Sequence record: SRR33789315_114
DNA length: 40,833 bases
Strand: one strand, 5' to 3'
In this document: piece after piece, positions 1 to 40,833 of the stretch
Layout: every line of letters begins with the position of its first letter
How positions within the stretch are numbered: position 1 is the first letter of the stretch
Translations under genes and position numbers: made by a program
Notes under the pieces: generated by a model
Database searches by the model: none
Seen by the model: the letters and a program-made list of their open reading frames with translations, nothing else
Told to the model about the DNA's origin: nothing

Positions 1-1748
1 TCTAACTTAGGTTGAATAGTAACTATATCTCTACTTTCAAAAGCAGCTTTCAAGTCAGTCAAAGCAGTTTCGATCTTGCTCTTGCTATCTGCAGAAAGCT
101 TATCTCCTGATTCTTTCAGTAACTTTTCAGTTTGAAAGATCATTGCATCTGCCTCGTTGATTTTTTCAGCAACTTCTTTTGCTTTAGCATCTGCCTCTGC
201 ATTTTCTTCAGCTTCAATTTTCATCTTTTGGATTTCTTCTTCTGTAAGACCTGAAGAAGCTTCGATACGTATATCTTGCGTCTTATTAGTAGCCTTATCT
301 GTTGCAGAAACCTTGATGATACCGTTAGCATCAATATCAAAAGTTACTTCAATTTGTGGAATACCACGTTGTGCTGGTGGAAGACCATCTAGGTGAAAAC
401 GACCTATGGTTTTGTTACCACTTGCGATTGGGCGCTCTCCTTGCAATACGTGAATCTCAACACTAGGTTGATTATCTGCTGCCGTAGAGAAGGTTTGTGA
501 CTTTTTAGTAGGGATGGTTGTGTTAGCTTCAATCAATTTTGTCATTACACCACCCATTGTCTCAATACCTAATGATAACGGAGTAACATCAAGTAACAAT
601 ACGTCTTTTACATCACCAGTAAGAACACCACCTTGAATTGCAGCACCTACGGCTACAACTTCATCAGGATTAACACCTTTAGAAGGTTTCTTTCCAAAGA
701 ATTTTTCAACCGCTTCCTGTACAGCAGGAATACGAGTAGAACCACCTACAAGAATTACTTCGTCTATATCAGTTTTGCTCAATCCTGCATTTTTAAGTGC
801 AGTCTCACAAGGCTCAATAGTTCTCTTGATTAAATCATCGATCAATTGCTCAAACTTAGCTCTTGATAAAGGACGTACAAGGTGTTTTGGTCCACTAGCA
901 GTTGCTGTAATATAGGGTAAGTTGATTTCTGTTTGTGTAGCAGAAGACAACTCGATTTTTGCTTTTTCTGCAGCTTCTTTAAGACGTTGTAAAGCCATTG
1001 GGTCTTTACGAAGATCCATATTTTCTTCAGCTTGAAACTCAGCAGCTAACCAGTCAATGATTTTTGCATCAACATCATCACCCCCTAAGTGCGTATCACC
1101 ATCTGTAGACAATACTTCAAAAACGCCATCTCCTAATTCTAGGATAGAAACATCATGTGTACCTCCACCAAAGTCAAATACAACAATCTTTTGATCTGAG
1201 TGTTTTTTATCAAGACCATAAGCAAGTGCTGCTGCTGTAGGCTCATTAATTATACGTTCTACTTTAAGACCAGCAATCTCACCCGCCTCTTTAGTAGCTT
1301 GACGCTGAGAATCATTAAAGTAAGCAGGAACAGTAATCACCGCACGGGTTACATCCTGACCTAAATAATCTTCAGCTGTTTTTTTCATTTTCTGTAATAT
1401 ACGTGCAGAAAGTTCTTGAGGCGTATATAAACGACCATCAATCTCAACACGAGGAGTATCATTATCTCCTTTTACTACTTTATAAGCTGCACGTTCTGCC
1501 TCTTTTAAAGATTCAGAATATTTATTTCCCATAAATCGCTTTATGGAAGAAATCGTTTTGGTTGGGTTTGTAACCGCTTGACGTTTAGCAGGGTCACCTA
1601 CTTTAGTTTCGCCACCTTCCACAAATGCAATTACAGAAGGCGTTGTACGCTTTCCTTCTGCGTTAGGTATTACAACCGGGTCGTTACCTTCCATAACAGC
1701 CACACAGGAGTTAGTCGTACCCAAGTCAATTCCTATTATCTTACTCAT
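1..1748 (-). CDS. dnaK: Hsp70 molecular chaperone DnaK (5' portion; 3' end runs off the window)
   Basis: Minus strand from ATG at 1748 reads [21 protein letters not shown]...EGKRTTPS, then [48 protein letters not shown] and LVGGSTRIP. It is missing from the ORF track because the frame is open at the window edge. Confidence 0.98.
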
Positions 1749-1791
1749 CTATATAATTTTTAAGTGTTATACTTTTTTACATAAACAATTT

Positions 1792-1807
1792 GACAATCAT
1801 TGTGCCA
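1792..1807 (-). promoter_or_regulatory. Putative sigma54-type (-24/-12) promoter of dnaK
   Basis: Minus strand reads TGGCAC-AATGA-TTGTC, matching TGGCAC-N5-TTGC with one mismatch, 43 nt upstream of the dnaK ATG. Confidence 0.45.
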
Positions 1808-1819
1808 GCTAATTAATTC

Positions 1820-1835
1820 TGACAGGATGACAGGA
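1820..1835. repeat. Tandem 8-bp direct repeat TGACAGGA x2 upstream of the dnaK promoter; candidate regulator site
   Basis: TGACAGGATGACAGGA seen directly, 12 nt upstream of the TGGCAC box. Confidence 0.4.
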
Positions 1836-1858
1836 TAGACACGTCATATTTCGTTTTT

Positions 1859-1951
1859 GGGCGCTACCCTCACGCATTCGGGTCGGGCTTTTGCTGCAAT
1901 TCCGACTCCCACTGCGTGGTTTTCGGGATTTTCACGACAATCCCTAGCGCA
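1859..1951 (+). ncRNA. GC-rich structured intergenic element resembling the Flavo-1 RNA motif / Flavobacteriaceae palindromic repeat
   Basis: Nested pairings: GCGCTA(1861-66)/TAGCGC(1945-50), ACCC/GGGT, GGG/CCC, AATTCCGA(1898-1905)/TCGGGATT(1923-30) and CCAC/GTGG. The GGGCG.TACC...GGTCGGGCTTT...CAATCCCTA.CGC layout is recalled from flavobacterial repeats. Confidence 0.5.
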
Positions 1952-1994
1952 GCGCTGTTACAAAAACAAACTTTTCAATAATGATTAATTGAAA

Positions 1995-3038
1995 TTATAA
2001 AGTAGCCATATCTATTACAAAGCGGTATTTTACATCACTTTTTAACATCCTTTCGTAAGCATCATTTATATAATCCATAGGGATTATTTCTACATCAGAA
2101 GTGATGTTGTGTGCTGCACAATAATCCAGCATTTCCTGAGTCTCGGGTATTCCCCCAATACCAGAGCCCACAATACTTCTGCGGTTACCCAATAAACCAA
2201 AGCCAAAAATCTCGATCGGAGTTGGAGGAGCGCCTACACAGATCATCACCCCATTAGTATCCAGCATCTTTAGGTACATATTATAATCGTGGGGTGCAGA
2301 TACCGTATTCACTATAAAATCAAAGCTATTACTGACTTTTGCTACTTGTTCTGCATCTGTAGTAAGTACAAAATGACTGGCGCCCAATTTTTTCGCATCT
2401 GCCTCTTTTTCGGCAGAACGGCTCAACATCGTAACTTCAGCACCAAACGAAGCGGCAAACTTTACTGCCATATGACCCAGTCCGCCCAATCCTAAAACCG
2501 CTACACGGTGTCCTTTTCCCACCTTCCAGTGTCTTAACGGGGAATAAGTGGTGATCCCTGCACATAATAATGGTGCTACACCTGCCAAAGGAAGCGTGTC
2601 AGACACCTTTAAAACATACTTTTCATCTACGACAATTTGGTCAGAATACCCTCCATAGGTTACGCCACCCGAAATGGTGTCTTTCGAATTATAGGAATAT
2701 ATAGGTCCAACACGACAGTATTGTTCTAATCCTTTACTGCAATTGTCACATTCGCGGCAGGAGTCTACCAAACAGCCTACGGCTGCAAGATCTCCTATTG
2801 CAAATTTAGATACATGTGTACCAATTTCTGTTACGCGTCCTACAATTTCATGTCCGGGTACCACTGGGTAAACGGTGTTTCCCCATTCGTTTCGGGCTTG
2901 ATGAATGTCGCTGTGACATACGCCACAATACAAAATTTCAAAACGTACATCGTGCGGGCCCACTTCCCTCCTTTTAAAATCAAATGCACCTAATACCTCT
3001 GTGGCACTGGGTGCTGCATAACCTTTTGTTGCAATCAT
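1995..3038 (-). CDS. Zn-dependent NAD(P)-dependent alcohol dehydrogenase / aldehyde reductase (cinnamyl-alcohol dehydrogenase, YahK/AdhA-like)
   Basis: CGVCHSD, GHEIVG, structural Zn cluster CRECDNC...C, APLLCAGITTYSPL, GLGGLGHM and C-terminal DVKYRFVID. Confidence 0.93.
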   Translation of the reverse strand: MIATKGYAAPSATEVLGAFDFKRREVGPHDVRFEILYCGVCHSDIHQARNEWGNTVYPVVPGHEIVGRVTEIGTHVSKFAIGDLAAVGCLVDSCRECDNCSKGLEQYCRVGPIYSYNSKDTISGGVTYGGYSDQIVVDEKYVLKVSDTLPLAGVAPLLCAGITTYSPLRHWKVGKGHRVAVLGLGGLGHMAVKFAASFGAEVTMLSRSAEKEADAKKLGASHFVLTTDAEQVAKVSNSFDFIVNTVSAPHDYNMYLKMLDTNGVMICVGAPPTPIEIFGFGLLGNRRSIVGSGIGGIPETQEMLDYCAAHNITSDVEIIPMDYINDAYERMLKSDVKYRFVIDMATL

Positions 3039-3076
3039 AGCTGCTATTTTTTATTTTATTCTAGTTTAGAATTAAA

Positions 3077-3493
3077 TTATACCAGTTCTTTTACCAGCAA
3101 ATCTACCTTTACATTACCTCTTGTAGCGTTAGAATACGGGCACATTTGGTGGGCATAATTAATTACCTCTTCTGCTTTTTCCATATCCAGACCTGCAAAA
3201 CTTACTTCAATTGTAATATCAAAACCGTATTGGTGCTTATCAAGTTCGCCAAGGGTAACCTGAACCGTAGTCTCATGGGTAACTCCTTTTATTTTTTTGA
3301 GTTGTAAAGTACCTATAATGGCGTTGTCAAAACAAGCCGCATAGCCTCCTGCAAACATAATTTCGGGATTGAGGTAATTGCCCGGAGTTCCCGGTCCACG
3401 TACATCAACATCTAATTCTCCTTTTTCAGATTTTACATGCCCGCTTCTTCCTCCCGTAGCGGTAACTCGGGTCGTATAAATTTCTTTTAGCAT
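3077..3493 (-). CDS. ohr: Organic hydroperoxide resistance protein (Ohr/OsmC family)
   Basis: ATGGRSG, NPEIMFAGGYAACF and AHQMCPYSNATRGNV, with both catalytic cysteines present. Confidence 0.92.
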   Translation of the reverse strand: MLKEIYTTRVTATGGRSGHVKSEKGELDVDVRGPGTPGNYLNPEIMFAGGYAACFDNAIIGTLQLKKIKGVTHETTVQVTLGELDKHQYGFDITIEVSFAGLDMEKAEEVINYAHQMCPYSNATRGNVKVDLLVKELV

Positions 3494-3519
3494 TTTTATA
3501 AATTTAATTAGGGTTTATT

Positions 3520-3945
3520 TTAACTCAACTCTTTCAATAAATAATCTAATTGATCTTTGATCTCATCGATTTTTTCAATGGGTATTGGAATCTTTTTTAT
3601 CAAATTTTCAGGTACAATGGTCGTTTCTTGCTGAATGTTTTTGCCTTCAGCCGTAAGTTCTATTTTCACACTTCGTTGATCTTTGCTATCTCTTTTTCGA
3701 GTAACCCAACCCTTATCCTCCATTCTTTTAAGCAACGGTGTTAGGGTGCCACTATCCAGCGATAATCTTTGTCCTAATTCTTTCACACTCCATATGGGAG
3801 CTTCCCAAAACAGCAGGAATACCAAATATTGTAAATAGGTAATTCCTAATTTTTCAAAATCGGGTTGGTAACAACCGGTAATCTTTCTGGATAACACATA
3901 GAGTTTAAAACACAACTGCTCGTTTAATGAAGGTTTTTTTGCCAT
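3520..3945 (-). CDS. ohrR: MarR-family peroxide-sensing repressor OhrR
   Basis: QLCFKLY sensor Cys, ITYLQYLV, LDSGTLTPLLKRME and RKRDSKDQRSV wing; directly upstream of ohr. Confidence 0.88.
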   Translation of the reverse strand: MAKKPSLNEQLCFKLYVLSRKITGCYQPDFEKLGITYLQYLVFLLFWEAPIWSVKELGQRLSLDSGTLTPLLKRMEDKGWVTRKRDSKDQRSVKIELTAEGKNIQQETTIVPENLIKKIPIPIEKIDEIKDQLDYLLKELS

Positions 3946-3964
3946 TTTACTTTTTTTCGAAGCA

Positions 3965-4010
3965 CAAATATAATTATTTATATTGTGCGCAATTTAATTG
4001 TACACAATAT
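3965..4010 (-). promoter_or_regulatory. ohrR-ohr-adh promoter: -7 box plus OhrR operator palindrome
   Basis: TATATTTG (Bacteroidota TAnnTTTG) at 3965-3972 on the minus strand. Inverted repeat ATATTGTGCGCAATT-T-AATTGTACACAATAT at 3980-4010 contains the CAATT-N-AATTG OhrR core. Confidence 0.75.
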
Positions 4011-4058
4011 TTTTAGTTAAACTTCTCTTATTAAAACTTACTTGCTGGTTATACCAGA

Positions 4059-5348
4059 TTAATGAGGACGGTTTTTCTTTTCTGCAGGCACTTGTAAAAG
4101 TTCTTTCCATTGGGTAGTATATCGCGGACTACGTTCTTCCTTAATCAATTCCCACTGTGATTTTCGAGTACCTGCTAGTCCGCTAAATACGGTAGCTTTT
4201 CCATATTTAGCATTTAATTTATCAAAAACCCGAATCAGTTTTTCTGAATTGATTTTAGGAGGTTCATAAAATAAATTTCCCTGTACATATTCCTGCGGTA
4301 TGATTCCGCTTAAACACACGCCTACTTTTTTATAGCGATATCCTGGTTTATAAATAGCATGCAATGCCTTTTTGCCTTCTTGTATGATAAGAAACGTGTT
4401 GTTTGTAGGGATAGGCAACGTGACGGTAACACTTTTTGAATACTGTTTGTCATAATTGCTGTGATAATTAGTATGCACAAATACCTGAAGAAAGGTAGCG
4501 CAGGATTGCTGATTGCGCAATATTTCTGTCACCTCGCTAATGTAGTACGCACACGCCTCCTCGATCAAGGTGAGGTCTTTTAGTTTTTTACCAAAAGATT
4601 TTGCCGTGCCTATTCCTTTTTTCGGTTTGGGAATATCTTGTAATTGCATACAAGATTCTCCTTGTAGTTCGCGCCAGATACGTTCGCCCACCACAGTCAT
4701 TTCTTTTCGCACCCATGCTAAAGGCAATTGTGTAAAATCATAAGCCGTATTTATCCCTATATTTTCTAATCTTTTTGCGTGTTGCCTCCCTATACCCCAT
4801 ATCCCCTTGGTTTGAATGGTCTTTAAAACTTCAAGACGGGTGGTTTCTGTATCTATAACAAAAACATGAGCATTCCCTTTTTGTTTTTTGGCGATACGGT
4901 TGGCCATCTTTGCCAGTACTTTTGTAGGAGCAATTCCTACACCTACTGGCAAACCCGTATACCTAAGAATGGTATCCCGTATTTGCTGTCCATAGCTTTG
5001 CAAGTCTATATGGTTCATCCCGGAGAGGTCAACAAAAGCTTCATCAATACTGTATATCTCCACTAAAGGTGAAAAGGTGCTCAGAATATTCATTACCCGT
5101 TGCGACATTTCTCCGTACAGGGTATAATTGGAAGAAAAAAAGGTAACATTATGCCGGATAAGACTCTCCTTGATTTTAAATACGGGTTCAAACATGGGAA
5201 TTTCCGTAAGCGCTTTGGCTTCTTTATTGGCAGCGATAATACACCCGTCATTATTGCTCAGCACTACAACGGGTTTCCCGTTGAGATCAGGCCTAAAAAC
5301 TTGTTCGCAGGAAGCATAAAAGCTATTACAATCTACAAGAGCAATCAT
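4059..5348 (-). CDS. umuC: Y-family DNA polymerase V catalytic subunit UmuC-like
   Basis: Likely start [22 protein letters not shown] at 5348, overlapping the umuD stop. Motifs [35 protein letters not shown] and C-terminal SPRYTTQW. Confidence 0.93.
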
Positions 5349-5710
5349 CGGGCAGCATGAATAATATAAGTAATCACACCCCACAAGATGTATTCTTCCT
5401 GTTGCCCAAAAACAATGCGCAATACCTTAAATTCTCCTTCTACAACAACTAGTGCGAGGTCATTTACACTAACCTTTAAAGATCTGTCAATGATCAATAC
5501 ATCCCGATCAAAAATAGAAAAGTCATTCCAAGTTTCACCGTTTATCCGTACATAAAAGGTGGCATCTGTATTAGGCGTAAGTTCTTGGTTTAAGTCTATA
5601 GAATGCTCCAAATAATGGGTGGCCGCACTCGGAAATCCCGTCTGTTTTGAGACACGAGCATTATGACGATCATCAGGGCGTTGTATTTTTCCAGAGATAA
5701 GAATTTCCAT
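5345..5710 (-). CDS. umuD: UmuD-like S24-family protein with degenerate catalytic residues
   Basis: [33 protein letters not shown] and WGVITYIIH; coupled to umuC. Confidence 0.8.
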
Positions 5711-5723
5711 AGTGTAAAAATAT

Positions 5724-5760
5724 GGATATATTCCTTATTAATGGATTAAATCCATTAATA
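5724..5760. promoter_or_regulatory. Two GGA-N5-TCC SOS-like operators upstream of umuDC
   Basis: GGA-TATAT-TCC (5724-5734) and GGA-TTAAA-TCC (5743-5753). The second lies within the palindrome TATTAATGGA-N5-TCCATTAATA (5736-5760). Confidence 0.7.
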
Positions 5761-5884
5761 ATTTAGTGCCAATAAATAGAATTTAAGTTTTCTAAATCTT
5801 AAAGAAAGCTTTTCTCCCCATTGCAAATGTTGCATAAATGAACTAAATTAATCACTTAATATGACTAATTAACCCTATACTTCC

Positions 5885-7387
5885 GTGAAACCATATCATT
5901 TTGTTTTAATCTTATGCTCTCTTATGCTCTCTCAAAGTAATCTATATGCGCAACATCTTGGTGTTTTTGACAATCATACAGATATAGGTCCAGTTGCTAA
6001 TAAAGGTTTTGCTAATTACAATGCTGAAGATCAAACCTACACCATTGGAGGTTCTGGCTTTAATATGTGGTTTGACGAAGATCAATTGCATTACCTCTGG
6101 ACTACTCTTCAAGGTGATTTTATTTTACGGGCAGAAGTGCAATTTTTAGGCTCTGGTGTAGATCCTCATCGCAAAGTAGGGTGGACGGTAAGAAATAATT
6201 TAGATACGAATGCGCCACAGGTCAATGCGACCAAACACGGTGATGGACTCACATCATTACAATATCGTAAAACTACAGGAGCAGATACGGAACAAATTAC
6301 TTCAGTAGATTCTCTACCTGATGTGATACAGCTAGAACGAAGAGGCAATACTTTTATCATGGCTACTGCTAAATATGGCGAAGAGTTTACCGAAGTTATC
6401 TTAGACGATATGCCGCTAGATAACGAAGTGTATGTTGGGATTTATGTATGTTCTCATAATCCAGAAGTAATGGAAACAGCTATTTATCGCAATGTGCGTA
6501 TTATAAAACCAGCTGATAAAAATTTTCAACCATATCGGGATTATATAGGTAGCAATCTTGAACTGATGGATATAGAAACGGGACATCGTAAAATCATCTA
6601 CCAGTCTGCACATTCTATTCAAGCGCCTAATTGGACACCTGACGGAAAGAAATTGATTTACAATTCTAAAGGACACTTATATAATTATGAACTTTCTTCA
6701 AATACCATAACCCCTATAAATACGGGTTTTGCAGTAAACAATAACAATGATCACGTATTGACTTTTGACGGAAGTCTAATGGGAATAAGCCATCACAATC
6801 CTGATGACAATGGTAATTCTAGCATCTACTACTTCCCTACCGCTGGCGACTCTATACCTAAAAAAGTGACTAAAGATGGTGTAGGAAATTCTTATTTACA
6901 TGGCTGGACACCTGATAATAAAACGATGATTTTTACTGGAGATCGTAATGGGCAGTTTGATATTTATAGTGTTGATGTAGCTACCGGTAAAGAAAAACAA
7001 CTTACCCATAAAAAAACCTTGGATGATGGGTCAGAATTCAGCCCAGACGGTAAGCATATATTTTTCAACTCAACGCGTACGGGGAAAATGAAATTGTGGA
7101 AAATGGATCCGGATGGAAAAAACCAAACGCAGTTAACTTTTGATGACTATAATGATTGGTTTCCGCACGTAAGCCCAGATATGAAATGGATCGTGTTTAT
7201 TTCTTTTCCAAAAGATATTGATCCCAACGACCATCCTTTTTATAAACATTGCCTCTTGCGTATTATGCCCTATGAAGGTGGGGAAGCACGAGCATTAGGG
7301 TACATTTATGGGGGTCAAGGAAGTATTAACGTGCCGAGCTGGTCACCAGATAGCAAGAAAATTGCATTTGTCACTAACACCCAGTAA
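5885..7387 (+). CDS. Exported TolB-like protein (N-terminal beta-sandwich plus PD40/WD40-like propeller)
   Basis: Signal peptide; repeats APNWTPDGK, HGWTPDNK, SEFSPDGK, FPHVSPDMK and PSWSPDSKKIAF. Confidence 0.8.
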   Translation: MKPYHFVLILCSLMLSQSNLYAQHLGVFDNHTDIGPVANKGFANYNAEDQTYTIGGSGFNMWFDEDQLHYLWTTLQGDFILRAEVQFLGSGVDPHRKVGWTVRNNLDTNAPQVNATKHGDGLTSLQYRKTTGADTEQITSVDSLPDVIQLERRGNTFIMATAKYGEEFTEVILDDMPLDNEVYVGIYVCSHNPEVMETAIYRNVRIIKPADKNFQPYRDYIGSNLELMDIETGHRKIIYQSAHSIQAPNWTPDGKKLIYNSKGHLYNYELSSNTITPINTGFAVNNNNDHVLTFDGSLMGISHHNPDDNGNSSIYYFPTAGDSIPKKVTKDGVGNSYLHGWTPDNKTMIFTGDRNGQFDIYSVDVATGKEKQLTHKKTLDDGSEFSPDGKHIFFNSTRTGKMKLWKMDPDGKNQTQLTFDDYNDWFPHVSPDMKWIVFISFPKDIDPNDHPFYKHCLLRIMPYEGGEARALGYIYGGQGSINVPSWSPDSKKIAFVTNTQ

Positions 7388-7431
7388 ATAAAAAAGGAGA
7401 AAAGAGCCTGCTATTAAAGTTGACTATTTTC

Positions 7432-7668
7432 TTACTTTTTAGGTGGCATAGGACCTCTTAAATGAATAATTAATCCATTAAGAAAATTACGTAAAAATTG
7501 ATCCCCACATTCTACATATTTAGGGTGATTCTCATTTCTAAAAATAGCTCCTATTTCACTTTTTGAAACAGCAAAATCTACCAATGCGCAAATAGTGACG
7601 ATATCGTCATCACGCAATTTATGAGCTACTCTAAGTTTTTTGAAGATATCGTTATTGCTTAATGCCAT
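7432..7668 (-). CDS. DUF1456 (YehS-like) family protein
   Basis: NNDIFKKLRVA...ECGDQFLRNFLNGLI..RG; a TATCTTTG -7 box lies 4 nt upstream of the ATG. Confidence 0.8.
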   Translation of the reverse strand: MALSNNDIFKKLRVAHKLRDDDIVTICALVDFAVSKSEIGAIFRNENHPKYVECGDQFLRNFLNGLIIHLRGPMPPKK

Positions 7669-7815
7669 ACCGCAAAGATAGTATTATATAGGGTTTATTG
7701 TTTTGGCATCTTTCTGAAACATTTATTTCTTTTAAAAAAACATTCCTTCATAATGCCTTTCAGCCTGCTATATTACATACCCGAAAAGGTTTTAGCTTGG
7801 CTTAACCTAAATTAG

Positions 7816-7823
7816 TACTTTTG
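7816..7823 (+). promoter_or_regulatory. Bacteroidota -7 promoter box of panB
   Basis: TACTTTTG (TAnnTTTG) 20 nt upstream of the panB ATG. Confidence 0.55.
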
Positions 7824-7843
7824 CCTGCAATTAATTTATCGAT

Positions 7844-8665
7844 ATGTCGGTCGCAAAGAAAAAAGAATACAAACGGGTTACGGTCAAATCCCTAATAGAA
7901 ATGAAAAAAACCGGGGAAAAAATCGCTATGCTTACCGCATACGATTATACAATGGCCAAAATTGTAGATGGCGCTGGAATAGACGTCATTCTAGTAGGTG
8001 ATTCTGCCTCAAATGTAATGGCTGGCCACGAGACCACACTCCCTATTACTTTAGATCAAATGATCTATCACGCCACTTCTGTAGTGCGTGCTATCGACAG
8101 AGCTCTAGTTGTGGTTGATATACCTTTTGGAAGCTATCAAGCAGATTCTAAAGAAGCTTTACGCTCAGCCATTCGCATTATGAAAGAAAGTGGTGGCCAC
8201 GCAGTAAAAGTAGAAGGCGGTGAAGAGGTTCAAGAATCTATAAAACGTATTCTACAAGCAGGAATTCCAGTAATGGGCCACTTAGGACTTACACCACAAT
8301 CTATATACAAATTCGGAACCTATACCGTACGCGCCAAAGAAGAAGAAGAAGCAGATAAGCTCAAAGAAGATGCGCTAATGCTTCAAGAAATAGGCTGTTT
8401 TGCTGTGGTATTAGAAAAAATACCTGCAAAATTGGCGCAAGAAGTTGCAGAAAGCCTATCTATTCCAGTAATAGGAATTGGTGCTGGTAATGGTGTAGAT
8501 GGACAAGTACTCGTGATACACGATATGTTGGGAATGACACACGAATTTAATCCGCGTTTTTTACGACGCTATCTTGACTTGCACACGCAAATGAGCGGCG
8601 CATTTCAAAATTATATCGAAGATGTAAAGAGCAAGGATTTCCCTAATGAGGAAGAACAATATTAG
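7844..8665 (+). CDS. panB: 3-methyl-2-oxobutanoate hydroxymethyltransferase
   Basis: [41 protein letters not shown] and IGIGAG..DGQVLV. Confidence 0.97.
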
Positions 8666-9354
8666 TGCATAGTACAAAAGACAATCTTCAGGTAATTTAT
8701 GAAGACAATCATCTCATAGCGGTTAATAAACGGCCTGGAGATATTGTTCAAGGTGATAAAACAGGTGACCTTCCTTTAAGTGAGGTTATCAAACTATATA
8801 TTGCCGAAAAATATAACAAACCAGGAGCCGTTTTTCTTGGCGTTACCCATCGTTTAGATCGTCCTACTAGTGGTGTTGTGGTTTTTGCCCGTACCTCAAA
8901 AGCACTCGCTAGGATGAATAAACTTTTTGCCGAAAAAGAAACACAAAAGACCTATTGGGCGATCGTTAAAAACCCCTTACCCAAGGATCAAGATACCTTG
9001 ATTCATTATTTAAAACGAAATTCTAAACAAAATAAATCTTACGCAAACGACAAGCTGGTGCCAGATAGTAAAAAGGCTATTCTGGATTATAAAGTGATTC
9101 AGAAATTTGATAATTATTACCTTACAGAAATCAACTTACACACGGGAAGACACCACCAGATACGCGCACAACTGGCAAAAGTAGGCTGCCCTATTAAAGG
9201 TGATTTAAAATATGGTTTTGACCGAAGCAATCCAGATGGCAGTATCCACTTACATGCCCGAAAATTAAGTTTTACACATCCTGTAAAAAACGAACTTATT
9301 ACGCTCATTGCTCCTCCTCCATCAGAAGATGCAATCTGGAAAGCGTGTAACTAG
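8665..9354 (+). CDS. RluA-family RNA pseudouridine synthase
   Basis: YEDNHLIAVNKRPG, HRLDRPTSG (catalytic Asp), TGRHHQIRAQL, PIKGDLKYG and LHARKLSF.HP. Confidence 0.93.
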   Translation: MHSTKDNLQVIYEDNHLIAVNKRPGDIVQGDKTGDLPLSEVIKLYIAEKYNKPGAVFLGVTHRLDRPTSGVVVFARTSKALARMNKLFAEKETQKTYWAIVKNPLPKDQDTLIHYLKRNSKQNKSYANDKLVPDSKKAILDYKVIQKFDNYYLTEINLHTGRHHQIRAQLAKVGCPIKGDLKYGFDRSNPDGSIHLHARKLSFTHPVKNELITLIAPPPSEDAIWKACN

Positions 9355-10241
9355 CTGGAAGTTGTTATAGCTTTATTTGCTTTCGCTACACGCAAACTTT
9401 CAATAATCACTGCACTTATTATTAATAAGCCTCCTATTATGGTGCGAAAATCTGGTTTTTCGCCTAAAATAAGTATTCCCATAATAATGCCGTAAATAGG
9501 TTGCACACTACTCATGATACTTGCTGTGGTGATATTAAAATGCTTAAATGACATTAAAAATAAGGTGTGTCCTACAGAGGTTGTCAATAATCCTAGAATC
9601 AATATATGCTTCCAAGATGCTTGTAATTCTTCAGAAGAAACCCCTAAAGAAATGGGTAATAATAACGTTCCTACAATCACCATTTGATACCACATCAATA
9701 CAGAACCTTGGTAGGTGGCTACTTTCTTTTTCATAATAATGTTGCGCAGTGTATAACATAATGCCGAAAAAAGACCAAAACCTATGGCTTGTGTGTATTT
9801 ATTCTCTAAATCAAGATCTGGGACTAAAAAACCAATCCCGATCAAAACCAGAATACCTAAGTATAAATGTGTTTTCTGAAAGCGTGATTTTAGAATCAAC
9901 GGCTCTAATAAACTTGTAAACGTAGGATATGCATATAAAGTCAACATCCCAATCGCTACATTACTCAATTGCAACGCTTTAAAATAGGTAACCCAATGCA
10001 AACCCAACAATGCTCCGCCAATAAACAAAGTAAGCCTATCTTTTTTTGCTATATGAAAACTGAATTTTTTCCATTTTAAAAAAATAAAAAGAAAACAAAT
10101 AGCTAGTAATGCTCGCCAACCTATTGTTGCCGCCGCAGAAAGCGGGACAGAACGCCCCAAAACCCCCGATGTACTAATTAGAAAAACCCCAAGATTAAGT
10201 TGAAGTATATTTTTTAAATAGGAATTGTCTGTTGTACTCAA
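9351..10241 (-). CDS. DMT/EamA-family transporter
   Basis: About ten hydrophobic segments in two EamA-like halves (HWVTYFKAL; QPIYGII..LILGEKP). Confidence 0.88.
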   Translation of the reverse strand: MSTTDNSYLKNILQLNLGVFLISTSGVLGRSVPLSAAATIGWRALLAICFLFIFLKWKKFSFHIAKKDRLTLFIGGALLGLHWVTYFKALQLSNVAIGMLTLYAYPTFTSLLEPLILKSRFQKTHLYLGILVLIGIGFLVPDLDLENKYTQAIGFGLFSALCYTLRNIIMKKKVATYQGSVLMWYQMVIVGTLLLPISLGVSSEELQASWKHILILGLLTTSVGHTLFLMSFKHFNITTASIMSSVQPIYGIIMGILILGEKPDFRTIIGGLLIISAVIIESLRVAKANKAITTSS

Positions 10242-11093
10242 CTAGTCTTTTTCTTTTGAATTTCTTTTATTAATCTTGTCCCAAGCTTTACGGGTTATAC
10301 AAAACAAATTGTTGTCTTGCATATTATAAACACTTACATATTTTTTACTAATCACAACACATTGATTCCACTCTACAAAATCTTTATAAAGCAGTAATGT
10401 GCAAATATCTGTACCTGAAATAATAGGATATTCTGTAATAATATGGCTATGGGTTATACTTTCTAGTTTAGCATCTTCTCCTTTATATGGGAAGGCTAGA
10501 AGGGTTTTGTGTATAGGTGAAACTGAAACTAATTTATCCTTTTTATCAAATTCATATTTGTAATCATTTCCCAACAATACTTGGTCGCCAACAGTAGCTC
10601 CAGTAAGACTATATACTGTAATTGTGTTATTGTCAATTAGAGGAATGTAATTATAATTGGTGTTTTCATAAAATTTAAAAATACTGTCCTTATTTTCAAT
10701 ACTTACCTGCCGTGCGGTTTCTCTAGCATTAATCAATCTATTTTCTATCGCTGAAGGTTTTCTACCCGTAGAATCTATTACATATTTGTCCTTGAATATC
10801 AAAATATCATCGTAATCCACTTGGTACATCACGTTTTTATCCTGTGTGTTATCATAGTAAATGGCTCGTGTAATTTCACCTTGTGTATAAGAGAGATATC
10901 CTCCAAAAATATCGCCCTTTTGTTCTAAACTGGGTAATAATAGATCTGTAGAACTCCAAGAAGCAAGCTCTGATTGGTATAATTTCATTGCAAGTTCTTG
11001 GGTACGCGCCTTCAGTTTTTTAATATTTTGTGCACTGATAGGTACTGATAAAAAAGAACCCATTATTAATGTGAGTAAAATGTGTTTTCTCAT
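10242..11093 (-). CDS. Hypothetical exported protein
   Basis: 283-aa ORF with a Sec-type signal peptide, tightly packed between co-oriented neighbours. Confidence 0.75.
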   Translation of the reverse strand: MRKHILLTLIMGSFLSVPISAQNIKKLKARTQELAMKLYQSELASWSSTDLLLPSLEQKGDIFGGYLSYTQGEITRAIYYDNTQDKNVMYQVDYDDILIFKDKYVIDSTGRKPSAIENRLINARETARQVSIENKDSIFKFYENTNYNYIPLIDNNTITVYSLTGATVGDQVLLGNDYKYEFDKKDKLVSVSPIHKTLLAFPYKGEDAKLESITHSHIITEYPIISGTDICTLLLYKDFVEWNQCVVISKKYVSVYNMQDNNLFCITRKAWDKINKRNSKEKD

Positions 11094-11094
11094 A

Positions 11095-12657
11095 TTAGCG
11101 ATTTAATAACTTGGCTTTATCTAAAATTATCTGCCTTACAGGTCTATTTTCTATACGACTGTCTAACCATGATAAAATATCCAGATATAAAAATGCCCTA
11201 CGTTCATACGGGTCGTCCTCATAAACCTCTAAGCGTTTTCTAAGCTTCTTAAATTCATTTTTAATTTCAGACGGGTAAATTTCGCCTAAATTTCTTAAAA
11301 ATTTAATCATCTCCTTTTGCACTTCGTGCAGATCATTCATCTTGATCAAAAACTTAAAGGTACTTTTTAATAAAGAGTCCAGATGATAATCTAATCCCGC
11401 TTCATAATGTGCAACCAAATTTAAAATACGTGCAAAACACATCAAATCTTCATTAGTCGTTAAGGAGTTACTATTGATGATTTTTTCCATATAGGTAATG
11501 CACTTTTTGTTCTCTCCTGCACCAAAATAAAGACATCCAATTTTATAGTACAAGACCATAATGTGATGAGGATCAATACGATTACCTAACAATTTTATCT
11601 TTTGTAATATTTCTTCAACTAATAAATCATCTGTAGAAAAATCACCAATTAAAAACTTATAATTCAGTTTATTACTATAGATATATAAAAACTCTAAGGT
11701 ACTTAAATTGTCTCCTGACGGAAACAAATCAGATTCTACTGTTTCCTGTAAATCTGCGAGTACTTCCTTAAATTTAGTGCTGTGTTTTAAGAAAAATAGA
11801 GATTCTAATAAATAATTACTTCCCTTTAAATAGAACACGGGATTATGCGTGAGCATATTGGGATAGTCCTTGAAAAGGTCTAAATAGCGTGTTGCATAAC
11901 GATAACAGGATAGAAAATCCTGAATTAAAAAACTATACCACAAATAGGCTTTGTACAACCATAACTTTTCGTGAAAACCCATTTTATCCAGTTCGTATGC
12001 TGGCAGATTTTTATCAAAGAAATGAGTGATTTGTCTTTTCTCTGCATCACTGCGCACATACCCCATTTTAAGCATAAAACCGTACAACCTAAGCGACAAA
12101 TTACTCAGTTTACTGGCCAGCATATTTTGCTCACTTAAGGCTTCGGCTTCCAGTGTAAGCTCCTCTGCTCTCGTGCTTATACTTCTAGTAATGTACTGCG
12201 ATTCAATTACTTTCTCAAATTCAACAATCTCGTAAGCAACATTGGTCTCATCATTTTCTAAAGCCATTTGCTTGGCTTTATCTAATAATTTAAGACTCTG
12301 CTTATACAATCCTTTTTGATATAACACGGTAGCAAAATCGAGTTGTTCCCGTATTTGAACTCTAATATTTTGATGTATAGGACTCAGTCTCAAGCTGATG
12401 AGCAATTGTTTATAAAGATGCGCTTTGAGGTTACTTAATTGCTGTTTTTTTACGATTCCTTTCTCAAGAATGAGATTTTCATCGTAGATTTTCATTTTTT
12501 CTAGCAGGTCAAATAATTGTAAATACTTAGAATCAGTATTTCCTTCAAGGCGACCTGTGTAAAGTTTAAATTGTCTCTTTTCTGACTTGGAAAGCGATTT
12601 TACTAAAATAAAAAGAGGATCTTTCGCTCCATTTGCCGTTGTAATGATTTTGCGCAT
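11095..12657 (-). CDS. Conserved hypothetical all-helical (TPR-like) protein
   Basis: 520-aa ORF; N-terminal LFILVKSLSKSEKRQFKLY motif recalled from a Bacteroidota family of unknown function; helical amphipathic pattern. Confidence 0.75.
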   Translation of the reverse strand: MRKIITTANGAKDPLFILVKSLSKSEKRQFKLYTGRLEGNTDSKYLQLFDLLEKMKIYDENLILEKGIVKKQQLSNLKAHLYKQLLISLRLSPIHQNIRVQIREQLDFATVLYQKGLYKQSLKLLDKAKQMALENDETNVAYEIVEFEKVIESQYITRSISTRAEELTLEAEALSEQNMLASKLSNLSLRLYGFMLKMGYVRSDAEKRQITHFFDKNLPAYELDKMGFHEKLWLYKAYLWYSFLIQDFLSCYRYATRYLDLFKDYPNMLTHNPVFYLKGSNYLLESLFFLKHSTKFKEVLADLQETVESDLFPSGDNLSTLEFLYIYSNKLNYKFLIGDFSTDDLLVEEILQKIKLLGNRIDPHHIMVLYYKIGCLYFGAGENKKCITYMEKIINSNSLTTNEDLMCFARILNLVAHYEAGLDYHLDSLLKSTFKFLIKMNDLHEVQKEMIKFLRNLGEIYPSEIKNEFKKLRKRLEVYEDDPYERRAFLYLDILSWLDSRIENRPVRQIILDKAKLLNR

Positions 12658-12784
12658 AAAACTCTATTATTCAGCTTTTTAATAATGACAAAAAAAGCTT
12701 TAACTTCGTAAGGTTTTTCATTTTGTAATACCCAAATTTACAACCAATATCTATATTCGAATTAAATTACGAGAATTAATAATT

Positions 12785-13957
12785 ATGAGCGACAGCTACG
12801 TCCAAATATTTGATACCACCTTGCGTGATGGAGAACAGGTTCCAGGTTGCAAATTAGACAAGCAACAAAAACTAGTGATAGCAAGGCGACTCGATGAACT
12901 GGGTGTTGATATAATTGAAGCCGGTTTCCCCGTTTCTAGCCCAGGTGATTTTAGTTCTGTTCAGGCTATTGCCGAAATTGTAAAAAACGCCACCGTTTGT
13001 GGTTTGACACGGGCGGTTAAAAAAGATATCGAGGTTGCGGCAGAAGCCTTAAAAAAAGCCGTTAGACCCAGAATACATACCGGTATTGGCACCAGTGATT
13101 CCCATATTCAATTTAAATTTAACTCTAATAGAGAGGCTATAATCGAGCGTGCAAAAATGGCCGTCGCTTATGCTAAGAAATTTGTTGAAGATGTAGAGTT
13201 TTATGCCGAAGATGCGGGACGTACAGATAATGAATATCTAGCACGTGTGTGTGAAGCTGCAATAGCTTCGGGTGCTACCGTTTTAAATATTCCAGATACA
13301 ACAGGTTATTGCCTTCCAGAAGAATATGGGGCTAAAATTAAATACCTGAAAGAGAATGTAAAAGGCATTCATAAAGCGGTATTGTCTTGTCATTGCCACA
13401 ATGATTTAGGTTTGGCTACGGCAAACTCTATTGCTGGTGTAATGAATGGTGCCCGACAAATTGAGTGTACTATAAATGGTATAGGAGAACGTGCTGGGAA
13501 TACTTCACTAGAAGAAGTGGTGATGATTTTGCGTCAACATCCACATTTAAATCTGGATACACGCATCAATTCCAGATTGCTTTACGACACCAGTAGAATG
13601 GTGAGTGAGAAAATGGGAATGCCAGTACAACCTAACAAAGCCATTGTAGGTTCTAATGCCTTTGCGCACAGCTCGGGTATTCATCAAGACGGTGTAATAA
13701 AAAACAGAGAAACTTACGAAATCATCGATCCCGCAGATGTGGGCGTAACCGAAAGTGCAATTGTACTTACCGCGCGTAGTGGTCGTGCAGCACTCGCCTA
13801 CCGTTCTAAAAAAGTAGGCTACGAATTGACTAAAAACCAACTAGATGTGGTTTATGAAAAATTCTTGAGTTTTGCAGATGAAAAGAAAGAGGTCGTGGAT
13901 GATGATATTCACGAAATCATGAAAATTACAAAGATTCATAAAGCAGCTTTAGCATAA
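12785..13957 (+). CDS. leuA: 2-isopropylmalate synthase (short form, no C-terminal regulatory domain)
   Basis: [39 protein letters not shown] and [20 protein letters not shown]; 390 aa. Confidence 0.93.
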
Positions 13958-13960
13958 GTT

Positions 13961-15346
13961 ATGGCAGGAAAGACATTATTTGACAAAGTTTGGGATGCAC
14001 ACGTGGTAGACACGGTTCCAGACGGTCCACAGATATTATATATTGACAAGCATTTAATCCACGAGGTAACCAGTCCGCAAGCCTTTGCAGAACTCGAAGA
14101 ACGTGGGATTCCTGTTGCACGCCCAAATCAGATTGTTGCAACGGCAGACCACAATACCCCAACCGTAGATCAACATTTACCGGTTAGAGATGCGCTTTCG
14201 CGTAATCAATTAAAAAAACTTTCAGAAAACTGTGAGAAACATGACATTACCTTATATGCCTTAGGTCATAAATACAACGGGATTGTACACGTTATGGCGC
14301 CAGAATTAGGCATTACCCAACCGGGAATGACGATGGTTTGCGGCGATAGTCACACGTCTACACACGGTGCTTTTGGCACGATTGCCTTCGGAATAGGAAC
14401 CAGTCAAGTAGCGCAGGTTTTTGCAAGTCAAAGTTTATTATTGACTAAACCGAAAAAATTAAGGGTTAGTGTAAGCGGAAAATTAAAACCAGGCGTATTA
14501 CCCAAAGATGTCATTCTCTATATCATTTCAAAACTAGGAACAAATGCTGGCACAGGATACTTCTGTGAATATGCCGGAAATGTTTTCGCAGAAATGAGTA
14601 TGGAAGGTCGTATGACCGTTTGTAATATGAGTATTGAAATGGGTGCCCGAGGCGGAATGATTGCTCCTGACAACACCACGTTTGAATATGTGAAAGGCAA
14701 AAAATTTGCTCCAACAGGAACAGAATGGGATAGTAAACTAGCCTATTGGAAAACCCTTCCTACAGATGCAGATGCCGTTTTTGATAAAGAATATTTCTTT
14801 GAGGCCGAAGATATCGCTCCTATGCTTACCTACGGTACCAATCCGGGAATGGGCATCAAAGTAACCGGAAGAATTCCAGATAGAAAGGATGAAAACCTGG
14901 AGAAGTCTTTAAATTATATGGGCTTTAAAAAAGGAGCTCAACTTATAGATACACCTATAAATTATGTCTTTATAGGAAGCTGTACCAATAGCCGAATAGA
15001 AGATTTTAGAGTGGCTGCATCTTATGTAAAAGGCAAACAAAAAGCAGCTAACGTAAATGCGTGGCTCGTGCCAGGATCACAACAAGTAGCACTACAATTG
15101 CAAGAAGAAGGTTTGGACAAAATCTTTACCGAAGCCGGTTTTGCATTACGCCAACCCGGTTGTTCTGCTTGTCTGGCGATGAACGATGATAAAATACCTG
15201 AAGGAGAATATTGTGTCTCAACCTCTAACCGAAACTTTGAAGGAAGACAAGGTCAAGGTGCACGTACCATACTAGCCAGCCCGTTAATGGCTGCAGCAAC
15301 GGCAGTCGCCGGAAAAATAACAGATATATCTAAACAACTCAACTAG
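13961..15346 (+). CDS. leuC: 3-isopropylmalate dehydratase large subunit
   Basis: [43 protein letters not shown] and [12 protein letters not shown]. Confidence 0.97.
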
Positions 15347-15943
15347 ATGGAGAAGTTTATAAAATTTACAGATACGGCAGTACCCTTGCCTATTGAAAAT
15401 ATTGACACAGACCAGATCATTCCTGCACGCTTTTTAAAAGCGACAGATAAACAAGGTTTTGGGGATAATGTCTTTCGCGATTGGCGTTACAATAAAGACG
15501 GTACAGAAAACGATGATTTTGTGCTAAACGATAAAACATACCAAGGCGCCATTCTAGTAGCTGGTAATAACTTTGGGTGTGGTTCTAGTAGAGAACACGC
15601 CGCGTGGGCACTAGGTGGTTATGGTTTTAAAGTTGTTGTTAGTAGCTTTTTTGCAGATATATTTAAAGGGAATGCGTTGAATAACGGCATATTACCCATT
15701 CAGGTTACACCCGCTTATTTAAAAGAAACAATTGCTGCAATTGAGATAAATCCAATAACAAAATTAACAGTCAATTTAGAAGAGCAAACCTTATCTTCGC
15801 CAGCAGGAACGGTCGCTTTTGAGATCGATCCGTATAAAAAAGTATGTATGATAAATGGCTATGATGATATTGACTTTTTGATTAGCAAAAAGGCTGAAAT
15901 CGAAGCCTTTGAACAGAAAAGACAGGCTCAAGTAGAAGCTTAA
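15347..15943 (+). CDS. leuD: 3-isopropylmalate dehydratase small subunit
   Basis: [28 protein letters not shown] and [13 protein letters not shown]. Confidence 0.97.
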
Positions 15944-15966
15944 TCAAAATATTTGTCTAAATTTAT

Positions 15967-15995
15967 ATGGGGATTGCCTTAATGGCTTTCCCCAT
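15967..15995 (+). other. Intercistronic hairpin between leuD and leuB
   Basis: ATGGGGA/TCCCCAT stem plus GCC/GGC closing a 5-nt loop. No U-tract, so more likely a stability element than a terminator. Confidence 0.35.
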
Positions 15996-16016
15996 TCCTA
16001 TTATAAAAAAGTCGTT

Positions 16017-17132
16017 ATGAAATTTAATATAGCCCTATTAGCAGGTGATGGAATTGGTCCTGAAGTCACCGTTCAAGCTGTTAAAGCACTTGATGCCATT
16101 GCAGATATTTACGACCATACCTTTACCTATACAAAAGCGCTTGTAGGTGCTTGCGCCATAGACAAGACCGGAAATCCGTTACCGGAAGAAACCTTAGATG
16201 TTTGTGAAGAAAGTGACGCTATCCTTTTTGGCGCTATAGGTCACCCAAAATATGATAATGATCCCTCAGCAAAGGTGCGCCCCGAGCAAGGTTTGTTGCG
16301 TTTGCGTAAATCCTTAGGCTTGTTTTGTAACATTAGACCGGTAAAAGCTTACGAACGTTTACTGGATAAATCTCCGCTAAAAAGAGAGATTATTACTGGA
16401 ACAGATATTTCTATCTATAGAGAATTAACTGGCGGTATTTATTTTGGCGAAAAGCACCTCAGTGAAGACGGCCAAGTCGCTAGCGATGGTTGCTCCTACT
16501 CTGTTGAAGAAATTTCTAGAATTGCACACCTTGCCTTTAAAGAAGCCCAAAACCGAAGAAATAAGCTAACCCTGGTAGACAAAGCAAACGTGCTGGAAAC
16601 TTCGCGTCTGTGGCGCAAGACTGTTACCCAGATTGCAAAAGACTATCCAGATGTTGCGCTTGACTTCTTATTTGTAGATAACGCAGCGATGCAAATGATC
16701 TTAAACCCCAGCCAGTTTGATGTGATCCTTACCGAAAATCTTTTTGGTGATATCATTTCAGATGAAGCCAGTGTAATAGGTGGCTCGATCGGGTTATTGG
16801 CTTCGGCTTCTGTAGGTACCGGAAATGCGCTTTTTGAGCCTATTCACGGCTCTTTCCCACAAGCAACCGGAAAAGATATCGCAAACCCGCTAGCCTCTAT
16901 CCTATCTGCTGCTATGCTCTTGCGCCATTTGGGACTTAATGCAGAAGCAGATACGGTGGAAACTGCCGTAGAAAAATCATTAGAATTAGGTATCACCACG
17001 GGTGATATCAATCCAGAAAATCCTTTCCCAACCTCAAAAGTGGGTGATTTTATCGCAGATTATATCACCCATCCTGAAGATACCAATGTAAATTTTAAAA
17101 ACATTCATATGGGGCAAAGCACTATTATCTAG
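16017..17132 (+). CDS. leuB: 3-isopropylmalate dehydrogenase
   Basis: GDGIGPEV, RPEQGLLRLRK, RELTGGIYFG, DKANVLETSRLWR, NLFGDIISDEAS and EPIHGS. Confidence 0.97.
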   Translation: MKFNIALLAGDGIGPEVTVQAVKALDAIADIYDHTFTYTKALVGACAIDKTGNPLPEETLDVCEESDAILFGAIGHPKYDNDPSAKVRPEQGLLRLRKSLGLFCNIRPVKAYERLLDKSPLKREIITGTDISIYRELTGGIYFGEKHLSEDGQVASDGCSYSVEEISRIAHLAFKEAQNRRNKLTLVDKANVLETSRLWRKTVTQIAKDYPDVALDFLFVDNAAMQMILNPSQFDVILTENLFGDIISDEASVIGGSIGLLASASVGTGNALFEPIHGSFPQATGKDIANPLASILSAAMLLRHLGLNAEADTVETAVEKSLELGITTGDINPENPFPTSKVGDFIADYITHPEDTNVNFKNIHMGQSTII

Positions 17133-17155
17133 GTATTTGCTTTTTTCATAATTAT

Positions 17156-17190
17156 ATAAAAACACCCACATCTGGGTGTTTTTATGTTTT
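17156..17190 (+). terminator. Intrinsic terminator after leuB (probably bidirectional)
   Basis: ATAAAAACACCCA-catc-TGGGTGTTTTTAT perfect stem followed by GTTTT. Confidence 0.8.
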
Positions 17191-17290
17191 AATAGCTCTT
17201 GTCTTTTTAGAACTAGACCGGTTCTGGGGAAGAATTATGTATTTTTAGCGAAGAGGTGCTAGATGAAATAGTTAGCACACATATGAGAAA

Positions 17291-17869
17291 ATGATGACGT
17301 TTATAAAAAAATACTATTCAGAAATTATTCTTGGAATTATATTCATAATTTATTTCAGCTGAATAATTGAAAACGTGGAAATCTATGGCATTGGAATTGG
17401 TGCTTTATCAATTGCATATGGAATTTATGATAAAATCAAAAATAGAAGTAAAACAAAAAGTGGAAATATACTTTTTCTTAAAACAAATAATCACCAATAC
17501 CGGAAAACATCAAAACTGATACTCGGAATTATAGCAATAATTGGCTCTGTAATTGGAATTGTATATATGGATTATGAAAAAACTTTTTTTACAGTTCTTG
17601 TAATTCTTGGATTTCTCTTACTGATTTCCAGTTTGCTTTCTGAAAACAGTTTGTTTATCGAAATTATGGACGAAAGATTACGGTTTGAAAATAATATTGA
17701 TTTGGCTTTAAATAATATTTCGTCAATAAATCTGACCGAATCTGAAATAATTTTTAATCAAGCTAATAGTTTAAATTCAAGAATTTCATTTTTGGATAAT
17801 GACCAAGACAGAATTGAACAAATAAAAGAGTTTTTTAGAAAGCACATTAATGAAATAAAAATTGAATAA
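17291..17869 (+). pseudogene. Membrane protein of unknown function with an in-frame TGA
   Basis: ATG at 17291 is in frame with the 17375 ORF. It reads MMTFIKKYYSEIILGIIFIIYFS*IIENVEIYGIG with TGA at 17360-62 inside a TM hairpin. Confidence 0.7.
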
Positions 17870-17873
17870 ATAC

Positions 17874-17975
17874 GTGTGCTAACACCGTATAAAATTAATT
17901 GCTTGTTCTAGCCTGTTTACCAGCCCCGATCCTTAGGGCTCGGGTGTTTATTTTGACAGTTTTTTTGCTACCAAC
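17874..17975 (+). repeat. Intergenic cassette-associated element, copy 1 (attC-like left end GTGTGCTAAC plus internal hairpin)
   Basis: Starts 4 nt after the stop codon. GTGTGCTAAC is the reverse complement of GTTAGCACAC at 17271-80. Internal hairpin CCCGATCCTTAGGGCTCGGG. Confidence 0.55.
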
Positions 17976-17994
17976 AATATTGACACCATCGATT

Positions 17995-18645
17995 ATGAAA
18001 AAAAATTATCTTCTGATTTTACTGGTTATTATGCTGTCTTGCAAACAACAGCCAAATAAAAAATATGCTGATAACTTAAAAGAATGCCTAACTTCTGAAG
18101 ATGTGAAAAATCTAAATATAGCAACTTATTTATTTGAACAAAAACTAGAAGAGTTTTATGAAAACTCAGATAACAATACTAATTTTATTACCTATCTAAA
18201 TCAAACAAGCTCAATCCAACCACAATCAAACTTTACCTTAGATTTTTACCTAAATGATAAATCGGTAGAAATGGTTAAAATTTTGAAGGATAAAGGAACA
18301 TTTGATAAAATCTGAACGGAATTTGTCGAAGATGATGACGAAGAGGAAATATACATTGTCGCTCTTTTAGGAGATCAAGAACCGCAAGAAAAAAAGCTTA
18401 AGATTTATATCTTAAATCCCAAGGGCGAATATTTAAAATGCATAAATAGAATATCCGACAATATTGGAATTAAAGAAGTGCTAAATTCTCAATCAGAATA
18501 TGGAGATATTTCATCTTCTATTGTTGCCAGTACTATGGTAAATAAAATGAAAAAAAAGGATTTCAATAACGGATTAAATAAAGTTATAGTAGCAATAGGG
18601 TTTTATTACAATATGGTAAATTTATTAAACGAAAATCCACGATGA
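17995..18645 (+). pseudogene. Lipoprotein of unknown function with an in-frame TGA
   Basis: MKKNYLLILLVIMLSC lipobox from ATG 17995. After TGA at 18313-15 (FDKI*TEF) the same frame stays open for about 110 codons to TGA at 18645. Confidence 0.75.
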
Positions 18646-18752
18646 ATAAAATACTGTGGGCACACTAGCTATAAACCACAGTTCCTTCCCTGCTCATTTC
18701 AGAAACCCAAAGTTTCTTTTTGCTATCTTAGTAACAAGTAAAGCTACTGGCA
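18646..18752 (+). repeat. Degenerate intergenic element, copy 2
   Basis: TATAAACCACAGTTCCTTCCCTGCTCATTTCAGAAACC...GCTATCTTAG aligns by eye with copies at about 19830 and 22655. Confidence 0.5.
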
Positions 18753-19320
18753 ATGCACAAAATCAGAGAATATTTTGAACAACTCGTTAATATAAATAAT
18801 AGCTATTGGGAACTATTCTCTTCCAAACTCCTAAAAAGTGAATATCCAAAAAAGACAACACTATTAAAAATTGGTCAAACAGAAAAGCATTTATCTTTAA
18901 TAGAAAAAGGCGCTATCCGATTTTTTATTCCAAAAATTGACAACGACTTGACTTTCGTATTTTGTTTTGAAAACCAATTTGTAAGTGCCTACGATTCGTT
19001 TTTGACCCAAAAACCTTGTGATTACCAACTGGAGACGCTGACCAAAACCACACTCTGGCGTATTTCGCATAAAAACCTCTAAGAAATCTATGCCCATTCA
19101 GAAGTAGGCAATACCATAGGCAGATTGACTGCCAAAAACCTCTTTTTGATAAAATCAGCTAGGGAACAATCGCTTTTTAAACGAAACAGCTGAAGAAAGA
19201 TATTTGTCTCTTTTCGAAAAACTCCCCAACTTGATTAAGGAAATACCTCTAAAATATATTGCATCCTACATAGGGATAACACCACAAGCACTCAGTCGAA
19301 TACGAAAGCGCATTTCTTAA
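18753..19320 (+). pseudogene. Crp/Fnr-family transcriptional regulator (nonsense plus frameshift)
   Basis: cNMP-binding-domain-like N-terminus (IEKGAIRFF, FCFENQFVSAYDSFL). TAA at 19080-82, then a shift in the T-run near 19175 restores ETAEERYL...[25 protein letters not shown]. Confidence 0.88.
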
Positions 19321-19371
19321 CTTGGGTTCATTGCTGGCCGTTTGTTATTTGACCAACTTTGCAAACAAAAG

Positions 19372-19796
19372 ATGAAACCTTTACTTGTTTTAATTAGTGC
19401 TTTCTTAATTGCAGGCTTCTCCATAAAGTTAATAAATGGAAGTTTTAATTTTCCGCTCTCTGTCAGAATAGGAATGACCATAATGTTGCTTTTTACGGCA
19501 ATGGGACATTTTATATTCACAAACGGAATGGAAATGATGATTCCCAATTTTTTACCCTTTAAAAAAGAACTTGTGTACTTTACTGCTATCATTGAAATTG
19601 TTGGAGCATTAGGACTACATATTCCACAATTGCGAGTGATGACCGCTTGGCTCTTGATGGTGTTCTTCATCTTAATTTTACCAGCAAACATAAAAGCATC
19701 GATTAAAAAATTGGACTGACATATTTATATTTTAGAATCCCACTTCAAATACTATTTGGTGCTTGGGTCTATTTTTCTTCAATTAAGTTTTCTTGA
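19372..19796 (+). pseudogene. DoxX-like membrane protein with an internal frameshifting deletion
   Basis: MLLFTAMGHF, MIPNFLP, LVYFTAIIEI and ILPANI. The expected tail GLTYLYFRIPLQILFGAWVY lies in another frame after 19713. Confidence 0.8.
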
Positions 19797-19827
19797 AAAT
19801 TCGTAAAGAATACATCGGGCAGAATTC

Positions 19828-19892
19828 TAGTTGCTAACATGAGTTATAAGCCATAGCTTTTTCCTGCTCATTTTACTATCTTAGATGAGAAA
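19828..19892 (+). repeat. Degenerate intergenic element, copy 3
   Basis: GTTGCTAAC followed by TATAAGCCATAGCTTTTTCCTGCTCATTTT-ACTATCTTAG; central hairpin missing. Confidence 0.5.
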
Positions 19893-19935
19893 ATCAAGAT
19901 CCTGTTAGTTATGCAGGTATACCATGTTTAGATAA

Positions 19936-20487
19936 ATGAAAATAAACTTTCTTCCCTTTCTTTTTTTTATACTTATCCTTTCCTCTTGTCAAGAGCAATC
20001 TAGTTTTATAAAAGATTGTAAATGCACAAAATTTAACAACTCAAATGGAATAACTGTAGTTGATACTCTTAACCATTACTCAATTAAATTACCTAACCAA
20101 GAATGGAATCTAACTCGTAATTATGATGAAAATGGAAATGGAATAAATGCAGGTTTATTTAGAGACGACTCTTTTCAAACTTTTGGAATAGCTGAATTAG
20201 AAAAATTCAAACCTTGGCCATCAAAAATTGAAGCTCAGAAAGATATAGATTCTAAATATGATGTTATAGATTTTGGAACGGTATATATACTAGGACAAGA
20301 GCAAATGTGGAGTCTGGTAAATCTTGAAAAAGATGAATTTCCTTCCCTCTCTTTATTCATAACGATTGAACATCCCTATAAGGGAAAATTTTACACTCTA
20401 AACTTATCAGCAAGTAATGGCAAAGAAGTAAAAAAAAGGTTATGTGAATTAGAAGGGTTAATAGAATCATTCACAATAATTGAATAG
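19936..20487 (+). CDS. Hypothetical lipoprotein
   Basis: MKINFLPFLFFILILSSC lipobox; 183 aa. Confidence 0.75.
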   Translation: MKINFLPFLFFILILSSCQEQSSFIKDCKCTKFNNSNGITVVDTLNHYSIKLPNQEWNLTRNYDENGNGINAGLFRDDSFQTFGIAELEKFKPWPSKIEAQKDIDSKYDVIDFGTVYILGQEQMWSLVNLEKDEFPSLSLFITIEHPYKGKFYTLNLSASNGKEVKKRLCELEGLIESFTIIE

Positions 20488-20535
20488 AAAATAAAATATC
20501 ATACGATGTATCTAATTCCTAATGCAAGATTATCG

Positions 20536-20590
20536 CTAAATTAGTTGCTTAAATACCAAATAAATATATGCAACACCGTTGTAAAACACC
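20536..20590 (+). repeat. Right half of the intergenic element ending in a GTT core
   Basis: GCTAAATTAGTTGCTTAAATACC...CAACACCGTTGTAAAAC just upstream of the 20601 ATG. Confidence 0.4.
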
Positions 20591-20600
20591 TTGGAATCTG

Positions 20601-21302
20601 ATGAAAAAATTAACTCTAGTACTCTTATTATTTTCAACCTTCTGTTTCTCACAAGAAGCTGACTATACTAAAACCCCTCAACTTCAGACAAAAGCCACCT
20701 ATACCACAGAAGTAAATCCTGACAAAATCACTTTATCTATTACGCTCTCAGAAAGTAATACAAAAGGAAAAGTTTCTGTAGAAGAACTGGAACAAAGAAT
20801 GGAAAAAGTATTAACAGAAAACAAGGTGGATATAAAAAAGCAACTCACCCTTACTGATTTATCAAGCAATTTTAAAGATTATTTTTTAAAGAAAACAGAT
20901 GTTCAAAAAACCAAAAACTATGAGCTTGAGGTATATGATACCGCTAGTGCGGGTAAAATCTTAAAAGGCTTAGAAAGTCAAGACATATCAAATGTGCAGT
21001 TGCTAAAAACAGAATACACAAAATTAGAAGAATTAAAAATTGAACTGAAAGGAAAAGCCATACTTAAAGCAAAAAAACAAGCCGAAAAAATGGTTGAAAA
21101 TCTTAATCAAAATTTAGGGCCAGCCCTTTTTATATCAGACTTAGAGACAAATATATCTGGTTTTCTTAAAGGGAGAGCTTCTGGAGTAAACGTAAGAGGA
21201 TTAAACTCTTTATATTCAGAAGCGGATTTAGATATGGAAATTGATTTTGACAAAATAAGAGTAGATGCGACTGTTATTGTTTATTTTGAACTAGTACACT
21301 AG
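20601..21302 (+). CDS. SIMPL-domain (DUF541) exported protein
   Basis: Signal peptide from ATG 20601 (MKKLTLVLLLF); EVNPDKITLSITLSE, AILKAKKQAEKM..LNQNLGPALFISD and C-terminal KIRVDATVIVYF. Confidence 0.8.
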   Translation: MKKLTLVLLLFSTFCFSQEADYTKTPQLQTKATYTTEVNPDKITLSITLSESNTKGKVSVEELEQRMEKVLTENKVDIKKQLTLTDLSSNFKDYFLKKTDVQKTKNYELEVYDTASAGKILKGLESQDISNVQLLKTEYTKLEELKIELKGKAILKAKKQAEKMVENLNQNLGPALFISDLETNISGFLKGRASGVNVRGLNSLYSEADLDMEIDFDKIRVDATVIVYFELVH

Positions 21303-21348
21303 ATTAAATCAAACTCAGTACCCACATTTTCTTAATACCATTTTAATA

Positions 21349-21984
21349 ATGAATAAATTGCTTTTAATACTCATCTTAATTGCTAATTTGAGTGCTAACT
21401 ATAACCAACCAAAAAAACAAGAAATGGGATTTTTTGATAAGCTATTTGGTAAAAATGCGGCTATACAAGATTCAAAAAAACTAATGGGCGAAACTAAATT
21501 TTGGCAACTTATACAAACGACAAAATCAAGTAGCTCTGGGAATTACGAATTACAGCAAACAGAATTGTATAAAGAACTGGATAACCTTACTCCTATCGAA
21601 ATACTTGAATTTGACAATAAATTCATGACCTTACGTGGAGAGGCCTATAATTGGGATTTATGGGCGGCAGCCTATATTATGAATGGCGGCTGTGCTGACG
21701 ATTGCTTTTCAGATTTTAGAGGTTGGTTAATTGGACAAGGAAAAGAAATCTTTGAGAAAGCAATGCAAAGCCCAGAAACGCTCGTCACTCTTGAATATGA
21801 TATGGATAATGACGATTGGGAAGGTTTGAGTTATGTAGCATCAGAAGTTTATGAAAACAAGACTGGAAAAGAAATGCCCGAAGGTATTCTTGAAAACTTT
21901 GATATCAGTGGCGAAGAATGGGAGGAAAATGATGCTATTTTAAAAGTAAAGTATCCTAAAATTCACGCAAAATGGGGATTTTAA
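21349..21984 (+). CDS. DUF4240-domain protein
   Basis: MGETKFWQLI, AYNWDLWAAAYIMNGGCADDCFSDFRGWLIGQGKEIFE and C-terminal KYPKI. Confidence 0.85.
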   Translation: MNKLLLILILIANLSANYNQPKKQEMGFFDKLFGKNAAIQDSKKLMGETKFWQLIQTTKSSSSGNYELQQTELYKELDNLTPIEILEFDNKFMTLRGEAYNWDLWAAAYIMNGGCADDCFSDFRGWLIGQGKEIFEKAMQSPETLVTLEYDMDNDDWEGLSYVASEVYENKTGKEMPEGILENFDISGEEWEENDAILKVKYPKIHAKWGF

Positions 21985-22062
21985 AAAACTAGGAACTGTA
22001 CTTTAGCAATAAATCTTAGTTTCACTACGTGCTTTCTAAAACACTTAAAATAAGCTTGTATT

Positions 22063-22638
22063 TTGATAAAAGTGATTAGCATATCAATAATTTATACACT
22101 TCTTTTATTTGGTTGTTCTCAATCTAAAAAGGAAAAAGAGGTTAGTGTTATTTCAGAATATCAAAAGACTAGTTCAAAAAACATTCATTCGGAATTTGAA
22201 AAATTAATAGTCGAATCGATTGACAGTACAATTTTTAGCAATTATACGATTGAATTTACAACCAATTCTGAGATTGATAGTTTAGATAAATCTCATCTTA
22301 CTTTTTGGACTTTAGAAAGTAATGTACTTACAGAAAAGGAAAGACATCTGCTTAAGAGATTAATTGAATCTGATAAAGATGGTGAGACCCTTCCTATTAG
22401 TGGGTTAGTAAAAGAAAGTTTACTGAAATCAAATCAAGAGTCGAACAAGCTCTATATTCAAAATTTAAATAAAATTGTAGTTGACTCAAGTCAAAATTTT
22501 GCTTTGACAATTCTGGGAACCTATTTTACAAACAAAAACATAGAAAGTAGAATTTCTGGTTGGAAGGAAATTGTAGTATTTGAAAAAGTCATTGACAACT
22601 GGAAAATAAGTAAACGCCTTATGTATGTAGAATATTAA
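22063..22638 (+). CDS. Hypothetical lipoprotein
   Basis: TTG start, LLLFGC lipobox, 191 aa. Confidence 0.7.
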   Translation: MIKVISISIIYTLLLFGCSQSKKEKEVSVISEYQKTSSKNIHSEFEKLIVESIDSTIFSNYTIEFTTNSEIDSLDKSHLTFWTLESNVLTEKERHLLKRLIESDKDGETLPISGLVKESLLKSNQESNKLYIQNLNKIVVDSSQNFALTILGTYFTNKNIESRISGWKEIVVFEKVIDNWKISKRLMYVEY

Positions 22639-22639
22639 A

Positions 22640-22801
22640 AAAATACACTCAATACATATAATCTATAACTTCTTCCCCGCCCTTTTGGAAAATCTACACT
22701 GGTGGCAGCCTGTGTCCCTAAATTTCGGGATTCCTTCTTCTAAGTTTTTTTGGTTAATTTAGTACAGAACCACGATCAAAGCTAAGAACATTAGTGGTCA
22801 T
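22640..22801 (+). repeat. Degenerate intergenic element, copy 4
   Basis: TATAATCTATAACTTCTTCCCCGCCCTTTTGGAAAATC...GTTAATTTAGTACAGAACCACG...ATTAGTGGTCAT, similar to copies 2 and 3. Confidence 0.4.
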
Positions 22802-22834
22802 CGGAGAAAACATATAAACAGCTAAAAAAATGAT

Positions 22835-23221
22835 ATGGACTATAAACCCAAAAATTATAATTCACTCTCACCATATTTAATTGTAGACAATGCCGAAAAA
22901 CTAGTGGACTTGCTCAAAACCATAGTCGGAGCAACAGAATTAAGAAGGTTTGACCACGAAAACGGAACCATTGCCCATATTGAACTGAAATTGGACGACA
23001 GCATTCTTATGATTAGCAATAGCACAAAAAATTATCCAGCCCACACAACAATGCTACATTTTTATGTGCCAGATGTGTTCAAAACCTTCGACTCGGCAAT
23101 CAAGAATGGCTGCTCAATGATTGAAAAACCCGTAAAGAAAGAAGGCGACTCCGATACAAGAGGCTCTTTTTAAGATTTTGCAGGCAACTATTGGTCGGTA
23201 AGTACACAACAAAATGATTGA
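22835..23221 (+). pseudogene. VOC/glyoxalase (PhnB-like) protein with a premature stop
   Basis: LSPYLIVDNA, IAHIELKLDDSILMI and LHFYVPDV. TAA at 23171-73 interrupts RGSF*DFAGNYWSVST. Confidence 0.85.
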
Positions 23222-23292
23222 AGAACTGAAAAACAATATGGCCTTCTCGCGAAGAATGGATAGTGAACTTGAGTAGATAACCGCAACCTGCC

Positions 23293-25170
23293 TCATTCAA
23301 TTGGTGTTGCCTCAGGAGATAAAAAACTTTCGATTAAGTCCTTAGAATGAGTGGTCGCAAGTACCGGGAAGTCAAACCAATTTTGCAACGCCTCTTTGAA
23401 CCCTTCCTTATTTAAATAACTATGTAACGCACGATTTAAACCCTTGGTATATTTGGGATGATCTGCTCCCAGAATATCTTGATGGTATAAATCGTTTTGA
23501 GCAAATCCTTCAAAAACCGGTCCTGTTATTTTTATTCCAAACTCCTGAGGATTCTTACCTATGGGACTATGAACTGTTGTGGTGAATTGGTGCCAAAATG
23601 CAGACTGAATACAGTTCTTTTCAAACAATTGCCTTACCACTTCGAGTGAATCCAGAGTTTCTTGCTCTGTTTCAGTTGGGAATCCATACATAAGATAGGC
23701 ATGAACCATTATATTATTTTGAGAAAAATTGTGGGTAACCCGCGTAACCTGCGCAATGTCCACGCCCTTTTTCATCTTGGCCAATAATCGGTCTGAAGCT
23801 ACTTCCAATCCGCCAGTTACCGCAATACACCCAGATTTTGCCATTAATTGGCATAATTCAAAATCAAATGTCTTTTCAAATCTTATGTTGGTCCACCACG
23901 TGATAGCTAGGTTTCTTTCTATCAGCGCTTCAGATAAAGCCCTTAGCATTTTAGGCGGAGCCGCTTCGTCCACAAAATGAAAACCGGTAATTCCTGTATC
24001 CTTTATTATTTTCTCGATTTTAGATACAAGATCATTAGCCGTTGTGTTTTGATAATTTCCGATGTAATCCAAACTCACATCACAAAACGAACATTGTTTC
24101 CAATAACAGCCGTGCGAAATAGTCAATTTATTCCATCTTGCATCTGTCCACATACGATGCATGGGATTCACCACATCTAAGAAAGACACATATTTATGAA
24201 AAGGCAATCCGGAATAATCAGGTGCTGGCAAGTTTCTATGATGAAAAATGGTGTTGGGTATTTTATTCTTGTAAACGACCTGATCGTTTTCTAGTACAAA
24301 AGTTCTTTCCAGTTCATTGATATCCAATTTACCATCCAGATAGTGCACTATTTTTAGTAAAGGTCCTTCCCCATCGTCCAGCGAAATAAAATCAACAAAT
24401 TCAAAAATTCTTGGATCTCTAAGAGAGCGCAACTCGGTGTTGCAATACCCTCCGCCAAAAGCAACATGAATATCAGGAAAAAGCTGTTTTATAAATTGAG
24501 AACACCGCAAAGCAGCAAATAAATTTCCTGGGAATGGAATGGTAAAACAAACTAAATTAGGCTTATGTTCTTCAACTTGGGCAACCAGAATATCAAGCAT
24601 CTCTTCCTCGATGAGGGTAGGCTGATAACTTAAAAATTCATCTATTTGATCAAAACTACTGGCTGAAGTGGCAATTTGCTCGGCATATTTAGTAAATGCA
24701 AAAAATTCATCCACATTGGCTTGAATAAAATCTCCTAATTCTTCTATAAAAAGAGTGCTGTAATGCTTTGCTTTATCGATGATTCCGGCTTCTCCAAATT
24801 CCCATTTAATATTTGTATTAACCTTCCACAGTCGATGTCCTAAAGGTAAAAAATCTGCTTCCAAGATTTTATAAGCCGTTGCAATATCCTGTTTTTGAAG
24901 AAACCCAATAACTATATTAACGCTTGCAATGTAAAGCGCTTTCATGCTCCTAACCTCAGGATAATGATCATGCTCCAAGTCTTCTGCTTCCTGAAAAATC
25001 GCAAGCAAGAAATCACGGGTAAAAATGGCGGTAAACAGCTCAATGCTTAAATCACAATGAGAAACAGAAATCCCTTTTTCTTCCAGAAATCCTTTAAGAT
25101 AGGCAGTTGCCGGATAAGCGGTGTTTAACTGCGTAAACGGTGGCGTAATAAAAAGGATCTTAGATTGCAT
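23293..25170 (-). CDS. B12-binding-domain radical SAM protein
   Basis: ITPPFTQLNTAYPATAYLKG N-terminus, CYWKQCSFC (CxxxCxxC), FHFVDEA, GGLEVASDRLL and YLMYGFPTET. Confidence 0.88.
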   Translation of the reverse strand: MQSKILFITPPFTQLNTAYPATAYLKGFLEEKGISVSHCDLSIELFTAIFTRDFLLAIFQEAEDLEHDHYPEVRSMKALYIASVNIVIGFLQKQDIATAYKILEADFLPLGHRLWKVNTNIKWEFGEAGIIDKAKHYSTLFIEELGDFIQANVDEFFAFTKYAEQIATSASSFDQIDEFLSYQPTLIEEEMLDILVAQVEEHKPNLVCFTIPFPGNLFAALRCSQFIKQLFPDIHVAFGGGYCNTELRSLRDPRIFEFVDFISLDDGEGPLLKIVHYLDGKLDINELERTFVLENDQVVYKNKIPNTIFHHRNLPAPDYSGLPFHKYVSFLDVVNPMHRMWTDARWNKLTISHGCYWKQCSFCDVSLDYIGNYQNTTANDLVSKIEKIIKDTGITGFHFVDEAAPPKMLRALSEALIERNLAITWWTNIRFEKTFDFELCQLMAKSGCIAVTGGLEVASDRLLAKMKKGVDIAQVTRVTHNFSQNNIMVHAYLMYGFPTETEQETLDSLEVVRQLFEKNCIQSAFWHQFTTTVHSPIGKNPQEFGIKITGPVFEGFAQNDLYHQDILGADHPKYTKGLNRALHSYLNKEGFKEALQNWFDFPVLATTHSKDLIESFLSPEATPIE

Positions 25171-25281
25171 AACGCAAAGATAGCGTTCTCTAAAAATAAA
25201 TGGATTGAGCTACTGCGCTTTTATAAATAGCAAATTACTACTTGGGTAATACTTAATATATCCGCTGTTATGACCTGAAAT

Positions 25282-25685
25282 GTGAGGAAACAACGTCCCG
25301 AAAAAGGGAATTCTTCTTATAATCAGTCCATAAATACAAAAAGAGATTCGGTGAGCTTGATAAGTTTTAAAAAAGAAATGAAGCGTGTGATGAAATTTCA
25401 TGCTATGGGAGGCAAAATTACTGTAGGAACAGATCCTACCGGGAGCGGAAAAACCATTGCTGGCTATGCAAACCAACGATTAATTGAACTCCTTATGGAG
25501 ACGGGCTTTAGCATTGAGGAAACCATAAAAATAGCCACACTTAATGGAGCCGTGTATTTAGGAATTGAAAAAGAAACAGGAACGATAACAGTAGGAAAAG
25601 AAGCTAATTTGGTTTTGATAAATGGAGTTGTCTTTGACGCTAAAAAATACTTGATGTTGTAAAAGGAAAGGTCGGACTCTATTAA
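25282..25685 (+). pseudogene. C-terminal remnant of an amidohydrolase
   Basis: ITVGTD, GFSIEETIKIATLNGAVYLG and GTITVGKEANLVLING. The tail KILDVVKGKVGLY* is in a shifted frame and the N-terminal metal-binding part is absent. Confidence 0.8.
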
Positions 25686-25764
25686 AAATCTCCACCTAAC
25701 AAAGCTATTAGCTATACCTTCTTTCCCGTCCTTTTAGAAATCCCGATGTATGAGCTGCTAAAGA

Positions 25765-25937
25765 GGTATTCCCAAAAGCGTTTTAGACAAAATCTTTCAA
25801 CCCTTTTTACGACCAAACCCACCAGACAAGGAACAGGTTTAGGATTATCTATGAGTTATGATATTGTAAAAGCACACGGTGGGGAATTAAAAGTGGAAAC
25901 CAAGGAAGGTTTGGGTACAGAATTTACCATTGTATAA
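25765..25937 (+). pseudogene. Remnant of a histidine-kinase HATPase_c C-terminus
   Basis: With one frameshift reads [48 protein letters not shown], paralogous to 29636-29810. Confidence 0.85.
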
Positions 25938-25960
25938 TCACTATAATAATATGTATCTTT

Positions 25961-28900
25961 ATGAATTACAGACTGATATTAACCATGAGATTGAACCCGG
26001 TATTTTTTTTTTATTTTCTAAGTTTATATACGGTGCTTGGTTTTAGCCAAGAAGATACCCTAGAAATCAATCCCTCCTACTTATCCATCGCAGACGGGCT
26101 GGCCTCTCCCACTGTAATGGATGTTTTTCAAGATAGTTATGGGTTATTATGGATTGCCACGTCAAACGGACTTCAAAAATACGATGGGTATAAGCTAGAC
26201 ACCTTTAAAAATATTCCCAGCAAAGCTACCAGCTTACAAAACAACAGCACGTGGGGCATTGAAGAAGATGCCGCTCACAATATATGGGTAGCTACAGCAT
26301 ATGGGCCTTCTCGGTATAACCGGCAGACAAACCAGTTTACCAATTATCCGTTTTACCAAGCCTTTAATGTACCTATAGACAACAGCCTTGTCTTTAACAT
26401 TTTTAAAGATTCTCAAAACAGACTTTGGGGACTTGGCCTATCAGTAGACTTGGCAAAATATGACCCTGAGGAAGATCAATGGAAGTTTGCTGAATATGCT
26501 ATTCCTGATTCAGATAATCCACCGCATTATGGGCACGCTTTAGCAATTACAGAAGATCGTTCGGGGACTATTTGGTTTGGATCCGGCATTTATGGGTTAA
26601 TGCGTATGGCTAAAAATGAGACGGCGTTTAAACCCATTCCTATAGAAAGGACCGGTGATGTTGATTTTACCCTTGAGGCCAATCAAATCACTTCACTCTA
26701 TTCAGATGCTAATACTATCTTATGGATAACTACACGTACAGGCATTTATAAATACAACCCTAAAACGGGTGCCCTTAGTACCCTAAAAAAATACAAGGAT
26801 GATCTTACCAATACTTACAGCCACCTGAACCGAATTTTACCCGATGCGCAAGGTAACATCTGGATTGCAAACAATTACCATGGCATACTCAAGTTTGAGG
26901 GTCTTTCAGACCGTTTTAAGGAGCTAACGATTGCCGGAAAAATAAAAATGCAGGGCGGTGATTGGAATATCACCATAACAGATTTCATTATCGATCAAAG
27001 CGGCATATTCTGGTTAGGGAGTATGGAAGCGGGTCTGCTAAAATACGACCCGGTGAATAAGCCCTTTACCCATTTAACTCATGACGAGGCAAATCCCCAA
27101 AGCTTGAGCTCCAATTTAATCTTTGGGGTTTTGGCTTCAACCGTTAAACCCGGAACAGTCTATGTAGGAACACGAGGAAGTGGATTTAATATTTTTGATC
27201 CCAAAAAGAAAACTTTTGAAAAAATAACCTTTAAAGCAAAAGATGATCGATATGGGGGATCTGTGAGGAGCTTCGCAGAAAATAAGGATGGTATACTTTG
27301 GTTGGGCACGTGGGGAGATGGGCTGATAAAATTAGACAAAAACTACCAAGAAATCAAACGTTATAAATATGATTCTTTAAACAGCAATTCTATCCCTAAT
27401 AATCAGGTACGCATACTTAAAAAAAATAAAAAGGGGGACGTATGGATAGGTACGGGTAACGGGCTTACGATATTACGTGAGGCAACCGGTAATTTTCAAA
27501 GGTTAGTTACTAAAAACACAAAAGTATATCCCCATACACTTATCAAACGACTGGAAGAGGATTCCCAAACCAGTCAAAAAGTCGGGATGATTGATAAAGT
27601 TCAAGATTTTGCAGACAAGTCCCTCCCCATAGAAATAAAAACCGCCGGTACCTACTGGGTCATGACAGTGGGAGAAGGGGACGTTACGGGTTTGTTTGAT
27701 AAGGGCTGGATTGAAAATGCCACCTCAAAAGATACCATCTGGGATTTTAATTCTTATGACCATTCTTTTTATGCAGGTGGCGCTGATAAAAATAGAATGG
27801 TTATTGAACCTATAAAATTAGAACCAGGCTCTTATATCCTTCGTTATAAAACAGATGACAGCCACTCCTATGATAAATGGAACGCAAACGCTCCTGACCA
27901 AACGACATTGTATGGTATTATGCTCATCAAGCCGCGGGATGAAACCATTACTGAAACCTTTGAGCAAATGAATATAGCCTACCAAAAAGAACTTCTGCTT
28001 AGTGGTAACAATATTTTAGATATAGAAATAGATGACCAATATGTTTGGGTAAGTGCCCAAAGTAACGGACTCAACAAAATCGATTTGGCTACTAATACCA
28101 TTACGTATTATCGCTATGATCCAAAAGATGAAAACTCGTTAAGTAGTGATAATATTCTGGATATTTTAGAGGATAGCCATGGGATGATTTGGTTAGCAAC
28201 CATAGAAGGCATTAATAAACTAGATCCTGATACCGATAAAATTACCCGATATTCTGAACTAGACGGATTGCCTACTAATCTTACCGAAAGTATTTTAGAA
28301 GGCGATAATGGCCAGATGTGGATTGCCACTCAAAACGGACTTTCGCAAATGGTACCTAATGAAGCGCTGGATAAAGTGACCTTTATCAACTACAATTCTT
28401 CAGATGGACTAGGTGGTGATATCTTTATTTCCCAAACAGCAGCACGGTCTATAGATGGGCAATTTTACTTTGGTGGAGACCACGGGCTCACCACGTTCAA
28501 AAGTGTTACAGCAAACAATGTTCCGCCCGCATTACTTATTTCTGATCTATTAATCGCCAATAAATCGGTAAAAGAAATGGGTGCAGACAGCCCATTAACC
28601 CAAAGTTTACTCGATATAAATAACATAAATCTGGCTTACAATCAAAACAACCTGAGTTTTGAATTTGCAGCCCTGCATTATGCAAATCCCGAAAAAAACC
28701 AATATGCCCACAAATTAATTGGGTATGATGACGACTGGATCTATGACAACAGGAACTTTGCTTCATATACCAACTTGGATCCTAGAAAATACGACTTTGC
28801 AATAAGAGCCTCTAATGCTTACGGCATCTGGAACGAAGAAGGCAAAATACTAGCGATAACCATATCGCCTCCTTGGTGGAAAACCTGGTGGGCGTATTTG

Positions 28901-29854
28901 CTCTACGCCATAGGTTTATTAGGATTAGGTCTTGCCATTAACAGCACCTTACGCAGAAGAATTATCATACGAGAACGAGAACGCTCCCGCGAAAAAGAAT
29001 TGGCACAGGCCAAAGAGATAGAAAAAGCCTATGCTAATTTAAAAGAAACCCAATCCCAACTTATTCAGTCTGAAAAAATGGCTTCTCTTGGGGAACTTAC
29101 CGCAGGTATTGCGCACGAGATTCAAAACCCATTAAACTTTGTCAACAATTTCTCTGAAATTAACTCAGAACTCATTGCAGAAATGAAAGAGGAATTAAAA
29201 AATGGCAACTTGGAAGAAGTGGAAATATTGGCCAATGACATTGATGAGAACGAAAAGAAAATCATCTTTCACGGCAAACGTGCTGATGGTATTGTAAAAG
29301 GAATGTTGCAACACAGCCGTAGCGGTGGTAATATAAAAGAACCTACAGACCTAAATGTGCTGTGTGACGAATACTTGCGTCTCTCCTACCACGGTTTGCG
29401 TGCCAAGGACAAAAGCTTTAATGCCACCCTAAAAACAGATTTTGATCCTACTGTAGATAAGGTTAATATCATCCCGCAGGATATGGGACGCGTGATTTTA
29501 AACTTATTGACCAATGCCTTTTATGCCGTAAAAGAGAAGAAGAAAAACGCTCCTGAAGACTACAAACCAACTGTAACCATTAGTACCAAGAAACAAGAGC
29601 AAGCTGTAATTATAAAAATAGAAGACAACGCCAACGGTATACCTAAAAGTGCATTAGACAAAATCTTTCAACCCTTTTTCACGACCAAACCTACCGGGCA
29701 AGGAACAGGTCTGGGTTTAAGTATGAGTTATGATATCGTGACCAATGCACACGGGGGAACACTTGTCGTTGCTACAAAAGAAGGAATAGGATCCACGTTT
29801 ACCATTGAGTTGCCTTTAAACGAAACGGCTGAAACAAGAATACACTTATATTAA
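25961..29854 (+). CDS. Membrane sensor histidine kinase: Reg_prop beta-propellers with inserted domain, Y_Y_Y, TM, HisKA, HATPase_c
   Basis: Signal peptide (true start possibly ATG 25985), repeated D..G.IW.AT blades, FEFAALHYANPEKNQYAHKLIGYDDDW, PPWWKTWWAY TM, GELTAGIAHEIQNPLNF H-box, N-box NLLTNAF and G-boxes FFTTKPTGQGTGLGL. Confidence 0.93.
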   Translation: MNYRLILTMRLNPVFFFYFLSLYTVLGFSQEDTLEINPSYLSIADGLASPTVMDVFQDSYGLLWIATSNGLQKYDGYKLDTFKNIPSKATSLQNNSTWGIEEDAAHNIWVATAYGPSRYNRQTNQFTNYPFYQAFNVPIDNSLVFNIFKDSQNRLWGLGLSVDLAKYDPEEDQWKFAEYAIPDSDNPPHYGHALAITEDRSGTIWFGSGIYGLMRMAKNETAFKPIPIERTGDVDFTLEANQITSLYSDANTILWITTRTGIYKYNPKTGALSTLKKYKDDLTNTYSHLNRILPDAQGNIWIANNYHGILKFEGLSDRFKELTIAGKIKMQGGDWNITITDFIIDQSGIFWLGSMEAGLLKYDPVNKPFTHLTHDEANPQSLSSNLIFGVLASTVKPGTVYVGTRGSGFNIFDPKKKTFEKITFKAKDDRYGGSVRSFAENKDGILWLGTWGDGLIKLDKNYQEIKRYKYDSLNSNSIPNNQVRILKKNKKGDVWIGTGNGLTILREATGNFQRLVTKNTKVYPHTLIKRLEEDSQTSQKVGMIDKVQDFADKSLPIEIKTAGTYWVMTVGEGDVTGLFDKGWIENATSKDTIWDFNSYDHSFYAGGADKNRMVIEPIKLEPGSYILRYKTDDSHSYDKWNANAPDQTTLYGIMLIKPRDETITETFEQMNIAYQKELLLSGNNILDIEIDDQYVWVSAQSNGLNKIDLATNTITYYRYDPKDENSLSSDNILDILEDSHGMIWLATIEGINKLDPDTDKITRYSELDGLPTNLTESILEGDNGQMWIATQNGLSQMVPNEALDKVTFINYNSSDGLGGDIFISQTAARSIDGQFYFGGDHGLTTFKSVTANNVPPALLISDLLIANKSVKEMGADSPLTQSLLDINNINLAYNQNNLSFEFAALHYANPEKNQYAHKLIGYDDDWIYDNRNFASYTNLDPRKYDFAIRASNAYGIWNEEGKILAITISPPWWKTWWAYLLYAIGLLGLGLAINSTLRRRIIIRERERSREKELAQAKEIEKAYANLKETQSQLIQSEKMASLGELTAGIAHEIQNPLNFVNNFSEINSELIAEMKEELKNGNLEEVEILANDIDENEKKIIFHGKRADGIVKGMLQHSRSGGNIKEPTDLNVLCDEYLRLSYHGLRAKDKSFNATLKTDFDPTVDKVNIIPQDMGRVILNLLTNAFYAVKEKKKNAPEDYKPTVTISTKKQEQAVIIKIEDNANGIPKSALDKIFQPFFTTKPTGQGTGLGLSMSYDIVTNAHGGTLVVATKEGIGSTFTIELPLNETAETRIHLY

Positions 29855-30089
29855 ATGAAAAAGCATAATACCCTATGAAAAAAAATAAATCCAAACAGTC
29901 TTTTGTGTATTGTCTTGTTTTTCCCGTATTTTTAAGTATTGCTTTAATTTATCGTGGTTTAATCTTAAAAGTTAAGCACATCCTGCTATTGAAGTATACT
30001 AAATTATTCCAGCCCCCCTTATTATTTTTAAGTTTTGACGTTAGTATGCGAGAACCACAAAACCAAATGGATCTATTACTATTTAAGCT

Positions 30090-33000
30090 ATGAAAAAAGC
30101 CGATACATTTGATAATACTTCAGCAAATCTTGCCGATTTGTCTTCTCAGCTTAAGCAACGAGAGGCTGAGATTTCGCTAATTAAAAGCGTTCAGGAAGCG
30201 ATGGCTGCAGCGGTAGATATGCAAGGGATTTATGATTTAGTCGGTAATGAAATCAGAGATCTTTTTGATGCACAAGTAGTAGGGATTTATACTCTTGACG
30301 GCGATAAAAAAATGGAATACTTTCACTACCTCTATGAAGATGGCGAACGTATTTTTCCGGCACCCAGACCCTTAGACAAAATCCGCAAATTATTACTAGA
30401 GACCAAAGCGTTAATTCTTATCGATGAGAACCTTACTCAAAAAGTAGCCGAGATAACAGGAATTCCTGCTCAAGCAGTTCCTGGCACCAGAATACCTAAA
30501 TCGCTGCTGTTTGTTCCTATGCTAGTTAGAGGAAATATAAAAGGATATGTGAGTATTCAAAATCTGGATAAGGAACACGCCTTTAAACCTTCAGATATAC
30601 AGCTTTTAAGCACCCTTGCCAATACCTTGAGTAGTGCTCTTGAAAATGCACGCCTTTTTAATGAGACCGAACAGCGCAATGCAGAGCTCGCTGTAATTAA
30701 CAGCATACAAGGAGGTCTGGCTGCAGAGATGGATATTCAGGGGATTTATAATCTGGTGGGTGATAAAATACGCGATCTTTTTGATTCTCAGGTTACCGCA
30801 CTAAGTTCTTTTGATAAAGAAACCGGGATAGAACATTTTCATTACCTCTTTGAAGATGGAGAACGACTATATCCTGACTCGAGACCCTTAAACCCAATCC
30901 GAAAATGGATTATTAAGAATTCAACCTTATTACTGGTCAGTGAAGATGCAGATAATATCATATTTAAAATAACAGGAGAAGAACATGTGGCTGTTCCAGG
31001 AACCCGCCTTCCTAAATCAATGTTATTTGTACCGCTAAAATTAAGCGACGAAGTAAAAGGCTGTGTAAGTCTTCAAAATCTGGATAAAGAAAATGCTTTT
31101 AGCGAGTCAGATGTACAGCTTTTAAGCACCATCTCAAACAGTATGAGCGTAGCACTCGAAAATGCAAGACTGTTTAATGAGACCGAGCAACGCAATGCAG
31201 AACTGGCGGTAATCAATAGCGTGCAACAGGGGTTGGTAGCAGAAATGGATTTGCAAGGCATCTATGATCTGGTAGGCGATAAAATACGCATGCTATTTGA
31301 TGCCCAAGTTGCAGCAATAGGTATTTTCAACTTTGAAAATCAAACTGAAGAATTCAAGTATCTCTTTGAAGCCGGGGAACGCATGACTGCAAAACCGCGT
31401 CCCTATGATGGGATTAGGCAACGGTTGATAAGTACAAAAAAACTCATCAATATCGAGGATAATGCAGAAGAAGCCTTTACCACAATTACTGGTAAATCTC
31501 CAAATGCGGTTCCGGGAACGCAATTTCCTAAATCTATGGTTTTTGTCCCGCTCCTGCTAGGTGAGCAAGTAAAAGGCTATGTATCTCTTCAAAATCTGGA
31601 TAAAGAATATGCATTTAGCCCATCTGATGTTCGGCTTTTAAATACCCTTGCAAACAGTATGAGTGTGGCTCTAGAGAATGCTCGACTCTTTAATGAAACC
31701 GAGCAACGCAATGCAGAACTCGCCGTAATTAATAGTGTGCAGCAAGGATTAGTTGCAGAGATGGATATGCAGGGAATCTATAATCTGGTAGGGGATAGAA
31801 TCCGAAAGCTTTTTGACGCCCAAGTAACCGCTGTCGCCACCTTTAATTATGAAAACAATACCGAAGAGTTTCATTACATTTTTGAAGACGGGAAACATTT
31901 TAACTTAGACCCGCGTCCTATTGACAAATTCAGACAACATATAATTAATACCCAAGAAGTTATTTGTATTAATGAAAATATAGATGAGGTCTGGACACAA
32001 CTTACCGGTGAAAATCCTACTGTTATACCTGGAACGCAGTTTACAAAATCTGCCCTGTATGTACCTATGATGGTAGGTAAAGAAGTACGCGGCTATGTAA
32101 GTCTTCAAAATGTAGATAAAGAAAATGCCTTTCCAGAGTCTGATATTCGCTTGTTAAGCACGTTAGCAAACAGCATGACTGTTGCGCTGGAAAACGCACG
32201 CCTTTTTAATGAAACCGAACAGCGCAATGCAGAACTCGCTGTGATAAACAGTGTGCAAGAAGGTTTAGTTTCAGAAATGGATGTACAAGGCATTTATAAC
32301 TTGGTAGGCGACCGGTTACGAGATCTATTTGACGCACAAGCGGTGGTCATCGCCACCCTATTTCCGAAGGAAAAAAAAGAAGAATTTAATTATATCTACG
32401 AAAGCGGTGCCCGACATTATCCAGAAGCCCGAAGCTATAATAAAATACGCCAAAAATTAATAGACACCAGAGAAGTGATCTGCATCAATAAAGATGCTTC
32501 CAAATCGGCTAAAGTAGTACCGGGAACTAAGGAACCTAAATCGATGCTCTTTGTCCCGTTAATCATTTCAGATGTGGTAGAAGGCTACATCAGCCTGCAA
32601 AATATAGACCGTGAAAATGCCTTTAGCGATTCAGATATTCGGTTTTTAAGCACGCTAGCTAATAGTATGACCGTAACGCTGGAAAATACCCGGCTTTTTA
32701 ATGAAACGAAGCGTTTACTCGCCGAGACTGAACAATGGGCGACAGAGATGCAAACTGTTAATCATATAAGCCGCGCCCTGGTTGCTCAGCTTGAATTTGA
32801 TACGTTAATAAATCTCGTGGGCGAACAGATGAAAGATACCTTTAAGGCAGATATCGTTTATCTCGCCATTCACGACCAAGAAAATGGGATGCTGCACTTT
32901 CCCTATACTTATGGGGATTATGCCGCATCAAGACCTTTTGGTAATGGCATCACAGAAAAAATTATCACAACCCAAGAGCCGTTATTAATCAATCAAAATC

Positions 33001-34031
33001 TAGATAAAGCCTATGAAAGGCTTAAGGCCGAAAAAAAGGGTAAAACAGTGGAGTCTTACTTGGGAGTTCCCATTCTTTCCGGGAAAAAATCCATAGGCGT
33101 TCTTAGTGTTCAAAGTACGGAGCAAGAAAATAGATTTAATGAAAATGACTTACGCTTGCTTACTACTATTGCAGCTAACTTAGGTATTGCCATTCAAAAT
33201 GCCGAAGCTTATAGAAAACTACAGGCCGCCTTAATTGACCTTAGAGCTGCACAAGAACAACTCGTACAACAAGAAAAACTGGCCTCTCTAGGACAACTCG
33301 CCGCAGGAATAGCACACGAAATTAAAAACCCATTGAATTTTGTAAATAATTTTTCTGAATTAAATATTGAGCTCATCGATGAGATTGTTGAAGAGCTTGC
33401 ACAACTCGAAAAAAATGACACCATAGCAGGTGTGTACGAGATCCTAACAGATGTACGTACTAATCTTAAGAAAATACACCAACACGGTACACGCGCAGAT
33501 AGTATCGTGAAGTCTATGCTACAACATAGCCGGGGCGGGAGCGGAATAATAGAACCTACAGATCTTAATGAACTGATTAAGGAATATGTAAATCTGGCTT
33601 TTCACGGGATGCGTGCCGGTAAAAAAGTAATGAATGTCTCGATAGACCTGCAGCTGGATGAAAAATTAGGGCTGGTTCCCATAATAGGGGAAGATTTTAG
33701 TCGGGTAATTCTTAATTTATGCAATAATGCTTTTGACGCGATGTGGGAGAAGATGCGTAGTGTAGCAGATTACAGTCCCAAGTTAACCGTACGTACTTTT
33801 AAAGACAAAAACTACCATATAGAAGTGACGGACAACGGTCCCGGAATTCCTAAAGAATATGCAGACAAGGTCTTACAACCCTTTTTCACTACTAAAAAAG
33901 GAACCGATGGCACTGGACTAGGTCTCTCTATTACTAATGATATCATTAAAGCGCACAGGGGCGAATTAGCTATTGATACGCAAAGCGGAAAGGACTCCTA
34001 TACCAAATTTAAAATTGAACTACCTAAATAA
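30090..34031 (+). CDS. Cytoplasmic histidine kinase with six tandem GAF domains
   Basis: Units start at 30156, 30672, 31188, 31704 and 32220 (516-nt period), plus a divergent one at 32733. They carry PKSMLFVP / SLQNLDKE.AF...D / ALENARLF motifs. H-box GQLAAGIAHEIKNPLNF, DNGPGI and FFTTKKGTDGTGLGL; no TM segment. Confidence 0.93.
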   Translation: MKKADTFDNTSANLADLSSQLKQREAEISLIKSVQEAMAAAVDMQGIYDLVGNEIRDLFDAQVVGIYTLDGDKKMEYFHYLYEDGERIFPAPRPLDKIRKLLLETKALILIDENLTQKVAEITGIPAQAVPGTRIPKSLLFVPMLVRGNIKGYVSIQNLDKEHAFKPSDIQLLSTLANTLSSALENARLFNETEQRNAELAVINSIQGGLAAEMDIQGIYNLVGDKIRDLFDSQVTALSSFDKETGIEHFHYLFEDGERLYPDSRPLNPIRKWIIKNSTLLLVSEDADNIIFKITGEEHVAVPGTRLPKSMLFVPLKLSDEVKGCVSLQNLDKENAFSESDVQLLSTISNSMSVALENARLFNETEQRNAELAVINSVQQGLVAEMDLQGIYDLVGDKIRMLFDAQVAAIGIFNFENQTEEFKYLFEAGERMTAKPRPYDGIRQRLISTKKLINIEDNAEEAFTTITGKSPNAVPGTQFPKSMVFVPLLLGEQVKGYVSLQNLDKEYAFSPSDVRLLNTLANSMSVALENARLFNETEQRNAELAVINSVQQGLVAEMDMQGIYNLVGDRIRKLFDAQVTAVATFNYENNTEEFHYIFEDGKHFNLDPRPIDKFRQHIINTQEVICINENIDEVWTQLTGENPTVIPGTQFTKSALYVPMMVGKEVRGYVSLQNVDKENAFPESDIRLLSTLANSMTVALENARLFNETEQRNAELAVINSVQEGLVSEMDVQGIYNLVGDRLRDLFDAQAVVIATLFPKEKKEEFNYIYESGARHYPEARSYNKIRQKLIDTREVICINKDASKSAKVVPGTKEPKSMLFVPLIISDVVEGYISLQNIDRENAFSDSDIRFLSTLANSMTVTLENTRLFNETKRLLAETEQWATEMQTVNHISRALVAQLEFDTLINLVGEQMKDTFKADIVYLAIHDQENGMLHFPYTYGDYAASRPFGNGITEKIITTQEPLLINQNLDKAYERLKAEKKGKTVESYLGVPILSGKKSIGVLSVQSTEQENRFNENDLRLLTTIAANLGIAIQNAEAYRKLQAALIDLRAAQEQLVQQEKLASLGQLAAGIAHEIKNPLNFVNNFSELNIELIDEIVEELAQLEKNDTIAGVYEILTDVRTNLKKIHQHGTRADSIVKSMLQHSRGGSGIIEPTDLNELIKEYVNLAFHGMRAGKKVMNVSIDLQLDEKLGLVPIIGEDFSRVILNLCNNAFDAMWEKMRSVADYSPKLTVRTFKDKNYHIEVTDNGPGIPKEYADKVLQPFFTTKKGTDGTGLGLSITNDIIKAHRGELAIDTQSGKDSYTKFKIELPK

Positions 34032-34046
34032 TTTAAAATAGATAAA

Positions 34047-34421
34047 ATGAAAATATTAATTGTAGATGATGAAAAAGATGTAGAAACACTCTTCCGCCAG
34101 AAGTTTAGAAAAGAAATAAAAAACAAAGAACTACACCTGAATTTTGCCTTTTCTGGGAGTGAAGCCTTAGAAATCTTAAATAAGAGAAACCCGCCAGAGG
34201 TAGTGTATGTTTTTTCAGACATCAATATGCCCGGAATGACAGGCTTAGAATTATTAGAAAAAATAAAAGCCCAATACCCTAAAATAATTGTGAGTATGAT
34301 TTCTGCGTATGGAGATAGCGAAAACTATAACATCGCGATTAATTCTGGAGCTAAACAATTTTTTACAAAACCTATTGATTTTGAATCACTTAAAAAAGAA
34401 ATCAAGCAGTTACAGAATTAA
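34047..34421 (+). CDS. Single-domain response regulator (receiver only)
   Basis: ILIVDDE, SDINMPGMTG (phospho-Asp), ISAY and TKPI. Confidence 0.93.
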   Translation: MKILIVDDEKDVETLFRQKFRKEIKNKELHLNFAFSGSEALEILNKRNPPEVVYVFSDINMPGMTGLELLEKIKAQYPKIIVSMISAYGDSENYNIAINSGAKQFFTKPIDFESLKKEIKQLQN

Positions 34422-34451
34422 TAGATTACAACTAAATTAAAATTATTAAGG

Positions 34452-35492
34452 ATGGTTAAAATACTGGTAGTTGACGACGAAATAGATTTAGAAACGCTTA
34501 TAAAACAGAAATTTAGAAAACAAATCCGTGAAAAGGAATATGAATTTGTATTTGCTATAAATGGCGTAGATGCGTTAGAAAAACTTCAAGTAGAGCCCGA
34601 TGTAGATATCGTATTAAGCGATATCAATATGCCCGAAATGGATGGCCTCACCCTCTTGAGCAAAATCAGTGAACAGAAACCCTTACTTAAAGCGGTTATT
34701 GTTTCGGCTTATGGCGATATGGAAAACATTAGAACAGCTATGAATCGCGGTGCTTTTGATTTTATTACCAAACCCATCAACTTTGAAGATCTCATCATCA
34801 CGATCAAAAAAACCATTACATACAGTAACCAAATAAAAGAAACCCTTCAAGCCATAAAAGAAAACAATATCCTTAAAATGTATGTAGATGCCAATGTATT
34901 AAACTTTATGGCTAGCCGAGAATTTGAATCTACCTTACTGGCTAATGAAACTATTGAGGCTACTGTTATGTTTATCGATTTATGCGGGTTTACTAAAATT
35001 AGTGAAACGGCTCCCGCAGATACCGTGGTAAATATGATAAATACCTACTTTGATGTTATGGTCAAAGAAATCATGGAGCAAAAAGGATTTATCGATAAAT
35101 TTATTGGCGACGCTATTATGGCTGTATTTAGAGGAGAATATCATCTAGATCGCGCTATAGATGCTGCATTGGCCGTTAGAAACAAAATGAATAAACTTCC
35201 TAAAATGAAGGATTTAGGAGATTTTGAACCCAAGGTATCTATAGGAATAAAAAGTGGCGAGATGATTTCAGGAAATATAGGCTCAGCCAGTTTAAAAAGA
35301 TTGGATTATACCGTAATTGGGGACACCGTAAATACTGCGGCTCGTATGCAGGATGCCGCACAGGCAAATCAGATTGTAATTTCTGATGCATGTTTTCAAA
35401 AAGTAAAAGAATCTTTTCGCTGCCAAGAATTGGGTAGCATTACTGTAAAAAATAAGGTAAATCCCCTTCGGATTTATGAAGTAATGGAATAA
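34452..35492 (+). CDS. Response regulator fused to a class III adenylate/guanylate cyclase domain
   Basis: Receiver motifs [15 protein letters not shown] and TKPI, then cyclase motifs [34 protein letters not shown] and [16 protein letters not shown]. Confidence 0.93.
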
Positions 35493-35530
35493 TTGCAAGC
35501 CGAAGCCAGTTTACTAATAATACTTAAACG

Positions 35531-36103
35531 ATGGAAGAAAAAGAAATCTCACAAGAAATCCCTTTATCACCACATACTAAAAACAAACATACAGATGATC
35601 TTGTTGACCACTATTGGGGCAGCATTAATTATGTGACCAGCCTTATAAAAGCTTCAGAATTAAAAGCAGGTCTAATTTTATCCTTCTATGGGATTTTATT
35701 GAATTTCATCTACCAAAGCGTTTCCATGATCGTGACGGAGTTTCCTAATGAAATTTTCCTCTTCATACTGTTGGGATTGTGGTTTTGCTGTACGGTGGTA
35801 TCTATTTTCTTTAGTATACGTTGTTTTATTCCTAGGATAGAAGGAAAATTTGATAAAAACATTTTTTTCTTCAGAGATGTCATTACCAAATTTGGTAGTG
35901 TGAATGAATTTTCAAAAACGTTTTACAGAATAAGCGTTGATGAAGATCAATTGTTTGATCAATTAGGTCAACAGATTTATGTTATCTCTAAGATTGCAAC
36001 CCTAAAATTTCAGAACGTAAACTTCTCCCTACGCTTTTTAGCATTGGGTCTTATGCTTTTGCTTGTAGTAGTAGGATATTATCTTGTCGTTACATTAACT
36101 TAA
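35531..36103 (+). CDS. Pycsar-effector-like (PycTM/DUF5706-type) three-TM membrane protein
   Basis: LIKASELKAGLIL (cf. ADxKA) then TM1-TM2, IPRI, NIFFFRDV, QIYVISKIATLKF and a C-terminal TM; 38 nt downstream of the cyclase. Confidence 0.75.
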   Translation: MEEKEISQEIPLSPHTKNKHTDDLVDHYWGSINYVTSLIKASELKAGLILSFYGILLNFIYQSVSMIVTEFPNEIFLFILLGLWFCCTVVSIFFSIRCFIPRIEGKFDKNIFFFRDVITKFGSVNEFSKTFYRISVDEDQLFDQLGQQIYVISKIATLKFQNVNFSLRFLALGLMLLLVVVGYYLVVTLT

Positions 36104-36660
36104 AAGAGACAATTAATATAACTTTTTTGTTTATTTAATAGTGTTCCCCAATCACTATACTTGCTTACGGTGCTTTTTTATCTATTCAATTAAATAGACC
36201 TTATTTGGGATGAGTTATTATTGTAATAATATTCAAACCACACTTCACAATCCTCTCGTATACTTTAAAGAAATCTCCTTAGTTAATATAAAAAATAACT
36301 ATAAAAGGTAATAACAATATATTGAGGCAAAAAAAGTATCATAAAATGTAAAATACATTTTACCCTATTCAATTATGAATTATTACACTTTAATAGAAAA
36401 GCTAATCTATTTAAGCTTCTATAGTGAATTTTTACAGAACACTTAAAAGTATTGTCAACCTGCCAGCTCCTAAAAACAAAGCTTCTCAAGTACTTGGTTT
36501 TTCTTTGCTAGGAATTTGGGTTTTGTTATATTAAACAGCCTTTTATTTTTATAAATTACTGGTTATGTACGATTGGTTCGAAATTATAAGGTTGATTAAA
36601 TAATTAATTTTCTAAAATGATATAGAAAGATCAATATCTTAAAGATGTTTATTTATACTT

Positions 36661-36918
36661 ATGAAGTACTTCTTCCCATTGCGTGCATTATTACTAAGTA
36701 TCGAATCTTTTTCTCAAAAAAAAATAGAGGATGTATTTAAATACAAGGTCACCTATTCACAAGTAGTACTATTTAATAAAGACGATAGTACTTCTACAAC
36801 CTCAGAAGATATGTACTTGTTCATAGGAGATGAAACATCGTCGTTTTCGAGCGAAGGCATGGCTGTTAAACAGTCCTATAAAATCTCAGGTAATAGTGCC
36901 TATAGTACTGGCGGTTAA
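36661..36918 (+). pseudogene. N-terminal fragment of a GLPGLI-family protein
   Basis: Degraded signal peptide, YKVTY and EDMYLFIGDETSSFSS pattern; ends after 85 aa without the GLPGLI C-terminus. Confidence 0.5.
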
Positions 36919-37005
36919 AAAATTACAAACGCGAGCCACTAGAAGCGTTATGGCATAAAACCACTTGGATATAACAGACTTAGCTTTGGACATTTTTCTA
37001 CAAAT

Positions 37006-37041
37006 AATAAAAAGCGCTGTCTAAAGACAGTGCTTTTTATT
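37006..37041. terminator. Bidirectional intrinsic terminator downstream of the GH16 genes
   Basis: AATAAAAAGCGCTGTC-taaa-GACAGTGCTTTTTATT. Confidence 0.8.
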
Positions 37042-37096
37042 AAGGAAATTATGCTATCAACTATAAGATAATCGTGATATAATGTGTTTCACAAAA

Positions 37097-38560
37097 CTAC
37101 TTTTTAATAAACTTACTCACTAAAGATCCCTTATTTTCTTTAGTAATTTTGAAAAGATAAATACCACTGCTTAAATGGCTAATATTAATCTCTTCTATAT
37201 TATTAACAATCTGATCCTTGTTGTATACAACTTGCCCTTGGATGTTATAAATGATGATTTTTGCATCCTCAATATAATCATTTGGTAAAATAATATGCAA
37301 GACATCTTGAGCCGGATTTGGAAAGATATTGAAATTACAAGTATTTACATCTACCTCATTTTCTACTGCCAAAAGAGTTGAGCTACTAACAGAAACAAAT
37401 GACCAATCTTGGTTATAACCGCCATTATCGGTCCATTGAATATTATTGGCATTATTGGCTGTAGAAGCGCCACTAATATCAAGTAATAAACCACTATTGA
37501 CATTGATAATTTGATAGTAACCGTCGCCTTGATCAACTATATTCCATTTCTGGTTTGCGCCTCCATTACTGGGCCAGATTATATTATTAGCACCCGTACT
37601 AGTAGAAGCTCCATTTATATCAGCATATTTACCACTTGCAGAATGTATGATATTATATACACCAGTACTTACTTCATTAATCGTCCATCGAGATGCTGAA
37701 CTCCCATTTTGTTCATATTGAACGACTTGTGCTCCATTTACTGTAGAGGCATTAAGCGTATGAAGCGATTTTCCACTCTTCCTATTCACTATTTCATAAG
37801 TTCCAGTAAAGGTTCCTCCTCCATTTTGGGGTACAGGCTGATACCAACGGTAGTAATCAATATTAAAATAATTAGAGAAACCAGAGCCATCGGTATCTGC
37901 ACAATCTGTACCATTGCTAAGTATGACATACATAGGACTGGAAGGAACCGTGCTTCCAGTATGTGTATATATTAAATTTCCATCGATATAGTATTTTAAT
38001 AAACCTTGAGACCACTCTAATCCATAGGTATGCCATCCTGTGTAATCCCCTCCTTCGGTATTAGAATACCAAGAACCGTCATAATAAGCTTGGGTCATGT
38101 AATTTTTAGGAGCACCTCTAAATTCTGCAATATCTATTTCTGGAGGCCATCCGTCCTGAAGCATCCAGAATGCTGGCCAAGCACCACGATTATTAGGGAA
38201 AGAGGCTCTTATCTCTATATAACCATAAGTACGCCATTGTTTGGTCCATGCCCATCCTGATGTATACGGGAAAGACGCTCCTGAGGGTGCAACAAAAGAT
38301 CCTGAACGAGAACGTAGAACTAAAGAACCAGAACCATTTAAATAGGTATCTGCAGGAGCTATCCATGTACAACTACTCTGATTTTCAGAATCCCAGGGCG
38401 TAGAACCATATCCCCACATCGTGGTATTGAGGTTGGTTCCATTAAAATTATCTTCTTCTACTAATTGCCATTGATAACCCGAAGGAGGGGAAGGAGTTTG
38501 AGCCCATGTATAGGAATTAAGAGCTAGAAAGAGCGTTAATAAAAGTTCATTTGTTTTCAT
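37097..38560 (-). CDS. Secreted GH16 glycoside hydrolase with ricin-type (CBM13-like) lectin and T9SS C-terminal domain
   Basis: Signal peptide, YGYIEIRA, WPAFWML and WPPEIDIAE catalytic motif; QxW ricin repeats (NQKW, NQDW); IFPNPAQD...LSSGIYL...KFIKK CTD. Confidence 0.92.
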   Translation of the reverse strand: MKTNELLLTLFLALNSYTWAQTPSPPSGYQWQLVEEDNFNGTNLNTTMWGYGSTPWDSENQSSCTWIAPADTYLNGSGSLVLRSRSGSFVAPSGASFPYTSGWAWTKQWRTYGYIEIRASFPNNRGAWPAFWMLQDGWPPEIDIAEFRGAPKNYMTQAYYDGSWYSNTEGGDYTGWHTYGLEWSQGLLKYYIDGNLIYTHTGSTVPSSPMYVILSNGTDCADTDGSGFSNYFNIDYYRWYQPVPQNGGGTFTGTYEIVNRKSGKSLHTLNASTVNGAQVVQYEQNGSSASRWTINEVSTGVYNIIHSASGKYADINGASTSTGANNIIWPSNGGANQKWNIVDQGDGYYQIINVNSGLLLDISGASTANNANNIQWTDNGGYNQDWSFVSVSSSTLLAVENEVDVNTCNFNIFPNPAQDVLHIILPNDYIEDAKIIIYNIQGQVVYNKDQIVNNIEEINISHLSSGIYLFKITKENKGSLVSKFIKK

Positions 38561-38613
38561 AATGATAAAATATTAGTTAATAATCCTTTTAAAATCTCTA
38601 AACCTGAATTAGC

Positions 38614-40620
38614 TTACTTTTTAATAAATTTTTTGGTTACTATTTTTTTATTATTTGAAAATTTAACGATATATATTCCTGAATTTAAATAACTTATATT
38701 CAAATCTGTTCTTCCTAACTTCAAATCCTTTTTAGTAAACACTACTCTACCAGCAATATCATAAATAGCAATTTTGGAGTGGGAAGTGTATGCAGGGACC
38801 TCTACAAATAAGTGATCTGTCATCGGATTAGGATACATTTTTAAAGAAGAAAAACCTTCCCCCGAAGTTGATAATGCTTCGTCAACTATTATACGAAAGA
38901 CTTGATTGCTTCGTGCCCCGCAATCAGTTATATTGGTGGCGATAAAGGTACACGAACTGGTAGGAGTAAGTGTAAGAATTTGAGTTGTTCCTGAAACCTC
39001 GCAGCCAAACCAAGTCCACGTTCCTCCCGTAGTTTGCGGATTAAGGCTGATTTGATCTCCTGGTGCTATTGTAATGGCTGAAACGTTTTCCCAATTGCCT
39101 CCATTTACTTGTATATACGGAGAGATAACCGGAACCTCACACTCACTTCCATTTACTGTAAATACAAAATCTTGCGTAGTTTGTCCTCCACAATCATTGG
39201 TCAATATGGCGGTGGCCGTACATGAGTTGGTTGGGTAAAATACCTGCTCTCTATTAGATCCTGAGGTACCACAACCCACCCACTCCCAACTGCCTTCTAT
39301 AGGCTGGGGACCCAGCGCAACTTTATCACCAGCTTCAATAGTTGCAGAAGCCGCACTTTGCCACTCCCCATCATTGATTTGAAGATATGGGAATATTGTG
39401 GGTATATCACATCCTACTGCCAACTCCCAATACCTAAAATAATCTATTTCATAATAATTAGGAAAAGTACTATTTGCATCGGGAAAGCCTGCCCATGCGC
39501 CATTCCCATGAGAAAATATAGCATACATATCATAAAACTGATCGAAGAAATCGTGCCCCCACCATTGGTGGTCCCATTGGTTATCCAAATACCATATAAA
39601 GTCATTTTGCGCGCCGCTATCTTCAGAACCCATATAGAAACCAAAATTTCTAAAAGACTGATTAAATTCTGAAGCAACTGTAGTATATTGTTTAATGCTA
39701 CTGGCATTGCTTCCACTTTCATTGACGTAGTGAATGTTGTGAACAACTTCTGGAGTAGAGCTTAAATACTCCAGTATATCTATCTCTGGAGGCCAGCCTG
39801 AGCGTAATAACCAGAAAGCAGGCCATGTGCCTGTTGAGGCAGGCATTTTTAAACTGGCTTCCATATATCCGGGACGATGAATGCTGATCTTTTCAAAATT
39901 CTGAACCACACCAGCGATCCATTGAAGCTTGCCAAATATCTTCCATAATTCTTTATCTGAAGTTGAAGTAGTATTGACTATTATACCCGACTCGTCTTGG
40001 CTTAAATACATACCAGATTCTACATTCATAATAGTATACCACCCCTCATCCATACCTGTTAGAGTCCACTGTTGATCACTTGCTGAAGAAGCTGTTTGTT
40101 GTTTCAAATTAGCATCTGCACCACTTAGATAAAGCCCTGTACCCCTATTTTTAATTCGATAATCCATATCACTGATAAGTTCCAAAACCCATAGGGAAAA
40201 GTCCCAATTAGGGAATTCACCATAGGCTTCCTGTACTATCCCTGAACCTGAAGTAGCCTCTTCAGGATAGATATAAAGTGAATTCCCTTTATTCATTAAC
40301 CGGTAATTACTTTCGTTAGAATCTGGGTAATCTGCAGGAAACAGATTTTCACTATTTTTTAAGCGTAAAACGCCGTCCGCTACTTCAACATGGTTAGGAT
40401 GAATGTAATTATCACCACGTACTTCACCTCCTTGGTCATCTATGGTACCCCAATTGTAGTTTGTATTCCATTTAGTCTCATCAAGTTTATCTCCATCAAA
40501 GTTATCTTCCCATACCACCTCCCAATGATAGCCTGAAGGAGGAGATATTGGTGGTTTTTGTGCAAAAAGGGTCAAGGTGAACAAAATGAAACTAAGTAGC
40601 ACTGATTTTTGATTTTTCAT
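38614..40620 (-). CDS. Secreted GH16 glycoside hydrolase with inserted ricin-type domain, two Ig-like repeats and T9SS C-terminal domain
   Basis: WEDNFDG..LDETKW N-terminus, ricin-like block, GYMEASLKMP, WPAFWLL and WPPEIDILE; two PY(L/I)Q(I/V)N.G.W repeats; MYPNPM...LNSGIYIV...KKFIKK CTD. Confidence 0.9.
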   Translation of the reverse strand: MKNQKSVLLSFILFTLTLFAQKPPISPPSGYHWEVVWEDNFDGDKLDETKWNTNYNWGTIDDQGGEVRGDNYIHPNHVEVADGVLRLKNSENLFPADYPDSNESNYRLMNKGNSLYIYPEEATSGSGIVQEAYGEFPNWDFSLWVLELISDMDYRIKNRGTGLYLSGADANLKQQTASSASDQQWTLTGMDEGWYTIMNVESGMYLSQDESGIIVNTTSTSDKELWKIFGKLQWIAGVVQNFEKISIHRPGYMEASLKMPASTGTWPAFWLLRSGWPPEIDILEYLSSTPEVVHNIHYVNESGSNASSIKQYTTVASEFNQSFRNFGFYMGSEDSGAQNDFIWYLDNQWDHQWWGHDFFDQFYDMYAIFSHGNGAWAGFPDANSTFPNYYEIDYFRYWELAVGCDIPTIFPYLQINDGEWQSAASATIEAGDKVALGPQPIEGSWEWVGCGTSGSNREQVFYPTNSCTATAILTNDCGGQTTQDFVFTVNGSECEVPVISPYIQVNGGNWENVSAITIAPGDQISLNPQTTGGTWTWFGCEVSGTTQILTLTPTSSCTFIATNITDCGARSNQVFRIIVDEALSTSGEGFSSLKMYPNPMTDHLFVEVPAYTSHSKIAIYDIAGRVVFTKKDLKLGRTDLNISYLNSGIYIVKFSNNKKIVTKKFIKK

Positions 40621-40833
40621 AGCGTGTAATTTTTTAATTCATATAGCACTCTTTTTATATTAGATAGTGTAAAACATCCATAATATACCATTTATCTGTC
40701 TTTATGTGTTTTCATCGATCTACATCGATTGCGTAATTTTACCAAAGAACTATTATTTTATTAATAATTCCTTCCTTCATTTGTTATTCTCGTAATGATA
40801 AGGTATAGCTATAACTATACTCTTTATCTTCTA

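Follow-up and report, generated by a model that had tools for sequence, protein, structure and literature searches.

The five-gene cluster at positions 25961-36103 of a 40,833-nucleotide stretch of DNA (hereinafter designated the window) is best explained not as a Pycsar defence system but as a signalling module, carried on the chromosome of some marine Flavobacteriaceae and passed on vertically, in which sensor kinases would control a nucleotide cyclase that signals to a PycTM-like membrane protein. We give this reading, mechanism included, a probability of roughly 0.5.

Architecture of the cluster

Five open reading frames (1297, 1313, 124, 346 and 190 aa for genes 1 to 5) were confirmed exactly at the coordinates listed here, all on the + strand and preceded by the remnant of a further kinase.

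25700..25945, +: frameshifted remnant of a third histidine kinase, C-terminus of ~80 aa (three-frame translation, tblastx)
25961..29854, +: gene 1, HK1, membrane histidine kinase with a periplasmic Reg_prop beta-propeller and Y_Y_Y sensor (Pfam, hydropathy)
30090..34031, +: gene 2, HK2, cytoplasmic histidine kinase with six GAF domains (Pfam)
34047..34421, +: gene 3, REC, stand-alone receiver (Pfam Response_reg 2.7e-22, no other domain)
34452..35492, +: gene 4, receiver-fused class III nucleotide cyclase, predicted adenylyl cyclase (Pfam Response_reg 3.3e-24, Guanylate_cyc 4.4e-24)
35531..36103, +: gene 5, PycTM-family membrane protein with three TM segments (3TM) (Pfam PF18967, 58.4 bits against a cut-off of 27.2)

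The intergenic gaps are 235, 15, 30 and 38 nt in order, in line with an earlier description of five co-oriented genes of which the last four lie 15-38 nt apart, and Pfam agrees with the propeller kinase, six-GAF kinase, lone receiver, receiver-cyclase and 3TM protein named there. The cluster was also said to lack a DNA-binding response regulator, and Pfam indeed finds no DNA-binding domain in any of the five proteins. The term phosphorelay used for it has to be given up: since Pfam finds neither an Hpt domain nor a hybrid kinase among the cluster proteins, the cluster forms a branched two-component system without the His-Asp-His-Asp chain of a phosphorelay. Gene order and domain content are observed directly, as are the intact catalytic and phospho-acceptor residues, the conservation and the co-inheritance described below. 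Several sensor kinases, an enzyme of the adenylyl-cyclase type and a small PycTM-family membrane protein come together in this one cluster.

HK1 matches Reg_prop (2.1e-32), Y_Y_Y (9.8e-15) and HATPase_c (1.1e-22), with HisKA below the cut-off, and contains an H-box at H1052 and a G2 box. Its propeller part is assigned to the periplasm because the protein has a hydrophobic N-terminal segment and one TM segment at 975-993. HK2 matches GAF_2 in six stretches (1.8e-72), HisKA (1.9e-07) and HATPase_c (1.9e-19), has its H-box at H1076 and shows no TM segment by hydropathy. The two kinase cores are 51% identical over 271 aa, and their first DHp helices are nearly the same. Three-frame translation of the remnant places '...IFQPF...' and '...TTKP..GTGLGLS..GGEL..EFTIV*' in different frames; in tblastx it matches best, at 84-90% over 42-43 aa, the C-terminal ends of small kinases encoded in second-upstream position at the related loci L014, L075 and L046, kinases in which Pfam recognizes HATPase_c.

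At related loci, the gene directly upstream of REC encodes a kinase in 25/25 tested cases, with SnoaL_3, Reg_prop, GAF, TPR or unknown sensors. Kinases also account for 20/22 second-upstream genes, while third-upstream genes encode FIST proteins (5/8) or kinases (3/8). Kinase arrays with varied sensors always stand ahead of REC, the receiver-cyclase and PycTM in the tested loci. Within the overall reading, and at its even odds, this arrangement would mean that many sensors feed one cyclase. REC itself is 54% identical (65/121) to the receiver domain of the cyclase, its translation shows the acidic pocket and the Ser and Lys motifs, and in linked loci it lies directly 5' of the cyclase, with 55-83% identity.

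The PycTM-family membrane protein

Gene 5 had been described as PycTM-like, and both the PF18967 match and a PADLOC match to the PycTM model (3.1e-28) bear this out. Hydropathy and an AlphaFold2 model place three membrane-length helices in the protein, the model being all-helical (pLDDT 75.4), and orthologues are 60-80% identical across genera. A four-copy self-assembly model scores 0.40, compared with 0.00 for the best of three controls; this score is reached by 21/30 solved one-chain pairs and 0/23 solved single chains, a calibration that is rough for four copies. At least 75% of the contacts are shared between runs, partner pLDDT is at least 63, and the protein is predicted to be oligomeric. 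No similar complex was found in the PDB copy searched, and no fused forms of the protein were found, which is weak evidence. The PycTM family is so far known only as a phage-defence effector.

Linkage and inheritance

Of the 78 related loci that can be judged for linkage (80 loci in all), 46 have REC, the receiver-cyclase and PycTM side by side, co-oriented and with the gene order unchanged, and because of this recurrence the arrangement is not a chance one. Cyclase and PycTM are adjoining in 18 of the 20 sampled genomes that hold both. The adjacency of TM protein and receiver-cyclase, on which the first-pass annotation had made its proposal depend, is thus conserved. The two proteins also diverge together (r 0.58; 0/2000 permutations as high).

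The module is not core to Flavobacteriaceae; orthologue-grade PycTM occurs in 26/201 sampled genomes and the cyclase in 27/201. Nor is the cyclase-PycTM coupling obligate. No cyclase orthologue was found in 6/26 sampled PycTM genomes, which are drafts with 10 candidates scored per genome, and the cyclase core occurs without PycTM in seven sampled genomes. These exceptions lend some weight to an unlikely alternative, in which cyclase and PycTM-like protein are encoded side by side without forming a messenger-receptor pair: the nucleotide would go to other receptors, for example Crp-like ones, and the 3TM protein would act independently or anchor or regulate the cyclase. In 32/78 loci PycTM has no cyclase nearby and is intact, keeping 19-22 of 22 invariant residues; no receiver-cyclase orthologue was found in two genomes with a PycTM orthologue; a different, unexplained protein of ~111 aa adjoins the PycTM orthologue in 22/80 loci; and Pfam recognizes no cyclic-nucleotide-binding domain in the 190 aa of gene 5. 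Against this alternative, besides the conserved adjacency and joint divergence, a TPR-cyclase is present as a possible nucleotide source where the receiver-cyclase is missing from the genome. A second module of the same family provides an independent pairing, in which this other type of adenylyl cyclase and a PycTM paralogue are paired in 9/14 loci, with an HD-domain protein in 5/9 of the paired loci (5/6 where the third gene was tested). In characterized relatives, moreover, the TM protein is a nucleotide-activated effector, as the accessible parts of the papers describe it.

In five genomes the cyclase is 85/85/82/74/83% identical to that of the window and PanB 85/84/83/79/78%, while LeuC, where present, shows 80 and 64% and LeuB 70 and 60%. 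Judged by these sequences, the module evolves slowly and vertically, with the cyclase as conserved across genera as PanB. In the PycTM tree, sequences group by genus. None of the 80 related loci has the flanking genes of the window, and for this reason the module may have some mobility.

The cyclase and its predicted product

Residues D8, D9, D57, S85, K107, D176, K216, D220, T287, N294 and R298 of the cyclase are invariant in 44/44 full-length orthologues, K216 and T287 forming a Lys/Thr pair of the adenine type. The nearest solved protein to the cyclase domain is P. aeruginosa CyaB (99.8 bits, 2.1e-27), photoactivated adenylyl cyclases reach 83 bits, and the solved uridylate cyclase BcPycC (7R65) ranks 55/59 with 24.4 bits (E 3e-4). 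A fold search with the full-length protein places receiver-GGDEF regulators on top and CyaB at rank 11 (3.4e-12); with the cyclase domain alone CyaB comes first, and the matches listed include no PycC. The cyclase appears to be of the physiological adenylyl-cyclase kind, with cAMP as its most likely product. A PycC-like identity was considered and rejected on the two bit scores and the Lys/Thr residues. Of the PADLOC check proposed earlier, the assignment of gene 5 to PycTM stands; the match of gene 4 to the PycC model (1.5e-25) is non-specific, because 8/8 unrelated class III cyclases used as controls match PycC models as well.

The same architecture and logic could operate with a messenger other than cAMP, either cGMP as in Pucsar or a pyrimidine cyclic mononucleotide. 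Class III cyclase specificity is not certain from two residues, the known ligands of the partner's family are cUMP, cCMP and cGMP, and the accessible part of a preprint has Pycsar-related cyclases spanning UTP, CTP, GTP and possibly ATP preferences (bioRxiv 10.64898/2026.08.12.744502). We nevertheless regard this as rather improbable: the invariant Lys216/Thr287 pair is that of CyaB and photoactivated adenylyl cyclases in alignments, the guanine-recognition residues of PfPucC are Glu and Lys and the residue sets of BcPycC and EaPycC are quite different in what is accessible of the papers, and the TPR-cyclase, the second type linked to PycTM, has the canonical Lys/Asp adenine pair in 10/10 sequences.

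Proposed mechanism

Phosphorylation-gated cyclase signalling to a membrane effector is the mechanism that best fits the sequence data. Histidine kinases with different sensors, here the propeller kinase and the six-GAF kinase beside the decayed stump of a third, would autophosphorylate on their H-box histidines and pass phosphate to two paralogous receivers, REC and the receiver of the cyclase. Because their DHp helices are nearly identical, the kinases would share both receivers, the lone REC probably serving as a competing phosphate sink or buffer. Phosphorylation of D57 would alter the geometry of the class III cyclase dimer through a long linker helix, as in receiver-GGDEF regulators, and so switch the enzyme's production of a cyclic mononucleotide, for which cAMP is the likeliest candidate. 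The nucleotide would act on the oligomeric PycTM-like 3TM protein of the adjoining gene and change membrane permeability or potential, with a regulated, physiological output such as ion flux, growth arrest or dormancy. We infer the phosphotransfer partners, the cAMP product, the role of PycTM as receptor and the physiological output.

Signalling or defence

Both a defence system and a non-defence signalling module related to Pycsar had been left open by the first-pass annotation. The second is favoured by the evidence, which speaks for ordinary cell signalling rather than immunity and does not support the 'Pycsar-type' label. As noted there, the window holds no other defence genes; the neighbours of the cluster are housekeeping genes. 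Among 131 flanking proteins from 19 loci, seven have PADLOC matches, all partial or generic, and a search of 72,556 plasmid and 50,697 phage records found nothing that matches the PycTM-like protein.

A sensor-triggered defence would derive from Pycsar: on infection or envelope damage, two-component sensors would license the cyclase, whose product would open a PycTM pore and cause abortive infection. Gene 5 does belong to the PycTM family, whose characterized members, canonical and Pucsar TM effectors alike, all act in abortive infection in the accessible parts of the sources (PMC11224242; bioRxiv 10.64898/2026.08.12.744502). The distribution is patchy or clade-limited (26/201 genomes), genomic position varies (0/80 loci with the window's flanks), sensor domains turn over, and a lone REC that acts as a buffer would make sense if the output were dangerous. 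Yet the cyclase lies far from solved PycC and near physiological adenylyl cyclases, its PADLOC match is non-specific, and its sequence is conserved to the same degree as PanB, whereas a preprint reports fast evolution for immune cyclase clades (bioRxiv 10.64898/2026.08.12.744502). Inheritance by genus, the lack of defence neighbours and of plasmid or phage copies in the records searched, and sensors of ordinary environmental types (Reg_prop/Y_Y_Y, GAF, FIST, TPR) further make defence quite unlikely. Matches of both core genes to PADLOC Pycsar models are a counter-sign to the physiological reading, and the sensor turnover is readable also as an arms race. If the signalling reading is true, the module would belong to a branch of the Pycsar effector family with a physiological role, one that defence annotators would probably mislabel.

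Comparison with known systems

Like Pycsar, the anti-phage system of PycC with PycTM or PycTIR, the cluster has a gene for a class III-fold cyclase beside a PF18967 3TM protein, and presumably the same logic of a cyclase-made cyclic mononucleotide acting on a membrane protein. Unlike Pycsar, its cyclase is receiver-fused, under a kinase array and nearer to CyaB than to BcPycC, with Lys/Thr adenine-type residues instead of the pyrimidine sets that the accessible papers give for PycC, and the cluster is slow-evolving, follows genera and has a housekeeping context. Pucsar (PucC cGMP cyclase with PucTM or PucTIR), in the accessible part of its description (bioRxiv 10.64898/2026.08.12.744502), likewise has a 3TM effector, from the pJV1-spdB3 family, coupled to a purine cyclic mononucleotide, for which cAMP is predicted here. 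Six protomers, each with three TM helices, make up EcPucTM, and the protein of gene 5 compares with it in its three TM-length helices and its predicted self-assembly. Differing from the cluster, the Pucsar cyclases described there are stand-alone members of a fast-evolving immune clade, base recognition in PfPucC is by Glu/Lys as opposed to Lys/Thr, and EcPucTM has a beta-sheet-containing cytosolic appendage, none being predicted for gene 5.

Class IIIb adenylyl cyclases (P. aeruginosa CyaB, PDB 3R5G; photoactivated OaPAC and bPAC) match the cyclase domain best in both sequence and fold and share its metal-binding Asp pair, the Lys and Thr that contact the base, and the Asn and Arg of the transition state. 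The cluster cyclase differs in having a receiver domain as input, not MASE2 or BLUF, and in its coupling to a PycTM-family membrane protein. The receiver-GGDEF regulators PleD, WspR and DgcR, its top full-length fold matches (4.4e-14 to 1e-11), have the same layout of receiver, long helical linker and nucleotide-cyclase-fold domain acting as a dimer, which by analogy suggests phosphorylation-controlled dimer geometry; their GGDEF domain makes c-di-GMP, whereas the class III domain of the cluster would make a cyclic mononucleotide. Multi-kinase networks converge on one regulator in Vibrio quorum sensing and among the Pseudomonas Gac/Rsm kinases. The cluster resembles them in co-encoding at least two kinases with different sensors that probably feed the same receivers. 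It differs in having no Hpt intermediate by Pfam, and in place of a transcription factor its output would be a second-messenger cyclase together with a membrane protein.

A branched two-component system upstream of a receiver-fused cyclase

The five-gene module is a real, conserved system, most likely a two-component-controlled, physiological offshoot of the Pycsar effector family. All five co-oriented open reading frames proposed in the first-pass annotation are present on the plus strand.

Genes of the module, with Pfam assignments
25961-29854, +, propeller histidine kinase (HK1), 1297 aa; Reg_prop, Y_Y_Y, HATPase_c
30090-34031, +, histidine kinase (HK2), 1313 aa; six GAF stretches, HisKA, HATPase_c
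34047-34421, +, lone receiver (REC), 124 aa; bare receiver
34452-35492, +, receiver-cyclase, 346 aa; receiver and Guanylate_cyc
35531-36103, +, PycTM-like protein with three transmembrane segments (hereinafter the 3TM protein), 190 aa; PycTM (PF18967)

The intergenic gaps along the row are 235, 15, 30 and 38 nt, the last lying between the cyclase and 3TM genes. None of the five proteins reaches the cut-off of any NCBIfam model, and the 3TM protein has no match there. A sigma-70 promoter scan returns 28 sites, fewer than the 38.3 found in shuffled sequence, and a terminator scan gives no convincing candidate. The Bacteroidota -7 motif, TAnnTTTG, is missing from all six intergenic stretches. No public sequencing run, of RNA or otherwise, was listed as covering 29600-36400.

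HK1 carries an N-terminal hydrophobic segment and a single transmembrane segment at residues 975-993, which place its propeller in the periplasm; no transmembrane segment was found in HK2. Both kinases combine HATPase_c with a G2 box and an intact H-box histidine (H1052 in HK1 and H1076 in HK2), and the cyclase receiver retains the acidic pocket, phospho-accepting Asp, Ser and Lys of a two-component partner. Pfam detects no Hpt domain in the module and no receiver in either kinase, so that neither is a hybrid kinase, a multi-step His-Asp-His-Asp relay is rejected, and the label 'phosphorelay' given to the module at first sight is too strong. By its domain content the module is instead a branched two-component system. 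The kinase cores of HK1 and HK2 are 51% identical, with a nearly identical first DHp helix, and the lone REC and the cyclase receiver are paralogues (54% identity). Taken with the kinase arrays described below, these likenesses lead us to infer that both receivers serve all of the kinases, an argument that leans on what is generally known about partner specificity.

Kinase arrays recur in related loci from other genomes. The gene directly upstream of REC encodes a histidine kinase in 25 of 25 linked loci tested, drawn from 29 with enough upstream DNA. Their sensors comprise SnoaL_3 with a long unknown region (eight), Reg_prop/Y_Y_Y (six), multi-GAF (four), TPR (two) and unrecognised types (five). 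Kinases again occupy the second upstream position in 20 of 22 loci, and the third position holds FIST proteins in five of eight and kinases in three of eight. In the window, the stretch just upstream of HK1 (25282-25945) is one of gene decay, in which a 126-aa ORF at 25282-25662 that looks like the C-terminal fragment of an unrelated enzyme precedes the remains of a further kinase.

~25700-25945, frameshifted C-terminal stump of a histidine kinase, likest the small FIST-associated kinases of related loci

The 3TM protein belongs to the PycTM family and is predicted to self-associate

The PycTM/DUF5706 likeness suspected earlier for the product of 35531-36103 is borne out by two profile sets: PF18967 matches with 58.4 bits against a curated cut-off of 27.2, and the PADLOC PycTM models match at 3.1e-28. 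The 30 ESM Atlas clusters nearest to the protein all carry PF18967, and NCBI labels its orthologues 'Pycsar system effector family protein'. By profile, the 3TM protein is thus a member of the PycTM family. Hydropathy analysis reveals two strong segments (residues 71-103 and 162-190) besides a weaker third (about 46-66), all covered by helices 19-70, 75-97 and 138-189 of an all-helical AlphaFold2 model (pLDDT 75.4). The three membrane-length helices of the model match the PycTM family.

Searches found no solved structure that resembles the 3TM protein. An alignment profile of the 3TM protein against PDB sequences gives 0 matches at E <= 1, and the best Foldseek match of the model has an E-value of 0.94. 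A wide structural search returns only generic helical bundles, the best of them (Z 11.3, rmsd 7.1 over 167 residues) falling short of what the tool rates as meaningful for helical proteins. The PDB copy searched lacks the PucTM hexamer. A four-copy self-assembly model scores 0.40, compared with 0.00 for the best of three controls; proteins solved as pairs of one chain attain this score in 21 of 30 cases and those solved as single chains in 0 of 23, counts that apply only roughly here since four copies were modelled. Contacts agree by at least 75% between runs, with a partner pLDDT of at least 63, and the predicted interface (residues 22-62 and 124-151) coincides with the most conserved stretches of the family. 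The modelling supports self-association of the 3TM protein. EcPucTM, its counterpart in Pucsar, is described in a passage of the Pucsar preprint as a hexameric membrane assembly (bioRxiv 10.64898/2026.08.12.744502). No longer, fused form of the 3TM protein was found at E <= 0.001 among 1419 candidates, which is weak evidence.

The receiver-cyclase and the PycTM gene are often linked and co-inherited

Close relatives of the cyclase number in the thousands (8000 of 8000 scored candidates at E <= 1e-10); most of the best 120 show 76-85% identity, and these 120 are spread over many named Flavobacteriaceae genera. For the 3TM protein, 855 relatives reach E <= 0.001, with 61-80% identity in the best 120. 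A pattern scan limited to a single genome for each species finds a relative encoded in 256 genomes, from which the best 80 loci were kept. With the window's proteins as tblastn queries, REC, receiver-cyclase and PycTM genes are adjacent in the same order in 46 of the 78 judgeable loci; 32 have a PycTM orthologue without such a cyclase inside 10 kb, and two further loci are unjudgeable. An even sample of the family (201 genomes, with 10 candidates scored per genome for the cyclase) contains an orthologue-grade PycTM (at least 56% identity) in 26 genomes and the receiver-cyclase in 27. Both occur in 20, PycTM alone in six and the cyclase alone in seven. The adjacency on which the earlier proposal of a functional pair depended is therefore kept in other genomes, in 46 of 78 related loci and in 18 of the 20 sampled genomes with both genes. 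Presence in only 26 of 201 genomes rejects the idea of a core gene of the family, and a phylum-wide sample of 301 genomes yields any match in five and orthologue-grade ones in two, both already in the family sample. The window's flanking genes are common to none of the 80 related loci.

Unlinked PycTM copies lie among unrelated housekeeping genes. Apart from one truncated copy beside a transposase, they have lost none of their length and retain 19-22 of the 22 residues that are invariant in the family. In Christiangramia gaetbulicola the cyclase lies 17 kb away from PycTM. The window's query found no receiver-cyclase orthologue in Aequorivita antarctica or Zunongwangia sp. H14, though each has a TPR-cyclase. 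The PycTM tree groups by genus (Christiangramia, Aureibaculum, Xanthomarina, Altibacter, Gillisia and Aequorivita) and requires at least five changes of linkage, forced by its starred branches, or 14 by parsimony. Cyclase and PycTM divergence are correlated (r 0.58; 0 of 2000 permutations as high). That no messenger-receptor link joins the two proteins is an unlikely reading, to which the intact unlinked copies lend some weight; the adjacency in 18 of 20 genomes and the correlated divergence speak against it.

Two Gillisia loci (L073:5953-10560 and L074:3894-4972) have a receiver preceding the PycTM orthologue with no cyclase between, an arrangement that looks like a cyclase-less derivative of the module. 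Upstream of the L073 receiver lies a 1127-aa PAS/GAF protein in which no kinase domain is recognised at E <= 0.001. An acidic protein of about 111 aa without a Pfam match, absent from the window, occurs in 32 of the 80 PycTM loci (e.g., L021:9532-9867), in 22 of which it is encoded no more than about 750 nt from PycTM, on either side of it but on the same strand. It is found beside PycTM in linked and unlinked loci alike and may be an accessory partner.

The cyclase domain is of adenylyl-cyclase type

PF00211 matches the cyclase with 85.5 bits against a cut-off of 21.9. In a phmmer search of solved proteins with the domain alone, the best match is the Pseudomonas aeruginosa adenylyl cyclase CyaB (99.8 bits, 2.1e-27); next come adenylyl cyclases of photoactivated, cyanobacterial and mycobacterial kinds. 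BcPycC (7R65), a uridylate cyclase of solved structure, ranks 55th of 59, below mammalian cyclases, with 24.4 bits (E 3e-4), and the Pycsar cyclase PaPycC (6YII) is not among the matches at E <= 0.01. The AlphaFold2 model of the receiver-cyclase (pLDDT 71.2) has the receiver-GGDEF regulators WspR, DgcR and PleD as its best full-length Foldseek analogues, CyaB is the best match to the cyclase domain alone, and no PycC is among the Foldseek matches listed.

The PADLOC PycC models also match the receiver-cyclase (88 bits, 1.5e-25). This match does not discriminate: as a control, unrelated class III cyclases of related genomes, namely TPR-cyclases, an HK-REC-cyclase and a Fer2-cyclase-globin, match the same models in eight of eight cases, with 42-68 bits (1e-11 to 1.6e-19). 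By these sequence and fold matches, membership of the immune PycC clade is rejected, and a Pycsar-type reading of the system fails for its cyclase, which scores 99.8 bits with CyaB and 24.4 bits with BcPycC.

Of 47 orthologues aligned, three were dropped for lengths outside 340-365 aa, and in the remaining 44 full-length sequences the receiver residues D8, D9, D57, S85 and K107, the metal ligands D176 and D220, the transition-state residues N294 and R298 and the base-contacting K216 and T287 are all invariant. In alignments with CyaB and OaPAC, K216 and T287 fall on the motifs KF[IV]GD and DYT of these enzymes, at positions that we take to specify adenine through a Lys and Thr (or Asp) pair. 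A passage of the Pucsar preprint on K497/D566 backs this role (bioRxiv 10.64898/2026.08.12.744502). The invariant Lys216/Thr287 are unlike the specificity residues given for the pyrimidine cyclases of Pycsar, Y50/D94/R97 in BcPycC and F100/R142/Q144 in EaPycC, in an excerpt of PMC11224242, and argue against cCMP or cUMP as the putative messenger. By its domain, metal aspartates, Asn/Arg and Lys/Thr residues, the enzyme can be classed as a class III cyclase of adenylyl-cyclase type (IIIb-like). That the messenger is nevertheless another nucleotide is improbable in light of these residues; relatives of such systems do differ in base choice, PfPucC recognising guanine via Glu/Lys according to the same preprint (bioRxiv 10.64898/2026.08.12.744502).

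The module resides among housekeeping genes and evolves slowly

The rest of the window encodes dnaK, umuDC-like genes, panB, a leu operon, a radical-SAM gene and a pair of secreted proteins, which together are the housekeeping neighbours of an ordinary Flavobacteriaceae-type chromosome.

37097-40620, -, two adjacent secreted proteins with GH16, ricin-type lectin and T9SS C-terminal sorting domains, probably glycan-degrading enzymes

As already recorded on first inspection, no other defence gene was found in the window. Among 131 flanking proteins from related loci (131 of 162 ORFs, 19 of 23 loci), seven match PADLOC models at 1e-12. Each of these matches is partial or generic; they comprise three sigma-54-activator-like proteins and two cyclases, besides partial matches to mad2 and mad3. 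A search of 72,556 plasmid and 50,697 phage records gave no match to the 3TM protein.

In five named genomes, identity to the window's proteins is 85, 85, 82, 74 and 83% for the cyclase, 85, 84, 83, 79 and 78% for PanB and 72, 60, 68, 61 and 64% for PycTM; LeuC (80 and 64%) and LeuB (70 and 60%) were found in two of these. The other three (the genomes of loci L014, L075 and L039) gave no LeuB with the window's query and only 30-31% aconitase-like LeuC matches or none, with PanB at 83-85%; the leu operon may be missing from these lineages or overlooked by the query. Immune cyclase clades have significantly longer branches than physiological outgroups, as stated in a passage of the Pucsar preprint (bioRxiv 10.64898/2026.08.12.744502). 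By these identities, the module behaves like the physiological outgroups and not like the immune clades.

A defence function, which the first reading had kept open, is distinctly unlikely. The patchy presence (26 of 201 family genomes) and unconserved flanks point toward a defence-like spread, but the housekeeping neighbours, the lack of plasmid or phage copies, PanB-level conservation and clustering by genus do not fit the island or mobile context and fast evolution of a defence system. Both core genes match PADLOC Pycsar models and the orthologues carry the NCBI effector name. Counts of defence systems in marine Flavobacteriaceae probably contain these loci among their Pycsar calls, as calls that are false or unproven.

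A second module pairs a TPR-cyclase with a PycTM paralogue

We examined PycTM paralogues that are distant from the window's protein (31-44% identity, each passing the Pfam cut-off) in 14 other genomes of the family. A TPR-cyclase of 574-670 aa adjoins the paralogue in nine of the 14 loci, recognised by Pfam in eight and by tblastn only in L108.

L096-L109 (related loci; e.g., L096:2928-6104 and L105:2928-6096), TPR-class III cyclase and PycTM paralogue, several with an HD protein

An HD-domain protein of about 195-200 aa is present in five of the six TPR-cyclase loci where the third gene was tested, and the HD domain occurs in five of eight of all similar-size neighbours tested. In 10 of 10 sequences, the adenine pair of the TPR-cyclases is the canonical Lys/Asp. 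The L105 genome holds both modules, 11 kb apart. The PycTM paralogue at L107:4318-5498 has beside it a remnant of 142 aa, 71% identical to receiver-cyclase residues 202-346, that looks like a decayed receiver-cyclase copy. One genome has two diverged HK-REC-REC-cyclase cores (L114:2470-3958 and L115:2132-3929), 64-67% identical to the window's cyclase, in which YitT_membrane and DUF2179 proteins take the usual PycTM position and an HD protein follows one copy. The gene content of these loci suggests that genes for sensory adenylyl-cyclase-type enzymes of the family are as a rule accompanied by one for a small membrane protein and in some cases also by one for a candidate phosphodiesterase.

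A proposed pathway from kinases to membrane permeability

Starting from the observed gene order, intact motifs and co-inheritance, we propose that the kinases would phosphorylate the cyclase, at D57, as well as the lone REC, the latter serving as a phosphate sink or buffer. Phosphorylation would switch the geometry of the cyclase dimer via helix 111-137, a step proposed because of the fold analogy to receiver-GGDEF proteins. The product, putatively cAMP, would act on the oligomeric PycTM-like protein, and the output would be a regulated change in membrane permeability. We give this chain as a whole a probability of about one half.

Module and Pycsar have in common an adjacent effector of the PycTM kind, here encoded 38 nt downstream of the cyclase gene, and the module associates a physiological-type cyclase with a Pycsar-type effector family. 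The founding Pycsar paper is reportedly that of Tal et al. 2021. To our knowledge, the only known role of the PycTM family is phage-triggered cell suicide, and cAMP signalling in Bacteroidota is poorly described. More tentatively than the pathway itself, the PycTM family may have a conserved non-immune branch, a routine, environment-gated membrane output of cAMP signalling in Flavobacteriaceae that is served by two kinds of adenylyl cyclase, one receiver-fused with multiple kinases and one TPR-fused, with an HD hydrolase in some loci. If so, environmental signals and not phage would gate an oligomeric pore-like protein, and a single messenger-receptor pair would have been put to two uses, Pycsar/Pucsar immunity and the physiological pathway, of which one derives from the other. 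Such a branch, evolving slowly, controlled by a two-component system and coupled to adenylyl-cyclase-type enzymes, would give the PycTM family a physiological role and offer a concrete model relating immune cyclic-nucleotide systems to housekeeping signalling.

We found no description of a receiver-fused cyclase with a PycTM partner in the literature, although published supplementary cyclase lists, including the 967 PycC set, might contain such proteins. Literature on Pycsar and response regulators, including the available portion of 10.1101/2025.09.30.679545, yielded nothing on a receiver-fused cyclase, and the accessible text of PMC13069673 does not contain 'receiver', 'histidine kinase' or 'two-component'. 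No literature was found under the name DUF5706, and none on Flavobacteria and cAMP that is relevant to the module.

Elsewhere in the window, a 109-aa ORF at 18753-19082 (+) matches the cyclic-nucleotide-binding domain PF00027 (1.2e-06). A Crp-like regulator would be longer; the ORF may be truncated or a stand-alone domain.
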